Virus record (IMG/VR): IMGVR_UViG_3300024299_000001
Coordinates: 1 to 64,000 of that record
Strand: one strand, 5' to 3'
Source of the DNA: a virus
Length of the DNA: 64,000 nt
The translations under genes were made by a program, and so were the position numbers. The notes under the pieces were generated by a model that worked only from the letters and a program-made list of their open reading frames with translations, had not been told where the DNA came from and made no database searches. Positions 1 through 64,000 of this stretch are shown here, one piece after another (the stretch's first letter is position 1; each line of letters begins with the position of its first letter).

Positions 1-300
1 TACATCAGACCTTTTGCCAAAGACCAGATTGCCGTAGTTCCACCTTGACAACCATCCAGTTGTTTCATTAACAAAGTCATCGCAGTCGTGGGATTCTTCA
101 ATATATAATCGTCTGTCTGCTGGATTGGCAACACAAACAGGTTTAATCATCTCTGGTTTTATCAACCTAAAAATCATATCATCTTCGTAAATATCAAAGG
201 GATGAATACCTGTGAGTGTTCTTATCCTTTGCCTTGCTTCATAAACTGATATTTCTCTCATTTCACCAAGATCAGGTACAGGAGGATTTAAAATATCTGC
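1..300. repeat. Conserved arm 2, copy A (partner 56802..57101)
   Basis: By-eye alignment shows only scattered substitutions over about 300 nt, followed by rapid divergence. Confidence 0.85.
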
Positions 301-573
301 GTAACCTTGAGCTTTAAACATTGACCAATCCCCTGCAAGCCACGCCACTAATTCATCCCCTGTTATCAACCCCATCGGATTAAGTATCTCAGCAATTAAA
401 ATATCAGGATGGATTGAAGGCTTCGGGCATTTCTCTTTAACAGCGATAGAAACCATCTGAAGCTGTACGCTGTCTGGCTGACCGAAACAAGCTATGCAAT
501 CTGCGTATAGACGTTCGTATTGAGTAAAATGGTAATATCCGCCTTCTATGAGATAGTCTTTAATTGTTTTCAT
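1..573 (-). CDS. Paralog of the 256-aa protein at 56628..57398; C-terminus runs off the left window edge
   Basis: Hand translation from ATG (rc) at 573..571 gives MKTIKDYLIEGGYYHF.... The region encoded by nt 1-300 is almost identical to the 56802..57101 product (GYADILNPPVPDLGEMREISVYEARQ...ESHDCDDFVNETTGWLSRWNYGNLVFG). The N-terminal third is diverged. Confidence 0.75.
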   Translation of the reverse strand, partial: MKTIKDYLIEGGYYHFTQYERLYADCIACFGQPDSVQLQMVSIAVKEKCPKPSIHPDILIAEILNPMGLITGDELVAWLAGDWSMFKAQGYADILNPPVPDLGEMREISVYEARQRIRTLTGIHPFDIYEDDMIFRLIKPEMIKPVCVANPADRRLYIEESHDCDDFVNETTGWLSRWNYGNLVFGKRSDV

Positions 574-631
574 TGCTGCCCACCTGTGCCGTTGCTGTAG
601 TATTGTATTAGTGCTTGTTTAATGTCCATTG

Positions 632-2977
632 TTACTCCGCATATATGTTGTCGAGATAATAGTCTAAGGCAAACGAAAAAGTGTCTGAACCTTGATTGCC
701 AGAGTCTATCCCGTTCAAAGTCCAATCATTAGCATTTCCGCTTACGTCATTTCCCATATCACCAGATGCTGCAAAATCGACATGAAAACCGTTTGTGCCG
801 TATGTCCCAGAGAAAGTCTTTGGAATCAGAACACCACCCTTAGTTTCTGTAAAAGATGCTGGTGTAAGAGCGTACCCATCAATAAAATAAATATCTGCTA
901 TTGCCCCCGTCATCGGAATTAAGCCTGAGTTATATGCCCCTATACCATGAAGTGCGGCACTATTAAATCCAGGCTCTGCATTTTGAACTGGAGTTATAGA
1001 CGTAGTAAGTGCTTGATCCGCTGCGTTAACATATATTTTCATACGGTCAGCAGATGTTGCATTTGCTGAATCGTATACAAGCGTTATATGATACCATGTA
1101 CTTGTTGTATTAAAAGCATTATCCGTGGTAACATTCCCCTTTGCAACACCGCTTGAGTTCATTTCCCAGGTAAATTTGCCTGTTGTATGCCAGTAAACAT
1201 CATCGTGGTTAGTTCCATCAATAGCGTTAAAAACATCTGTTATCGTTGAAAAATCAGTGCTATATACCCACGCACTAAATGTCCATAGTTTCTGGTTTCC
1301 GCTTCCTGGGGTTTGGGTTAAATATTCATCTGTTCCATTTAAAGTACAAGTGTCCATAGTTGGGCCTGTGTCTACAACCTTCGCCTGAATCTGGTCAATA
1401 GCATCCTTATCCGCATCAGCAACCCCTGAGATATCCCACGAGTCTGTTTGGTATGTGTCTGCTGAGGTTATGTCTATTGTGTGGGTTGTGAAAGGGTCTT
1501 TATACAGTGTTGCCGATTCAGCATCTGATATTATTTTATCAAAATATCGAACTTGATCTATTTCGCCATTAAAAAAATGAGAGCCATTAAATGAGCCGAT
1601 CCGTGTATATTGACCATTTGTCCACGCAACACTTGCTTGCCCTGATATCTCAGTTTTAACTCCGTTCATTATTGTCTTTATACTGCCAGAAGAATAATCA
1701 TAAGATATAGTTACAAAATTCCATGCATCTATTGTATAATCATTTGTAGTTAATTCTGCGTATGTCGCACCCGCACCTACGATACCGGCATAACATTGTA
1801 ATTTATAATTACCAGTTGTGTTATTCATACCAATTGAAAAAGTATACGGTGGAACGTGCTCAGTTGAAATTAAAGATTCTATTTCAGCATTAGGTTTGAA
1901 CCACATTGAAATCGTAAAATCTGTAAAGGCTTGGAGAGTGGATTCTTGTGTAGTAGATGTACTACCATTAAAAACAGCACATTGATTATATACCCCATCT
2001 GTGTATGTAATGTCTGTAGGAGTAGCATCGTTATTGCCACTTTCATCTGTTGCATCATTATTAAATAAATATAGGGCTTTACAAGAACTATCAGAAAATA
2101 TGTCAAGTGTTGTTTCATCTGAGTACTCATTCCTGATATTAAACTCCAAATTACTACCAGTGCCAGTTGACCGGGCATCGAGCTTGATTGTGTTCTTGCC
2201 TGTGAGATCGAGAATATCCCCGCCTGTTAAGGTCTTGGTAACTGTTTCGTTAAGGCTGTCTGTTGTCGCTGAGAGTTTAAGTGCGTAATCGCCTTGGGTT
2301 TTTATTGTGGATTCGGAGAATGAGTTTAGGGCTGTGGTTTGGAGTTCTATGTGTCTAACCCCTTGAAATTGGACACCTCCATAATTATCAGCAAACTTAA
2401 ATGCGTAATATCTATAAGCTGTTGAATTTGTAAAAGTTATGTACTTTGGATCAGCTACGTTGGATGCTGTATGTTGGTCAAAAGTAGATTGCGAAAGTCC
2501 GGTAATTTGAGTCCAGTTAGTGTCTGTGGCATATGTTAATTCAGCAAAAGCTGCCGCATTATCTGATCCCCATAAAGTAAAATTCTGGACACCGTTTGTC
2601 GTGCTGTTGCCGGAATCGTGACTATTTTCATAATAAACTCTATTAATTATTTTGCTTGACCCTAAATCAATATGGAATCTCTGATTTGTTATCTCGTCAT
2701 CACTCAACCAGTTTGTATCAGTATCGCTCCCAGTTAAAGATGCAGTAGGGTCTGTCGCAGCCCACGGTGGTGTAGCAGCACTATTATAGGTTGTAGCTTT
2801 AACATAAGTAGTGCTTTGTGCAGTAGGAAACTGCCCCGTATAAGCCGTTGCAGACGTAACATAAGCACTCTGAGCAGCACCGTCTGTGGCGTACTCCATG
2901 TAGTCTATTTCGAGGGCAGCAGGACTTGAACCTCTGATAAAGGCAAGAACTCTTTTATGAGCTAATTGAATAGTCAT
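632..2977 (-). CDS. Distal receptor-binding tip A: discoidin (F5/8 type C)-like domain plus two LamG/concanavalin-like lectin domains
   Basis: The long ORF starts at MTIQLAHK (ATG rc 2977..2975). That is 1 nt after the upstream TAA, with GGAGG inside the upstream C-terminus. The WLSDDEITNQRFHIDLGSSKIINRVYYEN...FTLWGSDN pattern is discoidin-like. FTISMWFKPN and WTFSAWVYSTD blocks are LamG-like. Confidence 0.8.
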   Translation of the reverse strand: MTIQLAHKRVLAFIRGSSPAALEIDYMEYATDGAAQSAYVTSATAYTGQFPTAQSTTYVKATTYNSAATPPWAATDPTASLTGSDTDTNWLSDDEITNQRFHIDLGSSKIINRVYYENSHDSGNSTTNGVQNFTLWGSDNAAAFAELTYATDTNWTQITGLSQSTFDQHTASNVADPKYITFTNSTAYRYYAFKFADNYGGVQFQGVRHIELQTTALNSFSESTIKTQGDYALKLSATTDSLNETVTKTLTGGDILDLTGKNTIKLDARSTGTGSNLEFNIRNEYSDETTLDIFSDSSCKALYLFNNDATDESGNNDATPTDITYTDGVYNQCAVFNGSTSTTQESTLQAFTDFTISMWFKPNAEIESLISTEHVPPYTFSIGMNNTTGNYKLQCYAGIVGAGATYAELTTNDYTIDAWNFVTISYDYSSGSIKTIMNGVKTEISGQASVAWTNGQYTRIGSFNGSHFFNGEIDQVRYFDKIISDAESATLYKDPFTTHTIDITSADTYQTDSWDISGVADADKDAIDQIQAKVVDTGPTMDTCTLNGTDEYLTQTPGSGNQKLWTFSAWVYSTDFSTITDVFNAIDGTNHDDVYWHTTGKFTWEMNSSGVAKGNVTTDNAFNTTSTWYHITLVYDSANATSADRMKIYVNAADQALTTSITPVQNAEPGFNSAALHGIGAYNSGLIPMTGAIADIYFIDGYALTPASFTETKGGVLIPKTFSGTYGTNGFHVDFAASGDMGNDVSGNANDWTLNGIDSGNQGSDTFSFALDYYLDNIYAE

Positions 2978-3300
2978 GTTAAACCTCCGGTGTCCAACCA
3001 TTAGTTGTGATAAGCCAATCGTCTGCTGTGTAGTATTGAAAGACCGCTATATCTCCAGCGGTTGACAAGTTCGTAAGGTTCTTACCTTCAGCGTTTGTTG
3101 TGCCGTCCATTAGATAACCATCATTGGCATTTGTATCTACGATAACCTCTATTGCTCCGAGTGTTATAATGGTGAAGTTCATTCCTGCTACCATTAGCGG
3201 GAGTTGACAAGTGCCGGTTACGTTGCAAATGAACGTACCACCGTAAAGATTAGCTCCGGTAAAGTTTGCTGCGAAATTTGCTGCTGAGTCTGTAACCGGA
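2955..3300. repeat. Conserved arm 1, copy A (partner about 58473..58818); spans the fibre C-terminus, the gene junction and the tip N-terminus
   Basis: By-eye alignment. The encoded 109-aa fibre C-termini differ at only 2 residues (I/V, N/A). Confidence 0.85.
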
Positions 3301-4298
3301 GTAAGACTTGGTAAAGCTCCCGCACTTGTAAGTCCTGTTAATGATGTAATGTCACTATTAGCACCATCTGAAGCAGCATTGGCAACTTTGGCCAAGGGTA
3401 TACCATCGTTGTCAAGACCTGTCATTGAGGTGATGCTAGAGTTAACTGGACTTATACTTGCCACTGCAGCGTCTGCTAATACTACATCTGCGTTAGTTGT
3501 TACTACATCTGCGTTAGTTAGTACTACATCTGCTGCTGTATCTATAGCGTCTTGTGCTGTAGTTGCTGCGTCTGCGGCAGTATCTATGGCGTCTTGTGTC
3601 GTTGTCACTACATCTGCATTTGTTGATACTACATCTGCGTTAGTCAGTACAACATCAGCATTTGTTAGAACTAAATCTGCTGCTGTCGCGATTTCATCAA
3701 GTGCTGTTGCAGCAGCGTCTGCTGTAGTTGTTACTACGTCTGCATTCGTTAGTACAACATCAGCGTTAGTTGATACTACATCAGCATTTGTTGACACCAC
3801 GTCTGCAGCTGTTGCAGTTGCATCTGCGTCAGTTAGTATCTCATCTGCTGCAGCCGCAGCTGCAGACACAGCAGCAGCAGCAGCAGATGCAGCAGCAGCA
3901 GTAGTATATGAAGATACGCTACTCATGAGTATAAACTGAGTATTGGCTAAATCATAGCTCAACATAGCTAAACCAGCTGCAGGTAAGTCACCAGCAGCTA
4001 AAGCTGTACCGTCTGGTTGAACAATTGACTTAACACCAATAGAATCTATATTTATAGTACTAGCACCAGTATTTGCGTCTGTAACACGCATCAAGACGGG
4101 CAAACCATCTGTGTATGAAGTAATTGTATTTGTCATTGCCAGAGTATACGCATCAGCTGCACCGCCAGTATCTACGATTCCATAGTTCTCAAACTTAGCA
4201 GCAAGGCCAAACAATTCTGTCATATCGGCTTGTAATCTTGTTATGAGAATCGTTCCCATAGTGTCTGATGTTGCATAAGTATCTTGTGACACACTCAT
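2979..4298 (-). CDS. Tail fibre A (proximal or shaft protein) with Ala-run and heptad tandem repeats
   Basis: 439-aa ORF with RBS GGAG. It has a poly-Ala tract, a TNADVV(S/L/T) repeat array, and a C-terminal 109 aa shared with the ORF at 58498..59352. Confidence 0.8.
   Translation of the reverse strand: MSVSQDTYATSDTMGTILITRLQADMTELFGLAAKFENYGIVDTGGAADAYTLAMTNTITSYTDGLPVLMRVTDANTGASTINIDSIGVKSIVQPDGTALAAGDLPAAGLAMLSYDLANTQFILMSSVSSYTTAAAASAAAAAVSAAAAAADEILTDADATATAADVVSTNADVVSTNADVVLTNADVVTTTADAAATALDEIATAADLVLTNADVVLTNADVVSTNADVVTTTQDAIDTAADAATTAQDAIDTAADVVLTNADVVTTNADVVLADAAVASISPVNSSITSMTGLDNDGIPLAKVANAASDGANSDITSLTGLTSAGALPSLTPVTDSAANFAANFTGANLYGGTFICNVTGTCQLPLMVAGMNFTIITLGAIEVIVDTNANDGYLMDGTTNAEGKNLTNLSTAGDIAVFQYYTADDWLITTNGWTPEV
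3459..3848. repeat. In-frame 21-bp (7-aa) tandem repeat array inside tail fibre A
   Basis: Repeated units actacatctgcgttagttgtt and variants encode TNADVVS/TNADVVL/TNADVVT, interspersed with DAIDTAAD units. This is about aa 151-280 of the ORF. Confidence 0.85.
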
Positions 4299-4299
4299 A

Positions 4300-6303
4300 T
4301 TAAATCTCCAATTGATAGAATTTAAACATCATTCCGTTTATAAATACTGGCTTTCCAGCTATGTGTATACTTGAAACTTTGACTTGAAATGAATAGCAAT
4401 TTATGTTAAGATCAAAGTACAATAATGAGCCAACTGGAGTCAACGTTACGTTTTCTAAGTCGGCCAGAGGTATATTTTCTATATCAGCTAGTGTAATTGC
4501 GTCCGAGATTGCTAAAGCTAAAGACTTAGTTAACTCAGAAGTGCCTCTCTGGCCGTTCTTGTAGAAGTCAAATACAATATTTGAGCCATTGATACTTGAG
4601 GCCATAATCTGACCTTGTACTAAGTCTCGTGTTCCAAATGGCATTTCTACGTAAGCTGTTTTATAAGACGGTGCTATTTGTGTAGTGCCTAAGTCTTTGT
4701 ACTGTGTAGTACCTATTTCGTACATGTAGCCATCAGAACAACCTATTACAAACTTTGCACCAATTTGTTTAAAAAACGTAGGTGTCACAGGTAATTTATA
4801 CCTCGACCAGGGATAACGTACTTTGCCATTCTTCATTCTAATTGGTTGTTTTGTATGGCATATGTATGTATATGTACCACCTAAGTTTAACCAGTATTGA
4901 CCATCCGCTGCATGATACCCTGCGATAGCTGTACCTGTTACCCAGTTAGTAAAAGCATCTCTTATAGGATCAGAGAATGAGTCTGTACGTAGATCACCAA
5001 ACTCTTGTATACCAGTTAGATTATCTGTGCCTGTCGCTGAGCTAAACCATAAGTCATTATTTGTATTGACCAAAGTTTTAATTGTAGACCAAGACTTCTG
5101 AAACAGTAGTGGAAGTTTATACGTACTTGGAGTCGAGCCTTCTAACTTACACATGAATGAATGTTCTTCTGTACCTAGTACGTAAAGTGTGCCATATAAA
5201 TCTTCAAATCCACCAATCGGGAATGAGTTAGCATTATCGTCTACTACACCAACATAACCACCGCCACCACTTGTAGACCAATCAAGATGTGTTAAGTTAC
5301 CATAGTATGCACGACCTGGTTCATCTGGATTCTTGATCCACGGTCTGTTACCAGCAACTACGCCATAAGATGCTTTAGGCGGACGACCAGGATAAACCTT
5401 CATTATAGGATCACTTGTTGCTGTCTGAGCCCACGATCCTGTCCATACCCATGCAGCACCAGCGCTTGCTACTGTAGTACCTTGAACTAAGAAATTTGAT
5501 CCTTCTAGACAAGCATAGTACGCTGTGCTCGGTAGCATTTCAGATGATACATCTGCACTTGTAAACACTATAGATATATAGTCTGCTGATGCACTTGGTA
5601 CAATGCCTGTATAAGCTTTAGTTGCTACAACTGCGTCTGATGATACAAGTCTTAATGTGGCGGTGATTGCCGCAGTACCGCCTGATTCTTGTACTTTAGC
5701 TTCTATTTTAGTAATTGGAATAGTGTACCCAGCATCCCAAGCTTGACTTGTAAACTTAGCTGCTATGCGATCGTCTGTACCAGCAGTAAGAACTGCTGCA
5801 GCATCGTCTTGACCAGAATAGTTATCGTATTGTGTACCATCGTCGCCACCATCATATGCTATCTTAATTGTAGTTGTATCTTCACAGTATTTAAGATACG
5901 AACCATCACATATTAGCGCTACGTCGTTGTACGATACAAGCGTAGTAAGACCAACCATTGTCTTGGTGTCTACTTGTGTCGGTGTTAGCGTACTCATGTA
6001 ATATACTTTATATACACTACTAGCATTATCAGTACATAGTGTATACTCAGTGCCACCTAGAGTCACTGATGCAGCATCTACGAGTGACCCTATAGCAGTA
6101 TCTGACCATTTATATACTGCACCACGTGTTTCTAACTGGCCGCCTGGATTAAGCTTTAAATCGATACACTCAGCTAGTTCTTCTCGTTCCAGTTGAAAGG
6201 AAGGTACTGATGTATTCTCACCTAGTGGCCACCCAACAAATGCAATACCTTCTTCTTCAAGAGGTTGTGTTTGTGAGTTTATATATGCTGGAATTTCTCT
6301 CAT
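4300..6303 (-). CDS. Large tail structural protein (nozzle / tail-tubular-B position)
   Basis: 667-aa ORF between the adaptor-like gene and the fibre genes. Its start overlaps the upstream stop. Function comes from position and size only. Confidence 0.5.
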   Translation of the reverse strand: MREIPAYINSQTQPLEEEGIAFVGWPLGENTSVPSFQLEREELAECIDLKLNPGGQLETRGAVYKWSDTAIGSLVDAASVTLGGTEYTLCTDNASSVYKVYYMSTLTPTQVDTKTMVGLTTLVSYNDVALICDGSYLKYCEDTTTIKIAYDGGDDGTQYDNYSGQDDAAAVLTAGTDDRIAAKFTSQAWDAGYTIPITKIEAKVQESGGTAAITATLRLVSSDAVVATKAYTGIVPSASADYISIVFTSADVSSEMLPSTAYYACLEGSNFLVQGTTVASAGAAWVWTGSWAQTATSDPIMKVYPGRPPKASYGVVAGNRPWIKNPDEPGRAYYGNLTHLDWSTSGGGGYVGVVDDNANSFPIGGFEDLYGTLYVLGTEEHSFMCKLEGSTPSTYKLPLLFQKSWSTIKTLVNTNNDLWFSSATGTDNLTGIQEFGDLRTDSFSDPIRDAFTNWVTGTAIAGYHAADGQYWLNLGGTYTYICHTKQPIRMKNGKVRYPWSRYKLPVTPTFFKQIGAKFVIGCSDGYMYEIGTTQYKDLGTTQIAPSYKTAYVEMPFGTRDLVQGQIMASSINGSNIVFDFYKNGQRGTSELTKSLALAISDAITLADIENIPLADLENVTLTPVGSLLYFDLNINCYSFQVKVSSIHIAGKPVFINGMMFKFYQLEI

Positions 6304-6911
6304 TAGAAACCTGCGTCTTTAATGGCTTGTTGACGTACTCTACGAACGGTCTTAGATACTATGGTCTGTCTGAAAAACTCATGTAAAGCAAAGTCACCAA
6401 CTATCTTACGTTCATTTCTGTTCTTCGCAATTATTATAACTCCTCCACGGAGTTCGTTGTTAAACTCATCATTGTATGGCATTGAGTTGCCACTAACTAG
6501 AGTTGTAGATTTCTGGTTGTATTGTAAAAAAACTGTTTGCTCTGATGATGCTGTTCTTTCGAAAATCATATTTGTTTTATGAATACCATAGTAACTAGGT
6601 ATTCCAGTAGCGTTTTCTTGGAGTTCTTCATTTATCCAAGCAACACTCTTTTTCACTAAATCTGTATCGTCAATTTGTACTAATATGTCTGTACTGAAGT
6701 CAGTAGGTAGTGCAACACTGCTATTCGATATTGGTAGAGTTAAAGAAGTTGAATTAAATACCCAGTCTGACTGAACTGAGCCAAGGAAAGTTGCTAAGGC
6801 CTCAATTACTCTGTTGTAGAAAGCTAGTACCATAGTAGCTGAGTATTGCGTGGAATCCTCATCGCGTATATCAAACCTTGTCTGTGTTATTTCTGCATCT
6901 ATAGTTGCCAT
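6303..6911 (-). CDS. Head-tail adaptor / tail-tubular-A-position protein
   Basis: 202-aa ORF directly downstream of the capsid block. Function comes from position and size only. Confidence 0.45.
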   Translation of the reverse strand: MATIDAEITQTRFDIRDEDSTQYSATMVLAFYNRVIEALATFLGSVQSDWVFNSTSLTLPISNSSVALPTDFSTDILVQIDDTDLVKKSVAWINEELQENATGIPSYYGIHKTNMIFERTASSEQTVFLQYNQKSTTLVSGNSMPYNDEFNNELRGGVIIIAKNRNERKIVGDFALHEFFRQTIVSKTVRRVRQQAIKDAGF

Positions 6912-6920
6912 GTTAAATAT

Positions 6921-6940
6921 GGGAGGGATTGCTCCCTCCC
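6921..6940 (-). terminator. GC hairpin (GGGAGGGA-ttgc-TCCCTCCC) after the capsid and head-protein block; possible attenuating terminator
   Basis: Perfect 8-bp stem in the 38-nt gap between 6950 and 6911. It is followed on the transcribed strand by an AT-rich stretch rather than a clean U-run. Confidence 0.4.
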
Positions 6941-6949
6941 ATCCTCAAA

Positions 6950-7636
6950 TTAATGATTAATGCAAAGTGCAACTACTTCAAATTTAGCGCCGTCAAGATC
7001 AACGTCACCGTTAGTTGTAGAAGCTACGATGTCAATAGTATCTGCAGAAGCGAAGTACAATGGAGAAGCTGCCCTAGGTGCCTTAAGTACAAAAACCTCT
7101 GCTGTAGCGGACGCTAAATCAATAGCCCCTCCAGTGTTATTTGCAAGTACAACAGACACTGTATCTTCTGCTGTAACAGTTGCTGTAATAACAAGGTCTA
7201 CAAGATCTACACCAAGTGTAACTAAAACAGGATTACCTATCGCAGCACCTGCAACAGTTATATCTTTAACTTCTTCATTACCGTCGTCAATTGACGCTGC
7301 ATCCCATGTAGAAGTCGCTGTTAGAACTGTTGATGCATTACCAGTAGCATCTAAATTGAGGTCTTGGCCCCAGTAATCAGTATCAGAACCATAACCAAGA
7401 TGAACTGTAGCATCTGCTGTTTCCGCTGTAATAACATTAATATACGCATTTAACACTGTAGTGCGAGCTGGAATAGCTAAACACTGCGCTACATCAGTTT
7501 CACCTGCATCAATTGTCTGAATTGAACAGTCAATAGTGTTTCTGCGAACTTGAAAATCTGGGTCAATAAGGAGCTTCTGTGTAGCTGTTGCACCCCCGGT
7601 GACTGAACCATCACAAAAATTATATGTGGTTGCCAT
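6950..7636 (-). CDS. Head-associated structural protein, long paralog (putative decoration or cement protein)
   Basis: 228 aa with a strong RBS (AAAGGAGG). The N-terminal 90 aa are homologous to the 7649..8104 product (MATTYNF.DGS...DVAQCL.IPA.TTVL.AY..V.TAET). It lies directly after the MCP gene. Confidence 0.55.
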   Translation of the reverse strand: MATTYNFCDGSVTGGATATQKLLIDPDFQVRRNTIDCSIQTIDAGETDVAQCLAIPARTTVLNAYINVITAETADATVHLGYGSDTDYWGQDLNLDATGNASTVLTATSTWDAASIDDGNEEVKDITVAGAAIGNPVLVTLGVDLVDLVITATVTAEDTVSVVLANNTGGAIDLASATAEVFVLKAPRAASPLYFASADTIDIVASTTNGDVDLDGAKFEVVALCINH

Positions 7637-7648
7637 GTCTCACCTCCT

Positions 7649-8104
7649 TTAATAAGTGTCGACGTGTTTAAGGCAAACAGCAAAAACTTCTACTTTAAGT
7701 CCGTCCAAGTCAACATCTGCGCCGTCTGTAGTCGCAGTAAGGTCAATAGTGTCAGCAGCAGCGAAATAAACTGGAACATTACTTCCAAGCCCACCTACCG
7801 TTACATCAGCAGCAGCGGCAACATCAAGAGCGTCGCCCCACTGATCAGCGTTTCCACCATAACCTAGGTCAACGGTACCATTAGCGGTTTCTGCAGTCAT
7901 CACTCGTACGTAAGCAGTGAGTACTGTAGTAGCTGCAGGAATAATCAGACACTGCGCGACATCAGCCGCGCCAGCTTCAATATTCTGCAATGAAAAATCA
8001 ACAATGTGCCGGAGTATAGTTAACTCATTTTCCCGAAGGGTAGTCTGAGTCATTCTAGGAACACCAGCGATACTTCCATCTGTAAAATTATATGTGGTTG
8101 CCAT
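7649..8104 (-). CDS. Head-associated structural protein, short paralog (putative decoration or cement protein)
   Basis: 151 aa with RBS AAGGAGG. It is a paralog of 6950..7636. Confidence 0.55.
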   Translation of the reverse strand: MATTYNFTDGSIAGVPRMTQTTLRENELTILRHIVDFSLQNIEAGAADVAQCLIIPAATTVLTAYVRVMTAETANGTVDLGYGGNADQWGDALDVAAAADVTVGGLGSNVPVYFAAADTIDLTATTDGADVDLDGLKVEVFAVCLKHVDTY

Positions 8105-8117
8105 TTAGGTCACCTCC

Positions 8118-9188
8118 TTAACTATGCGCAGCAGCATAAGAGCTAATGGTCATAACCCCAAAGTCTTTGCTGTTGAAACGGGTTTTTTGCATACCAAAAC
8201 AACTGCCGGCTGCAAGACCTTTTTTGTTACCATAATCCTGGCTTTTTTCAACCCAGGTAATATAGTTGTCTTTACCAACTTTCTTTTGGTCCATTCTGTC
8301 ATAAGCATTACCCAACGCAAAAACACCAGCTTGTGCACCCAGGAAGAGATTCCTTCGTACGTTAGTTGTAGGTGTGTAAATACGATTTGATTCATAGATG
8401 ATGCATTTATTGTAAACACCAAGAGCTCCGTTAAAGATCGGATTCTTGAGTCCACGAATATTTGCATACTGCTGAATTTCATGCCATTTAACACTTGAAG
8501 AACCTGTACCAAGGGACAATTTCATGTCAGTCACTGAGTAAGGATGAAGCACAACTACAAAGTAGTCGTCGCCATCGATACGAACAGGACGCATGGGAAC
8601 GTCATTGGTAGTCGCTTTTTCTTTTGCGTAATCAATATCTTCAAGCAGGAATTTATCATTTGAATCCAGGGCGCCAGTGCTTGTTTCAGCAGTTGCGTTA
8701 CCAGAATAAATGATATGATCTGAGTCAGGAGTTCGGCCAGTGTTGCTACCGTGGGTCAACGAGGTGTCACCGCAAAGATACCTGAACATATACTCTTCAA
8801 GCTTGTTGCTCCACCATCTTGACAAGGCCCACTGTCCGTCCTTTCTAAGATTATGAATTGTTCTCTGCTGGGACATTTTTCCAAAGATATGTGCATGTCT
8901 CAGCTGATTGATTTTAATACTGTCCTGATAAAAAGTCAACTGTTCTTCGTTGCCTTCCAGGGTGTTGTCTCCAGTTACGCCAGCGCCTTCCATCTCAACT
9001 AAGAGATCGTAGACTATATTATCACCAGCGTTCTTCTCGAGGTCTTTTGCCATATAAAGGATCGCATCTTCATTAGTTCCGAGAAACTTGCGGAAGAACA
9101 AGGTACCCTTAAGGGCCTCGTACCATGTCTTTTTAGACCAAAGTTTCACCGTTTGACTTGACGATGTGCCGAACTCTGTCTCTGCCAT
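8118..9188 (-). CDS. Major capsid protein (HK97-fold; resembles the N4-gp56/DUF4043-type family from memory)
   Basis: 356 aa, sited after the scaffold gene. The motif pattern GDNIVYDLL...GAGVTGDNTLEGNEEQL...IKINQLRHA is typical of that capsid family. Confidence 0.8.
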   Translation of the reverse strand: MAETEFGTSSSQTVKLWSKKTWYEALKGTLFFRKFLGTNEDAILYMAKDLEKNAGDNIVYDLLVEMEGAGVTGDNTLEGNEEQLTFYQDSIKINQLRHAHIFGKMSQQRTIHNLRKDGQWALSRWWSNKLEEYMFRYLCGDTSLTHGSNTGRTPDSDHIIYSGNATAETSTGALDSNDKFLLEDIDYAKEKATTNDVPMRPVRIDGDDYFVVVLHPYSVTDMKLSLGTGSSSVKWHEIQQYANIRGLKNPIFNGALGVYNKCIIYESNRIYTPTTNVRRNLFLGAQAGVFALGNAYDRMDQKKVGKDNYITWVEKSQDYGNKKGLAAGSCFGMQKTRFNSKDFGVMTISSYAAAHS

Positions 9189-9207
9189 TTGTGACTCCTG
9201 TTAATAA

Positions 9208-9840
9208 TTATGAATATTTATCTTTATACTCCACAACTTTGTGTAGTAGATCTTCGTTTGACTCTATTGTACCTAGTAAAGTATTACATCTAGGACACAG
9301 TAACCCTCTAACCTTATTTGTATCATGGTCATGATCTATGGATGCTCTAGTAGATAACTCACTGAAATCTTTACTGCAAATTTCACAGCAGCCTTTTTGT
9401 TGATTCATCATATCTTGAAAATCAACTTCAGTTAAGCCATAACTTGTTTTAATACTAGCCATACGAAAATAATGATCACGTTGTTTACGTTCAGCATTAT
9501 TTTTTGCACCAGTAGGGTTATACTGTTTTCGTCGTAAGTGCTCACAAGTTTTACAGTTAACCATTAAACCATTTTTATCTCGGTTGTCAACTCCGAATAA
9601 TTTAACTGATAAAGTTTGTTTACACGACGGACAATACTTTTTACCTTGTTTAAGCTGCTGAACGCGTCGATTAGTTTCTTCGACACTTTTCTTGCCTTTA
9701 CCATTTGCCCAGCATTTTTTATTTGACTTACTTGCACATTGTCTACAGTATGATTTTAAACCGTCTTTACTTCGCGCTTGTTTGTTAAACTCAGTAATAC
9801 TTTTTTCTACTTTACATCCACTACACGTTTTAGTCTTCAT
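9208..9840 (-). CDS. Endonuclease VII-family HNH nuclease with repeated zinc-ribbon modules (free-standing, homing-endonuclease-like)
   Basis: SIDHDHDTNKVRGLLCPRCNTLLG matches the DHDH..RGLLC..CN..LG signature. Two upstream CxxC...F...DG...C..C modules are present. The likely start is MKTKTCSGC (ATG rc 9840..9838) rather than the ORF-track start at 9945. Confidence 0.8.
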   Translation of the reverse strand: MKTKTCSGCKVEKSITEFNKQARSKDGLKSYCRQCASKSNKKCWANGKGKKSVEETNRRVQQLKQGKKYCPSCKQTLSVKLFGVDNRDKNGLMVNCKTCEHLRRKQYNPTGAKNNAERKQRDHYFRMASIKTSYGLTEVDFQDMMNQQKGCCEICSKDFSELSTRASIDHDHDTNKVRGLLCPRCNTLLGTIESNEDLLHKVVEYKDKYS

Positions 9841-9956
9841 TTTACTAGCCCTCGCTATTTCCTGTAAAATAAATACGAGGGAAAGAATGTAGGTTGCATC
9901 CCTTTTCGACTTGCATTGTCTATCCCTCATAACTGTATAATTCATATCAGTTTTCC

Positions 9957-10934
9957 TTAACCTGTTTTTTCCAGTAGACGATCGATTTTCGCCATCGTTC
10001 GAGCGTCTAAGTTCATGAATTCTTCAGTCGGCATATTTGCAACTCTAGCAAGTAGAGTCTCGTTTACTTCGCCTCCTGAAGAGTTTGCTCTTGCTAGTGA
10101 AGCTGGTCGATCTGTATCCAATAGTTCATTGGTGTTGTTAGCTTCAGTTATTGCAAGGTTTAAGGCTTTTCGTACATACCGTGGGGTCGCAATCAAGTGC
10201 GCTTCCAAAACACTTTCCATGTTTAAAGACGGAAACTTCTTTGTAAAAGCGTCATTGATTGTTTTCGAGTTCAACGCGATGTCAATAGCTTGATCAGCTG
10301 TAGTAGGCGCTGCAATTCCGCGCTTTACTAAGTAGTCATCAAATAAGTCATCTTTCAAGTAATCCCACGCGCTTGAAACTTTTTTGTGAGCGTCAGCATA
10401 GCCTTCGTTCTCGCTCAATAAAGTGTTTAACGCTTCGCTTTCTGACGCTTTAGTATGCATAGTTGTAGTTGCATTTCGCAACATGTCAACCTGATTCTTA
10501 AGCTCCAAAAGTTCAGCATTATCTCCAGTACTCAGGTTCATCAATTTAGAAGTATCCAGGTAGAGATTCCCTTCTTCATCAAAGTCGATAGGGATGTTGG
10601 AGTACTTCTTGTCATCAAGTTCGTTCTCCAAGTCCTTAGTCTCTTTGAAAGTTGCTACGGCAGTTTTAATTTCATCTAACTGCTCCTGTAGTCCCTGTCT
10701 AATACCTCTTTGTGCTGATAAAGATTTAATTAAACCTTTATTGGCAATTTCTAACTCAGACATCTTCTTAGCAATAGATTGTACGTCGTCTACATCCTGA
10801 TCTGCATCATCATCTGCATCATCATCCACATCATCCACATCTGCAAATTCATCCAACACATCTGTGTCATCAACGTCAACTTCATCTAGTGCTGCGAGTT
10901 CTTCTTTTGTTAGATTTTTGTTATCCTCAGCCAT
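9957..10934 (-). CDS. Scaffolding protein
   Basis: 325 aa with a highly acidic N-terminus and a helical, coiled-coil-like composition. It lies between the portal and capsid genes. Confidence 0.6.
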   Translation of the reverse strand: MAEDNKNLTKEELAALDEVDVDDTDVLDEFADVDDVDDDADDDADQDVDDVQSIAKKMSELEIANKGLIKSLSAQRGIRQGLQEQLDEIKTAVATFKETKDLENELDDKKYSNIPIDFDEEGNLYLDTSKLMNLSTGDNAELLELKNQVDMLRNATTTMHTKASESEALNTLLSENEGYADAHKKVSSAWDYLKDDLFDDYLVKRGIAAPTTADQAIDIALNSKTINDAFTKKFPSLNMESVLEAHLIATPRYVRKALNLAITEANNTNELLDTDRPASLARANSSGGEVNETLLARVANMPTEEFMNLDARTMAKIDRLLEKTG

Positions 10935-10976
10935 ACTAACTCCTTTTCGCCCGATCCCCGGCGTCGGTAGTCACCC

Positions 10977-13064
10977 TTATGTAGGTGTCACATTTGTTGG
11001 TGTATTATTCTGTGGTGCTGCAGCCTGTTTCTCTGACGCACTCACCACAAATTTAAGTAGCTCAAGCATAGAACTTTTCTCGTCTGCGTCCATATCAGCC
11101 ATCTTAGCAGCTAAGTCACGCTTAGAGTCAGTGTCTTTCTGAGCTATTTGCTCCCTTGATATTGCACCGTCTTGCATCTTGCCTTTCGCCATTATTTCTA
11201 ACTTCTTGCTCTCGTTTTGTACCTGTGCTGTTTTATGCTTATCGTCACTTTCCAGCTTTTTGGCTTTCATCTGCATCTCAATACCTTGCAGTTTCTGTTT
11301 GCCTTCTTCTTGTTGCTTAATGTAGTTTTTCCAGTTTGCTTTTTCAATTGGAGATAAATCAAGTTTGTCAATCACAGTGAATGGATCAACTGGGAAGCCT
11401 TTTTCCATCATTTCCATAAAGGTTGCCAGCTCAGCCATCATCTTAGTTAAGCCACCAGGGGCTTCTTCCATTCGAATATTGTAATTTAGGTCACGAATTT
11501 TTCTAATCGGCGCAATCATTCCACGCTGTTGATCTACTATATAACCTTGTTGAAAAGTGTATTTCTCAGTTTCACCGAGTATCTTTCTAATCTGTGTCTC
11601 AGGCATAAAGCGTACGATTATCTCAATCTTCCGCTTGTATACTTCTTTAAGTGCAGCTCGATGATTAGCAAATAACTTAGCCAAGATAGTAAGTCCTTGC
11701 TGTTGTCTCAAACGAAGATTTATTCCTGGTTCACGACGCTGCTGTGCAATACCCATCAAGTCAGGATTCACACCACTGATCATCTTCATTGCTTCCCGGT
11801 TCATCTCTTCAAGCTTCATTGGTGCATCAGGGAATTGTGGAACAGATTTTTCTTTAACCTTGTTCAAACCCCCCTTGGTCATAAACGTAATTGCATCAGG
11901 ATCAGCCCATGAGTCTTGCGCTTGTGTGAGATCATGAAATGCATCAATCTCAGCCATGACGCCAACGCCTTGCTTACCCAGGAGTTTAAGTGTATGCATC
12001 CAACGTCTATTGCATTCTTTCTGTGGGTCAATCATACCCTTCACAAGCCCATAGGCCTTGTGCTGCCGGGTTGATCGATCGATATATGCTCTTGCACGAC
12101 AGAGTGAGAAGTTCTTCTTATAGACAGGTGAATCACCTTCCCACAAAATCCGGTCATGTGTGTAGTGCAGCCAATGAATCTTAGTGTCATATACTTGAGT
12201 CAGTTGACCAGATATTTTTTCTTTCTTCAGGAGGTTGTATTCTTTCTTTGTTAGCTCAGTAATTTCCTTCTTGTCACTTATAAAGTAGTATCGCAGATAC
12301 GCAATTCTGTACTCTAAATGTGAGACCAAAACTCGCTTGTTTTGTGAGTCGTAGAACTCAAAAGAATCTGCTTGCACTACGTCTTGGTCTAGATAACCAA
12401 GAGAGTGATCTGAATGCTTACCTAGTCCTTCCAGGCCATCAGTAAAAATTTCTTCCATATCCTTAATGTGCTTAGGATACCTGATGTGAAAGTCTTCTGC
12501 TGTAATCCACTTCTCATAGATGATGTACCGTGCATCACTAAGGTTCGACTTCCTACACATTGGATCAACTAATACCTCATACCCTTCTAATGAGAATTCG
12601 TAGAACTGAAGTTCTTCAGGATTTGCCGGATCAGGTCCTACGTCGACTACTACATCACCAACACCTGTGATAAGTTCATTCTCAAATAGTGTCTTGTGCT
12701 CATCTGCTGCGTCAAGTTGACTTGTGTCAATGTACTTGACAATATCCTCAAGTACTTCACATAAGAAGTCATCACTCTTCTCAACTGGGTATGGATAAAT
12801 ACGTACTGGATTTTGCGACTCAATCCCAACGGCTAGTTCTACAGTAGGATGGATGTAGTTCCATACTAAAGCTTCACGACCCTGCTGCTCTAGCTTAAAC
12901 TTCTCATCATCACTCCACTGGTCACCGGCTTTAAACTTCTGCGCAAGCTGAGCTGACTCAAGCCACTCTAGATTTGCAGTCCAAGCTTCGTCTCGCATCT
13001 CTTTCGCAACTGTCAGTCGATCTTCTTTTGAGAGCTCAGTAAATGATGTATACCAACCAGCCAT
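10977..13064 (-). CDS. Portal protein
   Basis: 695 aa, immediately downstream of the terminase genes, with a charged C-terminal tail. Function comes from position and size. Confidence 0.7.
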   Translation of the reverse strand: MAGWYTSFTELSKEDRLTVAKEMRDEAWTANLEWLESAQLAQKFKAGDQWSDDEKFKLEQQGREALVWNYIHPTVELAVGIESQNPVRIYPYPVEKSDDFLCEVLEDIVKYIDTSQLDAADEHKTLFENELITGVGDVVVDVGPDPANPEELQFYEFSLEGYEVLVDPMCRKSNLSDARYIIYEKWITAEDFHIRYPKHIKDMEEIFTDGLEGLGKHSDHSLGYLDQDVVQADSFEFYDSQNKRVLVSHLEYRIAYLRYYFISDKKEITELTKKEYNLLKKEKISGQLTQVYDTKIHWLHYTHDRILWEGDSPVYKKNFSLCRARAYIDRSTRQHKAYGLVKGMIDPQKECNRRWMHTLKLLGKQGVGVMAEIDAFHDLTQAQDSWADPDAITFMTKGGLNKVKEKSVPQFPDAPMKLEEMNREAMKMISGVNPDLMGIAQQRREPGINLRLRQQQGLTILAKLFANHRAALKEVYKRKIEIIVRFMPETQIRKILGETEKYTFQQGYIVDQQRGMIAPIRKIRDLNYNIRMEEAPGGLTKMMAELATFMEMMEKGFPVDPFTVIDKLDLSPIEKANWKNYIKQQEEGKQKLQGIEMQMKAKKLESDDKHKTAQVQNESKKLEIMAKGKMQDGAISREQIAQKDTDSKRDLAAKMADMDADEKSSMLELLKFVVSASEKQAAAPQNNTPTNVTPT

Positions 13065-13077
13065 AATAAGTCACCTT

Positions 13078-13299
13078 TTATTTTTTTGGAGTAGGCTTAA
13101 CTGTGCCAACTGCCGGAATCTTCGCAGTTTCTTTTGTACCAATGTAGATGACCGCGGCAGACTTAAGTACATCACCGCTCTCAAGATGCACACTGTTCTC
13201 TACATTTCGTGTAACCATCTTCATCAGTCTCTCATGATCGTACTGAGCCAACTCAATTGTGTTACCGTCAATCATTCTTGCATAGTATCTTGTTCCCAT
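13078..13299 (-). CDS. Hypothetical protein between terminase and portal
   Basis: 73-aa ORF with RBS GGGAG, tightly packed in the operon. Confidence 0.5.
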   Translation of the reverse strand: MGTRYYARMIDGNTIELAQYDHERLMKMVTRNVENSVHLESGDVLKSAAVIYIGTKETAKIPAVGTVKPTPKK

Positions 13300-13311
13300 T
13301 ACTCTTCTCCC

Positions 13312-14766
13312 TTACATTACCATTCTTCGTTGTTTATATTTCGCCATCAGTGCGTCTACTTCATTCAGGCGTTCCTTTGTATAGCCAGAAAGGCCCCTGA
13401 TACGCATCATCACATACTGAAGAGCATCGTGGACATGACTGTACTTATTCTTGGCAGGCGTATCTGCAAATCTCTCTTCACCAACAACCTGCAGTCTTCT
13501 AAACTTATAGCCTCCATTAAATCCCTTTCTCAAATGGTTGCAGTCAGGATGTAAGTTGAATGCAGGCTTGCCGTCCCTGAGTGCAGTAAGATAGAATCGT
13601 ACTGCTTCAAGACGTGGATCTAGCACATTGGTATTTGCTTCTTCACACATGATACCTAAGTCGGCTAGTTCTTTAAAAACTGTTTGTTCGTCTGTTTGTG
13701 CACGTTGATTGCCGGCTGGGTCACCGATGAATGAGATATCTGTGTCGGGGTAGTGCTGCTGAATATGTGGCAGTAAGCAGGTCTCAGCAAACTGCTTAAT
13801 ACCCATGTCAAAGGAGACTACTTCAGACAGCACATTCACACCGCCACGTGTTGTTGGTTGTACAAATACTGCAGAGGGAGTTAAGCCAAAGTCAAGGCCG
13901 CACAGTAATTCCTGATCCTCAACATGCACGATATGTTCATTTAGATGAAGGGCTTCTGACCACTGTTCTTTGTAAATCGGCCTTCCATCTTCAACACTCC
14001 CGAATTGATTTGCTAGGTTGACCTTTATCCAACTGTGTGTCTTACCTTCTTTTCCTCTAGTGTAGTATCCCTCAGGTAAGTTTTGTATGTTCTCAGCCAA
14101 AGGATTGGATTCCCATTCTCTAGTTACGGGGTTCTCTATTAACCCACCAGGTTGTGTAAAAAAGGTCCAGTCCCTTGGCTTGGTAACTTCTTGCAGTTCG
14201 TAAAGCCAGTGATCATCATCCACTTGATTGGTGTCACCGATTATCCCGTACCATGACGGCCCGCCATCAATAGCTGACGGATATCTGCCGATACGAAAGT
14301 CGAGCATATCCAGGATAGCTTTCGGTAATTCTTTTATTTCGTTGAGCCAGGCCCCAGTCAACTGTGATCCCCTCACCTTCTTGACAGCTTGCGGTCTGTC
14401 AAGAGCTATGAAGACTAGGTCTGAGTCAACGATGGTCTTATCTGATAGTTTAAATTTTATATGGTGGTTGGGTGGTTGAATACCAGACCCTTTAGAAAAC
14501 TTCCCTAGATGCTCGAATAAGTCAAGCCAATCCTTGATCGTAGTAGAGAAGAGTTCTCCATATGTGTTCCTGACAGCGTACCATCTACTTTTGCGTATGC
14601 CTTGCCGGTTTGGTCGCTGCTCAGTCATCTGTGTCAAGATGCGTTCACAAGAGCCATAAGTTTTGCCGCTACCTAATGGCCCTGTGATAATACCAACACG
14701 CCCTCGATGATGAATGTAGTCACCGAGTACCTGCCCTTGCGCCTTGGTTTTCATCACAAACTTCAT
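13312..14766 (-). CDS. terL: Terminase large subunit
   Basis: Walker A is GPLGSGKT and the Walker-B-like block is LTGAWLNE. The C-terminal nuclease-type acidic blocks are GLDFG, IGDPAG and HVHDAL. Confidence 0.9.
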   Translation of the reverse strand: MKFVMKTKAQGQVLGDYIHHRGRVGIITGPLGSGKTYGSCERILTQMTEQRPNRQGIRKSRWYAVRNTYGELFSTTIKDWLDLFEHLGKFSKGSGIQPPNHHIKFKLSDKTIVDSDLVFIALDRPQAVKKVRGSQLTGAWLNEIKELPKAILDMLDFRIGRYPSAIDGGPSWYGIIGDTNQVDDDHWLYELQEVTKPRDWTFFTQPGGLIENPVTREWESNPLAENIQNLPEGYYTRGKEGKTHSWIKVNLANQFGSVEDGRPIYKEQWSEALHLNEHIVHVEDQELLCGLDFGLTPSAVFVQPTTRGGVNVLSEVVSFDMGIKQFAETCLLPHIQQHYPDTDISFIGDPAGNQRAQTDEQTVFKELADLGIMCEEANTNVLDPRLEAVRFYLTALRDGKPAFNLHPDCNHLRKGFNGGYKFRRLQVVGEERFADTPAKNKYSHVHDALQYVMMRIRGLSGYTKERLNEVDALMAKYKQRRMVM

Positions 14767-14769
14767 ATC

Positions 14770-15279
14770 TTAAACTCCACTCAAGTCTCGGATGATCACA
14801 GTGGGGAGCCCAGACTCATCTTTGCCCATCGAAATTGCACTGTTGAGTCCCTGAATGTCCTTGGTCAGCGCTTGAAACACGCCAGAGAGTGTGGCAATAT
14901 CTCTAACACTCTCTTCATCGACTGCCTCAATCGCACTGCGAGCTTTTGCCAGTAACTTAGTTTCTAAGTCAGCATATAATTCGACAAGTGCGAGTTGCTT
15001 GGCCATGTTAAACACTTGAAGTCTTTTTCGGTTTTTATCCAGGAATTGATCTGCGCGAACGGTAAAGATATCTTCACCCTCTAAAAGCTCTTCACCCTCT
15101 GTACCTTCAACCAGAGAGAAGGAGGACGAATCGTCTTCTGAAAACCACTGCTGCCATTCTTGTTCTTTGGCAATCTTCTCCATCATAGAGAGAGGTAAAC
15201 CTAGAGTATCTGCAAGATCTTTAAGAGGGACGCCTAGAATCTCGTAAGATAATCTAGGTACTTTCATATTGGTTTCCAT
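14770..15279 (-). CDS. Putative terminase small subunit (N-terminal HTH-like)
   Basis: 169 aa, the first gene of the late arm directly upstream of terL, with RBS AAGGAG. Function comes from position. Confidence 0.5.
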   Translation of the reverse strand: METNMKVPRLSYEILGVPLKDLADTLGLPLSMMEKIAKEQEWQQWFSEDDSSSFSLVEGTEGEELLEGEDIFTVRADQFLDKNRKRLQVFNMAKQLALVELYADLETKLLAKARSAIEAVDEESVRDIATLSGVFQALTKDIQGLNSAISMGKDESGLPTVIIRDLSGV

Positions 15280-15368
15280 ATCAGCTCCTTTTACTTTCTT
15301 ATTTAATTATAAGCTATATATTTGGATTTGTACAGCTTTATTTGAAAATAAAATACAGTAATACCACT

Positions 15369-15757
15369 CGTGGGAAAAGTGTATCATACCATATTATATA
15401 GGCGAATTTTTTCTACAGTTTTGATCTTTTTTAGTATAAGCACATCAGTTTGGCAGAGCAATACACGTATTATAGTATTTTAGTATCGGGGTTATACTTG
15501 TGTAAAAAGTGTATATTTTAGTAAAAACAGAGAAATTTTTTTGTTTAGTTTCTCGGTGTTATACTTGTGTAAAAAGTGTATATTTTAGTAAAAACAGAGA
15601 AATTTTTTTGTTGGGATTCACAGAAGAGTGGTGTAAAAAGTGTATATTTCACTGTGTACGAGAAATTTTTTTGTTGGGATTCACAGAAGAGTGGTGTAAA
15701 AAGTGTATATTCTATTGTTTACGAGAAATTTTTTTGTCGGGATTTACATAAGCAGAG
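15369..15757. repeat. Tandem array of 63-67-bp units (4 good copies plus 1 degenerate) with core GTGTAAAAAGTGTATAT ... GAGAAATTTTTTTGT
   Basis: Cores lie at 15500, 15567, 15631 and 15694, with a degenerate copy at 15372. The array is in the divergent intergenic region. Confidence 0.85.
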
Positions 15758-15786
15758 CTTATTAACCCACGGGCCCCCTATACCCC

Positions 15787-15950
15787 ATATTATATATTTA
15801 TTTTATTTTAAAATATTTTTAAATAAATATTATATTATATATTAAATTTTATTAAAAATATATAAAAATTTATTTAATTTTTTTATTTACAAATTTATTT
15901 TTTTATTATATAATATATATATTAAATAAATAATAATTATTTATTTAATA
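15787..15950. other. 164-nt tract composed of A/T apart from a single C (candidate DNA unwinding element or UP region)
   Basis: Direct reading: only C15890 interrupts the A/T run. Confidence 0.8.
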
Positions 15951-15955
15951 GATCT

Positions 15956-15984
15956 TTGACATAATATAAAAGCTTTTATATGAG
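15956..15984 (+). promoter_or_regulatory. Candidate early promoter: perfect -35 TTGACA, 17-nt spacer, weak -10 TATGAG
   Basis: TTGACA lies at 15956..15961, immediately after the AT tract. The -10 lacks the final T. Confidence 0.3.
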
Positions 15985-16116
15985 AAGGCTAGAAGACTTC
16001 ACTCTTCTGTAAGAAGAGCGCGAGACTGAATAGCCTGCTTATAAGAAGAGTGTATAACTGTGAGACTCTGATACTGAAGAGTCTCACTCGATGGCCTAAG
16101 CACAAGGAGACTTACT

Positions 16117-16302
16117 ATGAAATCACTAAACTTTGAAACTAACGAAGCTTATATCGCATGTGATTTTGAAGAAACATTCGACAGAACACACTTCAACGAA
16201 TACTTGAAGAATACTGAGATACATGATATGACTGAGTATCTCGAAACTCTTGTACCAGTGTACAGAGCATCGCACACTGACTTTGTTAAACGCCCGTACT
16301 AA
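16117..16302 (+). CDS. Early hypothetical protein (acidic)
   Basis: 61 aa with RBS AAGGAG. It is the first ORF of the plus arm. Confidence 0.55.
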   Translation: MKSLNFETNEAYIACDFEETFDRTHFNEYLKNTEIHDMTEYLETLVPVYRASHTDFVKRPY

Positions 16303-16381
16303 TCAACACAAACATCCGAACAGCGCTCGGGCGATGTAAAACTAAGCGCGTTTACAACACTCAACTTATAAGGAGTACATC

Positions 16382-16708
16382 ATGGCCAAAGCAAAAGAAC
16401 AAAGCGTACAGTTGACTAACACTACAGAGCTGAAAAGCTGGACCAAACCTGAACTTGTAACTGCAGTAATTGAGTATGAAGACTTGCTCCTTGCACTTGA
16501 GAGTAAAATCTCAAGTGTGAAGGTGCCTGTAACAGGGCGCAAAGAACAAGTACTGAAAATCTTGAAGTCAGCTGGACACATAAGCGTCTCAGCTATTGCG
16601 ACGCGCATTGGCATCAGCCAACGCAATGTGTCTTCGCAGATGACATACCTCCGCAAGGACGGTCATGCAATCGCGACCGACTCGCTCGGTCGTAAATTTC
16701 TTGAGTAA
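16382..16708 (+). CDS. Winged-helix DNA-binding protein, paralog 1 (SSQMTYLRKDG family)
   Basis: 108 aa with RBS AAGGAG. The C-terminal 55 aa are near-identical in pattern to the 18233..18562 product. Confidence 0.7.
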   Translation: MAKAKEQSVQLTNTTELKSWTKPELVTAVIEYEDLLLALESKISSVKVPVTGRKEQVLKILKSAGHISVSAIATRIGISQRNVSSQMTYLRKDGHAIATDSLGRKFLE

Positions 16709-16734
16709 TTAACTGATGTCTTCTAGCCTTCTAT

Positions 16735-16786
16735 ATGCGCTGCTCAATAACGAGCAGCGCAACCCTTAACAAGGAGAATGACTATG
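16735..16786 (+). promoter_or_regulatory. Intergenic module copy 1: 9-bp GC hairpin (GCGCTGCTC-aataac-GAGCAGCGC) plus AACCCTTAACAAGGAG RBS plus start
   Basis: This is a nearly identical 52-nt block found three times. The hairpin lies at 16737..16760. Confidence 0.8.
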
Positions 16787-16999
16787 GCTATTGTTTATGT
16801 AGTAATGCTTGACGTAAAGTATGAAGGTTCAACACTCAGAAATTTGTTTAGCAATGAAAACGCAGCACGCAAGTACTGCGCGGCTAATGCCAACGACGTC
16901 GAGTATGATGACGTGAGCTTCTCAATTCACGAGATGACTGTGATTGACGAAGTAAATGTTACCGAGGCTGATGACAAGTATGATCATTACGACTACTAA
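16784..16999 (+). CDS. Early hypothetical protein (acidic C-terminus)
   Basis: I chose the second ATG of ATGACTATG as the start, because the first is only 1 nt from the RBS. Confidence 0.55.
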   Translation: MAIVYVVMLDVKYEGSTLRNLFSNENAARKYCAANANDVEYDDVSFSIHEMTVIDEVNVTEADDKYDHYDY

Positions 17000-17006
17000 C
17001 CTTAAC

Positions 17007-17058
17007 ATGCGCTGCTCAATAACGAGCAGCGCAACCCTTAACAAGGAGGATGATTATG
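17007..17058 (+). promoter_or_regulatory. Intergenic hairpin+RBS module copy 2
   Basis: The hairpin lies at 17009..17032 and has the same sequence as copy 1. Confidence 0.8.
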
Positions 17059-17241
17059 ACTAACCCTAACCGATCTAAAGTTCTCAATGCTGTTCAAACA
17101 TCAATCAAATCAAACGGTTATTACCGTAATGATATGATTGCCAAACAACTCGGTATCCCTAAGCGTGAGGTAAGCAAGATGCTTACTTACCTTAGATGCG
17201 ATAACGGCCACGACTTCACGCGGTATAGAATGAACCGCTAA
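17056..17241 (+). CDS. Short winged-helix-like protein, divergent paralog (KMLTYLRCDNG)
   Basis: 61 aa. The pattern IAKQLGIPKREVSKMLTYLR parallels IATRIGISQRNVSSQMTYLR. Confidence 0.5.
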   Translation: MTNPNRSKVLNAVQTSIKSNGYYRNDMIAKQLGIPKREVSKMLTYLRCDNGHDFTRYRMNR

Positions 17242-17249
17242 CCTTTAAC

Positions 17250-17301
17250 ATGCGCTGCTCAATAACGAGCAGCGCAACCCTTAACAAGGAGAATGACTAT
17301 G
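17250..17301 (+). promoter_or_regulatory. Intergenic hairpin+RBS module copy 3
   Basis: The hairpin lies at 17252..17275. Confidence 0.8.
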
Positions 17302-17490
17302 TCTAAACGTGTTAACATTTCAATGCCTGAAGAATTATATGCAGACGTTAAGAAATATAATCTTAATACTTCTAAAGTATGTCAAAAAGCTTTAGAGACT
17401 GCAATACGATTTGAGAAAGGTAAACGCCGACACCGTCAAAGCATGATTGATAATGCTCATCACATTATCAAAGCTTTACAGCGTGCTTAA
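17299..17490 (+). CDS. Ribbon-helix-helix (CopG/Arc-like) small DNA-binding protein
   Basis: KRVNISMPEELYADVKKY..NTSKVCQKALE fits the RHH strand-helix-helix pattern. Confidence 0.45.
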   Translation: MSKRVNISMPEELYADVKKYNLNTSKVCQKALETAIRFEKGKRRHRQSMIDNAHHIIKALQRA

Positions 17491-17573
17491 AACTCAATGC
17501 CTTAACCATCCGACGCGTCTGGGTGATGTAAAACTTGGCGCACTAACTCTAACCCTTAACAAGGAGGATGATT

Positions 17574-17915
17574 ATGACTGAAACATTATTTACATGTATG
17601 ACACTGGCTGAAGCATTAACTAAAGAAGCTGACGCAGTAAGAAAAACTGAAGACGACATGATGTCTTATGTCGAATGTTACAACGGCCTCGAGCGTATAC
17701 ACCACGATCTGTATACACATGCTGAACTCGATGATCTTAGCGAGACGCTTGAAGCGAACGGCACATGTGACATAAGCATGGACCTTGTACGAATAATGAA
17801 CATATGTCTTGACGGCTTCGGTAAATCTGACGTAGCAAATACACTACGACTACCGATTAGCAACAAGATAATGCAACTCGTACACTTTCTTCATTATCTG
17901 CACAACATGAGTTAA
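17574..17915 (+). CDS. Early hypothetical protein
   Basis: 113 aa. It is preceded by the RBS half of the module (AACCCTTAACAAGGAGG) without the hairpin. Confidence 0.55.
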   Translation: MTETLFTCMTLAEALTKEADAVRKTEDDMMSYVECYNGLERIHHDLYTHAELDDLSETLEANGTCDISMDLVRIMNICLDGFGKSDVANTLRLPISNKIMQLVHFLHYLHNMS

Positions 17916-17930
17916 CCACTAACAAACACC

Positions 17931-17986
17931 AATGCCTCATTGCTTATGATTTACTATCATAGGCGGTGAGGCATTGATGATAGTAA
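17931..17986 (+). promoter_or_regulatory. Two interleaved inverted repeats in A-B-A'-B' order (pseudoknot topology)
   Basis: A is AATGCCTCA (17931-39) and A' is TGAGGCATT (17967-75). B is TTACTATCAT (17951-60) and B' is ATGATAGTAA (17977-86). Confidence 0.7.
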
Positions 17987-18120
17987 GCCCGGCCCAGTGG
18001 GAGAGCGCGGCCAAGTATCAACCAGTACAGAAGATCACGGTCCAGCATCAGCTCACCATCGTCCCAATTTACTATCACCCGGCCCCGCTGGAGAGCTCGG
18101 CCAAGCGCGATACCCAGTCC

Positions 18121-18170
18121 CACACCAATTGCACCCGGCTATTTACTTCCCCGTGCTTTGGTGATATAAT
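18121..18170 (+). promoter_or_regulatory. Sigma70-type promoter cassette P1: TTTACT-17 nt-TGaTATAAT with upstream CACCAATT box
   Basis: The -35 is at 18142-47 and the -10 at 18165-70, with extended TG at 18162-63. Confidence 0.8.
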
Positions 18171-18232
18171 TATATTATAAAGAGTGAGGGAATAATCCTT
18201 CATTTAATAAATACCAAGCAAGGAGGTCCAAC

Positions 18233-18562
18233 ATGGCCAAAGAATTGATGAGTATGACCAAAGAAGAATTGGTGGCAATGATTGAAGCACAGTCAGTAGA
18301 GATCAACAAAGTGAAGGATGCAGCTGGTGGCCGGAAACTTCAGGTATTGAAGATACTTCAGACTGGAGACCACACCACAGTGAAAGCCATCGCTGCAAGA
18401 ATCGGTATCTCAGACAGGAATGTCTCATCTCAAATGACGTACCTCCGCAAGGACGGATATGCCATCGCAACAGACAGTCTTGGCCGGAAGTTTCTTGAAT
18501 CCACAGGTCAGGTGCATGAATCAGCTGGAGCCAAGGTTATAACCAGAAAGAAAGCAGTATAA
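18233..18562 (+). CDS. Winged-helix DNA-binding protein, paralog 2
   Basis: 109 aa with RBS AAGGAGG. It contains VKAIAARIGISDRNVSSQMTYLRKDGYAIATDSLGRKFLE. Confidence 0.7.
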   Translation: MAKELMSMTKEELVAMIEAQSVEINKVKDAAGGRKLQVLKILQTGDHTTVKAIAARIGISDRNVSSQMTYLRKDGYAIATDSLGRKFLESTGQVHESAGAKVITRKKAV

Positions 18563-18620
18563 CAAATAACCTGTGCGGTGAGTCTATCTCACCGCACAAT
18601 TTAATCAGGAGGAACTCAGT

Positions 18621-18749
18621 ATGGTTGATTATTATGATGAGTACAGCGACGAAGAGTATGAGGATCTTGACATTGAATTCTTTGTACCCGACTCGCCAGG
18701 TAGACGGTGTAACTGTGAAGACGCACCGTGTTGTGGATGCAATCAATAA
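18621..18749 (+). CDS. Small acidic, Cys-rich protein (42 aa; hand-called)
   Basis: AGGAGGAACTCAGT-ATG has the same RBS and spacer as the next gene. The product is MVDYYDEYSDEEYEDL...CNCEDAPCCGCNQ. It is below the ORF-track size cut-off. Confidence 0.45.
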   Translation: MVDYYDEYSDEEYEDLDIEFFVPDSPGRRCNCEDAPCCGCNQ

Positions 18750-18764
18750 CGGGAGGAACTCAGT

Positions 18765-18953
18765 ATGGCCAAGAAGAGAGTCTTTAAAGAGCATATCGTC
18801 ACGGCTGTGATCATCAATCACCAGCTGTATGTGATGGACTTTGTTGAGCAGTATGAATCAGTAGAACATGCGATCTTTGCAAAGTTCGGCATCGACGCTG
18901 ACAATGAAAATTATCACGTACTGTGGAGTGGTCCACGATACCACATAGGTTAA
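18765..18953 (+). CDS. Hypothetical protein
   Basis: 62 aa with RBS GGGAGGAACTCAGT. Confidence 0.55.
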   Translation: MAKKRVFKEHIVTAVIINHQLYVMDFVEQYESVEHAIFAKFGIDADNENYHVLWSGPRYHIG

Positions 18954-18957
18954 CAGT

Positions 18958-18996
18958 AATGCCCGGGCATCTCAATGTGTCCGGGCATTTTTATTT
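18958..18996 (+). terminator. Rho-independent terminator
   Basis: AATGCCCGG ... CCGGGCATT is a 9-bp stem followed by TTTTATTT. Confidence 0.75.
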
Positions 18997-19050
18997 ACTA
19001 TCATCGGCGGGACTGGAGAGCTCGACCAAATAAGATCTGGATTCTAGAAA

Positions 19051-19068
19051 AATGAGCGACCGCTCATT
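19051..19068. promoter_or_regulatory. 18-bp palindrome AATGAGCG-ac-CGCTCATT (operator-like)
   Basis: Perfect 8-bp arms. GCTCAT half-sites recur at about 19370 and about 19627. Confidence 0.5.
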
Positions 19069-19386
19069 GTGGCTACTTCATAGCTACATTTGCTCTAAGC
19101 TACTGATTTTACTACATATAACCAGAGGTAAAATCGAGCTAAATTTAGGTCTTTTTATATTCTATTAACTCTTTTTATCTAACTACTTGTTTTTATTATA
19201 TATATTAATAAAATTGAAAGAATTAAGAGAAATATAATATAATAGAAATACAAGGTTGTAAAAGACCTGGGGTTATTGTATATATAGGCTACGGTGTATG
19301 TATTATTGATCCTTTTTACCCTTCTGTAGCTTAAAAGGATAGAAAAGTTTTTATTGAAATTAGCTCATGCTCTTCAAAAAAGGACA

Positions 19387-19600
19387 GAATATCTAATAAA
19401 ATCAGCTACTTAGAAAATAAGAGTCATTTTAAGCAAAATGAGAATACCTAGTTATATCAGCTACTTAGAGACAAAGAATTACCGCGAGGCTCTTTGTAGA
19501 CTACGCACTTTTTGAGAGAATACCTAATAAAATCAATAGCTTAGGCCCATTTTCTCGAAATATACACGAAATAAATTATCTAATAATATCAGCTACTTAA
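19387..19600. repeat. Four direct, imperfect 27-bp repeats (GAATAYCTAATAAAATCAGCTACTTAG) separated by 28, 49 and 29 nt; one inverted partial copy at 19095..19111
   Basis: Copies lie at 19387, 19442, 19518 and 19574. They sit inside an 820-bp non-coding region. Confidence 0.8.
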
Positions 19601-19673
19601 GTTTGAGCCGTCATTCATTTTTTATTAGCTCATTTAACCTGAAATATTAACCCACAAACACACAAAGTGCGCT

Positions 19674-19724
19674 CAACACCAATTATCTCTGGCTATTTAC
19701 TTTCCAGCTCTTTGGTGATATAAT
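19674..19724 (+). promoter_or_regulatory. Sigma70-type promoter cassette P2
   Basis: The -35 TTTACT is at 19696-701, the spacer is 17 nt, and TGaTATAAT places the -10 at 19719-24. A CACCAATT box lies upstream. Confidence 0.8.
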
Positions 19725-19779
19725 TATATTATAGAAGTGAGAAGGAATTAAAAATCAACACTTAAGCAAGGAGTCCCGT

Positions 19780-20121
19780 ATGAGAGACACATTAACACTA
19801 GAGGCTATCCGTGAAGACTTAACCAGTGTGCGCAAGCTCATCAGAGTGCGCAAGCCAGAAACAAAAGAGTATGACTTAGACTACTACAACGCAAGAGACT
19901 TACTTATTAGGTTGAACAACAACTTATACACACTACCTATCTCTGGTTGGCTAGAGAATGAAGGCACACTAGATATAGACATGGCACTAATTGATCTAAT
20001 CTACTTCATCAACAACCACAAGCTCAAACAACTCAATGAAGCACTTTATCAAACTATTAATCTGGTTGACGCGATCAGCTACAGATGCGCAACACGATTT
20101 GACTCACTGACCGAGGTATAA
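19780..20121 (+). CDS. Hypothetical protein
   Basis: 113 aa with RBS AAGGAG. Confidence 0.6.
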   Translation: MRDTLTLEAIREDLTSVRKLIRVRKPETKEYDLDYYNARDLLIRLNNNLYTLPISGWLENEGTLDIDMALIDLIYFINNHKLKQLNEALYQTINLVDAISYRCATRFDSLTEV

Positions 20122-20161
20122 CAAAGTTAAAATTAACACCAAAAGCAAGGAGGCCAACATC

Positions 20162-20494
20162 ATGGCACAGCATGATCCAAGACACCGCAACTCACTCCAC
20201 AAGCTAAGTAACAATGAAGCATACCTTAACTTAGGGTTCATACCCATCACGACAGGCAGAGGCCAACAAGCTCTGTACATGGTAACTACGTTCGGCTCCT
20301 ATTTCTGGTTAACAGACTTAAACGGCGACGCTCTGCCCAAGGACTCAGACAAACAACTCTCATTCTGCATGTACGATGGAGACACTAACGCACTGCTCTA
20401 CTACAAAGACATTCCAAACTTAGTTACTAATGTCGTCATGCACATCTCTCTGGCTGTTGATGACTACATACTTAAAACAAGGAGGCCAAACTAA
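20162..20494 (+). CDS. Hypothetical protein
   Basis: 110 aa with RBS AAGGAGG. Confidence 0.6.
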   Translation: MAQHDPRHRNSLHKLSNNEAYLNLGFIPITTGRGQQALYMVTTFGSYFWLTDLNGDALPKDSDKQLSFCMYDGDTNALLYYKDIPNLVTNVVMHISLAVDDYILKTRRPN

Positions 20495-20713
20495 ATGATT
20501 AGCAACGCTGAATTATCACAAAGGCAAACTCTGCGTGACCGTGGCGAAAGCCCTGACAAGTTAGACAAGGAGACGACTGAGGAGTTTCTGCAACGAGGTG
20601 GTAGGATTGCAAAGATTCCGAGGGGTATGAGTGGTGAGACATTTAACGCGTTCCAATGCACGAAGGAGGCACATAAGGATGGCACAGTCAACGATCCAAA
20701 AGAAACAAAATAA
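20495..20713 (+). CDS. Hypothetical small protein
   Basis: 72 aa with RBS AAGGAGG. Confidence 0.55.
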   Translation: MISNAELSQRQTLRDRGESPDKLDKETTEEFLQRGGRIAKIPRGMSGETFNAFQCTKEAHKDGTVNDPKETK

Positions 20714-20742
20714 GAAATCTGTATTTTATTTTTCTCGGGGTA

Positions 20743-20771
20743 TTTACAAACCGGTCTTTTTATGTTATAAT
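20743..20771 (+). promoter_or_regulatory. Sigma70-type promoter P3: TTTACA-17 nt-TGtTATAAT
   Basis: The -35 is at 20743-48 and the -10 at 20766-71. Confidence 0.75.
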
Positions 20772-20821
20772 AAGAAGATAGGGTAAAAGAGGATTAGTAA
20801 GACTCTCCTTGTTGTTGAGTG

Positions 20822-20861
20822 GTTGGAGAAACTTAGAACTAGGCCACTAGGTTTCTCCAAC
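20822..20861 (+). promoter_or_regulatory. Perfect 11-bp stem hairpin in the 5' UTR of the primase-helicase gene
   Basis: GTTGGAGAAAC (20822-32) pairs with GTTTCTCCAAC (20851-61) across an 18-nt loop. Confidence 0.65.
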
Positions 20862-20917
20862 ATCCTAACCAACACTCGCAGCACCCACATATAACTCTAC
20901 AACAACAGAGGATATTT

Positions 20918-23302
20918 ATGGCAACTACAGTACTACGTAAAGACGATCCACATTTACTAACACTCACACAACTCAACTTTAAGAAAATTCCCAACTCCCT
21001 TAAGCAGCATCCCTTCTGGATACTATGGCAACCTCGGCATCAGCACAACTCTACAAAGATACTTAAGACCCCATTCGGTGGCAAAGCATGGCAGAAACAG
21101 ATACAGTCCTGGGATGACATTGTGCCGCACTATGGCAAGCAACAAAAGAACATACCGACTGGACTGGGTTTCGTGTTCACCAAGGACCATCCATTTGTGT
21201 GCATCGACATTGACGACGTCACACCGACCAACTCAAGGATGCAAAAAGAACTTGACTCATACACTGAGCGATCTCCTTCTCTCTTGGGTACGCATGTCTG
21301 GGTGCAGCTCTTCAGCATCAAGGACAAAGCGAAGTTAGAATCCTACTTCGGCACTAAACGATTTAATAAGACACACAAACGTGATTTGTTTATATCATCT
21401 GGCTATTGTACTATCACTGGGGGACATGTCAAGACTACCCCGACTGATGTGCGCATTTACTCCTTTGAGGACTTAGTTGACATACTAGGCCAGTACTTCA
21501 ATCAAAAGATTGTCTCCCTGGAAGAGCACCGTCAAGAAGCAGTTCAAACAAGCAAGGTACTATTCCCCCGCACCAAGCGACAAGCACCAATCTCTGCAGA
21601 ACAAGCAAGACTCCTACTACGTAAAATCGACGTCCGCACCTTGACATCTGACATATTCGACAACTTGACTCATCCTACAAGACTAGCGATCCTAAACCCA
21701 GATGAGACAGAAGAAGCGCGTGAACCATGGATGACAATCTGTCAAGCAATTCATCATAACTTTGGTGGTGAGCCAGATGGTCTTCTACTTCTACATGAGT
21801 GGAGTAAGAAGGGTAACAAGTATGACAAAGAGGCACTCATGTCGGTGTACGAGTCATTCTCTACGGCGCCAGAGTTTCTTAATCAACAAAAACCAATAAC
21901 AATCGGTACACTCATTGCGCTGGTCAAAGCACAGAGACCGGACTTCAACGATCTATCTCCGAAGGGAAAGCCTGTCTCCACAATTCAAAACTTAGAGGCG
22001 TACTTCAAGTTCTACAAGTATCATATGGCGTTTAACATCGTCACACGTGAGGTAGACATAGCGATGCCTAAAGCCATAGTAACAACTCTGGCCGACAAGA
22101 CTATTAGAATCTTTGATATAGACAGAGCATATCGTATCATCGCGTCTGAGTTATTGAAGCTCGGTTTCGCGAATAAGAACTTTATAAATCTAAGAGAGTC
22201 AATTCTAGACTATGCTAAAGTAAACTCATATAATCCAATAGAAAACTACTTTAATAAGATATATGCTGAATATGATGAAGCTCAAGATCCATTAGAGGAT
22301 CTTATGAACACTATCACGTTCGACAATACGATACGGACTAAGAATGCTCAAGCAGCGGTCAAGGTGTTCTTTAAGAAGTGGCTGACACAAGTTGTCGCGG
22401 CGGCGAATACCTCACAAACACACTCGACCAGGATATTCAACAACCTGATGATCTTGATCGGTGAACAGGGTGTAGGTAAGACTAAGTGGGTTGCTTCGCT
22501 CTTTCCAAAAGAGATTCAACAATTCTGTGCAGGTAGTGGCAACTTACAGATTAACCAATTTAGAACTGACAACGTGAAGCAAGCTATTGAGTTACAGCGC
22601 ACGTTGATCTGCAACATCAATGAAGTAGACTTACTGTTCAAGGAAGGCTCGTACTCAAAGTTCAAGCAACTTCTGGATGAGACGACCAACTCGATGGTGT
22701 TACCTTATGGCAAGACTGCTGTGCAGATGACACGACGAACAGTATTTATAGGTAGCACGAACAAGCGTCACTTCTTAGTAGATCAAACAGGTAACAGAAG
22801 GATAACTCTGGTCCATGTTGACGACATGAACTCAGAACATACTATGGACCTAGGGCAACTTTGGGCACATGCTGTGCACTGGTACCGTGAAGAAAAATGC
22901 TGGTGGCTTGACCCTAAGAATCCAGAAGATAAGGTGGCAATTGAGGTGCAAAACAAACTAAATATGCAAGGTATGTACATTGGTGATGACGGCTTGATGG
23001 AAGACTTAGATCACTACTTCAAGCTAGACGCTAAGTCAATCCACTACAAGAAAGTAACATTTAAAGACATACGAATGCTGATGCCAAGTCTACATGGTGT
23101 AAAGCTCAACTCTAGGGCATTCAATGTAGCAAAGATGACTTTTCATAACTGGCTAAATCAAACTAAGTTTGGCGAAGTTATGAAGAAGAAAAGTGGCGTT
23201 CGTGCCCAGCAATTCTATTTAGTTCCCCCTATCCGCGAAAAGAAACAAGCTGCATCATTCAAGCAAGCTGCACTACTAGATGAACTAGAATCTCTCGCCT
23301 AG
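20918..23302 (+). CDS. Bifunctional prim-pol / VirE-D5-type primase-helicase
   Basis: The N-terminal GLGFVFTKDHPFVCIDIDD is a prim-pol DxD block. The middle PWMTICQAIHHNFGG is PriCT-like. The P-loop is LIGEQGVGKT. Confidence 0.85.
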   Translation: MATTVLRKDDPHLLTLTQLNFKKIPNSLKQHPFWILWQPRHQHNSTKILKTPFGGKAWQKQIQSWDDIVPHYGKQQKNIPTGLGFVFTKDHPFVCIDIDDVTPTNSRMQKELDSYTERSPSLLGTHVWVQLFSIKDKAKLESYFGTKRFNKTHKRDLFISSGYCTITGGHVKTTPTDVRIYSFEDLVDILGQYFNQKIVSLEEHRQEAVQTSKVLFPRTKRQAPISAEQARLLLRKIDVRTLTSDIFDNLTHPTRLAILNPDETEEAREPWMTICQAIHHNFGGEPDGLLLLHEWSKKGNKYDKEALMSVYESFSTAPEFLNQQKPITIGTLIALVKAQRPDFNDLSPKGKPVSTIQNLEAYFKFYKYHMAFNIVTREVDIAMPKAIVTTLADKTIRIFDIDRAYRIIASELLKLGFANKNFINLRESILDYAKVNSYNPIENYFNKIYAEYDEAQDPLEDLMNTITFDNTIRTKNAQAAVKVFFKKWLTQVVAAANTSQTHSTRIFNNLMILIGEQGVGKTKWVASLFPKEIQQFCAGSGNLQINQFRTDNVKQAIELQRTLICNINEVDLLFKEGSYSKFKQLLDETTNSMVLPYGKTAVQMTRRTVFIGSTNKRHFLVDQTGNRRITLVHVDDMNSEHTMDLGQLWAHAVHWYREEKCWWLDPKNPEDKVAIEVQNKLNMQGMYIGDDGLMEDLDHYFKLDAKSIHYKKVTFKDIRMLMPSLHGVKLNSRAFNVAKMTFHNWLNQTKFGEVMKKKSGVRAQQFYLVPPIREKKQAASFKQAALLDELESLA

Positions 23303-23350
23303 CACCAATTCTCTCCAGCTATTTACAATTCAGTACTTTGGTGATATAAT
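23301..23350 (+). promoter_or_regulatory. Sigma70-type promoter cassette P4
   Basis: The -35 TTTACA is at 23322-27, the spacer is 17 nt, and TGaTATAAT places the -10 at 23345-50. A CACCAATT box lies upstream. Confidence 0.8.
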
Positions 23351-23405
23351 TATTTTATAAGTTGATGAAGGTAAAAACTTTAACTACAAAACGAGGAGGC
23401 TTAGT

Positions 23406-23615
23406 ATGATTAAATGGTTAGGTGAAACAGAATGTAATGTATGCCACAAAGATGCTACAAAAGCCAAGTGGTTTGCTGATGCAAAGACCAAGTACGGTCC
23501 CTGGGCATTAGTATGTGACAAATGCTGTAAGAAGCACTGCATAGCTGTTGGACAGATGTATGATCCAAAGACAAAGGAAAAGATATGCGATTTAAAACAA
23601 GAACATATGTCGTAA
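23406..23615 (+). CDS. Small Cys-rich (zinc-ribbon-like) protein
   Basis: 69 aa with CNVC...CDKCC pairs and RBS GAGGAGG. Confidence 0.55.
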   Translation: MIKWLGETECNVCHKDATKAKWFADAKTKYGPWALVCDKCCKKHCIAVGQMYDPKTKEKICDLKQEHMS

Positions 23616-23639
23616 ACACAAGAACTTACAGGAGGCCTA

Positions 23640-23786
23640 ATGTTAAGATTCTGGAAAGTCTGTCTGGTAATTCACTTCTGCTTATTAATAAGCTCCGCAA
23701 ATGTCTATACAAGCTCGATCTTATTGGTCACATTCTTAATTAGTGGCGTAGGCTACTACACAACAAAGGAGAGACTAGATGTCTAA
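23640..23786 (+). CDS. Small membrane protein (48 aa; hand-called)
   Basis: MLRFWKVCLVIHFCLLISS...ILLVTFLISGVGYY contains two hydrophobic segments. GGAGG lies 4 nt upstream. Confidence 0.35.
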   Translation: MLRFWKVCLVIHFCLLISSANVYTSSILLVTFLISGVGYYTTKERLDV

Positions 23787-23982
23787 TGTAGAATACTTAG
23801 AAATAAGCGAACTTGTAAGTGAAAAAGGTTGGTACTTCTGGGATGAAACAGGAGACGCAATCGGACCATGGAAAAACAAGTGGGCTGCAGAAAAAGTTTT
23901 TTCAGCGTATATTTTTAATGTAATTGAAGGTCAAGACTTTCTTCATTTACATCTTGACAAATTCTTACAACTAAGTCGGTAA
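23779..23982 (+). CDS. Hypothetical protein
   Basis: 67 aa with RBS AAAGGAG. Confidence 0.55.
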   Translation: MSNVEYLEISELVSEKGWYFWDETGDAIGPWKNKWAAEKVFSAYIFNVIEGQDFLHLHLDKFLQLSR

Positions 23983-23995
23983 AGGAGAGATTAAC

Positions 23996-24466
23996 ATGAC
24001 AAGCAAACCATTTTACTATGAACACATAGAGCTGGAAAAAAAAGCAGCCAAACGAACTTATGAAAATAGTCTTGCAGACATTACTAGTACCAGGGAAGAC
24101 TTCTACAATGTTGTAAGAGATGTGGCTGAGGAACTTGAGTTGGTTGATTATAAATCTACTATAATGATTGGCTCATGGCCCAAACGAGCATACGTCAGTG
24201 TCAAGTTGAAGAAACACGATACTATCACCAATGGGGTCAATGAGGTTATAGATACTGTTGAAGAGATTCTTACACCACTTGACTTTAAGATGGACTTAGA
24301 CTGCTCCAAACAACAAGAAGGTTACTATGAACTATACTACAATAAAGGTGTGTTTGTAATTAACATATCTGTATTTATTGCGTCATCAGATAAGTGCAAA
24401 GCTAGACAAGTAGAAGTGACAAAGACTAATACAGAAACAATCTATACATGTGAGGAGGTTGAATAA
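23996..24466 (+). CDS. Hypothetical protein
   Basis: 156 aa with RBS AAAGGAG. Confidence 0.6.
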   Translation: MTSKPFYYEHIELEKKAAKRTYENSLADITSTREDFYNVVRDVAEELELVDYKSTIMIGSWPKRAYVSVKLKKHDTITNGVNEVIDTVEEILTPLDFKMDLDCSKQQEGYYELYYNKGVFVINISVFIASSDKCKARQVEVTKTNTETIYTCEEVE

Positions 24467-24636
24467 TGTATTTCTATAAAAACAACTGGTACAAAAAGAA
24501 CAAACAAGGTATGTGGATGATCGGGTGTTACGGCAACACAAAGTCTAAGACTGCCAAGACATGGTTTAGGTATACAGGCCGATCAGACTTTATGAAAAAA
24601 GTGATGAAAGATGGAGACTGCCTTCATGAACTTTAA
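24466..24636 (+). CDS. Small basic protein (56 aa; hand-called)
   Basis: TAATG overlap with the upstream stop, and GAGGAGG upstream. The product is MYFYKNNWYKKNKQGMW.... Confidence 0.45.
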   Translation: MYFYKNNWYKKNKQGMWMIGCYGNTKSKTAKTWFRYTGRSDFMKKVMKDGDCLHEL

Positions 24637-24808
24637 TACTTTTTTACTGATACTGATTCTGCTATGCATTTGTGTAGTAGCTAAAGGCTTAGATATATAT
24701 AACGCAAATATCCAAGCTCAGTTAAACACGATACAGTATCAAACTTCTGGTTGCTATCCGCATCCAACAGAGATACTTAAAGACGTGAAACTAAAGGAGA
24801 AGAACTAA
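24611..24808 (+). CDS. Small membrane protein (start may be the ATG at 24626)
   Basis: NFNTFLLILILLCICVVAKG is a hydrophobic N-terminus. Confidence 0.5.
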   Translation: METAFMNFNTFLLILILLCICVVAKGLDIYNANIQAQLNTIQYQTSGCYPHPTEILKDVKLKEKN

Positions 24809-24809
24809 T

Positions 24810-25139
24810 ATGAGACATCACTCAACACAACTACAAATCTTTAAGGCCCAAACGTACTTACAGGAACATAGAGCTGAGCTTGAAGTAATGAAGCTCGCAG
24901 ACGCCACAAGAGCAATCAACACTGCATGTGCCACAGCTGTGTCAGCGAATACAGTTAAGAACTGGTCTATTATGTTCAGCATCACATTCGCCAAGTCGTA
25001 CAACAAAGGTATGAACAAAACAAACTGTCGTATCAAAACTCTGGCCAACGCTATTGCAGAACTTTATGAGGACGTAGGTTCTAAACAGCATCCTGGAGTT
25101 GCAAAGATTCTTGAAGACTTGAATGGAGGCGACAAATGA
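24810..25139 (+). CDS. Hypothetical protein
   Basis: 109 aa with RBS AAAGGAG. Confidence 0.6.
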   Translation: MRHHSTQLQIFKAQTYLQEHRAELEVMKLADATRAINTACATAVSANTVKNWSIMFSITFAKSYNKGMNKTNCRIKTLANAIAELYEDVGSKQHPGVAKILEDLNGGDK

Positions 25140-25324
25140 ATCCAGACATAATGAAACAAGCAGGCTTTGGTGAAGAATTAAAAGCTGTTAACATGGGTAA
25201 GTGTCCTGGCTGTCACGAAGATGTAGGGCCAAACGACTTCAGAGATACACTATCACGCAAGGAGTACTTTATCTCAGGACTCTGCCAACAATGCCAAGAC
25301 AAAGTATTTGGAGGAGGTGAGTAA
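25136..25324 (+). CDS. Small zinc-ribbon protein
   Basis: 62 aa containing CPGCHEDV...CQQCQDK. Confidence 0.55.
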   Translation: MNPDIMKQAGFGEELKAVNMGKCPGCHEDVGPNDFRDTLSRKEYFISGLCQQCQDKVFGGGE

Positions 25325-25467
25325 TGAATACTGCTTTATGGCAAAAATGGCTAAACGAAGATGTAGATGATCTTAAAGAGGCTTTACTATACTACGGTAT
25401 AACTGGAATCCTGGCTCGCTTTGAAGATTGGTTAAAGTTTAACAAACACTTAATAAAGGAGGACTAA
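25324..25467 (+). CDS. Small protein (47 aa; hand-called), paralog of 33503..33655
   Basis: MNTALWQKWLNEDVDDLKEALLYYGITGILARFEDWLKFN aligns with MDESLYDKWVEEEIEDMQTALLHRGVDGLFFEFERWVKEN. It has TAATG overlaps at both ends. Confidence 0.5.
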   Translation: MNTALWQKWLNEDVDDLKEALLYYGITGILARFEDWLKFNKHLIKED

Positions 25468-26660
25468 TGCACAGTAAGTATTCACCCTCACAACTACCTA
25501 GGATCGTAACATGTCCAGGAAGTGTGATTAGTACAAAGGACGTATCAAAAGAGACTTCTTCATACGCTGAGGAAGGTACAATGCTGCATGCTGTAGTGGA
25601 AGAATGTTTGACTCTGAATGAGCACACAATACCAGAGGCCACGAAACTGAACTTCAACATCGCTGATGATGAGAGCAAGGAACTTGTTGAGGCAGTCCAA
25701 GAAGTACTAGACTGGGTTGTATCTCTACGACTGAAGTACGCTGACTATGAAGATGCGTATGAAGTAGTAGAGCAGCGAGTGTACATGTCACCGTACATCA
25801 AGGCAACAGGTTGTCAGATGCTCAATGATGTACACGGCACACTTGACTACTCCTTCATCATACCATCTGCAGGAGTTGTGTACATCGTAGACTGGAAATT
25901 TGGTAAAGGAGTAGAGGTGTGGCCAGACTCAGAGCAACTATACGCCTATGCTCTTGGCAAGTTAGCGTCCGTGAAGTTCGAAGTCAAGAAAGTATTTCTG
26001 GTCATTGGACAACCAAGATTATATTCAGGTGAACTATTCAAGATTGTTGAAACTACACCTGAAGCACTTAAGTCTTGGTTAGTGTCATCCCTGGTTCCTG
26101 CACTGAACAACAGCATGTCTAAGCACCCAATCTATAAGCCAACAGAGAAGGCTTGTATGTGGTGCGCGATAAAACGTACATGTAAGTATCGTAAAGACAT
26201 GGCGATGCAAGCTGCAGCAGATGTATTTAAGATTCACGCAAAGCTGCCTGACAAAACAGACGATGAAGAGTTATCAGACTTCTTATTCAAGCTACCTGAC
26301 TTAAAGAAGTACATTAGCGACATTGAGTTATATGCTATGAACATCTTAAGAGCAGGTCGTGACCTTCCTAAATGGAAACTTGTTGCAGGACGCAGCATTC
26401 GCAAATGGAAGGATGAAAAAGAAGCTAAGTTATTTTATGCAAACTTGGAAGAGTATGATGCCGAAGACCTTACTATCACCAAGTTCAAGAGTCCTACACA
26501 GATTGAGAAACTGGTAGGGAAGAAAAATGTTACAGAAGAAATGCTGGCGTTAGTGGTTAAGCCACCTGGCAAGCCAACGCTAGTACGTGAGACTGATAAA
26601 CGCCCCGCACTCGAGTTTGAGACAGCAGAAGATAAGTTCAAATCATATGTGGAAGATTAA
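25467..26660 (+). CDS. PD-(D/E)XK nuclease, DUF2800/Cas4-like (C-terminal Cys cluster)
   Basis: VYIVDWKFGKG is the D..K core and CMWCAIKRTCKY is the cysteine cluster. It sits in the typical neighbourhood with a DUF2815 SSB and a PolA. Confidence 0.75.
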   Translation: MHSKYSPSQLPRIVTCPGSVISTKDVSKETSSYAEEGTMLHAVVEECLTLNEHTIPEATKLNFNIADDESKELVEAVQEVLDWVVSLRLKYADYEDAYEVVEQRVYMSPYIKATGCQMLNDVHGTLDYSFIIPSAGVVYIVDWKFGKGVEVWPDSEQLYAYALGKLASVKFEVKKVFLVIGQPRLYSGELFKIVETTPEALKSWLVSSLVPALNNSMSKHPIYKPTEKACMWCAIKRTCKYRKDMAMQAAADVFKIHAKLPDKTDDEELSDFLFKLPDLKKYISDIELYAMNILRAGRDLPKWKLVAGRSIRKWKDEKEAKLFYANLEEYDAEDLTITKFKSPTQIEKLVGKKNVTEEMLALVVKPPGKPTLVRETDKRPALEFETAEDKFKSYVED

Positions 26661-26669
26661 GGAGGAGAT

Positions 26670-26945
26670 ATGCAAGGAGAAGGAAGTGCTAAAATGCCTA
26701 AAAAAACTATGCAAATACGTGAGCAGACTGACATACTTGAGAACAGCACTGCTACAATACTCGACCAAGTTAGTAACTTAGAAGGTCGGTTACAAGCCAT
26801 ACTGCTGCCGTCAGACTGTACTGCTGAAAATGACTCGCCAGAACCATGTCTTGTACCATTGGCTTATAAGATATGGCAAGTAAATGAAAACTTAGCACGA
26901 GTTATGACAAGACTGAGCTCGTTGACGGAAAGACTAGAGCTATGA
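26670..26945 (+). CDS. Hypothetical protein
   Basis: 91 aa with RBS AAGGAGG. Confidence 0.55.
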   Translation: MQGEGSAKMPKKTMQIREQTDILENSTATILDQVSNLEGRLQAILLPSDCTAENDSPEPCLVPLAYKIWQVNENLARVMTRLSSLTERLEL

Positions 26946-26985
26946 TGTAGCTATAAAATTATTTTCTAAAAAGTGAAAATAATTG

Positions 26986-27014
26986 TTTACTTTCCCGCAC
27001 TTTGGTGCTATTAT
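26986..27014 (+). promoter_or_regulatory. Sigma70-type promoter P5: TTTACT-17 nt-TGcTATTAT
   Basis: The -35 is at 26986-91 and the -10 at 27009-14. Confidence 0.7.
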
Positions 27015-27078
27015 AAAGATAATAAATGAATAAGAATAGTTCTTATTTTGCACTAAACAATTTAATTGGAGAAGAAGA

Positions 27079-27591
27079 ATGGCTGAAAAAATCAACAGAA
27101 GACAGCAGGTAATCGATGCAATCACAACAGGTGAAATGACAAAGAAAGAGATCGCAGAGCAGATCGGTGTCAAAGAATCAGGCATCAGTTCACAGATGAC
27201 GTACCTCAGATGGATGGGATACTTCATTATCTTTGATGACGACAAAAAACTGTCCTTCACTGATGAAGCAGGATTCGCTGACTGGGAGGCTGATAAAAAA
27301 GCCAACCGTAAAACCAAATCTACCTCAACAAAGACACCAGCTGAACAGCACGCCACGTTGACCAAGACCATCGCCAACCAGGAAAAAGCAATGGCTAAGT
27401 TTGTTGACAAACAGACCTTGCTTGCTGACGAAGAAGATGCAGATGAAGATACTGTCAATGAAGTGGATGCGAACATCACACTCCTGGATATCAAGATCAG
27501 GCGCAATGAAGCAAAACTCGACAACATTGATCTGAGTGATGAACCTGACGCTGAGCCAGAACCTGACGACGAAGACGAAGAACTTCTTTAA
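27079..27591 (+). CDS. Winged-helix protein, paralog 3, with Lys-rich middle and acidic C-terminal tail
   Basis: 170 aa. KKEIAEQIGVKESGISSQMTYLRWMGY is the shared winged-helix block. The C-terminus is DEPDAEPEPDDEDEELL. Confidence 0.65.
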   Translation: MAEKINRRQQVIDAITTGEMTKKEIAEQIGVKESGISSQMTYLRWMGYFIIFDDDKKLSFTDEAGFADWEADKKANRKTKSTSTKTPAEQHATLTKTIANQEKAMAKFVDKQTLLADEEDADEDTVNEVDANITLLDIKIRRNEAKLDNIDLSDEPDAEPEPDDEDEELL

Positions 27592-27600
27592 CTGACACTC

Positions 27601-27622
27601 GAGGGGAGGTAACACTCTCCTC
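27601..27622 (+). terminator. Hairpin GAGGGGAG-gtaaca-CTCTCCTC (weak terminator or processing site)
   Basis: 8-bp stem with one G-U pair and no U-run. Confidence 0.3.
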
Positions 27623-27646
27623 ATTCAACAATGAAAGGTTTTGCTT

Positions 27647-28321
27647 ATGGAAATAAAAGTGTACGACCAGATGACTATTGAGCTGATGCAACAGCCTAAG
27701 TATCCTGCTGAGATAATAGCCATTGCCTTGAACCTCACAATGAAGTCAGACCCTACATTTGTACCAGCAAAGTTCACTGAGAAGCTCGGTAAGTTTCTAT
27801 TGGATGCAGATCACACATCGCCACTAGAACATATCAACTACACAATACTTATTCAAAATGTATCACGATCATTCCTTGCACAGATAACACGGCACCGCAT
27901 GGGCTCCTTCACTTCTGCATCACAACATTATCAATACTATGACGACTACCCAGTCATCATGGAGAAGTATAAAGAAGAGATGGAGTTTGCCTGTCAGACT
28001 GCGTTCACTATATATCGCAGCTTAGTTGACAAGGGTGTTAGAAAAGAAGAAGCTCGGCAAGTACTACCTAATGCTGCGGCTGTTAATCTACTCTGGACTG
28101 TGAATGCACGGTCATTGATTAACTTCTTTAGGCAACGACTATGCCTGAGAAATGTTAAAGAGATGCGGATGTTTGCCCAACGGTTACTATCATTGGCTGA
28201 GCCCACCTTCCCTGAGCTCTTCAAACACGTCGGGCCGCAATGCTACGAAGGCAAGTGTAAGCAAGGTAAGATGAGCTGCGGCATTGGTCCTTGGGTTAAG
28301 TGGAATAAAAAGGAGAAGTAA
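27647..28321 (+). CDS. thyX: FAD-dependent thymidylate synthase ThyX
   Basis: RHRMGSFTSASQHY matches the ThyX RHRxxSxxxxSxRY signature with one substitution. The size fits at about 225 aa. Confidence 0.85.
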   Translation: MEIKVYDQMTIELMQQPKYPAEIIAIALNLTMKSDPTFVPAKFTEKLGKFLLDADHTSPLEHINYTILIQNVSRSFLAQITRHRMGSFTSASQHYQYYDDYPVIMEKYKEEMEFACQTAFTIYRSLVDKGVRKEEARQVLPNAAAVNLLWTVNARSLINFFRQRLCLRNVKEMRMFAQRLLSLAEPTFPELFKHVGPQCYEGKCKQGKMSCGIGPWVKWNKKEK

Positions 28322-28665
28322 TGGAAGAAATACTTGTACGAATATCTGAGTACCAAAAAGCTATGGGGTATGACTTTGAGAACATGACTCTGCAAGCTCG
28401 GATGCAGGCGTTTAGAAACTACGTATTTGCTTTAGCTGTTGAACAAGCCGAGCTTGCAACAGAGCTGCCAATTAAGCCCTGGAGACCATACAAAGATCAG
28501 CTGTACTCAGCTCCCGAAGTACTTGCTGAGGAGTGGGTAGACTGTCTGTTCTTTCTGGTCGATCAAGCCTTGGTTCTGCAGCTTCCACATGATGTGATTA
28601 GAAAAGCATTTGAAGACAAAATGACAAAAAATTATAAACGTATAAAGGACGGCTATAATGGGTAG
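28321..28665 (+). CDS. MazG-like / all-alpha NTP pyrophosphohydrolase (dimeric-dUTPase-like)
   Basis: 114 aa. The acidic helices EQAELATELPIKPW and EEWVDCLFF resemble the MazG/dUTPase_2 pattern from memory. Confidence 0.45.
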   Translation: MEEILVRISEYQKAMGYDFENMTLQARMQAFRNYVFALAVEQAELATELPIKPWRPYKDQLYSAPEVLAEEWVDCLFFLVDQALVLQLPHDVIRKAFEDKMTKNYKRIKDGYNG

Positions 28666-28888
28666 CATGACTGACAAGCAGACCAAAGAAGTTGAGGGTC
28701 ATATTAAAGATGCGTCCAGAGAAGAGTATAAGTGCAAGCTTACGATTTTGAAAGAGCAGTACTCTGTAATACTTGGTGAGAAAAGGCGGCACTTAGCTGA
28801 CGCTGCGCATTGTGATAAAGGTTTAAATAATGTTGAACTACGTTTAATCGAACTAGTGAAAGGAGGGCTTATGCATAACGGAAGATAA
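28658..28888 (+). CDS. Hypothetical protein
   Basis: 76-aa ORF in the operon. Confidence 0.5.
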   Translation: MGSMTDKQTKEVEGHIKDASREEYKCKLTILKEQYSVILGEKRRHLADAAHCDKGLNNVELRLIELVKGGLMHNGR

Positions 28889-28940
28889 GACCAAAACGGC
28901 AAACACGCAAAACTATTAAAACTTTAAACAGGAGAAACAA

Positions 28941-29489
28941 ATGATCACAGGAGAAGTTATTATAAGCTACCCAGCTATCTGGGAGCCAAAAGCAAACCCA
29001 AGTGGTGCGATGAAATTTTCTTGCTCAGTTCTTATTGATAAGAAAGACAAAGCCACAGTTAAAGACTTCCAAGACGCTATTGCCAAAGCCACTGCAAAGG
29101 GCAAAGGTTCTATTTGGAACAACAAAATACCAAACTTCAGGTACAAACCATTGAGAGACGGCGATGAAGAACTCGAGTCTGGTGAGAAGACAGACAAAGT
29201 GTACAAAGGTAAGTACTTCATCAACTGCTCCTCAAATGACGCTCCAGGAGTTGTAGGTCCTGATGCTAAACCACTCATGGATCAAGATGAGCTATATGCA
29301 GGCTGTATTGTACGCCTCGATGTGAACCCGTTCCCGTACAAAAACTCAGGTAACTCAGGGATTGGGTGGGGTCTAAATAATTTAATGCTTGTAAGAGAAG
29401 GCCCAAGACTCGACGGGCGACAAAGAGCTGTGGACGCGTTTGGCTCTTATGCGTCTAATGAAGTTAATGACGAAAATGATTTAATGTAG
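28941..29489 (+). CDS. ssDNA-binding protein, DUF2815 type
   Basis: VIISYPAIWEPKANPSG..KFSCSVLIDKKDKATVKDFQDAI is the typical DUF2815 N-terminus. The C-terminal tail is acidic. Confidence 0.7.
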   Translation: MITGEVIISYPAIWEPKANPSGAMKFSCSVLIDKKDKATVKDFQDAIAKATAKGKGSIWNNKIPNFRYKPLRDGDEELESGEKTDKVYKGKYFINCSSNDAPGVVGPDAKPLMDQDELYAGCIVRLDVNPFPYKNSGNSGIGWGLNNLMLVREGPRLDGRQRAVDAFGSYASNEVNDENDLM

Positions 29490-29495
29490 TACTAC

Positions 29496-29524
29496 GAAGG
29501 GGAGTGGCTGTTACACTCCCCTTC
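29496..29524 (+). terminator. Hairpin gaaGGGGAGTG-gctgtta-CACTCCCCttc
   Basis: 11-bp stem after the SSB stop, with a weak T-tract (TTCAATTTA). Confidence 0.5.
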
Positions 29525-29556
29525 AATTTAACCACGAATATACACTTTTTACGCTT

Positions 29557-29606
29557 AGCACCAATTAATTCCAGCTATTTACTTCTTGGTGTTTTGGTGA
29601 TATAAT
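29557..29606 (+). promoter_or_regulatory. Sigma70-type promoter cassette P6
   Basis: The -35 TTTACT is at 29578-83, the spacer is 17 nt, and TGaTATAAT places the -10 at 29601-06. A CACCAATT box lies upstream. Confidence 0.8.
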
Positions 29607-29661
29607 TATTATATAAGTGAAAGAAGTATCTTTCATACAACACTTAACGAGGAGTGACACT

Positions 29662-30339
29662 ATGCATGAACTAAATCGCATCAACAAACAAATCTTTGAC
29701 TTACAGGCCCATAAGCGTCAGATTAAAGAAGCAATCCAGGTCATTGATACAAGCAACATGACCAAGCAAGAGATCATCGACAAAGCCATGACACTGCCCG
29801 AGATACCAGAGCATCTCTGGGAAGCTATGCAAGACTTCGGTTTTCAGACAGGCTCCTCAGTATTTGGCAATATAAACACTCCATCAGATATTGACTGGGT
29901 CGTGAACCTCCCAGCCTATGCCTTCTATTATTCTGGTTGTGCCTTAACGTGTGGCAAAATACAGGCCAACTACATTGACGAAGGCAGCAAAGACTTTGTT
30001 CCGTTCTATGCAAACAAAGACGGTAAGCTATACAACATCATCTGCATCGGAAGTTACTACAAGCTGGAAGCGTGGAAAGAAACCACAAGGATTATGACTG
30101 ACTTATCTAACTATGACGCACTTAAAGACATCATGAAGACTAAGTGGAAACGTGTCAGGTTGTTCAGAGCCTTGACTGACGTCTTTGAGCCTGTCAAACC
30201 GCTGTATCATCGTCTTGATATCGCAGAAGCTCATCAATATGACATATGCTGCAGCTGTGGTCGTGAAGCCGTGAACTTTACATGCAAGGCTGCCAAGGAT
30301 CATTACAAGGCAACAGGTGTTTGTGAGAGGTGTGCATAA
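29662..30339 (+). CDS. Pol-beta-superfamily nucleotidyltransferase-like protein with C-terminal Cys cluster
   Basis: TGSSVFGNINTPSDIDWVV fits G[GS]-x9-13-DhDh. The C-terminus is CCSCGREAVNFTC...CERC. The start is set at MHELNR (RBS GAGGAG), because the ORF-track GTG start overlaps the transcription start. Confidence 0.55.
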   Translation: MHELNRINKQIFDLQAHKRQIKEAIQVIDTSNMTKQEIIDKAMTLPEIPEHLWEAMQDFGFQTGSSVFGNINTPSDIDWVVNLPAYAFYYSGCALTCGKIQANYIDEGSKDFVPFYANKDGKLYNIICIGSYYKLEAWKETTRIMTDLSNYDALKDIMKTKWKRVRLFRALTDVFEPVKPLYHRLDIAEAHQYDICCSCGREAVNFTCKAAKDHYKATGVCERCA

Positions 30340-30650
30340 TGGATGTTAAAGAAACTTTGAAGGAAAGACAAGGCACACACGGCGCCTTTAGTGAGAACGC
30401 TGTGGCGTCTCAAGCCTTAAAGACTACTATCACTAACCAGAAAAGTACTCATGTGTACCTAGACGCCGTACAACAAGAAGTGCTGGATGTTATATGTGCC
30501 AAGATTGCACGAATCATAACAGGCGATCCAGACCATACTGACTCATGGCACGATATAGCTGGCTATGCTATGCTTGCGGAGCAAGATATAACTGATAAGT
30601 ATAAAGACACAGGCAAAGAACCATGGGTAGGACACGTAGATGAACAGTAA
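30339..30650 (+). CDS. Hypothetical protein (DUF6378-like pattern)
   Basis: RQGTHGAFSENA...KIARIITGDPDHTDSWHDIAGYAMLA resembles a small family commonly found next to phage polymerases. This is from memory only. Confidence 0.35.
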   Translation: MDVKETLKERQGTHGAFSENAVASQALKTTITNQKSTHVYLDAVQQEVLDVICAKIARIITGDPDHTDSWHDIAGYAMLAEQDITDKYKDTGKEPWVGHVDEQ

Positions 30651-32604
30651 ACTCTGGCTTGACTTTGAGTCGTACAGCGAAGTGGACCTGCGAAAGCATG
30701 GCTCACTTCGCTATGCACATCATGAGTCAACAAACGTAATTTGTCTAGGGTACGCTTTCGACGATGAACTTACACAACTGTGGACTCCTGCTCAAGAGTT
30801 TCCAGAAGCTATACGTGCATACATGGAGAATGGAGGACCTGTGTATGCACACAATGCGATATTTGACTACCGTATATGGAATGAAGTGTTAGTTCCGTCC
30901 TTTGATGAAATCCCCACCATGTCTCTACATCAGTGTGTAGACACCGCTGCGCTTTGTCTTACCTACACACTCCCAGCATCTCTGGCTAAAGCTGGTGCTG
31001 CGTTGAACATTAGCTTACCAAAACTTGAAGAGGGTGTGAGACTAATCAACAAGTGTTGCAAGCCTAACAAAGCTGGCGAGCAGCCATCATACTTTGATAT
31101 ACCTGATACTTTCAAAGAACTATTCATGTACTGTAAAAGAGACGTTGACGCAATGCGTGAGATTGTCAACACTCTACCTCGGCAAGAGCTGCTTCCTATA
31201 GAACAAGAAGTATGGGAACTCACTGCCAGCATGAATAGAACTGGACTACCTGTTGACATACGTACTGTACGAAATGTCTTAGCGTACTTAAACAAGTATG
31301 TTAAAACAGAGATGTCCAAGGTTGCTACTATCACTGGGGGTCGTATACAGACTGTTGGTCAAACACAGAAGATAAGAGACTGGTGTGAAGAGAAAGGTGT
31401 TGTACTACCTAACTTACAAGCACCAACAGTTGCTGAAGCTATATCAGATGAACGTCTGCCAGAAGAAGTACTTAGCCTATTGAAGCTTAGACAAGAACTT
31501 GGTAGAACATCTACAGCCAAGTTTAAGAAGATCAAAGAACTTGAGATGGATGGTTACGTACACGATAACATTCAGTACCATGGAAGTAACACTGGTCGAT
31601 GGGCTGGTCGAGGCTTCCAGATGCATAACTTGCCTCGTGCCAAAGTTCCTAACCCAGAGCACTATATAGAGATGTTTAAAAGTAAGAAGATTATAGATGA
31701 TCCAGTTACGATCGGAAAAGCTCTTATAAGGCCTATGATCTTAGCTCCTAAAGGTATGATGCTTATGGTATCAGATTATAGTTCTATTGAGAATAGGATA
31801 CTAGCATGGCTTGCTGGAGACACTCATACACTAGATGTTTTTAGACAAGGCTTAGATCAATATAAGGACATGGCAACGCATCTTTATAAAGTAGAGTATG
31901 ACGACGTTACCAAAGCACAGCGCCAGATGGCCAAGATGGTGGTTTTGGGATGCGGCTACCAAATGGGCTGGCGAAGGTTTAAAGAATCAGCTCAAGACTG
32001 GGACGTGTATCTAACAGACGAAGAAGCCAAGCATATAGTGGACATGTATCGAGAGAAGTACGACCTCATTGTAGACATGTGGAACGACCTGAAGCTAGCA
32101 GGTATCAGAGCTATAATAACTGGTAAGAAACAAACCTTTGGTCAACTGAATCTAGGTACAGCACGTGTCAATGGTATACGATGGCTGGCGATGCAACTCC
32201 CTTCTGGAAAGAGCATCTATTATATGAACCCAAGTGTGCAAGAGAAGTACATCCCTGGGTATGAGACGATGGGTAAGGTGCCTACTATCATGCACTGGGG
32301 AGTAAATCCATACAGCAAGAAATGGAGTGAACTTAAAGTAACTCCTGGTCGACTGACTGAGAATGCAACACAAGCCACAGCTCGTGAAGTTATGGCATAT
32401 GGTATGCTGAATGTCCAGAAGAATATGCCTGAGGCTACACTGATAGGAACAGTACACGATGAGGCGTTAAGTTTGATTGATGAGAAACTCGCTGTGTCAG
32501 AAACCATGGATAAGTTTAACCTTGAGTTGTGCACTGTACCATGGGCTAAGGACTGTCCTCTGGCAGCAGAAGGATACTTTGAGAAACGTTATAAGAAAGA
32601 CTAA
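30640..32604 (+). CDS. Family A DNA polymerase with 3'-5' exonuclease domain
   Basis: The exonuclease motifs are LDFESYS, HNAIFDYRI and YCKRDVDAM. The polymerase motifs are A (DYSSIENRILAWLAGD), B (RQMAKMVVLGCGYQMG) and C (VHDEAL). Confidence 0.92.
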   Translation: MNSKLWLDFESYSEVDLRKHGSLRYAHHESTNVICLGYAFDDELTQLWTPAQEFPEAIRAYMENGGPVYAHNAIFDYRIWNEVLVPSFDEIPTMSLHQCVDTAALCLTYTLPASLAKAGAALNISLPKLEEGVRLINKCCKPNKAGEQPSYFDIPDTFKELFMYCKRDVDAMREIVNTLPRQELLPIEQEVWELTASMNRTGLPVDIRTVRNVLAYLNKYVKTEMSKVATITGGRIQTVGQTQKIRDWCEEKGVVLPNLQAPTVAEAISDERLPEEVLSLLKLRQELGRTSTAKFKKIKELEMDGYVHDNIQYHGSNTGRWAGRGFQMHNLPRAKVPNPEHYIEMFKSKKIIDDPVTIGKALIRPMILAPKGMMLMVSDYSSIENRILAWLAGDTHTLDVFRQGLDQYKDMATHLYKVEYDDVTKAQRQMAKMVVLGCGYQMGWRRFKESAQDWDVYLTDEEAKHIVDMYREKYDLIVDMWNDLKLAGIRAIITGKKQTFGQLNLGTARVNGIRWLAMQLPSGKSIYYMNPSVQEKYIPGYETMGKVPTIMHWGVNPYSKKWSELKVTPGRLTENATQATAREVMAYGMLNVQKNMPEATLIGTVHDEALSLIDEKLAVSETMDKFNLELCTVPWAKDCPLAAEGYFEKRYKKD

Positions 32605-32640
32605 AGGAAAATAAAAAAATGCTTAATCCTTTTAAAAAAG
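32603..32640. repeat. Direct repeat copy 1 (AAAGGAAAATAAAAA(AA)TGCTTAATCCTTTTAAAAAAG)
   Basis: It covers the RBS region plus the first 7 codons (MLNPFKK). Confidence 0.85.
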
Positions 32641-32933
32641 CGATGCTTGAATGTGATGATCAGGATGGAAAAGAAAGACTGTGGGGATGGTTTGAATTAA
32701 GTTATGCCAGTTTTTTAGTTATTCCAAGAGTTTTGATGCACTCGATGCCCGATGATTGGCAGAACCAAATGGCTTCCTTGCTTGAAGAATATCAAGACAC
32801 CTTTCCAAACCAACCTCATATCGGAACAAGGGTTCAGGCCACAAAGAACGGCAAGCTTACTAAAATGCCAGAATTTTTAAAAAACTATCGGCACCCTGAT
32901 CATAGGGTTATCGAAAAGATGAAAGGAAAATAA
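32619..32933 (+). CDS. Hypothetical protein (MLNPFKK N-terminus)
   Basis: 104-aa ORF. Confidence 0.55.
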   Translation: MLNPFKKAMLECDDQDGKERLWGWFELSYASFLVIPRVLMHSMPDDWQNQMASLLEEYQDTFPNQPHIGTRVQATKNGKLTKMPEFLKNYRHPDHRVIEKMKGK

Positions 32934-32957
32934 AAATGCTTAATCCTTTTAAAAAAG
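32923..32957. repeat. Direct repeat copy 2
   Basis: Same block as 32603..32640, minus 2 A residues. Confidence 0.85.
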
Positions 32958-33211
32958 AACGCTTCATAGTTTGGCACAATGATACTGCTGATCGTGTGAT
33001 TGTTGAAAGAAATTGGTTTCAACGGTTGTTGTATCCTATTTGTTTTGCAACTTGTACCGAAATTATGAAGTCAAGCCAGATTAAAATAAAAATAGATTCT
33101 GCTGAAAAGTTTGTTGAGCATATAAAATCACATCTTGCCGATGATGAATATGTAGTTTGTAAGATATGTGGAAAATCCGTTGAAGAAATATATATAGATT
33201 CAACTAACTAA
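32936..33211 (+). CDS. Hypothetical Cys-containing protein (MLNPFKK N-terminus)
   Basis: 91-aa ORF. Confidence 0.55.
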   Translation: MLNPFKKERFIVWHNDTADRVIVERNWFQRLLYPICFATCTEIMKSSQIKIKIDSAEKFVEHIKSHLADDEYVVCKICGKSVEEIYIDSTN

Positions 33212-33238
33212 TATATATAATTTAAAGAGGTGGTTATT

Positions 33239-33499
33239 ATGACGTTTAGGCAAAAAGTTTTAAAACTTGCAAAAAGTTTTAAAGCTGCGGTGACTGTAGA
33301 CAAAACAGAAAATGAGTTTGATATAGAAGTTCTCGCACCGGCTGGCTTCTATTGGGCAGAAGGTGGGGATTGTCATATACTCGTAGCAAATAAATACTAC
33401 ACTGAAAGTATTAAAACCGAAAACCTTTGGAAAGACCTTTATTTAAGAATGTCTGAAGGTTTAGAAAATTGTAAAAATCATAAATGCGAATGGGCGTAA
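33239..33499 (+). CDS. Hypothetical protein
   Basis: ATG at 33239, 5 nt after AAAGAGGTGG. Confidence 0.55.
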   Translation: MTFRQKVLKLAKSFKAAVTVDKTENEFDIEVLAPAGFYWAEGGDCHILVANKYYTESIKTENLWKDLYLRMSEGLENCKNHKCEWA

Positions 33500-33502
33500 A
33501 CT

Positions 33503-33655
33503 ATGGATGAATCTTTATATGATAAATGGGTAGAAGAAGAAATAGAAGATATGCAAACAGCATTATTACATCGTGGTGTTGATGGATTGTTTTTTGAGTT
33601 TGAACGATGGGTTAAAGAAAATTATAACGTAACCCAAAAGGATAAAAAAATATGA
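33503..33655 (+). CDS. Small protein (50 aa; hand-called), paralog of 25324..25467
   Basis: See 25324..25467. Confidence 0.5.
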   Translation: MDESLYDKWVEEEIEDMQTALLHRGVDGLFFEFERWVKENYNVTQKDKKI

Positions 33656-33783
33656 CAAGAGGTGGTCAAAGAAAAGGTGCAGGGCGAAAGCCCTCACCTG
33701 ACAAAAAGAAAGGCTATTCGACTAAGCTAAGATCATTGTGCAATGGGTTCAATAATAAACGTAGAACAATTGGACATATTTAG
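33652..33783 (+). CDS. Small basic ORF MTRGGQRKGAGRKP... (43 aa; possibly degraded)
   Basis: ATGA overlap with the upstream stop. It is followed by about 90 nt of non-coding sequence containing hairpins. Confidence 0.3.
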   Translation: MTRGGQRKGAGRKPSPDKKKGYSTKLRSLCNGFNNKRRTIGHI

Positions 33784-33878
33784 CGGCGTTGCTGGAAAAT
33801 CCAGCCAATAAGCCATTGCAGCAGGCTGCGCAAGCTTGCTGCTGAATTTAATATTATAAAAATTGCTTGGAGGTAAAA

Positions 33879-34103
33879 ATGGAAAGATACAAAGTTGATG
33901 AGCGTGTGGGGTGTATCGCAATTCTTGACACTGATATACCAACACCCAGTAACGGTTTGCATAGTGATGACAGACACATCGTAAAATACTGGCAGGGTGT
34001 CAATCTTTATAAGTGTTACAATAATCAAACCATGTGGCATGTGCCTGTTTTCCTTCGTCGTAGGGCCAGGAAGCTTTGTTATGCTATGAACGCAATTTTA
34101 TAA
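33879..34103 (+). CDS. Hypothetical protein
   Basis: MERYKVDERVGCIAILD..., with RBS GGAGG 6 nt upstream. Confidence 0.55.
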   Translation: MERYKVDERVGCIAILDTDIPTPSNGLHSDDRHIVKYWQGVNLYKCYNNQTMWHVPVFLRRRARKLCYAMNAIL

Positions 34104-34158
34104 TAAGCCGTTACACCTGATTGCTTCGCACAGGTGAACTTCTTATTGGACGGACTAA

Positions 34159-34344
34159 ATGAATAATGAACCGTGGTGCAAAAAACATAATACCTTCTTA
34201 TGGGACTGTGGATGCCCTGATCCAAGGGCCGTCCAATACTCAGATGCAACGAGTTTAAAGCCCTGCGCTCGTTCCTACCATAAGAAATGGCAAAAAAAGG
34301 GTTTCGATTTCTGCCCAAAGTGTGGAAGGGCTTTAAATCGGTGA
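34159..34344 (+). CDS. Small zinc-ribbon protein
   Basis: It contains WDCGCPDP ... FCPKCGRAL. Confidence 0.5.
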   Translation: MNNEPWCKKHNTFLWDCGCPDPRAVQYSDATSLKPCARSYHKKWQKKGFDFCPKCGRALNR

Positions 34345-34374
34345 TCCCCGACATTATTTTTCTTGGAGGCTTCG

Positions 34375-34560
34375 ATGAAAATTGTAATTCGTATAACCAG
34401 AACGAACAAGGAAGAGGCATACACCGAATACACATCAACCGGGGTAATGCCATCTATAAAAACCAAAACAACTTTTACCACTGTTGATATTCCTGATGAT
34501 GATGACCGATTCGTCTTCGACAGCGTTTCAGTAGAGGAGCGCAAAGTATGGATAAAATAA
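34375..34560 (+). CDS. Hypothetical protein
   Basis: MKIVIRITR..., with RBS GGAGG. Confidence 0.5.
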   Translation: MKIVIRITRTNKEEAYTEYTSTGVMPSIKTKTTFTTVDIPDDDDRFVFDSVSVEERKVWIK

Positions 34561-34817
34561 CAGAGGATTTTTTAAAGCATAGCAATATTAAAACATCGCT
34601 AAAAGGTATGGACAACAACACAATATGTAAGATGATATTAACTCATGTATGGTGCAGCTTAGACAGTACCTCTATAGAAGCTGCTTTATTAGGCGAAGCA
34701 ATTCATAGGCTTAAAGAGGCTGATAAAAAATACGATTGTTCAGCATGGCATGAAGCCAATCAGGATAAAGACGATATATGCTGCTATTGTAATAAACCTC
34801 TTAACCCAGATTTTTAA
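34548..34817 (+). CDS. Hypothetical protein
   Basis: 89-aa ORF. Confidence 0.5.
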   Translation: MDKITEDFLKHSNIKTSLKGMDNNTICKMILTHVWCSLDSTSIEAALLGEAIHRLKEADKKYDCSAWHEANQDKDDICCYCNKPLNPDF

Positions 34818-34835
34818 CCTTATTATATAGGAGGT

Positions 34836-35294
34836 ATGATGTACACTGACTATGAGTTTCTTGACAAGACAGCTTTTGTCAAGATGAAGCGTAATATTTC
34901 CAATTGGAATAAGACCGCAAGTATCATCTACAATACAACAGATCTTGATATAATAAGGCATGTGTTGTATGTTGAGAAGACTGTGTATTCACGTGAGTAT
35001 AACAAGCAACGTATTTACATGCGGTTTAGTAGAGTTAGAAGTGATTGGGAAAAGCGGCATATGAGTCTGTTCCTCAAAGACGTGGAAGTTGAATCTACTT
35101 ATCAAGATGTGCTTAAGAGTCAATACACATTGGCACACTATTTAAAGCATTGGCGTGTTAACATTAACAGAACTCTTGCGCTTCTTAAGACTGAGTATGA
35201 AGGTCAACGCCGTCCTCATATAATGAAGGCCCTTCATAGCAGACTTAATAAGCTTAGGAAAAAACAGGATATGGTGAGCATGGATGGAATCTGA
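34836..35294 (+). CDS. Hypothetical protein
   Basis: 152 aa with RBS AGGAGG. Confidence 0.6.
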   Translation: MMYTDYEFLDKTAFVKMKRNISNWNKTASIIYNTTDLDIIRHVLYVEKTVYSREYNKQRIYMRFSRVRSDWEKRHMSLFLKDVEVESTYQDVLKSQYTLAHYLKHWRVNINRTLALLKTEYEGQRRPHIMKALHSRLNKLRKKQDMVSMDGI

Positions 35295-35583
35295 GAAAGA
35301 TGTAGAAAGGTATTTAGTAGAACAAGTAGAGGCAATTGGAGGCTTATGCCGCAAGTACGTATCACCAGGTGTAAGAGGAGTTCCTGACCGCTTATGCTTT
35401 ATGCCTGGTGCATTTCTTATGGCTGTCGAGTTAAAATCTGAGACTGAAGAACCAACAACGCAACAAGAACGCGAGCATACGCGTATAAGAAGCTGTGGGT
35501 TTAAAGTTTATGTAGTTGATACAAAGGTAAAAGTAGATAAACTCTTACGAGAATGGATATATGAATACGGACAAACAGATTAA
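35284..35583 (+). CDS. VRR-NUC domain nuclease
   Basis: GVPDRLCFMPGAFLMAVELKSE...TQQE is the PD-ExK core typical of VRR-NUC. Confidence 0.75.
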   Translation: MESEKDVERYLVEQVEAIGGLCRKYVSPGVRGVPDRLCFMPGAFLMAVELKSETEEPTTQQEREHTRIRSCGFKVYVVDTKVKVDKLLREWIYEYGQTD

Positions 35584-35594
35584 GGAGATGAATA

Positions 35595-36758
35595 ATGAAT
35601 CACATTGAAACATTCAAAGCTTTACGTGCAACACGAAGTCGTAATGAAAAAATTGACATACTCAAACAATCAGATGATATAACACAGTACATACTAGCAG
35701 CTGCATATAATCCATTTCTACATTACTTCATTAATAAGAAGTTAGTGTACAAGCCAGAGGATATGATACTGTACACATTAGATAGCGCGCCAGGTTTTGC
35801 AAGAATACTAAGCCGACTTTCTACTAGGATATTATCTGGTCATGATGCCATCACAGCAGCTACACGATTTATGAATACTTTGCAAAAAGATGACGCCGAG
35901 CTATTCATGCAGATTCTTAAAAAGGACCTTCGCTGTGGTATATCTGCAAAGACTATCAACGCTGCAATTCCAGGACTCATTCCTGAGTTTGGTGCTATGT
36001 TAGCGAAGAAGTGGGAAGAGAGTCGGTTCAACAAGAACTTAGTTATGTCACTCAAGTATGACGGCTTACGTGCCATATTTAAAGGAGGCAAGTTTTACTC
36101 TCGCAACGGTCATGAATTCCAAGGGCTACAACACCTCGAGCAAATCATACCCAAAGAATATTCATTTGACGGTGAGCTACTCATGCCAGGTGAACACTTT
36201 CAGGACTCATCAGGCAAGCTGCGTAGTGATGATCCTACTCCTGGAGCAGTCTACATGGTGTTTGACATACCTGAGAGTACCATGGAATTTACTCGACGCT
36301 ATCAGCTATACAAAGATGTATGTGAGCAACTGGACAGTAGTTTTGTGAAGCCTGTTAAGCACATCAACGTACGAAGCCTAGGACATATAGACCGTACATT
36401 TGAGATGTCTCTCGACAAGAAGTATGAGGGCTTAGTCATCAAGACAAAGGGTCATCGGTATCAAACCAAAAGATCCTGGGACTGGATGAAGCTCAAGGCA
36501 CAGAATGATGAAGACTTAGAAATTGTAGAGTATTATGAAGGCGAAGGAAAGTATGAAGGCATGCTAGGTGGTTTTATTGTGGACTATAAAGGAAAAGAAG
36601 TACGCGTAGGAAGTGGCTTCAGTGACGCAGAACGACACGATTTATGGTTTAGTAAACATAGCCAGATAGGTAATATTATTGAAGTAAAGTATCATGAGGT
36701 GACTCCAGATGGAAGCTTACGTCATCCTGTATTTGGCGGATTTAGATATGACAAGTAA
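35595..36758 (+). CDS. ATP-dependent DNA ligase
   Basis: Motif I is KYDGLR (adenylation lysine), motif IV is EGLVIK and motif V is WMKLK. Confidence 0.88.
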   Translation: MNHIETFKALRATRSRNEKIDILKQSDDITQYILAAAYNPFLHYFINKKLVYKPEDMILYTLDSAPGFARILSRLSTRILSGHDAITAATRFMNTLQKDDAELFMQILKKDLRCGISAKTINAAIPGLIPEFGAMLAKKWEESRFNKNLVMSLKYDGLRAIFKGGKFYSRNGHEFQGLQHLEQIIPKEYSFDGELLMPGEHFQDSSGKLRSDDPTPGAVYMVFDIPESTMEFTRRYQLYKDVCEQLDSSFVKPVKHINVRSLGHIDRTFEMSLDKKYEGLVIKTKGHRYQTKRSWDWMKLKAQNDEDLEIVEYYEGEGKYEGMLGGFIVDYKGKEVRVGSGFSDAERHDLWFSKHSQIGNIIEVKYHEVTPDGSLRHPVFGGFRYDK

Positions 36759-36946
36759 TGGCATCTGACAACGAGCACAGTGATAAAGACATCACAATAG
36801 CGAGGTGTCCTAGATGTGGAAGACTTCACAAAGTCTTTATCTTCTGGACTGGTCGAGGCAGGCCACGCATATACTGTGAATCATGTCTTGCTATACTGGC
36901 ACAGAGAGATAACGTAAGATACCACGTACACTTAAAGGATGATTAA
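36758..36946 (+). CDS. Small zinc-ribbon protein
   Basis: It contains CPRCGRLH...YCESC, with a TAATG overlap. Confidence 0.5.
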   Translation: MASDNEHSDKDITIARCPRCGRLHKVFIFWTGRGRPRIYCESCLAILAQRDNVRYHVHLKDD

Positions 36947-38311
36947 ATGACACTACCAAAGATGCATCCATACCAAACTAAAGCTTTGCAGTTTAGCTTA
37001 GTCAACCCTCAAACTTATCTGGCGTTAGATATGGGGCTCGGAAAAACTCGCATAGCTTTAGAATGGGCAAAACCAAAGTTAGACAAAGGAGTGCTTGTCA
37101 TAGCTCCACTAAAAGCCATCTATACTACATGGCCAGATGAAATCGAGAAGTGGGAGTTTGGCTACTCGTACACTATACTTCATGACACTGAGAAGCTTGA
37201 TAGGTTAGGGTTGAAACGTGACATGTACTTTCTTAACTTTGAAGGCATACAGTGGCTATTTGACTCTATGAAGCAGCTCTACAAGTTAACCAAGAGAGTA
37301 CCATTTAGATACATCATAATTGATGAAGGCTCAATGATCAAGAGCCCCAAGACTAAGCGGTTCAAGGTAATGCGTAAGCTCAGAGATATATTTCATGGAG
37401 CTACGATCTTGAGTGGCACACCTGCACCTCAATCTCTACTAAATCTCTGGTCACAGTATTTCTTTCTGGATGGTGGTGTTCGTCTAGGTAAGACGTATGG
37501 TAAATTTCAAGAGAAGTACTTCATGCCTCTGGACTATAAGCAGTTCACTTGGGGCATACAAAGTGAAGAGAAGAAGCAAGAGATATATGAGCGGATCAAG
37601 GACATCACGTATAGACTTGATGCAGGTGACTACATTAAGTTGCCACCTAGGATTGACAACATCATCAAGCTCAAGATGCCGCCTGAACACATGGCGCAGT
37701 ACAAGACACTCGAGAAGAAGTTCTTCCTGAAGCTGGAAGAGTCTGAGATTGAAGTATTTAACTCTGCAGCTCTGTCAATGAAGCTTCGGCAGTTTATACA
37801 AGGCGGAGTATACACAGATAAGAAAGGTACTTACGAGATAATCCACAAAGAGAAACTTGAGAAGCTTAAAGAGCTTGTTGAAGCTGCAAATGGCCAGGGG
37901 ATACTCTGTCCTATCCAATTTAAGTTTGAGCTTGAGATGATCAAGAAAGTGTGGCCCAAGGTACCTGCTCTAGTGGGTGGCATAGCAATCAAGGAATCTG
38001 CTAAGCACATTAGGAATTGGAACAAAGGCAAGATTCCTCTACTGATATGCCATCCCAAGAGTGTAAGTCATGCTCTCAACCTGCAGACAGGATCACACTT
38101 AATTGTGTGGTACGGCTTGACCTGGAGCACAGAGCAATACTTACAACTTAACAAGCGTGTACATCGACAAGGACAGAAGAACACAGTCATTGTACATCAC
38201 TTAGTTATGCAGAATACTATCGACACGTCAATCATGAACGCACTTAAGGCTAACATTAAGACACAAGCGGAGTTATTAGACTTTATTAAAAACTATAGAG
38301 AGGAAGAATAA
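36947..38311 (+). CDS. SNF2/DEAD-like superfamily 2 helicase
   Basis: The helicase motifs present are DMGLGKT (I), IIIDEGS (II), LSGTP (III) and HRQGQ (VI). Confidence 0.85.
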   Translation: MTLPKMHPYQTKALQFSLVNPQTYLALDMGLGKTRIALEWAKPKLDKGVLVIAPLKAIYTTWPDEIEKWEFGYSYTILHDTEKLDRLGLKRDMYFLNFEGIQWLFDSMKQLYKLTKRVPFRYIIIDEGSMIKSPKTKRFKVMRKLRDIFHGATILSGTPAPQSLLNLWSQYFFLDGGVRLGKTYGKFQEKYFMPLDYKQFTWGIQSEEKKQEIYERIKDITYRLDAGDYIKLPPRIDNIIKLKMPPEHMAQYKTLEKKFFLKLEESEIEVFNSAALSMKLRQFIQGGVYTDKKGTYEIIHKEKLEKLKELVEAANGQGILCPIQFKFELEMIKKVWPKVPALVGGIAIKESAKHIRNWNKGKIPLLICHPKSVSHALNLQTGSHLIVWYGLTWSTEQYLQLNKRVHRQGQKNTVIVHHLVMQNTIDTSIMNALKANIKTQAELLDFIKNYREEE

Positions 38312-38538
38312 TGAAGCTCATTAAAGACTTAGATGAAGATATTGAGTATCTTGACCTGGAAGAAACAGATATAGATTGTCACGATATGCATATACATAAT
38401 TGTGATGGATACGGCGCCTATGATGTTCAAGTATTAGATTATATACTAACTTGGGCACAAGTCGACGTACTTAAGAACGGTATCGCCGAAGCTGAGAGAT
38501 TATGGAGAAAAGATAATAAATCGGATAAAAGCGAGTAG
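38311..38538 (+). CDS. Small acidic protein
   Basis: 75-aa D/E-rich ORF. Confidence 0.5.
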   Translation: MKLIKDLDEDIEYLDLEETDIDCHDMHIHNCDGYGAYDVQVLDYILTWAQVDVLKNGIAEAERLWRKDNKSDKSE

Positions 38539-38671
38539 AAAAGATGAAAAATCATTTATCTCGGAGCCACCACTATAGCCAGAAACTCGTTTTCAGCTTT
38601 TCTGAGTATAGTAGATCGAGTAAATGAGAGATATGGAATTTGTGTATATTAACTAAAATAAGGAGAAACAC

Positions 38672-38893
38672 ATGGGAGATGAAATTAAAATTAAAATTGA
38701 CAATAAGTTGTATTCAGTGGAAGACGCTAAAGCAATTTTTCAAGCGTTAAAAGATGTTTTTGAACCTACACCAGCGCCAGTGCATATCTGGTATCCTGTA
38801 GCATACCCAGCATACCCAACATATCCTGACCCAATGAATCCGCTTCCAATTACATATAGTCCATCTACAGGAACATCAAATGGAAACAACTAA
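38672..38893 (+). CDS. Hypothetical protein (Pro/Tyr-rich C-terminus)
   Basis: 73 aa with RBS AAGGAG. Confidence 0.5.
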   Translation: MGDEIKIKIDNKLYSVEDAKAIFQALKDVFEPTPAPVHIWYPVAYPAYPTYPDPMNPLPITYSPSTGTSNGNN

Positions 38894-39308
38894 GCAAGCT
38901 TTATGGGATAAAAGGCACTTAGGCTTGGCAAGACATGTAGCAGGGTGGTCAAAGGACCCAAGAAAACGAGTTGGATCAGTGGTGACCAAAGATAATTACG
39001 TTAGAGGAGTCGGCTACAATGGCTTTCCCCGAGGCATAGCTGACACTAAGGCGAGACTTGCCGATCCTGCTATCAAGCTTGCTCTGATCATACACGCTGA
39101 AGTGAATGCCTTAGCAGCGGCAGAGGACGGTGACTGCATATACGTGTACCCCTGTTTACCTTGTACACTGTGCCTCGGACAGATCATACAACGCGGCATC
39201 AAGCGGATTGTGACCATGAAAAGCAAGCCTAAGACAAAGTGGTCACCCGACTTGGTACTATCACTGGCTGAAGAAGCTGACATGGAAGTTGTGATTATTA
39301 AAATATAA
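38880..39308 (+). CDS. dCMP deaminase (CDA fold)
   Basis: It carries the HAEVNAL and PCLPCTLC zinc-binding motifs. Confidence 0.85.
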   Translation: METTKQALWDKRHLGLARHVAGWSKDPRKRVGSVVTKDNYVRGVGYNGFPRGIADTKARLADPAIKLALIIHAEVNALAAAEDGDCIYVYPCLPCTLCLGQIIQRGIKRIVTMKSKPKTKWSPDLVLSLAEEADMEVVIIKI

Positions 39309-39317
39309 GGAGGTAAT

Positions 39318-39431
39318 ATGAGAGCTGCGTGGATACTAGTAATTATATTTTCGTGCATAGGGCTTGGTGTAACTACTGTCGGAATATTATGGGTAGTTAG
39401 TAAAATATTACAACTAATACTAGGAGGTTAA
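39318..39431 (+). CDS. Small single-pass membrane peptide (37 aa; hand-called)
   Basis: MRAAWILVIIFSCIGLGVTTVGILWVV..., with RBS AAGGAGG. Confidence 0.4.
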   Translation: MRAAWILVIIFSCIGLGVTTVGILWVVSKILQLILGG

Positions 39432-39610
39432 AATGGGTTATAAAAAGTTTTTTGAACGACATGGTGAGGATAACTTAATGTATCACGACTACCCTGAGCA
39501 TGGTCCAGGGGTATTAAAGTAGAGGATATGTACAAAGCTTTTAAAGAGCGGATACTTAATGAACATAACATAGTGCTGAAGTGGTACTTAGAAGGGCACG
39601 AGGAGGCTAA

Positions 39611-39805
39611 ATGACTGAACTTAAGTACTTTGAAGAAAAAGCAACTGAGTGTCATTACGGTAAGCAAGGTATTGTTCTAGGCCGGATATTTTCTCTTCGA
39701 AAGACTAAGAATACAATTGTAATCACAGAAGATGGCTATAAGCTACACTGTAATAGACAAGGTATCTCGACAAGAGATACTAGGCTATACAGCATATTGG
39801 GATAA
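39611..39805 (+). CDS. Hypothetical protein (last plus-strand gene)
   Basis: 64 aa with RBS GAGGAGG. Confidence 0.5.
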   Translation: MTELKYFEEKATECHYGKQGIVLGRIFSLRKTKNTIVITEDGYKLHCNRQGISTRDTRLYSILG

Positions 39806-39846
39806 ACAAAGAGAAAAACAGGCTCCCAAGCAGCGGGAGAAGAGGA

Positions 39847-40077
39847 CTACTTGATCCGCCGGTTCTTCTCTTTGGCCATTACGGCAAGGTTACCGAGAGA
39901 GCTATTCTTGACATTACGATCTTTATGATGAACATCCTTGCCATCGCCTTTTCGGACCTTACCTTTTCGTGCCATCATACGACGTGCTTTGTTACGCAGA
40001 GCACGTCGTTTTATTTCTTTTTTCTTTCCGTGATATAATTCATATTCTCGCTTGTAGTTTCGTTTCTTAGGCATCAC
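39847..40077 (-). CDS. Small, very basic protein with HNH-like KGDGKDVHHKD...N motif
   Basis: 76 aa. The motif is KGDGKDVHHKDRNVKNSSLGNLAVMAKEKN. Confidence 0.5.
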   Translation of the reverse strand: MMPKKRNYKREYELYHGKKKEIKRRALRNKARRMMARKGKVRKGDGKDVHHKDRNVKNSSLGNLAVMAKEKNRRIK

Positions 40078-40625
40078 GTCTCTCCTTGCTGAATGATAAA
40101 TCCACCAGCAGCTTGAATTAAGTTAACACATAATGTAGGATGAACAGTCCAAGGTCTCACAGTACTCCACTTCAGTGCTTTGACGATAGGAGTAATAAGT
40201 TCCTCTGAGCAGAAAGTTTTCTCTGGGTCTTCTTTGATGAATTTGTATCTAAAGTTGACAATACCGGCCCAGTCGTATTCTTTCTTATCTTCACATGACT
40301 TAACATAATGCGCTAAGCAGTACTCCCAGTCAAGTCTTGACATATTAAGTGCCCATATCTCATAAGGTGTTCCTGAAGTGTGGTCGTGCATGTCATTGTA
40401 GTCCATCCAGGATTTTATACGACCGCTATGCGGCCACTGCTCCATTAAGTTCATCTGATCAAGCTTTATCTTGGTTGCTCGTTCTTCGCCGATAAGAGTC
40501 TTGATATATAGACGTTCTGCGTCATCAATATAAACTGCGCTGTGTGAGTAAGGTCCTGTCTGATTCTGAATAACTTTTGATATAGTTGATAATCCGTAGA
40601 AGTGTGCTGATTTCAGTGTGATCAT
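40074..40625 (-). CDS. Permuted papain-fold (YiiX/C92-like) amidase; candidate endolysin
   Basis: YSHSAVYID ... YDWAGIVNFRYKF...FCSEELI shows a His-then-Cys order typical of the permuted family. It sits next to small TM proteins. Confidence 0.5.
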   Translation of the reverse strand: MITLKSAHFYGLSTISKVIQNQTGPYSHSAVYIDDAERLYIKTLIGEERATKIKLDQMNLMEQWPHSGRIKSWMDYNDMHDHTSGTPYEIWALNMSRLDWEYCLAHYVKSCEDKKEYDWAGIVNFRYKFIKEDPEKTFCSEELITPIVKALKWSTVRPWTVHPTLCVNLIQAAGGFIIQQGET

Positions 40626-40780
40626 TTCTTAGCGTCCTTTACTTTATCAAATAAACTTAACAGCAGATCAAAGTCACCAGAATATGCTGCAGCAATAATA
40701 AGTGTTACTAATATTAATGTGATACAACCCATAGCCCATCTCTTTGTCGCTGGTTCCCAGTCTTTAATCCACTTAATCAT
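40622..40780 (-). CDS. Small TM protein (52 aa; hand-called); holin or spanin candidate
   Basis: MIKWIKDWEPATKRWAMGCITLILVTLIIAAAY.... GGAG lies 6 nt upstream, and there is an ATGA overlap with the amidase start. Confidence 0.45.
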   Translation of the reverse strand: MIKWIKDWEPATKRWAMGCITLILVTLIIAAAYSGDFDLLLSLFDKVKDAKK

Positions 40781-40782
40781 AA

Positions 40783-41229
40783 TTAACTCCGTTCTACATA
40801 GAAGGGATCACTAAATGCAGTCACAGTGACCTCTCTTAAAGGATTTACTTTATATACGCCTTCCCACTTAAACACATACTCCCCTGGTTCTGCTGAACTC
40901 GGAATCTTAAGTTTGACTTTCATTTTTCTCTTACCTACAGGTATATTTCCGTATATAGGAGAGTACGTAATAATGAAGTCGTTGATAAGCTGTTTGTTTA
41001 TCACAGCCGCCAAGGGTAATTTTTTATCTACATCCATTTCATACACCAAGTATTGTCCAGGCTGTACAACTCGATCTGAGTTACAAATCTTTATATTGTT
41101 AACCACAAATGGATTATAGGGCCAGAATAGCCAGAAGGTTACAATACAATAGCCGCTGATAACAAGAGCTGAGATGCATCTGTGTCTCAGTAGTTTAAAA
41201 CGTGATTTATCTGTTCTACGCTTATTCAT
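40783..41229 (-). CDS. Membrane-anchored protein (lysis cassette member?)
   Basis: 148 aa with an N-terminal TM segment (ISALVISGYCIVTFWLFW). Confidence 0.5.
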   Translation of the reverse strand: MNKRRTDKSRFKLLRHRCISALVISGYCIVTFWLFWPYNPFVVNNIKICNSDRVVQPGQYLVYEMDVDKKLPLAAVINKQLINDFIITYSPIYGNIPVGKRKMKVKLKIPSSAEPGEYVFKWEGVYKVNPLREVTVTAFSDPFYVERS

Positions 41230-41450
41230 GGTATAATTACCTCGCCTCCTGGTTTAGAGTGTTTATGTTTGAAGAGCTTCTTAAGAGTTTCAGTTCGCTC
41301 AACACAAGTATCAACTGTAACTTTACTGTTTAACCTCACCTCTATTTTATCCACGTCTTTATTAAGCTTGATCATCCAACTTTTGACAAAGAACCCAGAT
41401 ATTACAAATAGAAATGAAATCGCGCCCCATAGCATTTGTTCTTTCGTCAT
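41226..41450 (-). CDS. Small TM protein (holin or spanin candidate)
   Basis: 74 aa containing WGAISFLFVISGFFV. Confidence 0.5.
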   Translation of the reverse strand: MTKEQMLWGAISFLFVISGFFVKSWMIKLNKDVDKIEVRLNSKVTVDTCVERTETLKKLFKHKHSKPGGEVIIP

Positions 41451-41693
41451 ATAAAACTCCTTAATAAGTCTCTGTACTCAACGATAAGCCACCGAGCTGA
41501 TAAACCAAATAGCCGGTATACCCAGGGATTGTTATTAGTATTCATACAGTACTAGTACACTATGTGAGGTTTCTTTGCACTGATAAAATGAACGAAAAAT
41601 ATAATAATGCAACTCCTGACTAAAACAACACACCCATTCTCATCTTGGAGCTTCATACCGTCTGTTGTTCCACCGCTTATACCAACCATTGTG

Positions 41694-41963
41694 TTACCTC
41701 AGTACCATCAAAACTAGATTTGGTGTACCAGCAGACGCTTTAGCGTAAAATATAGTCTCACCTTTAGCTTGTGCTATATCTATATTAAAAGTTTGATTTG
41801 CTAAAGTTAAGCCATTTACTGTACCTGCTGTAGTATCAGATATATAAAATGCTGTTCCGTCGTCTACCCAAAAACTAATTGACCCGCAGCTTTGTGAAGC
41901 ACCTAGCGATATAGCAGTGTAGGTACTTGTGTTTAGCGCTGTTACGACCAGAGGTTGAATCAT
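41694..41963 (-). CDS. Small beta-rich structural protein
   Basis: 89 aa. Its ATG overlaps the stop of the giant gene. Confidence 0.5.
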   Translation of the reverse strand: MIQPLVVTALNTSTYTAISLGASQSCGSISFWVDDGTAFYISDTTAGTVNGLTLANQTFNIDIAQAKGETIFYAKASAGTPNLVLMVLR

Positions 41964-44900
41964 AATGTACTCCTTTGTTTTTCGTACTTGTTTGGTTTAA
42001 AAGTTTGCTTCAAATTTCTATTTAGCCATTTGCCAGTTATATAAGGTATCAAGAGCTTGGGCTTAGAAGTATACACTGCATTGTTGTATGCACGTATCTT
42101 GTCTGCTAAGTCCATTAATATTTCTGGGTCTTGCTTATATAGTGGCAAAGTGTAAAATCTGTTGTAGCGTCGTAGTATGTCAGACCGGTCTGCAGTGTAC
42201 TCTCTACGTTCTTGCGTCTCTGACCATTGACGGTCACGGATAGCCGAGAGTCTTGACGGACTGAATGAGAAGAGTCTGAGTATAACTTCATACGGTGTGC
42301 TCTTCAGTGGTGTCGTACCGTGATACACAGGTGCATATGAACCAGTAGTAAGTCCTTCAGTAAACTCTCGTTTACCCTTGATGATATTACCCAGTGCTCT
42401 AGGTGCTAAGTCCTCAAGTCCTTTCTCAGTTTCACCAAATGTGAAGTGCTCGTACGCTTTGGCAAAGTCTGACCATATGGCAAGTGGTGCACCACCAATC
42501 TCTATGACCTTCTTAGGAAATGGACTATTCATCTGGAGTGATCCAGTCATGTCTATTCCAGTTGTTGCACCAATTAAACCTGTACGAGCTATAGTATCTG
42601 ATCCAGTTAAGTCTTCAATAAATTGGTAGAACCTTTCTTCTGGGTCTTCGTGTCCTGGCCACATAGCTTTGATAAGTGTAGTTAACATAGTAGCTGGTAC
42701 TCCAGCCAATAGAGCTGGCGCCATCAGCATATACAGTGGCGCAATAATCTGTTTCTTGTTAAGTCCAAGGTCAAGCATGTTCAGTATGTAGTTGTGCTGA
42801 AACTTCATAAATGTAAAGGGCAAGTCAAGTAGTCGTATCTTCTGGATAACCCAAGGCTTGGCTGCTTTACCATATGTACCATGAGCTTGACTTGATATTT
42901 CTTTGGCATGCTGCAGCAGTTCTTTATGCGCTTTCTCAATCAGCTTGGGGTCTTTAGAAGAGTTCAAGGTAGTGTTAATTCTCTTATACATCTCCTTATC
43001 AGACTGTCTTAGAGCTTTATAAGCAGCAAATATAGTTGTAGCACGATTCACCTTCTCAGTTGCTCCAAACATGACCATAGCGTGTTTTAGAATCTCATTA
43101 AAGACTCTAGAACCTATACCTTGTATTACACGAGCAGCCTCATAGTTGAAATTTGCTTCATCCCAGCCTTGACTTGTTATGTAGTCAAATATCGCCTTAT
43201 CTTCAGCTGATAACGTGCCTGAACCAACCAGACTATGTATACCTAGTTTCTTAGATAAGCCAGCTCTGTATTTTGTATACTGAGTAACACTGTTTGCTAC
43301 ATGCTTTCCAGACTGTGCAAGATTTAAGCCAGTGTAACCAGTAATTGTAGCAGGTACAGCAAGTACCATATTTGTCAAGTTGACTGCTGCTGAACTTACA
43401 CGACCACCTAAGTACATGACGACTGCTAAAGCTTTGAAGTAACCAACAGCTCTGTCAAACCCTGTATCAGGCTTTAAGAAGAACTGCATGTATAAACGTG
43501 TTGCTTTATATAATCCTTTCTGGGTAGTAGGATCAATTGCTTTTTTCTTTACTTCAGTCAAGTAGTCCGTGTACGTGCCTTTCTTGTTAGTCTTCTGCCA
43601 GTCTTTAAATGACGTTTCACGACCTGTAAAAGCTAGGAGCATGTTACGTGTTGTTGTACGACGTGCTTCACCAGCAGCAAGTCGCTGTGCGTAACTTGTA
43701 AAAGCTTTATTCATGTCAGTCTCGAAGCCAGCGTAGTATCTTTTAGATCGCTGTTTACGTGATGTCAGTCTACCTTTTATCTTATACACGTCTGCAATGT
43801 TCTGCGCCATTTGATTGTGTATAGACTGCAGTACTTTAGTATCAGCGTCTTTCTTAACATTTTCTTCTGCGTTCTTAAGTAACGAGTCCATAGATGTTAT
43901 GAGCCCAGGAACATCAAAGATCACATCAGTAGGTGTAGGAGTTACTTTTATACTTACGTCATAACCGAGTGCTTTAAGACGTCTTGCTTCCACACCAACT
44001 GGCATTCTTGTATTAATCAACTGACGTGTCTTATTTACCCAAGGAGAAGACAATACGTTCTGTGGCAGATACCCTGAGTAAGTCTTTGTCACTAACTTAC
44101 CGTTTGAGTGCTCCGCTTTTAGAACATAGGCTTTACTCTGTCGTTCTCTAGGAAAGTAAGTACCTCGTAAGTCGCCTATCCTTGTTATTAACTGGCTAAT
44201 GGCGAGCTGCCGTGTTTTGCCTTTGTCATCTGTATATTGTGCTGTAGGAGCTTTAAGTCCATTCTCTTTGGCACTTGCAACTTGGCGTCTTAGCTCTTCT
44301 GTTAGTAGTGTAAAGCCTCGGTCAGTCAACAAACGTGCTTCTTTCACCATGTCCAGAGATGCTTGATTGAACTTGCGTTTCTTGAGCATCTGCTGCTCGA
44401 ATGATATCATCTTGCGTGTGGCTTCTTCTTCAGTCTTAGCTCTTCCAACAACTTTGTTAGATGGGTTCATCACTAGCCATGTAGTCTTCACCACTTTAGC
44501 GTTCTCAGTCTTTGTCACTGTGCTCTTAGTCTTTACTGAATATCCTCTACCTGTTGCATCTGTCTGCAGTAAGTAGTCATTAGCAATCTTGTAAGCTTTC
44601 TTGTAGCCACTAGTCTTCTTAAGATTCTTAATCAAGTTAGTCCAGTTACCGAGCACGAACTTCTCAATAGTATATTTAAGGTTATCTTCTCGTAATGCAT
44701 GACTCATAACCTTCTTGGCTTGTGCACCACGTCTCAAGTAATACTCAGGAGAGTTAAACAGTAAGCCCATGATACCGATGTTCTGCTCATGTGCTTTCCT
44801 TGTGAAGCCGTCACTTTCATCAAGCTTGTCAGATTCGTCAATCACGTTGTTGAATAGCTTAGCAATCTTAGCACGTAAAGGCACTTTAGAGGTTTCTTGA

Positions 44901-47900
44901 TCTTTCATCACGTCTCTAAAGAGCTTCTCTGCCTCTGCCTTATTGTCACCCAATATCTCGCCATCTAGTTTAGCTTGTTCAGCTTTAGTACGCACCTTAG
45001 CTGCGAGTGGTACTTTATCAGCAGATACGGTGTCGATAAGCTCTTGATTAAACTCAAACGAATTAAATTCTTTACCTGCTTTTGCGTAGTCTTTTATCTT
45101 GGTTGTAGTTAACTTACCACCGCCATATGGTTTAAATAACTTAGTAATAGTTTGTGGAAGATACTCTGTGTACTTCTTTACTATACCATCAACTATTTGA
45201 ATACCTTCAGTTGAGTCATATATCCATTTACCATCAGCATCTTGTCTAAAATTACTAGGCCAACCTTCTATAGCTGCTACATGATAAGGAGTCTTTGCCC
45301 AGATAAGTTTTGTGTGTCCTAGTGCTACGGCTTCCATAACCGCTCGTTTAAGAGCTAACTGAGTAGAATTGTCTTTAAATGGAAGATCGGGCTGTGCTCT
45401 AAGACTTTTTTTAGCTAAGAATGCTGGTTCTATAAGTTTTTCCATAACTTTTGAATCACGAATTATACTTTCTACGTCTTGTACAGAGATAGATTTACGT
45501 ACGTCTCTAGACAATCCACGTATTATATTAATCGCTAAATCTTCTGCGTCTACGTAAATAGCGGGACTATATGGACCAAAAGGACCAAAGAAACGTCCTT
45601 CCACGTGTATTTTAAAGTTTCTTTTTACGTCTTTATCATCTAAGTTTTTCTTCGTTATAGGAATAGTATCGTGCATCTTATTGACTATATAGTTTACATA
45701 ATGTTTAACTTTGGCATTTCCAGGTTCAGTTAACTGCCTTAGTTTAAGCGTATTTTTATCATATGTTTTTTTATCAGTATACCCGTACTTCTTTGCGTCT
45801 TGATGAGTATCAGACTGAATCTCGTGTATATATAATCCGTCACCTATAGAAGATACACGTAAATGTACTACTTCATTTTCTAACCTAAAGTGTTTACCTT
45901 TTTTACTAAGTTCAGTGTCTTTTATAGCTGGAATTTGTATAATTATCTCTTGGTAGTCTTTTAAACCTGTGGCTGTTGGTAAAGTAACATAGTCAGCTTC
46001 AACAGGCGCATTTCTATAAGCATCGCTAAATAAGGCGTCTTGTACCTCAGTTAAGTAACCTTGATCTTGTACAGCGTCTCGAATAATTCGCCAGTCTTCT
46101 ACTAAGTCTTCGTCAGCAAGTAAAAAGTCTTTGCTTTGTTTACTCATTAAGTCAGAGCTAATTGGAGCTAAACTATCTCTAAGAGAATTACTGTCTAAAG
46201 ATGTGTCGTTTAAAACATTAATTAAAAGATGATCCCGTACTTCAGGATATACACCTAAATTGTCTAACTTATCACGAATTATGTCTCTGAATACTATATA
46301 CTTATCATCCACAGCTACAATTAGTGTAGCAAAAGTATAAGACTCGCCTTTATTAAAATCACCATTTATATCTGGATACTCAGTTTCATTAATAGGCTTT
46401 GTTAAAAGTTCATTAACTCTATTAACAGCAGGTCCCGAAAACCCACTAGCTCGTTCAGCTATATAGTCTTCTGGATTTATACCTTCTTCATGTAACTGAT
46501 CAAATAGTGTTATATCGCGACCACCTAGTACAGTCTCATCCATTCTTGCTTTTAGGCCGTACTTAGCTAAGTGGTCCATAACTTGCTGCTTAGTAACTTT
46601 GCCTTTCTGTTTCTGCATCCACTCACGTAAATTAGAAAAGAAGAACTCTTCTTTTACATGAATCGGCATAGACTTGTTTGTCCAAGACTTAAATGTGTTA
46701 AGCCAGTTTTCAGGAGTCGCTTTACCTGGACCCTTAGCTTGTATGAAGTCGTCTTCAAGTCGTGAAGAAAACTTAGGTGCCAACTTAGAAGCTTTAGGTT
46801 TCGTTGGCGGTTTTAAAGGCAGTATATCAGCGTTCTTTCTGTCTTTGGCTTTCTCTAGTACGGTAATATTTCCAGGTGTTGTCATACCACCCTGAGGCTT
46901 AGCTTTATAACCACCAAAAGCGTCATCATATACTTTTGCAAAAGCTATCATGCCAGAAGTTAAAAAATCATATCGTTGTTCTAACTCAGCTTTTAACTTC
47001 GTGTACTCCCTAAATTTAAAAATACCTATTTCAGCTGTTAAAGCTTGCTTAGCATTCCATATTTTCTTTCTAGCTTGTACGTCAGTATCTTCAGCTTTTA
47101 TACCTGTTGCAGCGTCCCAAATTTTAAAAACTTCAGGTCGCATAGCATAATAAACTCGATCAGCTACTTCTACAGGAGTAATTGCAATTCTGTCGTTTAC
47201 CGACGTTTTATCGTAAGCCGACTTTGCAGGGAATTTTATTATTTTAGAAGCTAAGGGAATATCATTACGTTTTTTAACTACAGTTTGATTTAGTATTTTT
47301 TGATCCCATATAACGTAGTTAAAAGTTTTTCTTTCGTATCTTTTATACCGCGTCCAACCATCAATGAAACGTAAACCTGGAATACCAAATTTTTTAAACT
47401 CTAATGACGCAGCTTTATCTGATCCAAGCGCTTTAGATACGGCTCTGTATATATAACTACCTAGAGTATTATTATTTATACGCCGCATGTGAAGCTTGTT
47501 TTTGTATGGCACACTGTTTTTTCTTTGTACACTGTTAATAAGCTTGTGCATCTTTGCTCGTGCCATTGGTTTTTGTTGACCTAATGTTCTATCCCAATGA
47601 AAAAGTTGACTTATAGCAGGCGAAGGCATTTCTAACTTATACAAAGACGCGTCTTTATTAGTTGAGCGCGTAAAGTTTATCTTAGCTTGTTTAAGTTTCC
47701 AAGCATTTATAAGATGCCCTGCTTGATCATATAAAGGCAGTAGCCGTGCATTTTCAAAAGATGCTTGATCACGACGTAAGGCTTCAAGTTCAATATCTAA
47801 ATACCACAAAGCATCTTCATATATTTCTTGTGTGTCGTGTATATGTGTAGTACCATTAAATGCAAATCCTACATATGCAAGTGCTATATCTTCAGCAGTA

Positions 47901-50900
47901 TTAGCGTCAACAAACTGGCCGAATAAAATTTTAGTATTATATGCAGTAGGATTGAACTTAATTTTCTTGCCATTTACTGTTACACCTGTTATATTATACG
48001 CTGGAAACTGAAAATACTTATAGTAGTCTAATCCAGTAGCCTTCATTTGGGCCCCATAAAAACCCCAACCATAAGTTTGTACGCCTGATCCAGTACTCAT
48101 TTTATCTAAACGCGGTCTACCGTGTTTAAATCTTGATTCTTTTTGCCAAGTAACTGGACTGCCATGATATACTCTAGACGCAAGTGGAGCTGAACTTGTT
48201 AGTGTAGTATGTCCAAGCTTATTTCTGAGAATGTTACCGACGATCAAACCCATCTCATATCCAGATAAGTTCTCGGTCATGCCTAACTTACGTTTCAACC
48301 AAGCTTTAAGCTTGAAAACCATCTCTTTATAGAACGGGAGCTTTGTGTTAGCTTCATTCTGGATGTAGTGCATCAGAGTTTCTTCTTCCCATACTTCTGG
48401 TTTACTAGGATACTGTTCCTTTACCCAGTTATGTATATCGAGCAGGACTTTATCTGTCTTGATTCTCTTGGCTGCTGACGCTATGAAGCTGTTATACATT
48501 GCTTTGAATTGCTTGTCTGAAGCCAAAAGTAGATGACCGCCTTCATGGAGTATAACACCCTTGGCTCCACCAGCTCTCACAAGATTCTCAAGCACTAAAT
48601 ATAGCTTGCCTTTCCAGTAAACACCAGCAACTCTGTTCTTTTCACCTTTGGAGTACTTAGGATCGTCAAAGTCAAGTTCCTGAGTTGAGTCATATTCTTC
48701 GAGGTTAAACTCTTTCTTCACTCCATCTGGTAAGTCTTCCTGGTAGTCTACTGCCTCTACTTTTGACAGGGGGTCATCGATACCCATGTCTTGCATATCC
48801 TGCACAACTTGTGACTCTACGCCTCGAATTTTTATTTGTTCAGCTTTAGTTCTTTTAATGACTTTTTTCTTAGGTTTGGAGCCTTTCTTAGCTGGTTTCG
48901 AGCTCTTTTTAGCTTTCTTAGTAGTAGCGCTAGTCTTCTTCTTTTTAGTCGATTTTTGGCTATCTATAGGCTCCGACTTTTCTACTTTTTTCTTAGCTTC
49001 GCTCTGTGATTCAAGCTCGCGTATTTTATCTTCTATTTGTTTAGCAAATTCAGGGTCTTTCTTCTTATACTCAGTCAGCATACCTTTTAATTCAGCTATG
49101 CGCTTGTTAATAGCTTTAACAGATGGAGTACCACCAAAGAACCTATCAATAGCTGCACTCATTTCTTTTTTATCGGTGATAGGAGAAGATTCTTCTTTTT
49201 TAGCTTCGCTCTGTGATTTCTTAAGGTTCATTGTAGCATGCAGACGCTTTACTTTTAAATCATGAATTATCTTTTTTGTATCAGTTATAACGTCTTTATG
49301 TGCGCCACCTTCTTTGGCATGCTTTAATACATACTGCTGCCCGGCTATCTTGGCGTTAATTTTATCTAACTCAGATTGTTCTTTTGATATTACTTTTGTG
49401 TCTTTATTCTTTGGCTTTGGAAGCTTGGTACTCTTCTTTTTTGTCTTTGGCTTTTCTACTTTCGTCTTCTCTTTAGACTTAACCTGGCCTTTCTTATCTT
49501 TTGTAATTGTCTTCTCTTTGAACTTGGGTTTCCAGTCAATTGGTACCCAGCGAACTCTGCCGTCATCAAACTCAGCTCGTTTTATAAAACCTTTTTTCTC
49601 AAGGACTTTAAATGTCTGTGCAGTAACACCAGTTTTAGGACGCTCTTCTTTTTCCATGGCGTCAATGGCTTTTTGATTAAGCCACTTGAAATTACCAACA
49701 ATTTTCTTACCATCCATAATTACAGGATAAGGCTTATAATCGTTTTCATCCAGGAGAGATTCCTGTATTTGACCTAAAGCTAGACGTTGAAATTTACTCA
49801 GAGGCTTTTGCTCGCTTGCTTCAGCAGCGTTAAACGGTGTAAACTCTTTCTCTGTTTCATTCGATTGTACATATGGGCCAACTTTAGTCTTAGTATTTTG
49901 TTTTTTAAGCTGAGCTGAATATACTGTACTTGCAAACTCCGCTTGCATTACTTGTACTTCTTTTTTGTCTTTTGGTAGTCCTGTGTCATTCGTTTTTTTA
50001 TTTACATACGCAGTAAAGCTGGAGTGCTTCTTAGCAAAAGTTAACTTTTGAGCAAGAGACATCTTACCCCATTTTATAGTATCTGGCACAGGTAGTATAG
50101 AGTCTTTGTCTTTTACTTCTTCTGTCTCTTTCTTTAAGCCCTTAGTCTCGACCTTAATACTCTTCATATTAGCTTCGCCACGTAACTCATTCTTCTGAGC
50201 TGCTGAGTATCCTTTCCAGTCTTCTTCTGTTACGTTGGCAAGCTTGATTACTTCAGCATCAGATAGCTTCTTCGGCTTAGGTGTTTTCTTGGGTGCAGCT
50301 TCTGCTTCACCAGTGTCTTCACGTATAACAAAACCACCCTTAACTTGCTGAACTTTAAACTTTTTCTCTGGATCAAGCTTCCGTATCTTAAGAGCACCTT
50401 CTGCTTTTTTCTTTGTTGTATATGGCTTAGTACTACGTGCAGGAAGTAAGTCACTTTCAAGCATGTCACTTAAGTCTTCTTCAGTGATTACTTCTTCTGC
50501 ATCTGTGGTTTCTTCAGTTTCTTCTTCCTCTGTTTCTTCTATTGTTTCTTCTTCAGCATTCTCAGCAAACTGAGTAGTAGTTGGTTCTTGCTGTACTTCG
50601 TCTTGAATACTGTCAGGTACAGATAAGTCTTTTTTAATACCTGACTTAGTTGCTGCTACAAATGCACCAGCACCGCCTATAGCACCACCTGATACACCAG
50701 ATTCTACTATACGTTTTATATTCTCAGGTGTCAGAAACTTCTCATCTGTATTAGCAACAATATTAAGTATTGAACTTACTTCCTGACCAGCTTCCTGTAA
50801 CATTTCTGATGGTATATTTGTAAGCAGTTTTTTAGCAGCACGTTTTAAGTATGACCCAGGCATGCCTTTAGCAATAGCACCTACAAAGTCGTCAACTAAA

Positions 50901-51787
50901 CCGATATTGCCACCTGCGAGTTCCATAAGACCAGAAAGAACGCCAAAACCTAGTGAAGACATAGGAGCGTCTACGCCGTGCTCAGTCAAAAGCTCTCCGT
51001 AATTAAGACCTGCTTCAAGCTGAGATACTGTACCAACCATACCAGCTTTAGTAAGCTTCGCAACAGTTTTACGACCGCTAGCCTTCATATAGCCTTTAAG
51101 TAAGGCTTTTTCGAGTTGTTTCTCAGTAGCCTCTCGTGCAGTTTCTTTTATGACCTTATTTTTGATTTGGTGTGCAACTGCTGCCTTAGCTTTTTCTCTG
51201 ACCATTTTTCTCAAGCCATGTTTTACTACAGAGTATCCGACACCAGCAGATAGAGTTGTACCGATAATTGTTTCAGCTATAATAGGAACTTGGGATGCAA
51301 TTAAACCTTGAAACCAATCTACTCCTGTTCCTATACCTTTTACTTCATCAAGACTCAGAGTAGGATACTGACTTGCTTCGTCTTCGTACTGCGCGTACTT
51401 ATCCATACTAAAATCTTGAACAGCACTACCAGTGTCTTTAACAATGTCTATACCAAGTTTTTCTCCTGCGTACTTTGCTAAAGAACCAAGCACACCACCA
51501 AAGCCAGCCACACCTTGTTTAGTCGTAGCTATACCTTGTTTTAGACCGCGCTCTACATCTCCTAAGCGCAGCTTATTTGCTTCAGCTTGACGCTGTCTTA
51601 AAAGCTGGTGCTGCCAGTCTTCTTCATTAATACCAGACATAGTACGCGCGATTTGACCAAAGGGAACGCCTTGCTCAACAAGTGGTCGAATATCTACACC
51701 TTGATTTACTGCTAGACCTATAGCGATCTCTTGATCTGACATACCTTCTTGTAAGGCCGTCATATAATTTTCAGGAGTAAAGGGCAT
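41960..51787 (-). CDS. Giant (3275 aa) multidomain virion, ejection or polyvalent-type protein
   Basis: Single uninterrupted ORF with an RBS. It has hydrophobic Gly-rich N-terminal segments, an acidic linker and a Lys-rich region of about 550 aa. HEGGH lies at aa 1081 and YHGSP...YGWGFYGA at aa 1207. C-terminal TM helices are present. Confidence 0.85.
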   Translation of the reverse strand: MPFTPENYMTALQEGMSDQEIAIGLAVNQGVDIRPLVEQGVPFGQIARTMSGINEEDWQHQLLRQRQAEANKLRLGDVERGLKQGIATTKQGVAGFGGVLGSLAKYAGEKLGIDIVKDTGSAVQDFSMDKYAQYEDEASQYPTLSLDEVKGIGTGVDWFQGLIASQVPIIAETIIGTTLSAGVGYSVVKHGLRKMVREKAKAAVAHQIKNKVIKETAREATEKQLEKALLKGYMKASGRKTVAKLTKAGMVGTVSQLEAGLNYGELLTEHGVDAPMSSLGFGVLSGLMELAGGNIGLVDDFVGAIAKGMPGSYLKRAAKKLLTNIPSEMLQEAGQEVSSILNIVANTDEKFLTPENIKRIVESGVSGGAIGGAGAFVAATKSGIKKDLSVPDSIQDEVQQEPTTTQFAENAEEETIEETEEEETEETTDAEEVITEEDLSDMLESDLLPARSTKPYTTKKKAEGALKIRKLDPEKKFKVQQVKGGFVIREDTGEAEAAPKKTPKPKKLSDAEVIKLANVTEEDWKGYSAAQKNELRGEANMKSIKVETKGLKKETEEVKDKDSILPVPDTIKWGKMSLAQKLTFAKKHSSFTAYVNKKTNDTGLPKDKKEVQVMQAEFASTVYSAQLKKQNTKTKVGPYVQSNETEKEFTPFNAAEASEQKPLSKFQRLALGQIQESLLDENDYKPYPVIMDGKKIVGNFKWLNQKAIDAMEKEERPKTGVTAQTFKVLEKKGFIKRAEFDDGRVRWVPIDWKPKFKEKTITKDKKGQVKSKEKTKVEKPKTKKKSTKLPKPKNKDTKVISKEQSELDKINAKIAGQQYVLKHAKEGGAHKDVITDTKKIIHDLKVKRLHATMNLKKSQSEAKKEESSPITDKKEMSAAIDRFFGGTPSVKAINKRIAELKGMLTEYKKKDPEFAKQIEDKIRELESQSEAKKKVEKSEPIDSQKSTKKKKTSATTKKAKKSSKPAKKGSKPKKKVIKRTKAEQIKIRGVESQVVQDMQDMGIDDPLSKVEAVDYQEDLPDGVKKEFNLEEYDSTQELDFDDPKYSKGEKNRVAGVYWKGKLYLVLENLVRAGGAKGVILHEGGHLLLASDKQFKAMYNSFIASAAKRIKTDKVLLDIHNWVKEQYPSKPEVWEEETLMHYIQNEANTKLPFYKEMVFKLKAWLKRKLGMTENLSGYEMGLIVGNILRNKLGHTTLTSSAPLASRVYHGSPVTWQKESRFKHGRPRLDKMSTGSGVQTYGWGFYGAQMKATGLDYYKYFQFPAYNITGVTVNGKKIKFNPTAYNTKILFGQFVDANTAEDIALAYVGFAFNGTTHIHDTQEIYEDALWYLDIELEALRRDQASFENARLLPLYDQAGHLINAWKLKQAKINFTRSTNKDASLYKLEMPSPAISQLFHWDRTLGQQKPMARAKMHKLINSVQRKNSVPYKNKLHMRRINNNTLGSYIYRAVSKALGSDKAASLEFKKFGIPGLRFIDGWTRYKRYERKTFNYVIWDQKILNQTVVKKRNDIPLASKIIKFPAKSAYDKTSVNDRIAITPVEVADRVYYAMRPEVFKIWDAATGIKAEDTDVQARKKIWNAKQALTAEIGIFKFREYTKLKAELEQRYDFLTSGMIAFAKVYDDAFGGYKAKPQGGMTTPGNITVLEKAKDRKNADILPLKPPTKPKASKLAPKFSSRLEDDFIQAKGPGKATPENWLNTFKSWTNKSMPIHVKEEFFFSNLREWMQKQKGKVTKQQVMDHLAKYGLKARMDETVLGGRDITLFDQLHEEGINPEDYIAERASGFSGPAVNRVNELLTKPINETEYPDINGDFNKGESYTFATLIVAVDDKYIVFRDIIRDKLDNLGVYPEVRDHLLINVLNDTSLDSNSLRDSLAPISSDLMSKQSKDFLLADEDLVEDWRIIRDAVQDQGYLTEVQDALFSDAYRNAPVEADYVTLPTATGLKDYQEIIIQIPAIKDTELSKKGKHFRLENEVVHLRVSSIGDGLYIHEIQSDTHQDAKKYGYTDKKTYDKNTLKLRQLTEPGNAKVKHYVNYIVNKMHDTIPITKKNLDDKDVKRNFKIHVEGRFFGPFGPYSPAIYVDAEDLAINIIRGLSRDVRKSISVQDVESIIRDSKVMEKLIEPAFLAKKSLRAQPDLPFKDNSTQLALKRAVMEAVALGHTKLIWAKTPYHVAAIEGWPSNFRQDADGKWIYDSTEGIQIVDGIVKKYTEYLPQTITKLFKPYGGGKLTTTKIKDYAKAGKEFNSFEFNQELIDTVSADKVPLAAKVRTKAEQAKLDGEILGDNKAEAEKLFRDVMKDQETSKVPLRAKIAKLFNNVIDESDKLDESDGFTRKAHEQNIGIMGLLFNSPEYYLRRGAQAKKVMSHALREDNLKYTIEKFVLGNWTNLIKNLKKTSGYKKAYKIANDYLLQTDATGRGYSVKTKSTVTKTENAKVVKTTWLVMNPSNKVVGRAKTEEEATRKMISFEQQMLKKRKFNQASLDMVKEARLLTDRGFTLLTEELRRQVASAKENGLKAPTAQYTDDKGKTRQLAISQLITRIGDLRGTYFPRERQSKAYVLKAEHSNGKLVTKTYSGYLPQNVLSSPWVNKTRQLINTRMPVGVEARRLKALGYDVSIKVTPTPTDVIFDVPGLITSMDSLLKNAEENVKKDADTKVLQSIHNQMAQNIADVYKIKGRLTSRKQRSKRYYAGFETDMNKAFTSYAQRLAAGEARRTTTRNMLLAFTGRETSFKDWQKTNKKGTYTDYLTEVKKKAIDPTTQKGLYKATRLYMQFFLKPDTGFDRAVGYFKALAVVMYLGGRVSSAAVNLTNMVLAVPATITGYTGLNLAQSGKHVANSVTQYTKYRAGLSKKLGIHSLVGSGTLSAEDKAIFDYITSQGWDEANFNYEAARVIQGIGSRVFNEILKHAMVMFGATEKVNRATTIFAAYKALRQSDKEMYKRINTTLNSSKDPKLIEKAHKELLQHAKEISSQAHGTYGKAAKPWVIQKIRLLDLPFTFMKFQHNYILNMLDLGLNKKQIIAPLYMLMAPALLAGVPATMLTTLIKAMWPGHEDPEERFYQFIEDLTGSDTIARTGLIGATTGIDMTGSLQMNSPFPKKVIEIGGAPLAIWSDFAKAYEHFTFGETEKGLEDLAPRALGNIIKGKREFTEGLTTGSYAPVYHGTTPLKSTPYEVILRLFSFSPSRLSAIRDRQWSETQERREYTADRSDILRRYNRFYTLPLYKQDPEILMDLADKIRAYNNAVYTSKPKLLIPYITGKWLNRNLKQTFKPNKYEKQRSTL

Positions 51788-51797
51788 ATATCCTCTC

Positions 51798-53402
51798 TTA
51801 TGCTTGTACTGCTTGTGAACGTTCCTGAGCTATTTGAGCGATAGCCAGTTTAATAATCTGGTCTTTCGTGTTCAAAGGCTCTCCTGACTCTTCTTTTGCA
51901 ATAAGTTTTCTAAGCCAATTTTGTATTATAGCCATTCCGCCTTTTTTTAATTCTTCTGCTGTGCTTTGCACGGCAGCTTGTATTTTAGGCGACAACTGTT
52001 GCTGACCTGGCTGACTAGCAGTATTACCTTTTAAGATATTATCAAGCGCTCCGCCAGGTATAGTTTCAGAACTTATAGGGTTGTTTTGCTGTGTAGCTGG
52101 TCCAGTAGGTATTCCAGAAGAATGGAATTTATCAAGAACTGATTTAGCTTTAATTGAAGCTGGGACTGGGTCAGTTAAGTCTTGTATTGTTATGCCATCT
52201 ACTGTCATTGTAGGCGCTGGAGCATTAGTAGGTATCGTGCCAGCGTCTGTAGGTACTGTCCCGCCTGCAAATGCAGGTATACCTGATGTGCTAGTAGGTG
52301 CTTGAGCATTAACTGTAGGTCTTATTGAAGATGGTATCGCACCTCCTGCACTAGCTGGTATACTTGATGTATCAATAGGTGTTTGTTTTACGGGTGTATT
52401 TACTACATGACTTGGTAAAGCTTCTTTAGGAGCTTCTGACTGTGCTTGTATAAGTGCTAATTTCTTTGCAGAGTCTTTAGGAGTTAAAGTTGCAGGCGTA
52501 TCACTTGGATTGTCACCTACTATTTTTGCCACATTTGGATTAGCCATTTTTAAAGCCATTAGTCGTACTGCAACTGGATCAGCTCCGACTTTAAACCAAT
52601 GTCCTTCATTTCCGTTTACTTTTTCTTGTTTACTTTTACCAAATGTTTTAAGACCCATAGATTTTAACATGGTTCTAAATTCTTTTATATCACTTATTTT
52701 TGCGTCTTTAGGACTTAACGGAATATGTATTCTGTAAGAATTTGGACTACCAGCCATACCTGGTACAGTTTCTGTGGGCCAAATTACACCAGTTGCTTTA
52801 GATACATAACCGTTAATCTCATTTATTCGGTTATTAATAACTGAAGTAGCGTACTCTAGTTGATCTTTATTAGACGCATTTAAAGGAGGCGGTGTTTCGC
52901 GTTCTTTTATTTGGGATAGTATATTTAACTTATCTAAATGTGCTTTTGATGCTGCTGTTTTATTAGCTGACTGAGTCTGCACATCTGTTAAGTATGTGGC
53001 TGGACTATTTGTTTTAAGTTTATCTGTATAGTTAGCTATGGCATCTACGTTACCTGTTCGTCTAGCCTCAGTAAGATTTGCCAAAGTCTTAGTTGTTTTA
53101 TTTGCATTCACACGTGACTGACCCTCAAACATATCTCTACCGACTGCCATAGCTGTCTTAACTGCTGCCATTACAACAGGTGCAGGATACCCTTTACTTT
53201 GTAGCGCTTGCAGTACCTTACTCATAACATCTGAGTTAGTTTTTTCTTCATCTGACAAGCCACCTAGCATCTGCAACACATCTTGAGCTGCAGCTGTTAC
53301 TTGATCACGTAGTGTACTAGCTTCTCTTCTATCAGCAAAATTTGCCATTGTAGTAGCAAAACTCGATGCGTTAGTGGATGATTGTGGACTAAAAAATGCC
53401 AT
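51798..53402 (-). CDS. Internal virion or ejection-type protein with Pro/Ala/Thr-rich repeats
   Basis: 534 aa containing IPASAGGAIPSS...GIPAFAGGTVPTDAGTIPTNAPAP. Function comes from context. Confidence 0.55.
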   Translation of the reverse strand: MAFFSPQSSTNASSFATTMANFADRREASTLRDQVTAAAQDVLQMLGGLSDEEKTNSDVMSKVLQALQSKGYPAPVVMAAVKTAMAVGRDMFEGQSRVNANKTTKTLANLTEARRTGNVDAIANYTDKLKTNSPATYLTDVQTQSANKTAASKAHLDKLNILSQIKERETPPPLNASNKDQLEYATSVINNRINEINGYVSKATGVIWPTETVPGMAGSPNSYRIHIPLSPKDAKISDIKEFRTMLKSMGLKTFGKSKQEKVNGNEGHWFKVGADPVAVRLMALKMANPNVAKIVGDNPSDTPATLTPKDSAKKLALIQAQSEAPKEALPSHVVNTPVKQTPIDTSSIPASAGGAIPSSIRPTVNAQAPTSTSGIPAFAGGTVPTDAGTIPTNAPAPTMTVDGITIQDLTDPVPASIKAKSVLDKFHSSGIPTGPATQQNNPISSETIPGGALDNILKGNTASQPGQQQLSPKIQAAVQSTAEELKKGGMAIIQNWLRKLIAKEESGEPLNTKDQIIKLAIAQIAQERSQAVQA

Positions 53403-54855
53403 ATTTTGTCTCCTTGTCTAATCCTGTAATAGCGCCCCATAGGTCAACTAAGCCAGTGCTTGCTTTACCCAGAGATAATATATTGTCAAATAATCCTGGT
53501 TTGTTTGCATCTATTTTTACATTCGCAATGTCTACGTCCTTGTCGATGCCGTACTTCTTGAGTGCAAGTTCTATATTGCCCAAGTTAAGTGTTTCATCCC
53601 GCACACCAGTTGCTCCTAGCAGAGCTAAGTACTGTAGTATGCCTTTAGCAGGTGAACGGTCACTCACAGTTGCGTACTTCTTATCTTCTGCATTGATTGA
53701 GTTGGTCATCTGATTGGCAGCCAGAAGAGCTTGAAGTGCCCCTTCGTCTTTCTTGAACTTAGGAATGTATGAGTAGTCTTTGCCACCTATGTTTACGGTA
53801 GTAGGAGTATACGCACCTGTGCCAGTAGCTAAGTTCTTTTCAAGGCCTTGTAGAACTGCGTTGTTCTTATTCGTAGCTGTGTCAATTGCAGTGCCGTAAC
53901 CCTCAGCTTCTGTCTTCTTGAAGTTCGCATCATTCTTAATTGCTTCTTCTGCTTCAGCAGTAAACTTATCTATATAAGTATCCCACATAGACATTGGATC
54001 ACTTGGGTCACTTGTTGTGCCTGTTGTATCAGCTGTCACGAGATTTCCGTCCTTATCCAAAGATAGCTTACCTAAGGTGTCTAACCCTCCTGGTGTATTT
54101 GTGTTCAGTCCGTTATTTTTTGATACTCTTGAATTGTTAAGGTAGTCTTTAAGCCATTTGGGAGTACCAACCTCTCTTGCTTTATCCCAGGCCCCTGAAC
54201 CTGTGTTCCAGTTTTGAACAAGGGTATCTACTTGTTGGTTGTAATCTTGGAGGTCTTTACCACCAGCAGGAGGAGGCCCCATCACTACTTGAGCCATGAT
54301 CTTGTCAGCCTCTTTCTGTGGCAGCGTTCCATCTAAGGCACTCTGAATTTTTGCGTCATTCAAAACAGACTTCATGTATGTTAATTTATCTGGTCGACTG
54401 TCTTGATCTAACGCACTCCACGCAGCACTTACCTCAGCAAGAATCTCATTGCCAGTCTTTTCACCATAGTTAGCAAGTATAGCGTCATTTGCTGCTTTAA
54501 TAGTCTTCATGTTATTAAAACTATCAATTAGTAATGAAAGCTTACTTAAGCCCCACTTAGCAGATTTCTTAAACATCTTTTTACCAAGACTAGATAGAAG
54601 TGCTAGCTGAGCTTCAATAGCTTGGTTCTTCTCAAAGTCATTGATATATTTAGCAGCTGCATTTGGGTCACCTTCAAACGCTGGAACACTTCCCATAATA
54701 CTAGCCATCTGAGACGCTCCAAAGCCAACAGGAGGACCACTACCAGAGCCACCTCCAACGTTGCCACCATCTGACGCACCGCCTTGAGGACCGTCAACTC
54801 CAGGGCCATAAGAGTTAATCAGCCAATGGAGTTTCTTTGAGTTATTAAAAATCAT
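53389..54855 (-). CDS. Internal virion or ejection-type protein (Gly-rich N-terminus)
   Basis: 488-aa ORF. Function comes from context. Confidence 0.55.
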   Translation of the reverse strand: MIFNNSKKLHWLINSYGPGVDGPQGGASDGGNVGGGSGSGPPVGFGASQMASIMGSVPAFEGDPNAAAKYINDFEKNQAIEAQLALLSSLGKKMFKKSAKWGLSKLSLLIDSFNNMKTIKAANDAILANYGEKTGNEILAEVSAAWSALDQDSRPDKLTYMKSVLNDAKIQSALDGTLPQKEADKIMAQVVMGPPPAGGKDLQDYNQQVDTLVQNWNTGSGAWDKAREVGTPKWLKDYLNNSRVSKNNGLNTNTPGGLDTLGKLSLDKDGNLVTADTTGTTSDPSDPMSMWDTYIDKFTAEAEEAIKNDANFKKTEAEGYGTAIDTATNKNNAVLQGLEKNLATGTGAYTPTTVNIGGKDYSYIPKFKKDEGALQALLAANQMTNSINAEDKKYATVSDRSPAKGILQYLALLGATGVRDETLNLGNIELALKKYGIDKDVDIANVKIDANKPGLFDNILSLGKASTGLVDLWGAITGLDKETKYGIF

Positions 54856-54867
54856 ACGATGCTCCTT

Positions 54868-55950
54868 TTAATTTCCGTAAATATCTTTTGATAAAGCTGT
54901 TAGCATTAATTCTAAAGGTAGTAAAAATTGTGTAGCAGTCTGTGCGTTTGTATTGAGTGCCTGTGACATAAGTTCTGGAATCTTCATCTTCAGTTCTGCG
55001 CCTTTCATGACCGCATCACTTGACTTGCTTGCTACGTCAGTTGCTATCTTACTCAAAGCTGAACTCATAGTGTCTGATGTTATACTAGACTTGAGCATAT
55101 TCTTGGTTGCCATTTCATCAAGCACACTCTGACTGACACCCTTGATCATGTTACGACCTTCTGATCGCGCACCTTGTTGTGCTGCAGCGATGTACTTATC
55201 TATATCGTCATTTAGACCAGTTATTTTAGTTTGTAAAGCTGTGTTAAGAGCTGAGTTATCAAACGTATTACTATCGATATAGCCTTGTATTTGTTCTATA
55301 ATTCCTGCGAATGGTGACTGTTGTCCGGTGTTGGGGTCTACTCCTGGATCGGGCCCTGGTGAAGGCTTCCCTGGGTCAAGGTGTATTTTCATGTTAGCCT
55401 TTAAAGTATCATATGGTATACCTGTAAGGTTCGCCATGTCGATATAAGATGCACCTGTTGTGTTCATATACGCAGAAATAAACTCATTTTTATCGGGAGC
55501 CGCATCATAAAGTTTTGTGAACCCTGCCTGGTCATTGGTGAAAAATTCAGTGCCTTGCTGAGTTGTTGTGTTGCCACCTGACACTCGGTTCACTGCATTA
55601 ATCAAGTCCTGTTTAGAGGCTCCGTATGTGCCTAAGTCTTGGTAAACTTGAGTAGGAGTGGCAGTTTTAATATAGTCTGATACATCGTTTTCAGTGCCTG
55701 ACCATGTGCCTATTGTTACAGGTTTTGATGGTTCAGGTGCTTTTGGCAACACACCATAATCTATAAAGGAATCCGCTTGAGATGCTGTATAATCAGAACC
55801 AGGGTTAAGGTCATTTATAATATTCGACAATGTAGCACCTGATACACCGTATTTAATTGCATCACTTCTAATTTGGCCCGGTGTATTTCCAGCGAAATAA
55901 GACTTTAAATCGTCTGCTGTATAGTCCGTCCCACCTATATTATATGCCAT
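54868..55950 (-). CDS. Virion-associated protein with three N-terminal repeats of about 40 aa
   Basis: 360 aa. The repeated pattern is D..(S/Y)Y....TP.Q...D....G.S...L.N.VN. Confidence 0.55.
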   Translation of the reverse strand: MAYNIGGTDYTADDLKSYFAGNTPGQIRSDAIKYGVSGATLSNIINDLNPGSDYTASQADSFIDYGVLPKAPEPSKPVTIGTWSGTENDVSDYIKTATPTQVYQDLGTYGASKQDLINAVNRVSGGNTTTQQGTEFFTNDQAGFTKLYDAAPDKNEFISAYMNTTGASYIDMANLTGIPYDTLKANMKIHLDPGKPSPGPDPGVDPNTGQQSPFAGIIEQIQGYIDSNTFDNSALNTALQTKITGLNDDIDKYIAAAQQGARSEGRNMIKGVSQSVLDEMATKNMLKSSITSDTMSSALSKIATDVASKSSDAVMKGAELKMKIPELMSQALNTNAQTATQFLLPLELMLTALSKDIYGN

Positions 55951-56170
55951 TTTACCCTTTCTCCTACATTACTATATTAATTATATCCATTCTATCCACG
56001 TCACCAATTATAGGAAGATTAACAAGGTCTCCATAATCCCATTTGATTGCTGTATTTTGGCTGTCCCTGAATCTTATAACCTTTTCTCCGTCTGGTTTTA
56101 CACAAACTGCAATCCTGAAAGAGTGACCGCAACTGCGTATCGCTGTAAGCTTTTCCGTTTAATAAGTAAC

Positions 56171-56533
56171 TCACAATGTTCTCCTTGTGTTTTGGTGCAC
56201 TTGTATATGAAAATGTAAAACTCCGGTTTTTGTTTTATGTAATAAAGCTACTCTCATAGTTGGTCTCTCATAGTCATATACCCAGTTATCGTTAATCCAA
56301 CGCTCTATTTCTTTTGGTTCTAAATAAACCCATTCTGTTAAGTCTATCGCTCTTACTGGTCGTACGCCGTGTAGATCGTTTCTGTGCATCTTTGGTCTGT
56401 ATGACTCTGACATTCTGAGTCCAAACTTATCAGCTATAGCGCATATAATATTAACCAAAAGAGGCTCATAATTATACTCCATTAGACCACGTAGAACACT
56501 AGTATCTTTTATTACTATTTTGCCTGGTTTCAT
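56171..56533 (-). CDS. Possible peptidase-M15-like cell-wall hydrolase
   Basis: 120 aa. DLHGVRPVRAIDL and GVLHFHIQVH loosely resemble the H..G.A.D and H.H zinc ligand blocks. Confidence 0.35.
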   Translation of the reverse strand: MKPGKIVIKDTSVLRGLMEYNYEPLLVNIICAIADKFGLRMSESYRPKMHRNDLHGVRPVRAIDLTEWVYLEPKEIERWINDNWVYDYERPTMRVALLHKTKTGVLHFHIQVHQNTRRTL

Positions 56534-56627
56534 ATACCCAAAATATAACTAAAATGTTTCCCCATACTAGTAAGCATACCACTAGAGCTCCGATCGTTAT
56601 TGCAATACAGCCAATGAGCTGTTCCAT
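56499..56627 (-). CDS. Small TM peptide (42 aa; hand-called)
   Basis: MEQLIGCIAITIGALVVCLLVWGNILVIFWVY.... Its ATG directly follows the TGA of the upstream gene. Confidence 0.3.
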   Translation of the reverse strand: MEQLIGCIAITIGALVVCLLVWGNILVIFWVYETRQNSNKRY

Positions 56628-57398
56628 TCATACTGTCATCCTTAAAATTCTTATTTCATCATATTTGGAATAAGGTGGTTTATCTCCATATTTCCAAACA
56701 AAAGTTTCCACCTGTGGATCGTACATCCATAGATCCATGTTGTCATCAAGGATATGAGTGATTGCGTGTTTAATTATATCCTGCCCTTCATACCTTAATA
56801 TTACATCAGACCTTTTGCCAAAGACCAGATTGCCGTAGTTCCACCTTGACAACCATCCAGTTGTTTCATTAACAAAGTCATCGCAGTCGTGGGATTCTTC
56901 AATATATAATCGTCTGTCTGCTGGATTAGCAACGCAAACAGGTTTAATCATCTCTGGTTTAATTAACCTGAAAATCATATCATCTTCGTAAATATCAAAG
57001 GGATGAATACCTGTGAGTGTTCTTATCTTTTGCCTTGCTTCATAAACTGATATTTCTCTCATTTCACCAAGATCAGGTACAGGAGGATTTAAAATGTCTG
57101 CATACCCTTGAGTATTGAACATTGACCAATCACCGTCCAACCATCCGACAAGATTTGGCCCTGTTACTATTCCCATTGGATTAAGAATTACAGAGATTAA
57201 AAGATTTGGATCAAGCAATGGATTAGGGCATATTTCTTTTGCACAAATAGCAACTATTTGGAGTTGAATACTATTAGGAATACCAAAACAATTTTGAGTA
57301 TCAGCATACAATCGTTTAGATCCATTGTAATTATAGTACCCACCGTCTTCAAGATAGTTTTTAATTGTCTTTACCATTGCTTGTTTTATTGTTGTCAT
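56628..57398 (-). CDS. Cassette-associated 256-aa protein with Cys..His..Asp arrangement (possible papain-like fold)
   Basis: It is a paralog of 1..573. It contains ESHDCDDFVNETTGW, KHAITHIL and MYDPQ. The start may be the MVKTIK Met at 57377. Confidence 0.7.
   Translation of the reverse strand: MTTIKQAMVKTIKNYLEDGGYYNYNGSKRLYADTQNCFGIPNSIQLQIVAICAKEICPNPLLDPNLLISVILNPMGIVTGPNLVGWLDGDWSMFNTQGYADILNPPVPDLGEMREISVYEARQKIRTLTGIHPFDIYEDDMIFRLIKPEMIKPVCVANPADRRLYIEESHDCDDFVNETTGWLSRWNYGNLVFGKRSDVILRYEGQDIIKHAITHILDDNMDLWMYDPQVETFVWKYGDKPPYSKYDEIRILRMTV
56802..57101. repeat. Conserved arm 2, copy B
   Basis: Partner of 1..300. Confidence 0.85.
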
Positions 57399-57406
57399 GG
57401 TTTATC

Positions 57407-57529
57407 CTATTGGTTCGATCTCTTACGCCTGTCACCATTCCGCAATTCTTGAGAAGTGAAGTAACTCTTAGCATGATGAGATGTTATACCAGATCGTCTT
57501 TGTTTTTTTCTTCTGTTATTTTGTCCCAT
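57407..57529 (-). CDS. Very basic 40-aa ORF (hand-called), absent from cassette copy A
   Basis: The product is MGQNNRRKKQRRSGITSHHAKSYFTSQELRNGDRRKRSNQ. Confidence 0.3.
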   Translation of the reverse strand: MGQNNRRKKQRRSGITSHHAKSYFTSQELRNGDRRKRSNQ

Positions 57530-57538
57530 TGCTTACCC

Positions 57539-57628
57539 TTATTGAAACTTATATTTTATAACCACTATTCCTGAACCACCTGTGCCTGAGCTGTAGTATT
57601 GTATTAGTGCTTGTTTTATTGTTGTCAT
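57539..57628 (-). CDS. 29-aa mini-ORF joining the shared N-terminal leader to the C-terminal strand of the glycine-rich family
   Basis: Its product MTTIKQALIQYYSSGTGGSGIVVIKYKFQ compares with the GGSGIVIIRYQFQ end of the 57636..58496 product. The copy-A counterpart is at 570..629 (MDIKQALIQYYSNGTGGQQ). Confidence 0.35.
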   Translation of the reverse strand: MTTIKQALIQYYSSGTGGSGIVVIKYKFQ

Positions 57629-57635
57629 GGTTTCC

Positions 57636-58496
57636 TTATTGGAACTGATAACGGATTATAACAATACCTGAGCCGCCCGCTGCTCCGAGCCCGCTAAAAG
57701 ACCCGCTTTCACCGTTTCCGCCGCCACCGCCGCCTAAATTATCTGTCCCTGCTATTGCCTGTGTCGTACCGTTAGCACCAGCACCACCACCACCAGTACC
57801 ACCAGGAGCCACCCCCCCTGATTGAGCACCACCGCCGCCGCCGCCGCAATAAACAACGGCACTTCCCGTTATTGAGTTAGATGTACCATCTCCACCATCT
57901 CCAGGATTACCTGCCCCGGAATCTTCTCCAGCTTGAGAGTGTCCTCCACCGCCTGCACCAAAACCAACACTGGCATTTCCAGTTCCTCCATCACTACCTT
58001 GATCTCCTGTACCTTTGGCATTACTACCTGTGCCCAAACCAGTACCGCCGCCGCCAGAACCTCCATTGCCGCCAGGATAGGTTGTTCTCGTACCACCAGA
58101 ACCGCCACCATTAGCAGTTATAGAGCTAAACACTGAGTCTTCACCAGTGCCAGCAGGACCAGTACCATTAGGGCCACCCGCACCACCATCTCCAACTGTG
58201 ATTTCATACGCCTGGGCTGTTACAGCAAAACCAGAAGCAGTTCTATAACCACCAGCACCACCACCACCCGCAAAAGCTGCTCCTCCTCCTCCACCACCAC
58301 CTGCAACAACCAAATATTCAACAGTCCCAATACTACCAAGAGTTGTTACTGTAAAATCAGTACCAGTATCAGCAAGAAGAAATTCATGTACTTTATAATC
58401 ACCGTCTGTGGTTATGGTTCCACCTGTGGCTGTCATGTAGGACACAGCGCCTTTAAGACGAGCCAACACCGCTTTATGGGCTAATTGAATAGTCAT
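57636..58496 (-). CDS. Distal tip B: glycine-rich domain protein
   Basis: The start at MTIQLAHK (ATG rc 58496..58494) lies 1 nt after the upstream TAA. Long GGGG/GGxG tracts are present. Confidence 0.75.
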   Translation of the reverse strand: MTIQLAHKAVLARLKGAVSYMTATGGTITTDGDYKVHEFLLADTGTDFTVTTLGSIGTVEYLVVAGGGGGGGAAFAGGGGAGGYRTASGFAVTAQAYEITVGDGGAGGPNGTGPAGTGEDSVFSSITANGGGSGGTRTTYPGGNGGSGGGGTGLGTGSNAKGTGDQGSDGGTGNASVGFGAGGGGHSQAGEDSGAGNPGDGGDGTSNSITGSAVVYCGGGGGGAQSGGVAPGGTGGGGAGANGTTQAIAGTDNLGGGGGGNGESGSFSGLGAAGGSGIVIIRYQFQ

Positions 58497-58818
58497 GTTA
58501 AACCTCCGGCGTCCAACCATTAGTTGTAATAAGCCAATCATCTGCTGTGTAGTATTGAAAGACCGCTATATCTCCGGCGGTTGACAAGTTCGTTAGGTTC
58601 TTACCTTCAGCGTTTGTTGTGCCATCCATTAAGTATCCGTCAGCAGCGTTTGTATCAACGATAACTTCTATTGCTCCGAGTGTTATAATGGTGAAGTTCA
58701 TTCCTGCTACCATTAGCGGGAGTTGACAAGTGCCGGTTACGTTACAAACAAACGTACCACCGTAAAGATTAGCTCCGGTAAAGTTCGCTGCGAAATTTGC
58801 TGCTGAGTCTGTGACTGG
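58473..58818. repeat. Conserved arm 1, copy B
   Basis: Partner of 2955..3300. Confidence 0.85.
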
Positions 58819-59352
58819 TGTTAATGATGCTGTACTACCTGTTATTATACCATTCACTTCTAACTCTGTGGCTGGACTCGCAGTCCCTATGCCTACGTTG
58901 CCTGTATCACCCTCAACAACCAGTTTATCAGTATCAACCGCAAAATCATCTCCGGCATCGTTGTGAAGGTTTATGTTCACCCCTGCCCCTGTTGATTCGA
59001 TTGTGATATCTGCTGCGTTTGAGATTGAAGTTAGAGCGGTTGTGCCAGTTATGTCCGTATTAGAGCCTTTTCCAGCATAAAGAGTGTCTAAATAAGTTTT
59101 AAGAGTAGCTTTAATATTAGCCCAAGTAAGTTTCTTAAGAACACTAGAAGCAGCACTATCAGAAATACCGATAACATCAGCGTCAACTGGAGTTGTCTTT
59201 CCGGTAGCTGTGTTAATTGGTTTTGCTAAAGCATTACTTAAAGTTACTTTTTTCTGTAATGGTGAGCCACCAGGATCGTTGACTACATATATTAAATCAT
59301 CGCCTGTTGGAGCAGTGTCTTCTGTCAGTGCTGTTAATTTTGAGTCAGCCAT
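58498..59352 (-). CDS. Tail fibre B (short shaft) sharing the 109-aa C-terminal domain with fibre A
   Basis: 284 aa with RBS AGGAG. The N-terminus ADSKLTALTEDTAPTGDDLIYVV is typical of phage fibre N-termini. Confidence 0.8.
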   Translation of the reverse strand: MADSKLTALTEDTAPTGDDLIYVVNDPGGSPLQKKVTLSNALAKPINTATGKTTPVDADVIGISDSAASSVLKKLTWANIKATLKTYLDTLYAGKGSNTDITGTTALTSISNAADITIESTGAGVNINLHNDAGDDFAVDTDKLVVEGDTGNVGIGTASPATELEVNGIITGSTASLTPVTDSAANFAANFTGANLYGGTFVCNVTGTCQLPLMVAGMNFTIITLGAIEVIVDTNAADGYLMDGTTNAEGKNLTNLSTAGDIAVFQYYTADDWLITTNGWTPEV

Positions 59353-59374
59353 AATAACTCCTATGTATTAAAAT

Positions 59375-62300
59375 TTATTTACTAAAAAACATTTTTAAAT
59401 AATTAACTGGAAGTATGCTATCAACCGAGTCTACAAAGAAACTGAAAGGATTACCAAAATTTGAAAACATATTCTTTGTTACTCCTGGGATAGAATTATT
59501 AATATTATCTGCACCTATATGTGTAGATAAAAATAAAGCTGCAGCTACATCAAACGGTTTATCCATTGCATTATTTTTAATTACTTTAAGTATTCTTATC
59601 GCATATTTTGTAAAGCGTAGCAAGCCGATACTATTTAAGTATTCCACCATACGGTGGGTTGGGACTGCAAAATTAACAAATTCTTCTATTGCTTCGGCAA
59701 CTGCTTCTTCATGAGACATCTGTTCATCACCCCGGGCACTTGAAGTGTAATAATGGTACAACACGTGTCTTGCTACAAAATCGGTCATTTTAACGGCATT
59801 GTTAAGAACCTGGTATGCTTGGGTGTCTTGAGTCAGAAACGTAACCTTTCCTACGTTCTGCACGATCTGAGGTAGCTTATCTGTTAGCTTAGTAACTCCC
59901 TTCTCAAATTCACTTGGAAAATTTGAACCAGAAATAGTAGTATTAACATCATCAATAAACTGAGGCATTAGACCTGCTTCAATGGTTTTTGTTGTTGGGT
60001 TAATTTCAATAGTATTTTTAAGACGCATTATTTGGTTATCCAAGTCAAGTAATGACTGAGGAGCAGCACCTTTACGTTTAGCCAGCATTCTACGTTTTAC
60101 TTCAAGATCAGCTAATTTCTGTATATCAGCTTGGTATTTGAGTCCCATAGAGAAAGCTTCCCAAGCTGATTTAATTATAACATTAAAAGGTATTCCTTTG
60201 CTTCTAAGTACAAATAAGTTACTGCCAAAGTTATTTAATGTAACTGATAGAGACCTTACTATAATATTATTCTTAGCAAGTTTGGCCAACTCAATCATAG
60301 CCCCTTCTAAAGTATGTGCTCGGCGTACTCCTTTTACCTCTCCACCAAACAGACTCACTATGCCAATAAGAAGTCTTTCTAGTTTAGCTCTATCTTCAGG
60401 ATTCTTTGCAAAGGACTCCACTATGTTGTACTGCCGGTAACCAAAAGAAATATCTAACACGTCTTTAGGAATAAACATTGAGGGTCCGCCCCAAACTGTG
60501 TCAACAGTTTGTTTGGCTTTATCTGGCATCATATGGTATATGTCTCTTAGTTTTGGGTCAGGTGAGTTGGGCCCAATTTCTATGAAACCTCCAGGATTAC
60601 TCTGGTAATCAGCATCAAACATATCTTTTAAAAGGACAATTAGTTCTTCATTAATTATTGGTGTCCTTTCTTTATCAATTATCTGCCCAGCCATGGCACC
60701 CATGATTTTATCATACTCATTAACTTTTTCTAAAAAATTATCTTTAGTAGTTTCAGCCATCATGTATCTGTATTTTGTGGTAATTCCATTTTCATCAACT
60801 TGTGGAATCATCTGATTACTTGGTTTTAATTCAGGCTTAATATTAGGATTAGCCATATCACGAATTATCTTTGCTTTATATTTAATTATTTTAGCATTAT
60901 TCTTTTTACCTTCTTTAGTGGATATATCCATTTGCTGAGCTATTGTAAGTGGATCAGTACCTTTACCTCTGTTACCGGTATAAGAGAAAATAGTTGATAG
61001 TAAATCATTTATACGACCCGTTTGAGCAGTGTACACATAAATGTCTATATGTTTTAATGGATCTGCCTCATCCCGATCAATAGGAAATTCACTTCTACTA
61101 TAGCCTATTTGTGCAAGTTCCTCTTCTTCAGCTAAAGTACCATATTGGTAATTAGTACGGGTATTAACGATTTCTTTAGTATACCCTTTAATAAATTTAC
61201 GCTCATCTCCGTTAAAAGCTTTCTGTAAAGAGTCCTCTTTAAGAACTTGATGTAATTCAAAGAATTTATTAACTCCTTCAGGATCAGTATCAATTAATTC
61301 TTTAAATACCTGCCTGGAAGCTTTATCGGTATGTTGCAAAGCATATAGTGAACCAAGTTGATTAATTAGTTCTTCAGCCCTTAAAACCTCAGCGGCTGTT
61401 AATGGAACTGTTACATCATCTCTAGCTTTCATTTCAGCAATAACCAGGGCATTCTGAAAAACCTCTTCACCTGTTCTGCCTCTACTATGAATCATAAAAT
61501 GCCCCATGGCATCGGCTGCTTGCTTATAATAAGTTAAATGAGGCGCTAGAGCTGTATCAGTTTTAATTTGGTTAAGTACATTATTGATTGCTTTTCTTAA
61601 TTCATTTGGATCACCTAAAACTTTACTAATTCCATCCATACTAAGAGAATCTAATAAAGCAACTGTATCAGGCTTTAAACCAATTTTAGTTACTACTACT
61701 TTTTCTGCATCAGTAAGTTTGGTTTGCTTTGGATCCCGGAACTTAGTAAACAGTTTACCTGCTATACCGGAGTACTGTGCAATAGTAAATTCTTTAGCAC
61801 TGTCCAACCAAACTCCTCTTCTGTTCAGTAATTGATATATTGGGGCAAGTCGGTCAGTACGTCCTCTTAATTCTGTAACTAAAGATTTAAATAACCCATA
61901 CTCCAGTCTATCATAATCATTAGTCATCTTTCGTAGCTGATCACCAGCTAAAGAGTCTTTATCTTTATGGGTTTTAACTGCAGTCTTTAAACCTTTAACA
62001 ATTTTTAAAGGCCCTGAAGTAGCAGCTTTCTTGATATACTTATTAGAGAGATCAGCTACTTTTCTGTATTGTTGTTCAAATTTACTTTGGGTTTCAAATA
62101 ATTTATTTTTATGGTTCGAGTCTATTTTAGAAAGTAGAATGGCTAAGCGCTCTAGTTCTCGATCCATTCTTAAGTCATTTTTACTGGCATTAAATTTACT
62201 GTAAAAGAAATCAAATATCTTTTGAGCAATATTAAGAAGAGTCTGTTGGATATTACCTGCCTGAATATCTGACCAAGTACTGGTTGTATACATTCTTTCA

Positions 62301-64000
62301 GGTAGTGCTATACCAGATAAAGCTTTCAAGAAATTTTCATTAGTTAAACCAAGAATAACAAATTCAGCTAAATGGGGAGAGTGTCCTGATTCCCGGGTAA
62401 TCTTTGTTGCAGTGTCTGTTTGTTCAGATGCTTTGCGTTGAGCAGCAGTCCTGGTGTTACGAAAGATATAATTATATCTTTTCTGGGCAGCTTCAATTTC
62501 ATATTGATTTGCAGGATCATTCAACCAAGCAGCATTTACAGTTGGGTCGTTTAAAAAAGCTCTATAATCAAGCTTTCGGTAAGCCAGTTCATATAAGGTA
62601 TCCACTTGAGCACCTAATCTTGCATTAAGGCGTAAACCAGCTTCAAGTACCGGATGTAATAATTCATGGGTGTATACTTCACCAGAAGACATCCGGATAC
62701 CATTATTTAGGGCCCCAGTTATTGGGGCTGCAATTTGATTAGTCATAAAGACCTGACGAGTCTGGGATACAAATTTTCCTTCTGGTTCAGCATAAGGATT
62801 AGTTTTCATATACAGATCAACCGGCTGGAACACTGAATGTATCAAAGTCTTTAGAATTCGTTGCAGGTGATTATCATGCTGTACACTGTCTGTTACAGTG
62901 CTTTCACCCTTAATGTCATTGTAAACCTCTAATACATTCTTACTGCTTATTTCCTGAGCCCTGCCATATTTAGCTGGATCAATGGAAAGAGTGGAATCAT
63001 CTTTTGAACCAAGAGAATCGTTCGAATCTTCTTTAAGCATCTCAGCAATAAAAGCTTCTTCCAGTTCTTGTACAGAAAGATTATAATCAGCAAGAGCTTG
63101 TTGGTTAATTGTTGCTTGTGAGTACAAACCAGGCTCTGTTTTTGTTTCTACTATATTTACACCACCTATACTGGTTTGAGGAGCATTACCAGTTTTCCAT
63201 GCACCATCTCTATGAAAATAATGGTTAAAAGCAGTAACTGCATTCAGAACTCTGGCTTTATTTATTTTGGTTACTCTTACAATTTCCTTAATACCAAATT
63301 TCTTTTTACGTTTACCTTTCTCAGGAACACCATTTACTGTTTCATCCACTACTTGCTGTACTGATTTAGTCCAAGTTTTATTGTTGTAAGAAGAAACACC
63401 TTCTGTTAAACCCATTTCTTTAAAAACTTTTTGAAGTACTCTGTCTTTCTTTTCTTCTCGGGCAGGGTTTTCATTTGCGAATTCTGTAAAAGCTTCTATG
63501 GAAGTGGTAAAGGCTTCTACAATTTTTTCAGGTATACTGTCCAAAGACATATCGGTATAGAGGCTTTTATTTATAATTTGACCCATTGCGCCACCATTGG
63601 TAATGGCAACATAAAAACCATCATGAACTCCTAATACACCAACTCCCTGGTTATTGCCCATTGCTCTATTAGCAGAACTAGAATCATAATTTTGCACACT
63701 TATAATAACCGGTTTTACACTGGGATCTCCTAGTGTACTGAGTTTCTTTGCTCTATTATGCATTGGCTGGTAATGTACATTACTACCATCTGGTTGATAA
63801 GACTGAGTAGAGGTTCCTTCTACAGCAGTAGTATATTCAAGATTTGTAGCAAATTCAGCTAAAGGAACTTTCCCACCTAAAGAAGATTTTAAAACAGGAA
63901 AGATTTTCTTTATTCTATCACGAATTTGTTGTAACTGCTCTTGGGTCATTACACTACCAAATTTAGCAACATGCTCTTGAACTAACATTTTCTGCGCAGC
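59375..64000 (-). CDS. C-terminal 1541 or more codons of a giant virion-type protein; reading frame open to the right window edge
   Basis: There is no stop in the 12 nt upstream of the first Met and no RBS before it. HELLH is encoded at 62654..62668, and GVLGVHDGFYV lies near the window edge. Confidence 0.8.
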   Translation of the reverse strand, partial: AAQKMLVQEHVAKFGSVMTQEQLQQIRDRIKKIFPVLKSSLGGKVPLAEFATNLEYTTAVEGTSTQSYQPDGSNVHYQPMHNRAKKLSTLGDPSVKPVIISVQNYDSSSANRAMGNNQGVGVLGVHDGFYVAITNGGAMGQIINKSLYTDMSLDSIPEKIVEAFTTSIEAFTEFANENPAREEKKDRVLQKVFKEMGLTEGVSSYNNKTWTKSVQQVVDETVNGVPEKGKRKKKFGIKEIVRVTKINKARVLNAVTAFNHYFHRDGAWKTGNAPQTSIGGVNIVETKTEPGLYSQATINQQALADYNLSVQELEEAFIAEMLKEDSNDSLGSKDDSTLSIDPAKYGRAQEISSKNVLEVYNDIKGESTVTDSVQHDNHLQRILKTLIHSVFQPVDLYMKTNPYAEPEGKFVSQTRQVFMTNQIAAPITGALNNGIRMSSGEVYTHELLHPVLEAGLRLNARLGAQVDTLYELAYRKLDYRAFLNDPTVNAAWLNDPANQYEIEAAQKRYNYIFRNTRTAAQRKASEQTDTATKITRESGHSPHLAEFVILGLTNENFLKALSGIALPERMYTTSTWSDIQAGNIQQTLLNIAQKIFDFFYSKFNASKNDLRMDRELERLAILLSKIDSNHKNKLFETQSKFEQQYRKVADLSNKYIKKAATSGPLKIVKGLKTAVKTHKDKDSLAGDQLRKMTNDYDRLEYGLFKSLVTELRGRTDRLAPIYQLLNRRGVWLDSAKEFTIAQYSGIAGKLFTKFRDPKQTKLTDAEKVVVTKIGLKPDTVALLDSLSMDGISKVLGDPNELRKAINNVLNQIKTDTALAPHLTYYKQAADAMGHFMIHSRGRTGEEVFQNALVIAEMKARDDVTVPLTAAEVLRAEELINQLGSLYALQHTDKASRQVFKELIDTDPEGVNKFFELHQVLKEDSLQKAFNGDERKFIKGYTKEIVNTRTNYQYGTLAEEEELAQIGYSRSEFPIDRDEADPLKHIDIYVYTAQTGRINDLLSTIFSYTGNRGKGTDPLTIAQQMDISTKEGKKNNAKIIKYKAKIIRDMANPNIKPELKPSNQMIPQVDENGITTKYRYMMAETTKDNFLEKVNEYDKIMGAMAGQIIDKERTPIINEELIVLLKDMFDADYQSNPGGFIEIGPNSPDPKLRDIYHMMPDKAKQTVDTVWGGPSMFIPKDVLDISFGYRQYNIVESFAKNPEDRAKLERLLIGIVSLFGGEVKGVRRAHTLEGAMIELAKLAKNNIIVRSLSVTLNNFGSNLFVLRSKGIPFNVIIKSAWEAFSMGLKYQADIQKLADLEVKRRMLAKRKGAAPQSLLDLDNQIMRLKNTIEINPTTKTIEAGLMPQFIDDVNTTISGSNFPSEFEKGVTKLTDKLPQIVQNVGKVTFLTQDTQAYQVLNNAVKMTDFVARHVLYHYYTSSARGDEQMSHEEAVAEAIEEFVNFAVPTHRMVEYLNSIGLLRFTKYAIRILKVIKNNAMDKPFDVAAALFLSTHIGADNINNSIPGVTKNMFSNFGNPFSFFVDSVDSILPVNYLKMFFSK

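Follow-up and report, generated by a model that had tools for sequence, protein, structure and literature searches.

The window analysed here, 64,000 nt from the start of a 131-kb IMG/VR record (IMGVR_UViG_3300024299_000001), contains an early operon of small phage genes in which three exact copies of one palindrome stand between consecutive cistrons. The elements of this region, in order along the sequence, are:

15886-15914: second promoter candidate, TTTACA-17-TATAAT.
15956-15984, + strand: likely early promoter, TTGACA-17-TATAGA, which heads the operon.
16060-16087, + strand: 5'-leader hairpin of the first early gene (16117-16302), a different 10-bp hairpin with AAGGAG 19 nt downstream.
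16313-16349, + strand: second leader, copy 1; CATCCGA, stem GCGCT/AGCGC (16323-16327 / 16345-16349) and conserved loop CGGGCGATGTAAAACTA, between genes 16117-16302 and 16382-16708.
16736-16761, + strand: hairpin copy 1; 10-bp stem and loop AAUAAC, 27 nt past the stop codon of the winged-helix gene 16382-16708.
16762-16786, + strand: leader 1; ACCCTTAAC-AAGGAG-N7-ATG of gene 16784-16999.
16784-16999: gene, 71 aa, weak DUF7336-like match.
17008-17033, + strand: hairpin copy 2, 8 nt past the stop codon of 16784-16999.
17034-17058, + strand: leader 2; CA-rich spacer as in leader 1, AAGGAG and the ATG of 17056-17241.
17056-17241: gene, 61 aa, weak winged-helix-like match.
17251-17276, + strand: hairpin copy 3, 9 nt past the stop codon of 17056-17241.
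17277-17301, + strand: leader 3; spacer, AAGGAG and the ATG of gene 17299-17490.
17299-17490: gene, 63 aa, CcdA/ribbon-helix-helix-like.
17507-17541, + strand: second leader, copy 2; CATCCGA, stem GCGTC/GGCGC (17515-17519 / 17537-17541) and loop TGGGTGATGTAAAACTT, filling the slot expected for a fourth hairpin.
17551-17576, + strand: leader 4, hairpin-less; 29 nt identical to leader 2, before gene 17574-17915 (113 aa).
17930-17976, + strand: long 21-bp hairpin with 3 G.U pairs and no T-run, closing the first early operon.
18572-18598, + strand: U-less 11-bp hairpin of other sequence, 9 nt past the stop codon of 18233-18562 (a paralogous winged-helix gene), followed by AGGAGG and the ATG at 18621.
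18958-18997, + strand: canonical intrinsic terminator, a hairpin followed by TTTTATTT.

The gaps of the operon are all structured, by the 5'-leader hairpin, the second leader (twice), the repeated hairpin (three times) and the terminal long hairpin, and a 19-nt long-range complement (15983-16001 / 16714-16732) adjoins copy 1. The repeated palindrome, TGCGCTGCTC-AATAAC-GAGCAGCGCA, is perfect over its 26 nt (10-bp stem, 6-nt loop) and occurs in three exact copies on the + strand; with up to three mismatches allowed, no further copy was found in the window or in the 131-kb record, and shuffled sequences are expected to yield 0. All three copies precede the sequence AACCCTTAACAAGGAG-N7-ATG, and AACCCTTAACAAGGAG itself recurs exactly at 16761, 17033, 17276 and 17551, against 0.05 expected matches. 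The initial annotation had described three identical modules of hairpin and ribosome-binding site plus a hairpin-less fourth, and exact matches at 16736, 17008 and 17251, with the leader motif again at 17551, bear this out; the stem, which it gave as 9 bp, is computed as 10 bp, while its observation that no U-run follows stands. The repeat as a whole spans 68 nt at 82-93% identity, reaching codon 1 or 2 of otherwise unrelated genes, and falls into two subtypes, GGAGAATGACTATG (copies 1 and 3) and GGAGGATGATTATGACT (copies 2 and 4). The four starts (ATG at 16784, 17056, 17299 and 17574), each with AAGGAG 7 nt upstream, are also called by gene callers on other assemblies.

The hairpin has a predicted folding energy of -19 kcal/mol (z = -5.9) and is placed a few nucleotides past a stop codon and about 10 nt ahead of the next gene's Shine-Dalgarno (SD) sequence. 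Its flanks contribute no stable lower stem, so that the 10-bp helix has neither a coaxial extension nor an internal loop. No -35/-10 pair of a sigma70 promoter is common to the units, and the lone promoter-scan match (16766-16794, 9/12) relies on sequence specific to the gene at copy 1. Neither a Megablast search of GenBank phages with the region nor an exact scan of IMG/VR for the hairpin gave a match, and Rfam at permissive thresholds returned only a meaningless miRNA-like match on the long hairpin (17915-17993). Since the direct repeat CCTTAACA is found flanking copies 2 and 3, a miniature mobile element was considered, but set aside as speculative: the repeat is missing at the hairpins of a second phage that carries such units (L009), and no dispersal of the element over the genome is seen.

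Two functions proposed by the initial annotation are not supported on closer inspection. The first is translational coupling, considered here together with the further idea of a translation insulator. The SD sequence lies outside the hairpin and the hairpin outside the upstream open reading frame, and the sole predicted structure touching the SD is a weak 4-bp CCUU/AAGG mini-stem. Opening the SD and start is computed to cost 6.4-8.2 kcal/mol, a value that in silico deletion or disruption of the hairpin leaves essentially unchanged (shifts of at most 1.4 kcal/mol, inconsistent in direction).

The second is that the hairpins are DNA-hairpin promoters for a virion-packaged, N4-type RNA polymerase (vRNAP), a reading in whose favour stand the GC-rich inverted repeat ahead of early genes and a vRNAP gene in the same database record. 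That record consists of two phage genomes fused via a tail-gene repeat common to both:

1-56801: genome A, a ~57-kb uncultured podophage, which bears the hairpins.
56802-131159: genome B, N4-like and complete, which encodes the vRNAP.
59375-70186: vRNAP gene of genome B, 3603 aa.

Genome A closes on itself without the vRNAP or the genes matching PF00940 and phrog_2206, and those matches are confined to genome B (59420-69034, 63311-63655 and 98433-99557 of the record); searches with PF00940 and phrog_2206 recognised no RNA polymerase domain in positions 1-56801. A vRNAP concealed in the 3275-aa protein of genome A was considered and rejected, since this protein has no match in Pfam, PHROG or PDB and resembles the vRNAP's C-terminal 1537 residues in no BLASTP comparison. 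In the early promoters P1-P3 of coliphage N4, a 5-7-bp stem carries a 3-nt loop whose central base on the template strand is a purine; these promoters are located close to the end of the genome, upstream of and not within the early transcription units, and depend on the vRNAP. The units here share with them a GC-rich inverted repeat in three copies before early genes, but none of these other properties: stem and loop measure 10 bp and 6 nt, and the sites lie 8-27 nt past stop codons, inside an operon with upstream sigma70-type promoters. Genome B, moreover, has hairpin repeats of its own elsewhere in the record, with a 4-5-bp stem and a 3-nt loop (N4-promoter-like candidates AGGCCTCCGGC). On the sequence as read here, the N4-type promoter is already contradicted, and we give it practically no credence; the elements themselves are most likely ordinary RNA hairpins and not promoters for an injected polymerase. 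The chimeric nature of the record also makes gene links drawn across the 56.8-kb boundary unsafe, including the conclusion that an N4-like phage possesses a further giant protein or that these early genes are preceded by vRNAP promoters.

Comparison with related phages is more informative on function. A strong hairpin is found at the same place, a few nucleotides past a stop codon, in about 80 related early regions, and among 114 downstream regions drawn from 98 related loci, at least 83 have a hairpin of at least 8 bp within about 35 nt of the stop codon, 3' of homologous winged-helix genes. The unique hairpins divide into those with a T-run (42), which are canonical terminators, and those without (30); 17 of the latter are followed within 35 nt by an SD and a start codon. 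Hairpins of this last kind mostly begin 3-13 nt past the stop codon and, as in the window, are U-less and precede a CA-rich spacer, SD and start codon. The full arrangement of U-less hairpin, SD and ATG occurs 28 times in the sense orientation of 82 non-redundant early regions, versus 2 in the antisense control. Hairpin sequence varies between genomes and usually also within one genome (e.g. L016, L018 and L040), with stems of 8 to 20 bp and no common motif, which indicates that structure and not sequence is conserved. Since its arms are perfect, the window hairpin carries no strand information, and the argument that the element acts at the RNA level rests on the relatives, in which G.T pairs outnumber A.C mismatches by 13:3 in U-less hairpins and by 14:1 in true terminators, although the strict subset of U-less hairpins with an SD holds just 3 G.T versus 1 A.C. 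GNRA tetraloops number 4/13 and 6/8, and have no antisense counterparts. Together these counts point to RNA of the sense strand.

From this evidence we consider it somewhat more probable than not that the hairpins are U-less intercistronic structures of the sense-strand early message of genome A, acting as decay barriers or punctuation. The operon would be transcribed by the host sigma70 RNA polymerase, which would read through the hairpins because they carry no U-tract, so that the operon remains polycistronic. The transcript would then be cut in the single-stranded CA/AU-rich spacers, after which each hairpin would bar 3'-to-5' exonucleases from entering the upstream cistron and might protect the following cistron at its 5' end as well, splitting the early message into stable units. 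Read-through, cleavage and stabilisation by the hairpins are all steps that we infer. The three copies would be identical because the unit, comprising the hairpin and a lineage-wide CA-rich AAGGAG leader, multiplied locally through duplication or gene conversion, and in its make-up the unit resembles the promoter-early stem-loop (PeSL) cassettes of T4-like phages without their promoter; as the three loops are identical too, the hairpin may have a specific protein partner in this lineage. Intercistronic stabiliser hairpins are known from the REP sequences of malE-malF and from the puf operon of Rhodobacter; they are thought to block 3' exonucleases, and REP sequences near stop codons also affect the upstream gene. 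What is found here is likewise a stable sense-strand stem-loop between cistrons that lacks terminator features and that polymerase would read through. REP sequences, however, are imperfect palindromes that are scattered over the whole genome and moved by RAYT transposases, whereas the hairpins here are phage-borne, local, perfect and tied to a fixed translation leader.

An alternative that we regard as unlikely, though the least so of the rival readings, is that the hairpins are weak or conditional attenuators, which stop some polymerases without a U-tract, for example when upstream translation is slow, so that expression falls stepwise along the operon. Many relatives hold canonical terminators in the same slot, some of them directly followed by SD and ATG (L047, L090 and L111), and the stem-loops of PeSL cassettes lowered the expression of lacZ placed behind them as a strong terminator does (PMC2839356). 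The hairpins also adjoin a stop codon, where ribosomes modulate termination, repressing terminators that lie a few base pairs beyond it (PMC4824070). RNA polymerases tested in vitro, on the other hand, require a U-tract for termination (PMC3993855), and the hairpin tail here is ACCCTTAAC, without a T-run and with only 2 T in the 9 nt 3' of the stem. A terminator scan does not report the units but does report 18958-18989, in keeping with the initial annotation's view that they are not classical terminators, and the proper U-tract terminator at 18958-18997 shows that the phage employs such terminators at points where transcription is meant to end. With three strong stops one after another, hardly any expression of the CcdA-like and 113-aa genes would be left.

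The hairpins could also be sites of the RNase III type, at which the polycistronic early transcript is processed into separate single-gene messages, as in the early mRNA of T7 or in SP82. Like the T7 sites and the Bacillus RNase III sites of SP82, they are structured elements between consecutive early genes of a phage operon transcribed by the host polymerase, and they share the high identity of the repeats that is reported for those of SP82; T7 and SP82 sites leave hairpins at message ends, and the 19-nt complement beside copy 1 could give a longer duplex. Bacterial RNase III substrates normally comprise about two helical turns, however, and the duplexes at the T7 and SP82 sites are longer (about 20 bp), irregular and interrupted by internal loops, whereas a plain 10-bp helix without internal loop or coaxial lower stem is present here, and the relatives' hairpins differ in length and share no motif. 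We therefore hold cleavage by RNase III at the hairpins to be very unlikely. The initial annotation had offered RNase III processing and stabilisation as one option: the comparative evidence favours stabilisation, and the stem is too short for a T7-type site.

Just as improbable, in our estimation, is that the palindrome is an operator, or translational operator, through which a small early winged-helix or ribbon-helix-helix protein regulates the three genes together. The identity of the copies, loop included, would suit such a site, and the operon encodes several small proteins of both kinds. The sites are nevertheless inside the operon and not at its promoters. Relatives that encode these proteins carry hairpins of unrelated sequence, frequently several kinds within a single genome, and the third copy in the second phage has a different loop and compensated stem changes. 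The G.U and GNRA bias speaks against a DNA site.

That the units act mainly as DNA, as 52-68-bp patches of identity serving as recombination linkers for the gain, loss or swap of small early genes, with the RNA hairpin incidental, is likewise an unlikely reading, slightly more so than attenuation. It takes its appeal from the extent of the identity, which extends past the stem and the SD and takes in the initial codons of unrelated genes, and from the relatives, whose early-gene content varies widely while the leader is shared: the CA-rich AAGGAG leader is common to early genes of the closest relatives checked, its half of the unit recurs before early genes of L024, L030 and L022, and in the second phage two 100%-identical units flank one small gene. 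There is also a precedent in the PeSL cassettes (Arbiol et al. 2010, PMC2839356; Comeau et al. 2014, PMC4122927), whose unit extends from stop codon to ATG and holds a stem-loop and SD (PMC2839356). By analogy, the units here resemble PeSL-like cassettes minus the promoter, being repeated intergenic stretches from stop codon to ATG with a stable stem-loop, SD and start codon, which precede small, variable early genes of unknown function in near-identical copies within one genome. They differ from PeSL in having neither an internal sigma70 promoter nor an AT-rich upstream part, so that expression of the genes requires polymerase to read through from the promoter of the operon, and in numbering only three or four over ~850 bp. 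Against a linker function, no shuffling event and no cassette indel bounded by the units was found among strain-level contigs (those with CcdA-like or winged-helix genes), all of which are clonal (100% identical, same gene order) and merely break at the repeats; in more distant relatives gene content differs, at a divergence too large to map endpoints. Hairpins within most relatives are unlike one another, yet the slot is kept, which requires a structural role and not sequence identity.

The second repeated leader noted by the initial annotation is confirmed at 16313-16349 and 17507-17541, and two related phages have it as well. It is a conserved 5-bp stem with compensatory changes. A scan of IMG/VR with a 15-nt degenerate pattern gave chance matches only, while a structure-aware scan of the fetched loci gave four good copies and one doubtful (L028). 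No Rfam family matches it, and its identification as a preQ1-I riboswitch was rejected by topology and Rfam. We regard it as a candidate for a small, conserved regulatory RNA; as a conserved element with compensatory changes that falls outside the Rfam families, it deserves a test.

Returning to the stabiliser hairpins that we favour, the slot they occupy, as compared across these genomes, is one that interconverts within the lineage between a U-tract terminator and a U-less hairpin with a ribosome site. Similar hairpins of the form ..CCAC-AWT-GTGG.. have a T-run if nothing follows (L085, L068 and L089) and none where a gene follows (L059, L075, L071 and L073). This provides a clean natural series of terminators turning into read-through stabilisers. 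More speculatively, and as a proposal that we think unlikely to hold, this lineage of uncultured marine podophages may assemble its early operons out of portable units that lack a promoter and combine a structured RNA element with a shared CA-rich AAGGAG leader; such units would set message stability and also serve as recombination linkers through which small host-takeover genes are exchanged. The second leader (CATCCGA and a 5-bp covarying stem with the invariant loop GGGYGAUGUAAAACU, possibly a pseudoknot) would then be one such interchangeable element, and may represent a cis-regulatory RNA not described before, to which a factor of the phage or of the host binds.

Three copies of a perfect 26-nt palindrome (TGCGCTGCTC-AATAAC-GAGCAGCGCA; hereafter hairpin A) lie between small early genes at 16736, 17008 and 17251 on the + strand, each followed directly by the leader AACCCTTAACAAGGAG, which occurs a fourth time, hairpin-less, at 17551; this bears out both the three hairpin and ribosome-binding-site modules and the solitary fourth ribosome-binding-site half proposed in the initial annotation. 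No further copy of hairpin A was found in the window or in the 131,274-bp record with up to 3 mismatches allowed, and shuffled sequences gave 0. The repeat copies align across 68 nt at 82-93% identity, the similarity extending past the Shine-Dalgarno (SD) site into the opening codons of unrelated genes, and two subtypes alternate (copies 1 and 3 read GGAGAATGACTATG, copies 2 and 4 GGAGGATGATTATGACT). Hairpin A folds as RNA at -19 kcal/mol (z = -5.9), leaving the SD site free and external to it, and it has neither a promoter nor a U-tract, the missing U-run having been noted correctly at the outset. The hairpin and leader repeat is a real feature. Each gap in the first early operon contains a structure, and the strong GC hairpins of the phage (phage A below) are concentrated in the early region.

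Features of the early region (window coordinates)
15886: candidate sigma70-type promoter, TTTACA-17-TATAAT
15956: likely sigma70-type early promoter, TTGACA-17-TATAGA
16060-16087: first early operon, 10-bp hairpin within its 5' leader
16117-16302: gene upstream of the hairpin units, 61 aa
16313-16349: second leader, copy 1, first early operon
16382-16708: winged-helix gene upstream of the hairpin units, paralogue of 18233-18562
16736, 17008, 17251, + strand: hairpin A, first early operon
16784-16999: gene after leader 1, 71 aa, weak DUF7336-like match
17056-17241: gene after leader 2, 61 aa, weak winged-helix-like match
17299-17490: gene after leader 3, 63 aa, CcdA/ribbon-helix-helix-like
17507-17541: second leader, copy 2, first early operon
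17574-17915: gene after leader 4, 113 aa, no match
17930-17976: 21-bp hairpin closing the first early operon
18142, 19696: extended -10 promoters
18572-18598: different hairpin without T-run, plus SD, in the next operon after winged-helix gene 18233-18562
18958-18997: proper terminator ending the next operon, with TTTTATTT

Each true start is preceded, at a distance of 6 nt, by an in-frame ATG (ATGACTATG, ATGATTATG; 16771-16786 and equivalents), so that the protein lengths from ORF finders and from some gene callers come out as 73, 63, 65 and 115 aa, not 71, 61, 63 and 113 aa. A long-range inverted repeat (15983-16001/16714-16732; 19 nt, 95% complementary) brackets the first two early genes and could pair into a duplex of RNase III size if the upstream promoter starts transcription; because its 3' arm directly precedes hairpin copy 1, that copy lies 27 nt from the stop codon and the others 8-9 nt. 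The direct repeat (A)CCTT(T)AACA flanks copies 2 (16998-17007/17034-17043) and 3 (17241-17250/17277-17286), and the leader at 17551 resembles an "empty site"; the palindrome could thus have been inserted into an already existing leader. Flanks of this kind are absent around the identical hairpins of a related locus, L009. The box ACTATCATC or its complement GATGATAGT occurs at 17949-17960, 17977-17985, 18067-18077 and 18993-19003, and recurs just 3' of early terminators in many related phages (L018, L028, L029, L036, L024, L086, L098), making it a lineage-wide candidate signal.

Using the winged-helix early gene as a marker of such early regions, we compared 98 related loci drawn from viral contigs and metagenomes. 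At least 83 of the 114 distinct regions downstream of winged-helix genes have a hairpin of at least 8 bp that starts within ~35 nt of the stop codon; the hairpin slot is conserved across the phage lineage. Among the unique hairpins, 42 carry a T-run and are canonical terminators and 30 do not (U-less); in 17 of these 30 an SD site and start codon come within the next 35 nt, as in the window, and the hairpin mostly starts 3-13 nt after the stop and ends 7-12 nt before the SD. The composite of U-less hairpin, SD and ATG occurs 28 times in sense versus 2 in antisense across 82 non-redundant early regions (144 kb). Different phages have unrelated hairpin sequences, and a single phage usually carries hairpins that are unlike one another (L016, L018, L040); identical copies occur, among the loci compared, only in the window phage, whose strain-level contigs are clonal, and in L009, where the loop of a third copy is different and its stem has changed in ways that retain pairing through G.U. 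Closely similar hairpins (..CCAC-AWT-GTGG..) have a T-run when followed by nothing (L085, L068, L089) and lack one when followed by a gene (L059, L075, L071, L073), so the two forms look interconvertible in evolution. Among the closest relatives checked, the leader half TAACCC(C/T)(A/T)AACAAGGAG precedes early genes of L024, L030 and, more loosely, L022, and therefore looks like a translation leader shared within this branch of the lineage; what varies between phages is the hairpin. Phage A also has a U-less 10-bp GC hairpin in the late operon (6919-6942, - strand; ATGGGAGGGA-GCAA-TCCCTCCCAT, a GNRA loop, next ATG 8 nt on), of the same intercistronic kind but among structural genes.

In imperfect stems, G.T pairs outnumber A.C mismatches 13:3 in U-less hairpins and 14:1 in true terminators, our positive control; of the tetraloops, 4 of 13 in the former and 6 of 8 in the latter are GNRA, and none of the relatives' tetraloops is the antisense equivalent. 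The hairpins are therefore read as sense-RNA structures, and DNA cruciforms or operators were rejected on these grounds. The argument rests on homologous positions in relatives because the window's hairpin is a perfect palindrome; that this palindrome is itself a protein operator is, given the strand bias, highly improbable.

The 131,274-bp "DTR" record holds two complete core-gene sets.

Segments of the record
1-56801: segment A, 56.8 kb, 40.5% G+C; large terminase, portal, major head protein, DNA polymerase, primase-helicase, ligase, exonuclease
56802-131159: segment B, 74.4 kb, 36.3% G+C; 3603-aa vRNAP (59375-70186), N4-type RNAPII, major head protein, portal, large terminase, DNA polymerase, primase

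An exact 115-bp repeat at 1, 56802 and 131160 is the record's "direct terminal repeat", and sits inside ~750 bp of tail-gene sequence that is 82-96% similar (window 1-577, 56626-57381; record 130984-131274). ENA contig k141_496968 (55,432 bp) matches window 5149->1 at 100% and then runs on along 56801->48868, so that the two ends of A meet directly and no vRNAP separates them. One JGI contig (56,939 bp, 56,801 + 138) has the repeat at its end, and a second stops at window position 4. A JGI contig of 97 kb carries the record-like join, which is what an assembler is expected to produce on crossing a shared repeat. Two complete phage genomes were co-assembled into the record, joined through that repeat; the independent assemblies settle the topology. 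Further patches of 84-93% identity in tail and late genes (2954-3302 vs 58473-58821; 40622-40702 vs record 130820-130897) suggest that these unrelated phages exchanged receptor-binding modules and share a host.

This chimerism gave rise to the proposal that the hairpins are N4-type promoters served by a giant virion polymerase, which falls because the vRNAP belongs to B, not to the hairpin-bearing A. In a six-frame search all PF00940 and phrog_2206 matches lie within B, and Pfam, PHROG and PDB gave no match to A's 3275-aa protein (41960-51787); phage A thus has no recognisable polymerase of its own, and it has sigma70-type promoters, leaving an N4-type role for hairpin A scarcely conceivable. 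Genome B itself carries, in its early region, three copies of A(A/C)AGGCCTCCGGC(C/T)ATA (record 93418, 95735, 96318; L005:9418-9428, 11735-11745, 12318-12328) with a 4-5-bp stem and a 3-nt loop reading GGA on the opposite strand; they look like N4-type promoters and are candidate vRNAP promoters.

The second repeated leader, described initially before the genes at 16382 and 17574, holds up and recurs in relatives, giving four known copies (window 16313-16349 and 17507-17541; L024:1351-1385; L030:1543-1577). They share CATCCGA and the loop YGGGYGATGTAAAACTN (invariant, GGGYGATGTAAAACT), closed by a 5-bp stem in fixed register (GCGCT/AGCGC, GCGTC/GGCGC or GCTGC/GCAGC) with compensatory changes on both sides in 3 of 5 pairs, one via G.U. 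The upstream CAUC could pair with the in-loop GAUG as a pseudoknot. The element, 10-16 nt past the stop codon and ahead of the shared leader, occupies the hairpin's slot; no Rfam family matches it, and its MFE is unexceptional. With four sequences, we treat it as a lead for a conserved structured element.

Of the three readings left open initially, the stabilising hairpin is favoured. Bacterial polymerases fail to terminate where the U-tract is missing (PMC3993855), and a terminating ribosome represses, as terminators, hairpins a few bases past a stop codon (PMC4824070); attenuation by the hairpins is unlikely. On the best reading, which we consider somewhat better than an even bet, these are read-through intercistronic mRNA hairpins that make stable cistron units. 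Polymerase would read through the U-less hairpins, endonucleases would cut the single-stranded CA/AU-rich spacers, and the hairpins would then arrest 3' exonucleases and might also shield 5' ends, each small cistron becoming a stable unit. That the hairpins are themselves RNase III sites is very doubtful. Local duplication or gene conversion of the entire unit is the best explanation for the three copies being identical; that the repeat is purely a DNA-level recombination linker is decidedly unlikely. Such whole-unit copying resembles that proposed for the promoter-early stem-loop (PeSL) cassettes of T4-like phages (PMC2839356, PMC4122927), although the window's units lack the promoter component. 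The feature thus belongs to a well-known kind, that of intercistronic mRNA hairpins and PeSL-like repeated leaders.

Follow-up and report, generated by a model that had tools for sequence, protein, structure and literature searches.

The gene-free island at positions 18954–19779 of the window (by which we mean the whole 64,000-nucleotide stretch of viral DNA that was analyzed) contains a central region of ∼570 bp, 19048–19633, that appears to be a cis-acting protein–DNA assembly site and, judging from its sequence, is probably, on balance, the replication origin of the phage. It lies between the terminator of the early genes and a conserved σ70 promoter, which the array of repeats could instead serve. 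The sequence-only reading had favored either origin iterons or, upstream of a promoter, an array bound by a regulator. This view holds in kind, as the sites are conserved, confined to the gap, opposed around an AT-rich stretch and upstream of both the replication module and a promoter, but for the 27-bp repeat itself the best reading is a predicted host IHF-type bending site, in preference to an initiator iteron. The features of the region are as follows.

18233–18562, plus strand: winged-helix (HTH_11) protein with an N-terminal coiled-coil-like segment; paralogue at 16382–16708
18958–18999, plus strand: intrinsic terminator at the end of the upstream (early) gene block; 13-bp stem with 7 G-C pairs, then a T run
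19048–19068, no strand: perfect 8-2-8 palindrome (palindrome proper 19051–19068), from its sequence a candidate operator for a dimeric protein
19095–19119, minus strand: predicted IHF-type site L1, ATATGTAGTAAAATCAGTAGCTTAG, core AATCAGTAGCTTA; matrix score 26.9 bits, perfect WATCARNNNNTTR match
19167–19173, minus strand: short iteron m2, AAGAGTT, on the ACTTAG side of site L2 at a distance of 5 nt
19179–19203, minus strand: predicted IHF-type site L2, ATATATAATAAAAACAAGTAGTTAG, one mismatch to the core consensus; matrix score 21.8 bits; inverted repeat
19190–19250, no strand: candidate DNA-unwinding element, abutting and overlapping site L2
19218–19224, plus strand: short iteron m2, AAGAATT, on the TTATCT side of site L2 at a distance of about 15 nt
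19389–19413, plus strand: predicted IHF-type site R1, ATATCTAATAAAATCAGCTACTTAG (matrix and consensus); iteron AAGAGTC next to it at 19419–19425
19444–19468, plus strand: predicted IHF-type site R2 (matrix and consensus)
19520–19544, plus strand: predicted IHF-type site R3 (matrix and consensus)
19576–19600, plus strand: predicted IHF-type site R4, ∼96 bp upstream of the −35 element of the promoter at 19694–19724
19604–19633, no strand: right-hand boundary elements found by repeat search, an inverted relative of the left palindrome and a ATTAGCTCAT half-site
19694–19724, plus strand: conserved σ70-type extended −10 promoter, TTTACT-17-TGaTATAAT, serving the downstream (replication) operon
20918–23302, plus strand: Prim-pol, PriCT-2 and SF3 (VapE/D5-like) helicase protein with a C-terminal winged-helix-like domain, a candidate self-loading initiator

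No ORF of at least 40 amino acids was found inside the island, which confirms it as ORF-free. At 826 bp it is the second-largest non-coding block of the window and not, as had been thought, the largest, falling 11 bp short of the 837 bp of 15280–16116. The latter region is a competing origin candidate because it is even more AT-rich (100% A+T over 60 bp) and also carries tandem repeats. The cumulative GC skew reaches its minimum near 22 kb, away from the island, and is not diagnostic. A search for DNA similarity between the island and GenBank phages found none. On its left side the terminator stands directly 3′ of the stop codon of the ORF at 18765–18953, and the palindrome AATGAGCG-AC-CGCTCATT is present where it had been described; related elements occur in three other loci, GACGCTCATT in L064, GTGCGACGCTCT in L008 and AAAATGAATGACCCCTCATTTT in L013 (loci with three-digit numbers are those collected for comparison). 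The GCTCAT half-sites said to flank the array were likewise found, as ATTAGCTCAT at 19359 and 19624. The reverse complement of the right-hand palindrome relative reads AAAAATGAATGACGGCTCA, and this boundary element is identical to L013 6971–6988 at 16 of 18 positions. Downstream, the promoter is followed by a ribosome-binding site, AAGGAG, at about 19768 and an ATG at 19780.

The four direct 27-mers at 19387, 19442, 19518 and 19574 are present with the gaps of 28, 49 and 29 nt previously noted, at spacings of 55, 76 and 56 and with 77 to 81% identity to the reference copy; a 27-mer allowing three mismatches or fewer was not found once in 100 shuffles of the window. The inverted copy at 19095 also exists, but it is full length (19095–19119) and not partial as first described, and a second inverted copy at 19179–19203 had been missed, which brings the total to six and not five. 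The motif that the island copies share is 25 nt long (tTATcTAATaAaATCAagtACTTAg). Two left-facing copies (19095 and 19179) and four right-facing ones (19389, 19444, 19520 and 19576) give the order −,−,+,+,+,+ around the AT-rich stretch, and the six sites together span 506 bp. When the 64 kb were scanned with the motif matrix, six matches of at least 18 bits were obtained, all of them within the island.

This geometry bears on the proposal that the island is a mini-CRISPR array or a set of solitary repeats mimicking a host CRISPR repeat. The resemblance, four direct copies separated by unique segments of 28 to 49 nt, is superficial. The copies are degenerate and unevenly spaced and stand in both orientations, two of the six being inverted; no Rfam CRISPR direct-repeat family was matched, and the spacer-like segments had no match in phage and plasmid collections at E up to 1, the repeat itself being the only part that matched. 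The six loci that we fetched, which represent four contigs from four samples, do not differ at any position of the island (100% identity) and thus show no spacer turnover; contigs this close say nothing about conservation of the island. Furthermore, no cas gene is present among the annotated neighboring and large ORFs, and in unrelated elements the 25-mer occurs singly beside replication, packaging and integration genes. CRISPR mini-arrays and phage solitary repeats therefore share with the island only the look of repeats with unique segments, and differ in orientation, degeneracy, spacing, repeat-family match, spacer match and turnover, and context. On the grounds of degeneracy, inversion, absent repeat and spacer matches and absent turnover we reject this explanation as far as sequence analysis allows, and give it next to no credence.

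The case for an IHF-type site comes from the two halves of the 25-nt motif. The 5′ half is TATCTAATA and the 3′ half is the IHF consensus WATCARNNNNTTR, the N positions of the consensus being the variable ones of the motif: positions 17 and 18 have the lowest information content among 22 copies, and all four bases occur there across 94 independent contexts. Against the core consensus WATCAANNNNTTR, with R tolerated at the sixth position, five of the six window copies are perfect and the sixth has one mismatch, and the A/T-rich tract TAATAAAA stands 5′ of the core. The island, which makes up 1.3% of the sequence, holds 5 of the window's 12 perfect WATCARNNNNTTR matches.

Phage lambda offered a comparison. 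Scanned with the motif matrix, lambda gives as the second-best of about 97,000 positions the segment 73–97, located between inverted repeats that we take to be lambda R3 and R2. IHF consensus matches occur at only four places in lambda, three of which are presumably H1, H2 and H′ of attP; with the full 25-nt matrix H1, H2 and H′ fall outside the top 20, and lambda H1, AATCAACTACTTAG, and window R1, AATCAGCTACTTAG, differ at 1 of 14 bases. The IHF site I1 of lambda has been placed between R3 and R2 (PMC4856287), so that the matrix ranks I1 second in the whole of lambda. The IHF consensus has been described, as has its dependence on neighboring A/T (PMC10380432). A tblastn search of the window and about 170 loci with E. 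coli probes detected no phage-encoded IHF or HU, although remote homologues may escape such a search. IHF in the host, which is a probable proteobacterium, we infer solely from the hosts of the relatives and from the promoter type; a conserved host protein other than IHF is a less likely binder.

The motif extends well beyond this phage. Viral contigs gave about 45 unrelated contexts with its 23-mer core and genomes gave 49, the latter mostly in Proteobacteria but also in Bdellovibrionota and including genomes of 63 to 67% GC. At BLAST level no protein family is shared by all the loci with the 25-mer. The exact motif is absent or weak in E. coli genomes, cultured phages and plasmids, collections that hold little unique sequence; site R3 is the only part of the array to match cultured phages, namely intergenic DNA of Agrobacterium phage 7-7-1 and Roseobacter phage CRP-738. 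A literature search for the motif sequence gave no relevant match. Elsewhere the 25-mer lies between iterons 200 bp after Prim-Pol/DUF3987 genes (L040 and L049), upstream of TerS–TerL–portal genes (L088) and of terminase genes in the L029 lineage, and between a tRNA gene and a tyrosine integrase gene (L113). Origin, packaging and att settings are the three classic settings of IHF. The 25-mer also occurs in tail-gene gaps, and its presence in terminase, integrase and tail-gene gaps means that presence alone does not mark an origin.

These settings raise the question of whether the island is a packaging or genome-end site, cos- or pac-like as lambda cosB is, or another recombination site that uses IHF. 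The upstream position relative to terminase genes in the L029 and L088 lineages speaks for this, as does the bracketing of the inner left site by inverted short repeats, which recalls lambda R3–I1–R2 (PMC4856287); a mild enrichment of sites near contig ends (9 of 39, compared with 6.7% expected) is weak. However, the island lies 3.7 kb from the terminase genes (a TerS-like ORF), the contigs of this phage do not end at it, and no integrase is among the annotated ORFs, which cover part of the window. The element CCCCTATACCCC, which stands at the contig end of L018 and, in the terminase-linked lineage, keeps a constant distance of 121 bp to the site, occurs in the window at 15775, in the other gap, beside the terminase genes and not in the island. 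A cosB of the lambda type adjoins a terminase small-subunit gene and a genome end, and the island adjoins neither. We consider a packaging or recombination site very unlikely.

A second, shorter motif, AAGAGTCTA, accompanies the 25-mers and is a candidate phage-specific iteron distinct from the 25-mer. Its heptamer GAGTCTA is enriched 21.6-fold. The short iterons lie 5 to 8 nt from the 25-mers and form clusters with an 11 to 12-bp period, which is clear in L015, L016, L017 and L010. In the window the short iteron is weak, with one exact copy and two copies with one mismatch. The copies at 19167 and 19218 bracket site L2 as an inverted pair; a copy 5 nt beyond the ACTTAG end of the inner site is also found in L008, L010, L012, L015, L016 and L017, and the inner left site is bracketed by short iterons in seven of seven lineages, where the alignment columns AAGA.T are invariant. 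GAGTC/GACTC (GANTC, the CcrM site) is enriched 2 to 6-fold in the islands of the relatives and barely in the window. We considered control by GANTC (CcrM) methylation and, the window enrichment being too slight, make no case for it.

The primase relatives were gathered via a protein database, an IMG/VR peptide-pattern search for them having returned none. Relatives whose primases are 36 to 57% identical have the same architecture together with AAGAGTCTA, with the sites in a gene-free gap that runs from a conserved winged-helix gene to the primase(-helicase) module. The order of left-facing sites, AT-rich minimum and right-facing sites is kept in L008, L012, L013, L017 and L064, and in L010 with one exception; L064, which has this layout, is an unrelated contig. 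The AT-rich core that had been described is real, 19190–19250 being 92% A+T, with only one 60-bp stretch of the 64 kb less stable, and the least stable 60 bp are found at the same place beside the inner left site in the islands of seven of eight lineages.

The island could also be a control region for an early-to-middle transcription switch that takes no part in replication initiation, in which IHF bends and the conserved winged-helix protein regulate the promoter at 19694–19724 and possibly a central promoter. Its position speaks for this, exactly between the early terminator on one side and, on the other, this σ70 extended −10 promoter, which is strongly conserved (93.5% identical in L008 and 90% in L010, with equivalents in L013 and L017); in L008 and L017, as in the window, a site precedes the −35 element by about 100 bp; and a winged-helix gene of regulator type adjoins the island in eight of the nine related lineages examined. 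Promoter-like hexamers are also found in the center, including the σ70-like pair TTGAAA-18-TATAAT at 19214–19243 inside the AT-rich stretch, and the centers of L008 and L013 contain degenerate copies of the downstream promoter. On the other hand, such promoter-like matches number 5, and 5.3 were expected from shuffles, and six opposed bends over 500 bp with a melting-prone core far exceed the known IHF-assisted promoters. Moreover, unrelated phages carry the module beside primase–helicase genes with textbook iterons and an AT-rich stretch. Regulation of transcription as the sole function appears rather unlikely to us, though it is compatible with a replication origin.

It might also be supposed that structured non-coding RNAs, one or several, are made from the island and that its inverted copies pair in them as long-range helices. 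Folding of the plus strand is more favorable than that of shuffled sequences (z = −4.0), and sites L1 and R3 are 84% complementary because they share a central tetranucleotide. Any inverted DNA repeats would give such a z score, however, so that the low folding energy can be traced to the repeats, and the minus strand reaches only −2.1. Opposed copies in L010 do not have complementary central tetranucleotides, nor do L2 and R1 of the window, there is a terminator just before L1 and no promoter upstream of it, and the 11 to 12-bp period of the short iterons belongs to duplex DNA. A search of Rfam at E up to 1 gave no match in the island and, over 17 to 22 kb, only microRNA-like chance matches outside it. 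As neither a described family nor compensatory changes that support a helix were found, we regard a structured RNA as highly improbable.

Under the preferred reading as a replication origin, host IHF would bind the six sites and bend the DNA sharply, while a phage protein would bind the short iterons that bracket the bends. This protein could be the primase–helicase, through its C-terminal winged helix, or the small winged-helix protein encoded upstream. The wrapped complex would melt the AT-rich stretch 19190–19250, two helicase hexamers would load in opposite directions, and the prim-pol domain would prime synthesis. In addition, the right-hand sites may stimulate transcription of the replication operon, whose promoter lies about 100 bp further downstream.

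Both proteins were considered as binders. The small winged-helix protein is a candidate site-specific binder because its gene precedes the island in so many lineages. A part for it as reader of the 25-mer is weakened by L012 and L013, in which it is only 30 to 36% identical and yet the 25-mers are perfect; it may still read the 25-mer, as the R/K-N-x-S-S start of its recognition helix is kept. The helicase domain of the primase–helicase is homologous to PriRep1 (PDB ID: 7pds, E = 2.5e-18), and an AlphaFold model of the protein (mean pLDDT 76) has as its best structural match 7pds, PriRep1 with dsDNA, at E = 1e-16 over almost the whole chain (479 to 497 alignment columns for a chain of roughly 450 residues). 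In this model residues 691 to 769 follow a helix–strand–helix–helix–hairpin order with pLDDT of about 73 to 86, from which we infer that the C-terminal domain is probably a winged helix. The phage group itself comprises little-known podophages that combine an N4-type virion RNA polymerase, a P22-type portal and a SaPI-like self-loading primase–helicase.

Among described systems, the Rep origins of SaPIs have an AT-rich region with oppositely pointing iterons to its left and right (PMC9371898), and they resemble the island in these opposed binding sites and in the neighboring fused primase–helicase gene. SaPI iterons are, however, 5 to 6-nt Rep sites with no host-factor site reported, whereas in the island a 25-nt IHF-type site is dominant and the short iteron secondary. 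The SaPI origin lies immediately downstream of rep, and the L040 and L049 modules are likewise downstream of their initiator genes, while the island is upstream of the primase–helicase gene, by 1.1 kb in the window and directly adjacent in four relatives; the hosts of SaPIs are Firmicutes and that of the phage a probable proteobacterium. Lambda cosB (R3–I1–R2–R1) and attP share with the island the core and an IHF-type site with inverted short repeats on either side, but the island is not beside terminase or integrase genes, has six sites in 506 bp compared with one in cosB and three in attP, and possesses an unwinding-prone AT core that they lack.

The origins of plasmid pSC101 and the γ ori of R6K are IHF-assisted iteron origins. 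Such origins are like the island in combining initiator sites, an IHF bend and an AT-rich unwinding element, and the L040 module is a clean example of one with this 25-mer. In E. coli oriC, too, an IHF site (IBS1) and an unwinding element have been described (PMC10380432). Known IHF-assisted origins have one or two IHF sites and many iterons; in the island the IHF-type sites outnumber the recognizable iterons and form two opposed arrays.

We suggest, more tentatively than the assignment of the origin and as a view that could well prove wrong, that the 25-mer is an unrecognized "super-consensus" IHF-type site, reused across proteobacterial mobile elements as a plug-in for origins, packaging sites and att arms, and that in this phage group the origin consists mainly of two opposed bend arrays, six sites in 500 bp, with the initiator iterons only vestigial. 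If true, the motif would be a portable marker with which ori, cos and att sites could be located, and proteobacterial hosts inferred, from the genomes of uncultured phages; that a site of 23 to 25 nt recurs in about 45 unrelated viral lineages suggests that ori/cos/att annotation and host prediction by such a marker could be simple. Origins of uncultured phages are almost never identified, and here a conserved candidate origin is delimited with base-pair precision and can be tested. Its dense array of opposed bends could help to model the way in which architectural proteins of the host may take the place of initiator iterons.

The 18954-19779 interval (the island) contains no ORF of 40 aa or more in an ORF search. 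At 826 bp it is the second-largest ORF-free gap in the window rather than the largest non-coding block, as the sequence-only reading had it, the interval 15280-16116 measuring 837 bp. It belongs to a podovirus-like phage arranged as follows.

Minus strand: structural and packaging genes, including a P22-type portal and terminase
16117-18953, plus strand: small early genes, including two paralogous winged-helix proteins
18958-18999: intrinsic terminator that closes the early gene block
19694-19724: sigma70-type extended -10 promoter that precedes the first gene 3' of the island
After the island: replication module, comprising a prim-pol/PriCT-2/VapE-type helicase (20918-23302, the primase-helicase), a DUF2800 nuclease, PolA, ligase and helicase

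Four direct repeat copies are present, separated by unique segments of 28, 49 and 29 nt, and the perfect palindrome (19051-19068), the ATTAGCTCAT half-sites (19359 and 19624) and the AT-rich core were all found again; the least stable DNA of the core and of the island, 19190-19250, ranks second across the 64 kb. An inverted copy described as partial does exist but is full length (19095-19119), and an additional inverted copy, missed before, lies at 19179-19203. The 27-mer, allowing ≤3 mismatches, did not occur in shuffled versions of the window. The suggestion of a mini-CRISPR array was rejected: the copies are degenerate, their spacing is uneven, both orientations occur, no repeat family matches them, and spacer turnover among samples is absent. 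The spacer-like segments had no match in the phage and plasmid collections at E values up to 1; the repeat alone gave hits, and these fall between genes of Agrobacterium phage 7-7-1 and of Roseobacter phage CRP-738. We regard a CRISPR-like array as practically out of the question. As a cis-element the island is real and conserved, and it is not CRISPR.

Because contigs of the same phage do not differ anywhere in the island, we fetched relatives with diverged primase-helicases (36-57% identical to that of the window). Upstream of the primase module, all lineages have a gap of 0.74-1.4 kb that is free of genes; it is directly 5' of the primase gene in four lineages and preceded in eight of nine by an orthologous winged-helix gene. 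This gene is single copy in most relatives and always adjoins the island; the two HTH_11 paralogues of the window (16382-16708 and 18233-18562) share 64.5% identity, and both have a coiled-coil-like segment at the N-terminus. The window repeat corresponds to a 25-mer conserved among the relatives, tTATcTAATaAaATCAagtACTTAg, which in a matrix search (a motif scoring model built from its copies) exceeded 18 bits only within these gaps in the loci scanned. The conserved layout consists of two left-facing copies 84-97 bp apart, a centre of 185-246 bp that starts with the island's least stable DNA (in most relatives also the minimum of the entire 8-18-kb locus), and one to four right-facing copies. 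Outside this layout, conservation of the DNA sequence is confined to the promoter at 19694-19724, which shares 90-94% identity with two relatives. That the island works as a structured RNA is very unlikely, as it has no Rfam match and no upstream promoter, and the variable positions of opposed copies are not kept complementary. An additional repeat family, (T/G)GATGATAGTACTTYCC, absent from the island of the window, occurs in three to four copies in both orientations in the gap upstream of the site array in three relatives:

L012, 6870-7135: (T/G)GATGATAGTACTTYCC repeats
L013, 6640-6800: (T/G)GATGATAGTACTTYCC repeats
L017, 4030-4440: (T/G)GATGATAGTACTTYCC repeats

The 3' half of the 25-mer, ATCAR-NNNN-TTR after an A/T tract, matches the IHF consensus WATCAANNNNTTR, and its information content is lowest at the consensus N positions. 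Affinity for this consensus depends on flanking A/T (PMC10380432). The window holds 12 perfect consensus matches, five of them inside the island. The 5' half, TATCTAATA, is also strongly conserved, exceeding the textbook consensus. A 23-nt motif pattern matched exactly in 101 viral-contig stretches, which fall into 45 distinct flank contexts (37 non-coding), and 52 times in genome contigs, mostly from Alpha-, Beta- and Gammaproteobacteria, Bdellovibrionota and Acidobacteriota; some of these genomes have 63-67% GC, a composition at which matching by chance is essentially impossible. The flanks of the matches carry no information, and the consensus N positions carry all four bases. Lambda, examined as a control, has only four perfect consensus matches, three of which we take to be attP H1, H2 and H'; H1, AATCAACTACTTAG, is one base apart from the window repeat core AATCAGCTACTTAG. 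The best matrix match in lambda lies upstream of pL, a region that has IHF sites, and the second best among ~97,000 positions, 73-97, lies between inverted repeats that are presumably R3 and R2. IHF site I1 of lambda has been placed between R3 and R2 (PMC4856287).

Elsewhere, the 25-mer is found in the three classic IHF settings. In two origin-like loci, L040 and L049, it sits amid phage-specific iterons, and the stop codon of a Prim-Pol/PriCT-1/DUF3987 primase-helicase gene lies ~200 bp before it. By its sequence L040 reads as a textbook origin, with six inverted 9-mers repeating every 11 bp, three direct 9-mers abutting the 25-mer, three more after it, and ~55 bp of almost pure A+T at the end of the module. 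In a packaging-like locus (L088) the motif is immediately 5' of TerS-TerL-portal, and in an att-like locus (L113) it is flanked by the 3' end of a tRNA on one side and a tyrosine integrase gene on the other. The motif-bearing loci share no common protein family, and probing with E. coli IHF/HU sequences detected no IHF/HU homologue encoded in them, which argues for a host-encoded binder. We consider the 25-mer likely to be a host-factor site of the IHF type. The earlier proposal of origin iterons or a regulator-binding array holds for the cis-element and its probable origin function, but the repeat itself appears to be an IHF-type site and not the iteron.

A second, shorter motif emerged when 7-mers were counted in eight islands against their own flanks with the 25-mers masked: GAGTCTA was enriched 21.6-fold and present in seven of eight lineages, and TAAGAGT and AAGAGTC were enriched ~10-fold. 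The element, (A/C)AGAGTCTA, lies 5-8 nt past the ACTTAG end of 25-mers in the same orientation, and forms clusters with an 11-12-bp period in four relatives (L010, L015, L016 and L017). All seven aligned lineages have an invariant right-facing AAGA.T ~15-20 nt beyond the opposite end of the inner left 25-mer, so that this 25-mer is bracketed by inverted short sites. The short element differs by lineage (AAGAGTC, ACGAGTC, AAGAGTA), as would be expected of a phage-specific protein-DNA pair, and the 25-mer does not vary like this; the short element is weak in the window itself.

The candidate initiator, and a candidate binder of the short motif, is the primase-helicase, whose N-terminus matches phage NrS-1 prim-pol in sequence and whose helicase domain matches PDB 7pds. 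Its AlphaFold model (mean pLDDT 76) has 7pds ('PriRep1 with dsDNA') as best structural match (E 1e-16, 479-497 columns, ~450-residue chain), and residues 691-769 are ordered helix-strand-helix-helix-hairpin, as in a winged helix. The Rep/PriRep proteins of SaPIs, which are self-loading initiator-helicases, use a C-terminal winged helix to bind short iterons, which flank an AT-rich region on each side in opposite directions (PMC9371898). We propose that host IHF would bend the DNA at the six island sites, and that a phage protein, either the C-terminal winged helix of the primase-helicase or the small dimeric winged-helix protein, would bind the short iterons gathered by the bends. The AT-rich stretch at 19190-19250 would then melt, and two helicase rings would load in opposite directions, with the prim-pol domain priming. 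The right-hand sites may additionally stimulate the replication-operon promoter, whose -35 element lies ~100 bp downstream of them in three lineages. Purely transcriptional control would suit the position between terminator and promoter and the adjoining regulator-like gene, but leaves the opposed arrays, the melting-prone core and the L040/L049 parallels unexplained; we consider it rather unlikely. We favor, with modest confidence, the view that the island is most likely an origin of replication of the iteron-plus-IHF kind, and one that would be unusual in consisting mainly of two opposed arrays of putative host-factor sites.

The 15280-16116 gap separates the minus-strand terminase-side genes from the first plus-strand gene. 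Even more AT-rich than the island, it competes with it as a candidate origin, genome end or early-promoter region; GC skew was uninformative. It contains about four tandem ~60-bp repeats, GGTGTAAAAAGTGTATATTTTAGTAAAAACAGAGAAATTTTTTTGTT..., at 15495-15740 and a 100% A+T stretch, the window's least stable DNA, at 15787-15960. It also holds a 12-mer, CCCCTATACCCC, found at:

15775-15786 of the window
7-18 of L018, 6 nt from the end of this distant relative's 61-kb contig
4993 of L029 and in about 16 related contigs, an unrelated, terminase-linked lineage

In the L029 lineage a constant 121 bp separates the 12-mer from the IHF-type site, and a terminase small-subunit-like gene lies downstream of it. 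The 12-mer resembles a cosN-like element, or one recognised by terminase, that unrelated phages have kept. A packaging or genome-end role for the island itself is quite improbable, as the terminase genes are far away and CCCCTATACCCC sits in the other gap.

Several short hairpins lie at 15985-16090, just upstream of the first early gene, including CTCTTCT-GTA-AGAAGAG (7-bp stem, 3-nt loop) and GAGACTCT...AGAGTCTC; they resemble the hairpin promoters of N4-type virion RNA polymerases. The phage also encodes a homologue of these enzymes, a 1,537-aa protein (59375-63988, minus strand) with 27% identity to those of Vibrio and Pseudoalteromonas phages. With its P22/Bcep22-like portal, the phage does not fit the standard Schitoviridae, and no N4 RNAPII-like genes were evident among those plus-strand ORFs that were annotated. 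A 3,275-aa ORF (41960-51787, minus strand) had no PHROG match at E values up to 1e-5. A 72-aa protein (20495-20713) matched the SutA RNA-polymerase-binding domain just below the Pfam cut-off (27.1 versus 29.3 bits), and a 65-aa protein (17293-17490) is CcdA-like in precomputed Pfam hits; the pair may serve as host-RNAP and toxin-antitoxin modulators. Between two of the early ORFs, a long hairpin (17915-17993) scored on both strands against the plant microRNA family MIR2600 in Rfam (E = 0.003). This is far short of the gathering score, and the match almost certainly arose by chance from the palindromic nature of the hairpin, which may act in termination or processing. By coordinate arithmetic, the independent metagenome contigs L001-L003, all three from this phage, terminate at positions equivalent to 32.8-34.0 kb of the window. 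This stretch is AT-rich and poor in long ORFs, its least stable 60 bp being at 33180; assembly may break here, or the stretch may be a variable region or a repeat.

Two cultured phages of Alphaproteobacteria, Agrobacterium phage 7-7-1 (L174) and Roseobacter phage CRP-738 (L175), carry the motif in their own ~800-bp gene-free gaps, which are candidate origins or control regions. In 7-7-1 (41725-41790) inverted ATTGAGTCTTTT repeats flank the motif, and one pair of them carries a rho-independent terminator annotation. In many uncultured proteobacterial phages the 25-mer seems to be a marker of ori, cos and att regions, and 7-7-1 and CRP-738 are culturable systems in which the origin or control idea could be tested.

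Follow-up and report, generated by a model that had tools for sequence, protein, structure and literature searches.

The 3275-aa product of a single long gene in the viral DNA analyzed here (positions 1 to 64,000 of IMG/VR record IMGVR_UViG_3300024299_000001; the window) belongs, by its domain sequences, to the phage polyvalent proteins as defined by Iyer et al. (2017, J Bacteriol; PMC5512222). The gene probably encodes an effector of this kind which enters the capsid late in infection and passes through the tail, along with the DNA, into the next host.

The gene, like all of the features described below, is on the minus strand. It runs for 3275 uninterrupted codons, with its ATG at 51787 and its stop at 41960–41962 (complete ORF 41960..51787), with a ribosome binding site (GAGAGGA) 5 nt upstream of the start, and its product contains no cysteine. 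Thirteen independent JGI metagenome contigs from different samples, the longest 97,263 bp, encode an identical 3275-aa product, and the same phage is also present on one IMG/VR contig at 99% identity. A preliminary description of this DNA had called it a single ORF, and had named a frameshift split as a possible objection; the 13 identical copies show no split, and all of the motifs listed in that description were found where it placed them. An artefactual origin, by chimeric assembly or by fusion of genes through sequencing errors, has nothing but the unusual length in its favor and has a probability close to nil, refuted by the 13 contigs, by collinearity of the whole C-terminal 1600 aa with a related giant (P0001), and by the size of giant ORFs in the family (1336 to >4372 aa).

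Modules upstream of the C-terminus

Relatives were collected in an exhaustive HMMER search, which returned 1963, and modules were mapped by local domain tables. The N-terminal module (aa ~50–400; 50588..51640) is rich in Gly and Ala, which make up 21–25% of the residues across aa 1–350. Local phmmer and tblastn searches matched it to P0033 (at aa 60–337), L034 (37% identity over 366 aa), and L047, in each case near the N-terminus of the ORF; a few further giants likewise begin with it. It matched no Pfam or PHROGs family, and is unrelated to the N-termini of the phage ZX1 or Bcep22 giants considered below. An acidic linker (EEETIEETEEEETEETTDAEE, aa 412–432; 50492..50554) begins at aa 412, in keeping with the preliminary description, and a low-complexity Lys-rich spacer of 560 aa follows (aa 441–1000; 48788..50467). 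The spacer is 21.6% Lys, with 24% K+R against 14% D+E, and contains the SQSEAKK duplication reported earlier, at aa 858 and 927. Homologues were not found, except for a low-complexity match to Bcep22 gp75.

An HExxH site had been placed at aa 1081, and ILHEGGHLL does begin at aa 1079, which puts HExxH at that position. By sequence, this block is a conserved zincin-type module of the HExxH...E kind (zincin-like metallopeptidase, MPTase-type; aa ~1040–1200; 48188..48670), with HEGGH at aa 1081–1085 and the conserved Glu of EEETLMHY at about aa 1136. Sequence searches found 25 relatives, and the H, E, H, and downstream Glu are invariant in the 23 sequences of alignment A3, which upholds the site. 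There is no Pfam match and no PDB sequence match, and the module aligns collinearly with the MPTase region of the N4 virion RNA polymerase (vRNAP; P=1.5e-4, probability 52%).

The next block, with YHGSP (aa 1207) and YGWGFYGA (aa 1239), had also been suspected of being an enzymatic module. AF2, hhalign, and Foldseek all indicate a predicted ART-PolyVal-like (ADP-ribosyltransferase-fold) module at aa ~1201–1515 (47243..48187), an enzymatic fold of the sort that the preliminary description had proposed looking for segment by segment. The core of the AF2 model has pLDDT >90; the hhalign comparison with ART-PolyVal gives 87% (P=3.9e-6); and the best BFVD Foldseek match (E=8.5e-15) is to proteins annotated as ART-PolyVal-like, so the predicted fold matches viral proteins of that type. 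The top matches in the PDB were exotoxin A-type ARTs, which were not significant, and the likeness to the exotoxin A and diphtheria toxin catalytic domains is more distant. About 130 relatives were found (alignment A1), in which H1208 and Y1244 are invariant. These are the strand-1 His (YHGS) and strand-2 Tyr (GFY) shared with H-Y-D/E ARTs (ART-PolyVal PF18760, Tox-ART-HYD2), with the usual spacing for that group (~36 residues), and conserved Asp/Gln/Asn residues follow further on. The module nonetheless differs from ART-PolyVal in forming a separate sequence family with a variable helical insert of ~100 aa (aa ~1265–1365). Since it fails the Pfam ART-PolyVal model, and the catalytic Asp of the ART-PolyVal “GYDG” aligns with Pro in its “GIPG”, catalysis could differ or be absent; two other invariant acidic residues, D1399 and D1495, may substitute. 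In relatives, the module often directly follows a bona fide ART-PolyVal domain.

A further stretch with no assigned family, here called module 3 (aa ~1650–2260; 45008..46840), is common to 5–10 giants. Its invariant motifs are R...E-x-Q-S-D-x-H (IHEIQSDTHQ, aa ~1990) and LPFK...LKR (alignment A5); neither PDB nor Pfam gave a match.

Upstream modules are freely shuffled in this family. P0001 is collinear with the giant, at 37% identity, from aa 1666 onward only, and has HATPase_c in its N-terminal half plus three copies of module 3. Some 15 giant relatives have the C-terminal module in common but carry different or reordered modules upstream, and the zincin, ART-like, and module 3 segments each turn up again in other phage giants, in varying orders and copy numbers. 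Domains found in family members include GGDEF, HATPase_c, InPase, deaminase, ART-PolyVal, and LPD23, and a GGDEF/HATPase/InPase/deaminase/ART-PolyVal/LPD repertoire is that of polyvalent proteins (PMC5512222). Like the giant, these combine a zincin-like metallopeptidase, an ART-type domain, and uncharacterized modules in a single polypeptide (PMC5512222), and the polyvalent proteins of phages and conjugative elements are similarly encoded among late and virion genes, with shuffled modules. The polyvalent architecture first proposed from the letters of the sequence thus holds, although every module of the giant falls short of the Pfam polyvalent-domain models (MPTase-PolyVal, ART-PolyVal, LPDs). 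It had also been said that most of the length could not be assigned to a named family. This is true of about half (the N-terminal module, Lys-rich spacer, and module 3), for which there is no described counterpart.

The C-terminal module and the PLxRFG giants

The mostly alpha-helical C-terminal module (aa ~2290–3275, ~950 aa; 41963..44920) is the constant part of the family. It is present on 74 viral contigs and forms the extreme end of 51 of the 51 giant ORFs examined on IMG/VR contigs, a strict placement that suggests a targeting role. Giant relatives match it at E values from 1e-160 to 1e-267. As far as sequence comparison goes, the NCBIfam PLxRFG domain (NF032893, “tail-700”) is a distant relative: the match has E=2e-19 and, at 69.5 bits, misses the curated 100-bit cut-off (the ZX1 PLxRFG protein itself scores 683), and hhalign pairs it with the ZX1 PLxRFG C-terminus at 99.8%. 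An invariant G-T-Y-F-P-R-E-R (aa 2542–2549; 44141..44164) aligns with “GPYFPLARFG” of ZX1, and corresponds to the Y-F-P-L-x-R-F-G motif from which the domain takes its name, with YFPRER here instead of YFPLxRFG. The AF2 model (pLDDT 75) has no PDB fold match, and because it matches no solved fold any role for the module is a guess. Two clear transmembrane helices had been reported in this part of the protein. With a Kyte-Doolittle threshold of ≥1.6 in a 19-residue window, only the one at aa 3014–3039 (...PALLAGVPA...; 42671..42748) is TM-like; it is hydrophobic in 17 of 17 family members, with a P-A-x-L-A-G-A-G-A-S small-residue motif. The other, at aa 2786, falls below 1.6 and has conserved charged residues.

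PLxRFG giants are carried, for example, by the Klebsiella phages vB_KpnP_ZX1 (ZX1), LASTA, and SJM3 (Lastavirus) and by Serratia phage Parlo, and are often annotated as “DarB-like antirestriction protein”. They share with the giant a helical module of ~700–950 aa at the extreme C-terminus of a Cys-free protein of >3000 aa, encoded by a gene which closes the virion module with lysis genes just after. Their upstream modules are wholly different, with no hints of methylase, helicase, or transglycosylase in the giant, and unlike the PLxRFG phages compared, its phage also encodes an N4-type vRNAP. The giant's C-terminal third does match “DarB-like antirestriction” genes of Parlo and LASTA by tblastn, and its gene is positioned as is that of Bcep22 gp75. 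It is nevertheless highly improbable that it guards incoming DNA by methylation or helicase action, as phage P1 DarB does: methyltransferase and helicase signals, present in Bcep22 gp75 and the ZX1 giant, are absent from it (Pfam, NCBIfam, PHROGs), and the likeness is limited to the C-terminal module, a segment that P1 DarB chemistry does not involve. A DarB-like identity is thus contradicted by the absence of the defining methylase-helicase pair.

Probable packaging and delivery, and the surrounding genes

The minus-strand late block comprises, in order, the vRNAP gene, tail-fiber-like genes (Gly_rich_2 domain), genes for three Cys-free proteins, the giant, and a lysis-like cassette. The vRNAP, 7.6 kb upstream of the giant gene at the head of the block, is 3603 aa on the full contig, of which the C-terminal 1537 aa are in the window (59375..63988; phrog_2206, E=7e-226); it has 27% identity to Schitoviridae vRNAPs. 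The three proteins encoded between the tail-fiber-like genes and the giant (534, 488, and 360 aa; 51798..55950) are of low complexity, rich in Ala/Gly/Ser/Thr/Asn/Gln, and in no PHROGs or Pfam family. In size and order they resemble Bcep22 gp70 and gp74, which precede gp75, with no sequence homology detected, and they are candidate internal-virion or ejection proteins.

By its portal, this phage comes nearest to Bcep22-like phages, Ralstonia phages, and Lastavirus, all of which have a giant gene at the corresponding position. In the Lessievirus phages Bcep22 and JC1, whose portal type is related, the giants (gp75 and gp69) likewise follow tail fibers and virion proteins of ~330 and ~530 aa that lack Cys. 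The Bcep22/JC1 giant is itself Cys-free with Lys-rich low-complexity stretches. Beyond low-complexity sequence it has no detectable homology to the window giant; it ends in a C-terminus of a type other than PLxRFG, has SNF2-helicase and methylase modules, and is linked to the PLxRFG group only via mosaic N-terminal and middle modules common to the ZX1 giant. JC1 gp69 was detected in purified virions by mass spectrometry, with 51 unique peptides (PMC9144972).

There is no Cys among the 6194 residues of the giant, the three upstream proteins, and the vRNAP, against a background of 1.27% in the window (P about 3e-35). Also Cys-free are N4 gp50, gp51, and gp52; T7 gp15 and gp16; Bcep22 gp75, gp74, and gp70; the ZX1 giant; and 12 of 12 vRNAP C-terminal domains, although the depletion is not fully specific, as scaffold-like and some capsid proteins lack Cys as well. 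The N4 and T7 proteins in this comparison are proven ejected proteins. N4 gp50–52 and T7 gp14–16 are, like the giant, very large, Cys-free, and multi-domain; they are packaged and leave the virion by way of a short tail. N4 gp50 has an HExxH zincin domain in a similar layout; unlike it, the giant has no RNAP domain, its phage having a separate vRNAP gene. A gene position typical of ejection proteins and a likeness to T7 gp16 or the N4 giant protein had both been put forward. The position has indirect support, the gene order mirroring that of Bcep22-like and Lastavirus phages. Sequence and profile comparison detected no homology to T7 gp14–16 or N4 gp50, gp51, or gp52, and a weak match to the N4 vRNAP C-terminus was lost once a 12-sequence profile was used.

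Packaging and ejection of the giant can be inferred from its gene position between tail-fiber-like genes and the lysis-like cassette, from the virion association of its mosaic Bcep22-like relative, and from the missing Cys. Polyvalent-type domains do occur in non-packaged contexts too (PMC5512222), and the giant might be a late protein that never enters the virion, such as a cytoplasmic host-takeover or superinfection-exclusion factor. The chance of this seems slim given the late-block position, the extreme Cys depletion common specifically to the adjacent vRNAP and proven ejected proteins, and the invariably terminal C-terminal module. Unlikely, too, is a mainly structural role in an ejectosome or core, functionally like T7 gp16 or N4 gp51, with a trans-envelope conduit as the main job and the enzyme-like modules accessory or degenerate. 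The conserved C-terminal hydrophobic helix, Gly/Ala-rich amphipathic N-terminal segments, a lack of Cys like that of T7 gp15/16 and N4 gp51/52, and the low-complexity internal-protein-like genes preceding it would all fit, and no N4 gp51 or gp52 homologues were recognized beside the vRNAP, which leaves channel formation to some other protein. However, the giant resembles no known ejectosome protein at the profile level and has a single TM-like segment and no lytic transglycosylase domain in domain searches, and upstream modules that are shuffled, duplicated, and replaced among relatives are the pattern of cargo, not of a machine part.

As a polyvalent effector, the giant would be a “beads-on-a-string” polypeptide, loaded into the capsid late in infection and leaving through the tail with the DNA for the next host; during ejection the N4 vRNAP takes the form of loosely connected domains (PMC13434306). 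The C-terminal module, with its one conserved, glycine-zipper-like hydrophobic helix, might be a constant “chassis” for procapsid incorporation and/or envelope anchoring. The zincin module may cut the polyprotein, either in the head or once delivered, a role that has been suggested for polyvalent MPTases, and the ART-like domain may modify a host target with NAD+. The polylysine-like spacer could bind or neutralize DNA, or be an extended linker threading through the tail, and the absence of Cys could reflect unfolded passage via the tail channel and the oxidizing periplasm. With such a multi-module giant and an N4-type vRNAP in one phage, two giants would be injected, the vRNAP starting transcription and the other conditioning the host or countering its defenses.

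Immediately downstream, the start of an 89-aa ORF (41694..41963) overlaps the giant's stop (ATGA), and its homologues directly follow the giant in the closest relatives, L034 and L004. The lysis-like cassette beyond it (39847..41450) encodes proteins of 74, 148, 52, 183, and 75 aa, of which the first three have one TM-like segment each and the last is very basic.

The open reading frame and its modules

The giant gene is a single unbroken ORF on the minus strand, encoding 3275 aa; it opens with the ATG at 51787, and its stop codon is at 41960–41962. A Shine-Dalgarno sequence (GAGAGGA) is found 5 nt before the ATG, a distance of 10 nt separates the start from the stop codon of the gene before it, and at the other end the start of an 89-aa ORF, with AAGGAG upstream of it, overlaps the stop of the giant as ATGA. 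The preliminary description had taken the gene to be one continuous ORF, recognizing that resequencing might split it by frameshifts. The ORF is intact, and 13 independent metagenome contigs, of which the longest has 97,263 bp, are predicted to encode an identical product, so that the doubt about frameshifts or assembly can be considered settled. On that longest contig, the upstream polymerase gene encodes 3603 aa. The sequence features first picked out by eye all lie where they had been placed: the acidic linker at aa 412, SQSEAKK at 858 and again at 927, HEGGH at 1081, YHGSP at 1207, YGWGFYGA at 1239, and hydrophobic strings at 2786 and 3014. The stretch described as Lys-rich is 21.6% Lys over aa 441–1000.

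Searches with the whole giant against Pfam, PHROGs, and PDB sequences gave no match, nor did megablast of its gene against 50,697 phage records. A word-indexed homology search found nothing with aa 981–1700 and only two fragments with the C-terminal module, and in bacterial genomes a scan yielded no more than two short MAG contigs. When aa 1000–2199 were used for an exhaustive HMMER search, 1963 relatives came back, the best 150 of which were re-aligned to the full protein. Among these best 150 of 1963, the YHGS module (aa ~1200–1515) has ~130 relatives, many of them stand-alone proteins of 300–450 aa. The HExxH module just before it (aa ~1040–1200) has 25, module 3 (aa ~1650–2260) has 5–10, one of which, the metagenomic protein P0001, carries it in three tandem copies, and the C-terminal module (aa ~2290–3275) is shared by ~15 giants, always at the C-terminus, with E values from 1e-160 to 1e-267.

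The order and copy number of the upstream modules vary among ~20 relatives. In the relative P0017, module 3 comes before the HExxH module; P0001 (4601 aa) and the giant are collinear, at 37% identity, from aa 1666 of the giant to its end but not before, and P0001 has an HATPase_c domain in its N-terminal half. Pfam domains recognized in 15 family members are ART-PolyVal, GGDEF, HATPase_c, InPase, cytidine deaminase, and LPD23. Shuffled modules and a domain vocabulary of this kind define the polyvalent proteins (Iyer et al., 2017, PMC5512222). The giant combines at least two biochemically unrelated domains in one polypeptide, its domains recur in varied architectures, and it is phage-encoded beside late and virion genes (vRNAP, portal, MCP, and TerL, with tail-fibre-like and lysis-like flanks). 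It is a divergent member of the phage polyvalent proteins, in a “YFPRER” sub-branch of the giants with PLxRFG-type tails. The polyvalent architecture first proposed thus stands, with a zincin-type HExxH...E module, an ART-like fold, and further conserved modules in one ORF, and the preliminary interpretation was essentially right. Its remark that most of the length could not be assigned to any family holds in part: the modules are now mapped, but roughly half of the giant is still without an assignable function. The current picture of polyvalent proteins, a class already familiar to specialists, is unchanged by this, but now takes in a divergent subfamily and one more lineage, and the family is a good handle on the loading of giant proteins into capsids and their expulsion.

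Some relatives are labeled DarB-like antirestriction proteins. Pfam, PHROGs, and NCBIfam searches found no methyltransferase or helicase in the giant, so this label is not applicable to it. Bcep22 gp75 has the P1 DarB-type pair (N6-adenine methyltransferase and helicase) and there are hints of it in the Klebsiella phage ZX1, but the giant lacks it.

The three tandem copies of module 3, which has the signature E-x-Q-S-D-x-H, occupy residues 1915–3580 of P0001. Such triplication is unusual for an enzyme domain and hints that module 3 may have a binding or scaffolding role. Its alignment gave no significant match as a PDB profile search.

Two enzyme-like modules

In a 23-sequence alignment of the HExxH module, the sole invariant residues are the H, E, and H of the motif itself and a Glu ~55 residues downstream; a conserved strand, G-x-Y-x-x-G-K-x-Y-L, lies ahead of the motif. 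HExxH with a downstream Glu is the zincin layout as described by Iyer et al. (PMC5512222). Pfam has no match to the module in the giant or 15 relatives, and a PDB profile search found nothing. With hhalign, the module profile and the metallopeptidase region of N4 gp50 (aa 2130–2448) are collinear over the strand, the HExxH motif, and the Glu helix, although this match is weak (P=1.5e-4, probability 52%). Given the conserved layout and these modest statistics, a zincin-like fold is probable, and metallopeptidase activity would be predicted from it. The N4-type virion RNA polymerase encoded in the window (vRNAP; fragment at 59375–63988, minus strand) has an HExxH site too, but no paralogous relationship between it and the module is detectable.

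The N-terminal half of the giant has just one tblastn match in the phage database, to a hypothetical protein of the Methanosarcina virus MetMV (MK170447.1, 38110–38865), which matches aa 989–1255 at 23% identity (E=9e-8). As this is an archaeal virus, the HExxH module may occur on both sides of the bacterial-archaeal virus divide.

The YHGS module has, over 36 sequences, a conserved and strongly polar signature in three parts, in order: HG[ST]P...GRPRLDK.GTGEGAQAYG.GFY.A, then LYKLDIPD...LDWD.PLSEQ, and last GIPGL.Y.D..SR...TRNYV.WDQ. A strand-1 His (H1208) and a strand-2 Tyr (Y1244) are invariant in all 36 and line up with the corresponding H and Y in ART-PolyVal. The AlphaFold (AF2) model has a conserved core with pLDDT >90 and a low-confidence helical insert. 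An enzymatic fold in at least one segment had been expected from the preliminary reading, and AlphaFold and Foldseek together indicate an ART fold for this one. In a BFVD Foldseek search of predicted viral structures, the model has 25 matches with E<=1e-3 (best 8.5e-15), headed by “ART-PolyVal-like” proteins, and short PolyVal ARTs match it at TM 0.52–0.64. Compared by hhalign with genuine Pfam ART-PolyVal segments, the module is collinear over ~170 columns (87% probability, P=3.9e-6). Foldseek against the PDB gave no significant match (best E=0.5), with exotoxin A/diphtheria-toxin-type ART domains making up nine of the top 30, and the alignment used as a PDB profile search gave none either.

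The Pfam ART-PolyVal model (PF18760) nevertheless failed on the module, with no match in the giant at E up to 1 or in four stand-alone relatives. In relatives, the YHGS-type domain usually comes straight after a bona fide ART-PolyVal domain; in the relatives P0007 and P0076 the Pfam domain lies beside, not on, the segment homologous to the YHGS module. The ART-PolyVal “GYDG,” which includes the strand-5 catalytic Asp, aligns with “GIPG.” On these grounds the YHGS module forms a family separate from ART-PolyVal. Several other acidic or polar residues are invariant or nearly so and kept in the window copy (D1399, Q1405, N1490, D1495, and Q1496); with these and H1208 and Y1244 retained, an active enzyme is plausible but unproven. 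Together, module 3 and this distinct ART-like family are a source of candidate counter-defence enzymes.

A short G-L-L-(D/x) peptide, with a P-rich stretch after it, stands at the start of many of the stand-alone ART-like relatives (300–450 aa) and at the end of some; it may be a targeting or processing signal.

The C-terminal module and the case for ejection

The C-terminal part of the giant (aa 2657–3238 of 3275) matches the NCBIfam PLxRFG model NF032893 (“tail-700”) over profile positions 87–645 of 681 (E=2e-19), but its 69.5 bits fall below the curated cut-off of 100 bits. The ZX1 giant, scoring 683 bits, belongs to the PLxRFG family proper, and the window family profile finds the ZX1 C-terminus both by hmmsearch (E=8e-32) and by hhalign (99.8% over 717 columns). 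The eponymous P-L-x-R-F-G motif is not kept: YFPLARFG in ZX1 aligns with G-T-Y-F-P-R-E-R-Q-S, with only the Y-F-P and an Arg in common, while YFPRERQS is invariant within the window subfamily. The AlphaFold model of the module is mostly helical (pLDDT 75) and has no Foldseek match in the PDB (best E=2.2). Two transmembrane helices had been proposed here. The segment at aa 3014–3039 is hydrophobic enough, as it is in 17 of 17 aligned members, and includes a small-residue motif, P-A-x-L-A-G-A-G-A-S; the one at aa 2786 is instead a conserved polar/charged core element.

An IMG/VR scan found the module in 74 viral contigs, mostly of 40–65 kb. It is C-terminal in all 51 loci checked, ending within ~30 residues of the stop except in two at ~120, in giant ORFs ranging from 1336 to >4372 aa. 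Among the 74 loci, tblastn and jackhmmer searches for conserved neighbours show only the downstream 89-aa ORF recurring. The 10-kb flanks of these loci are mostly filled by the giant genes, so a missing vRNAP there carries no information; a direct scan for the window vRNAP found only the same phage. With at least 74 viral contigs, a constant C-terminus, and exchangeable upstream modules, the PLxRFG-type family is a test bed for capsid targeting and tail threading of giant proteins.

A likeness between the C-terminal module and the encapsidation domain of the N4 vRNAP, with a single-sequence hhalign probability of 38%, was rejected when the probability fell to 3.2% with a 12-sequence profile of vRNAP C-terminal domains. 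Apart from that value, hhalign of the giant's modules with N4 gp50–53 and T7 gp14–16 gave at most 3%; for the N-terminal module, module 3, and the three proteins encoded directly upstream, compared with these and with Bcep22 gp67, gp70, and gp74, none exceeded 4%. The T7 and N4 proteins, then, have no detectable sequence or profile relationship to the giant.

Packaging of the giant in the virion and its ejection into the host are suggested indirectly by synteny, by the proteomics of a mosaic relative, and by the absence of Cys. Its gene is in the same position as those of the giants of Bcep22-like phages and Lastavirus. Purified virions of JC1 contain the Bcep22-type giant gp69 (51 unique peptides) and also two proteins of 332 aa and 510 aa whose genes lie immediately upstream (PMC9144972). 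The link to Bcep22 itself is indirect: gp75 is tied to the giant solely by way of the ZX1 protein, these two having N-terminal and middle modules in common (36–58% identity). A PLxRFG-type module in gp75 is ruled out, with no NF032893 or hmmsearch match and an hhalign score of 0.1%.

The giant, the three genes upstream of it (534, 488, and 360 aa; 51798–55950, minus strand), and the vRNAP fragment have no Cys in 6194 residues, against 1.27% in the other ORFs of the window (P ~3e-35), and the giant's relatives are nearly Cys-free. In N4, gp50, gp51, and gp52 have none in 4294 residues, against 0.84% in the rest of the phage; T7 gp15 and gp16 are Cys-free and gp14 has one, against 1.25% elsewhere in T7. 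Bcep22 gp75, gp74, gp70, and gp68 also lack Cys, as do the ZX1 giant and the products of its two upstream genes, and all 12 of the vRNAP C-terminal domains compared from diverse Schitoviridae. In the phages compared, proteins known or suspected to exit the capsid via the tail had zero Cys, and the remaining phage proteome 0.8–1.3%. This absence is not fully specific, since scaffold-like and some capsid proteins are also Cys-free. A literature search for a paper linking cysteine with ejection proteins found none, and a review of these proteins makes no mention of cysteine (PMC8954989). A likely reason would be unfolded passage through the tail and an oxidising periplasm; for the N4 vRNAP, a beads-on-a-string arrangement has been described, with refolding once inside the host (PMC13434306). 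The signature could serve to flag ejected proteins in uncultured phage genomes.

If this mechanism is true, ~21% of the ~97-kb genome is spent on two injected giants: the vRNAP would start transcription, and the giant would bring protease-like and ADP-ribosyltransferase-like activity at the first moment of infection. A broader reading, tentative and somewhat doubtful at present, is that in short-tailed phages the PLxRFG-type C-terminal module serves generally as a chassis for capsid loading and ejection, to which any effector cassette can be attached, from which the two-giant phage and the Cys rule would follow. The module would then be a natural modular protein-injection platform, and an uncultured marine lineage would load two giants of ~3300–3600 aa into one capsid via two unrelated targeting modules. 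As a corollary, zero cysteine would be a simple, general sequence predictor of phage proteins leaving the capsid via the tail. New here are the strict C-terminal rule over 51 loci, the separate ART-like family, and the repeatable module 3, along with the co-occurrence of an N4-type vRNAP with a Bcep22/Lastavirus-like head and the Cys-free signature common to proven ejected proteins.

The phage and the gene neighbourhood

The ORF leaving the window at its right end is an N4-type vRNAP (phrog_2206, E=7e-226; ~27% identity to Schitoviridae vRNAPs), but the genes beside it in the window include none recognised as homologous to N4 gp51 or gp52, and the head genes do not resemble those of N4. The portal has its nearest relatives (22–25% identity) in Bcep22/DC1 (Lessievirus), Ralstonia phages, Lastavirus, and PBC5; TerL and MCP are also encoded. 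The replication module is T7-like, with primase-helicase, Pol A, gp2.5-like SSB, exonuclease, ligase, a ThyX-like protein, dCMP deaminase, and SNF2 helicase. Overall, the phage (contig of 97 kb) is a mosaic of N4-type vRNAP, Bcep22/Ralstonia/Lastavirus-like portal, and T7-like replication, across 632–15279, 16000–39300, and 40074–64000 of the window.

On the minus strand, the vRNAP is followed by three tail-fibre-like genes (one Gly_rich_2), a 120-aa gene, the 360-, 488-, and 534-aa genes, which belong to no known family, and the giant. After it come the 89-aa ORF and then small single-TM proteins and a 183-aa protein resembling a lysis cassette. The annotated order in Bcep22 and ZX1 agrees, from tail fibres to virion proteins, giant, and lysis genes, and JC1 is annotated with the same order (PMC9144972). 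A promoter and terminator scan of the giant's operon found nothing above chance.

The 89-aa ORF (41694–41963, minus strand), translationally coupled to the giant by the ATGA overlap, has no known family, and in two of the giant's nearest relatives (L034 and L004) homologues follow directly 3' of the giant gene; the ORF's product could be a dedicated partner or chaperone. Beyond it, 39847–41450 (minus strand) encodes proteins of 74, 148, and 52 aa with one strongly hydrophobic segment each, the 183-aa protein, and one of 75 aa with an extreme content of Lys and Arg. None matched a family, but the layout resembles a lysis cassette of holin/spanin-like and endolysin genes. A perfect 14-bp GC-rich hairpin with a T-run at 39979–40009, between convergent plus- and minus-strand gene blocks, probably acts as a terminator in both directions.

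A Cys-rich 245-aa gene (9208–9945, minus strand; 15 Cys), situated between the major capsid gene and the portal/scaffold-like genes, has matches to the endonuclease VII, HNH, and Lar-like families. For a nuclease this site is odd, and the gene may be a homing-type insertion. The 120-aa gene (56171–56533, minus strand) before the three Cys-free genes has no Pfam match, but contains H-x(9)-D and H-F-H motifs (LHGVRPVRAID ... LHFHIQV), which resemble those of small zinc D,D- or L,D-peptidases; as a candidate virion-associated cell-wall hydrolase it is only a lead. A domain of ~113 aa is common to the 284-aa gene beside the vRNAP (58498–59352, minus strand) and a 439-aa gene in the other structural block (2979–4298, minus strand). 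Both match one segment of viral contig L026, at 62–64% identity, and the common domain suggests exchangeable tail-fibre tips.
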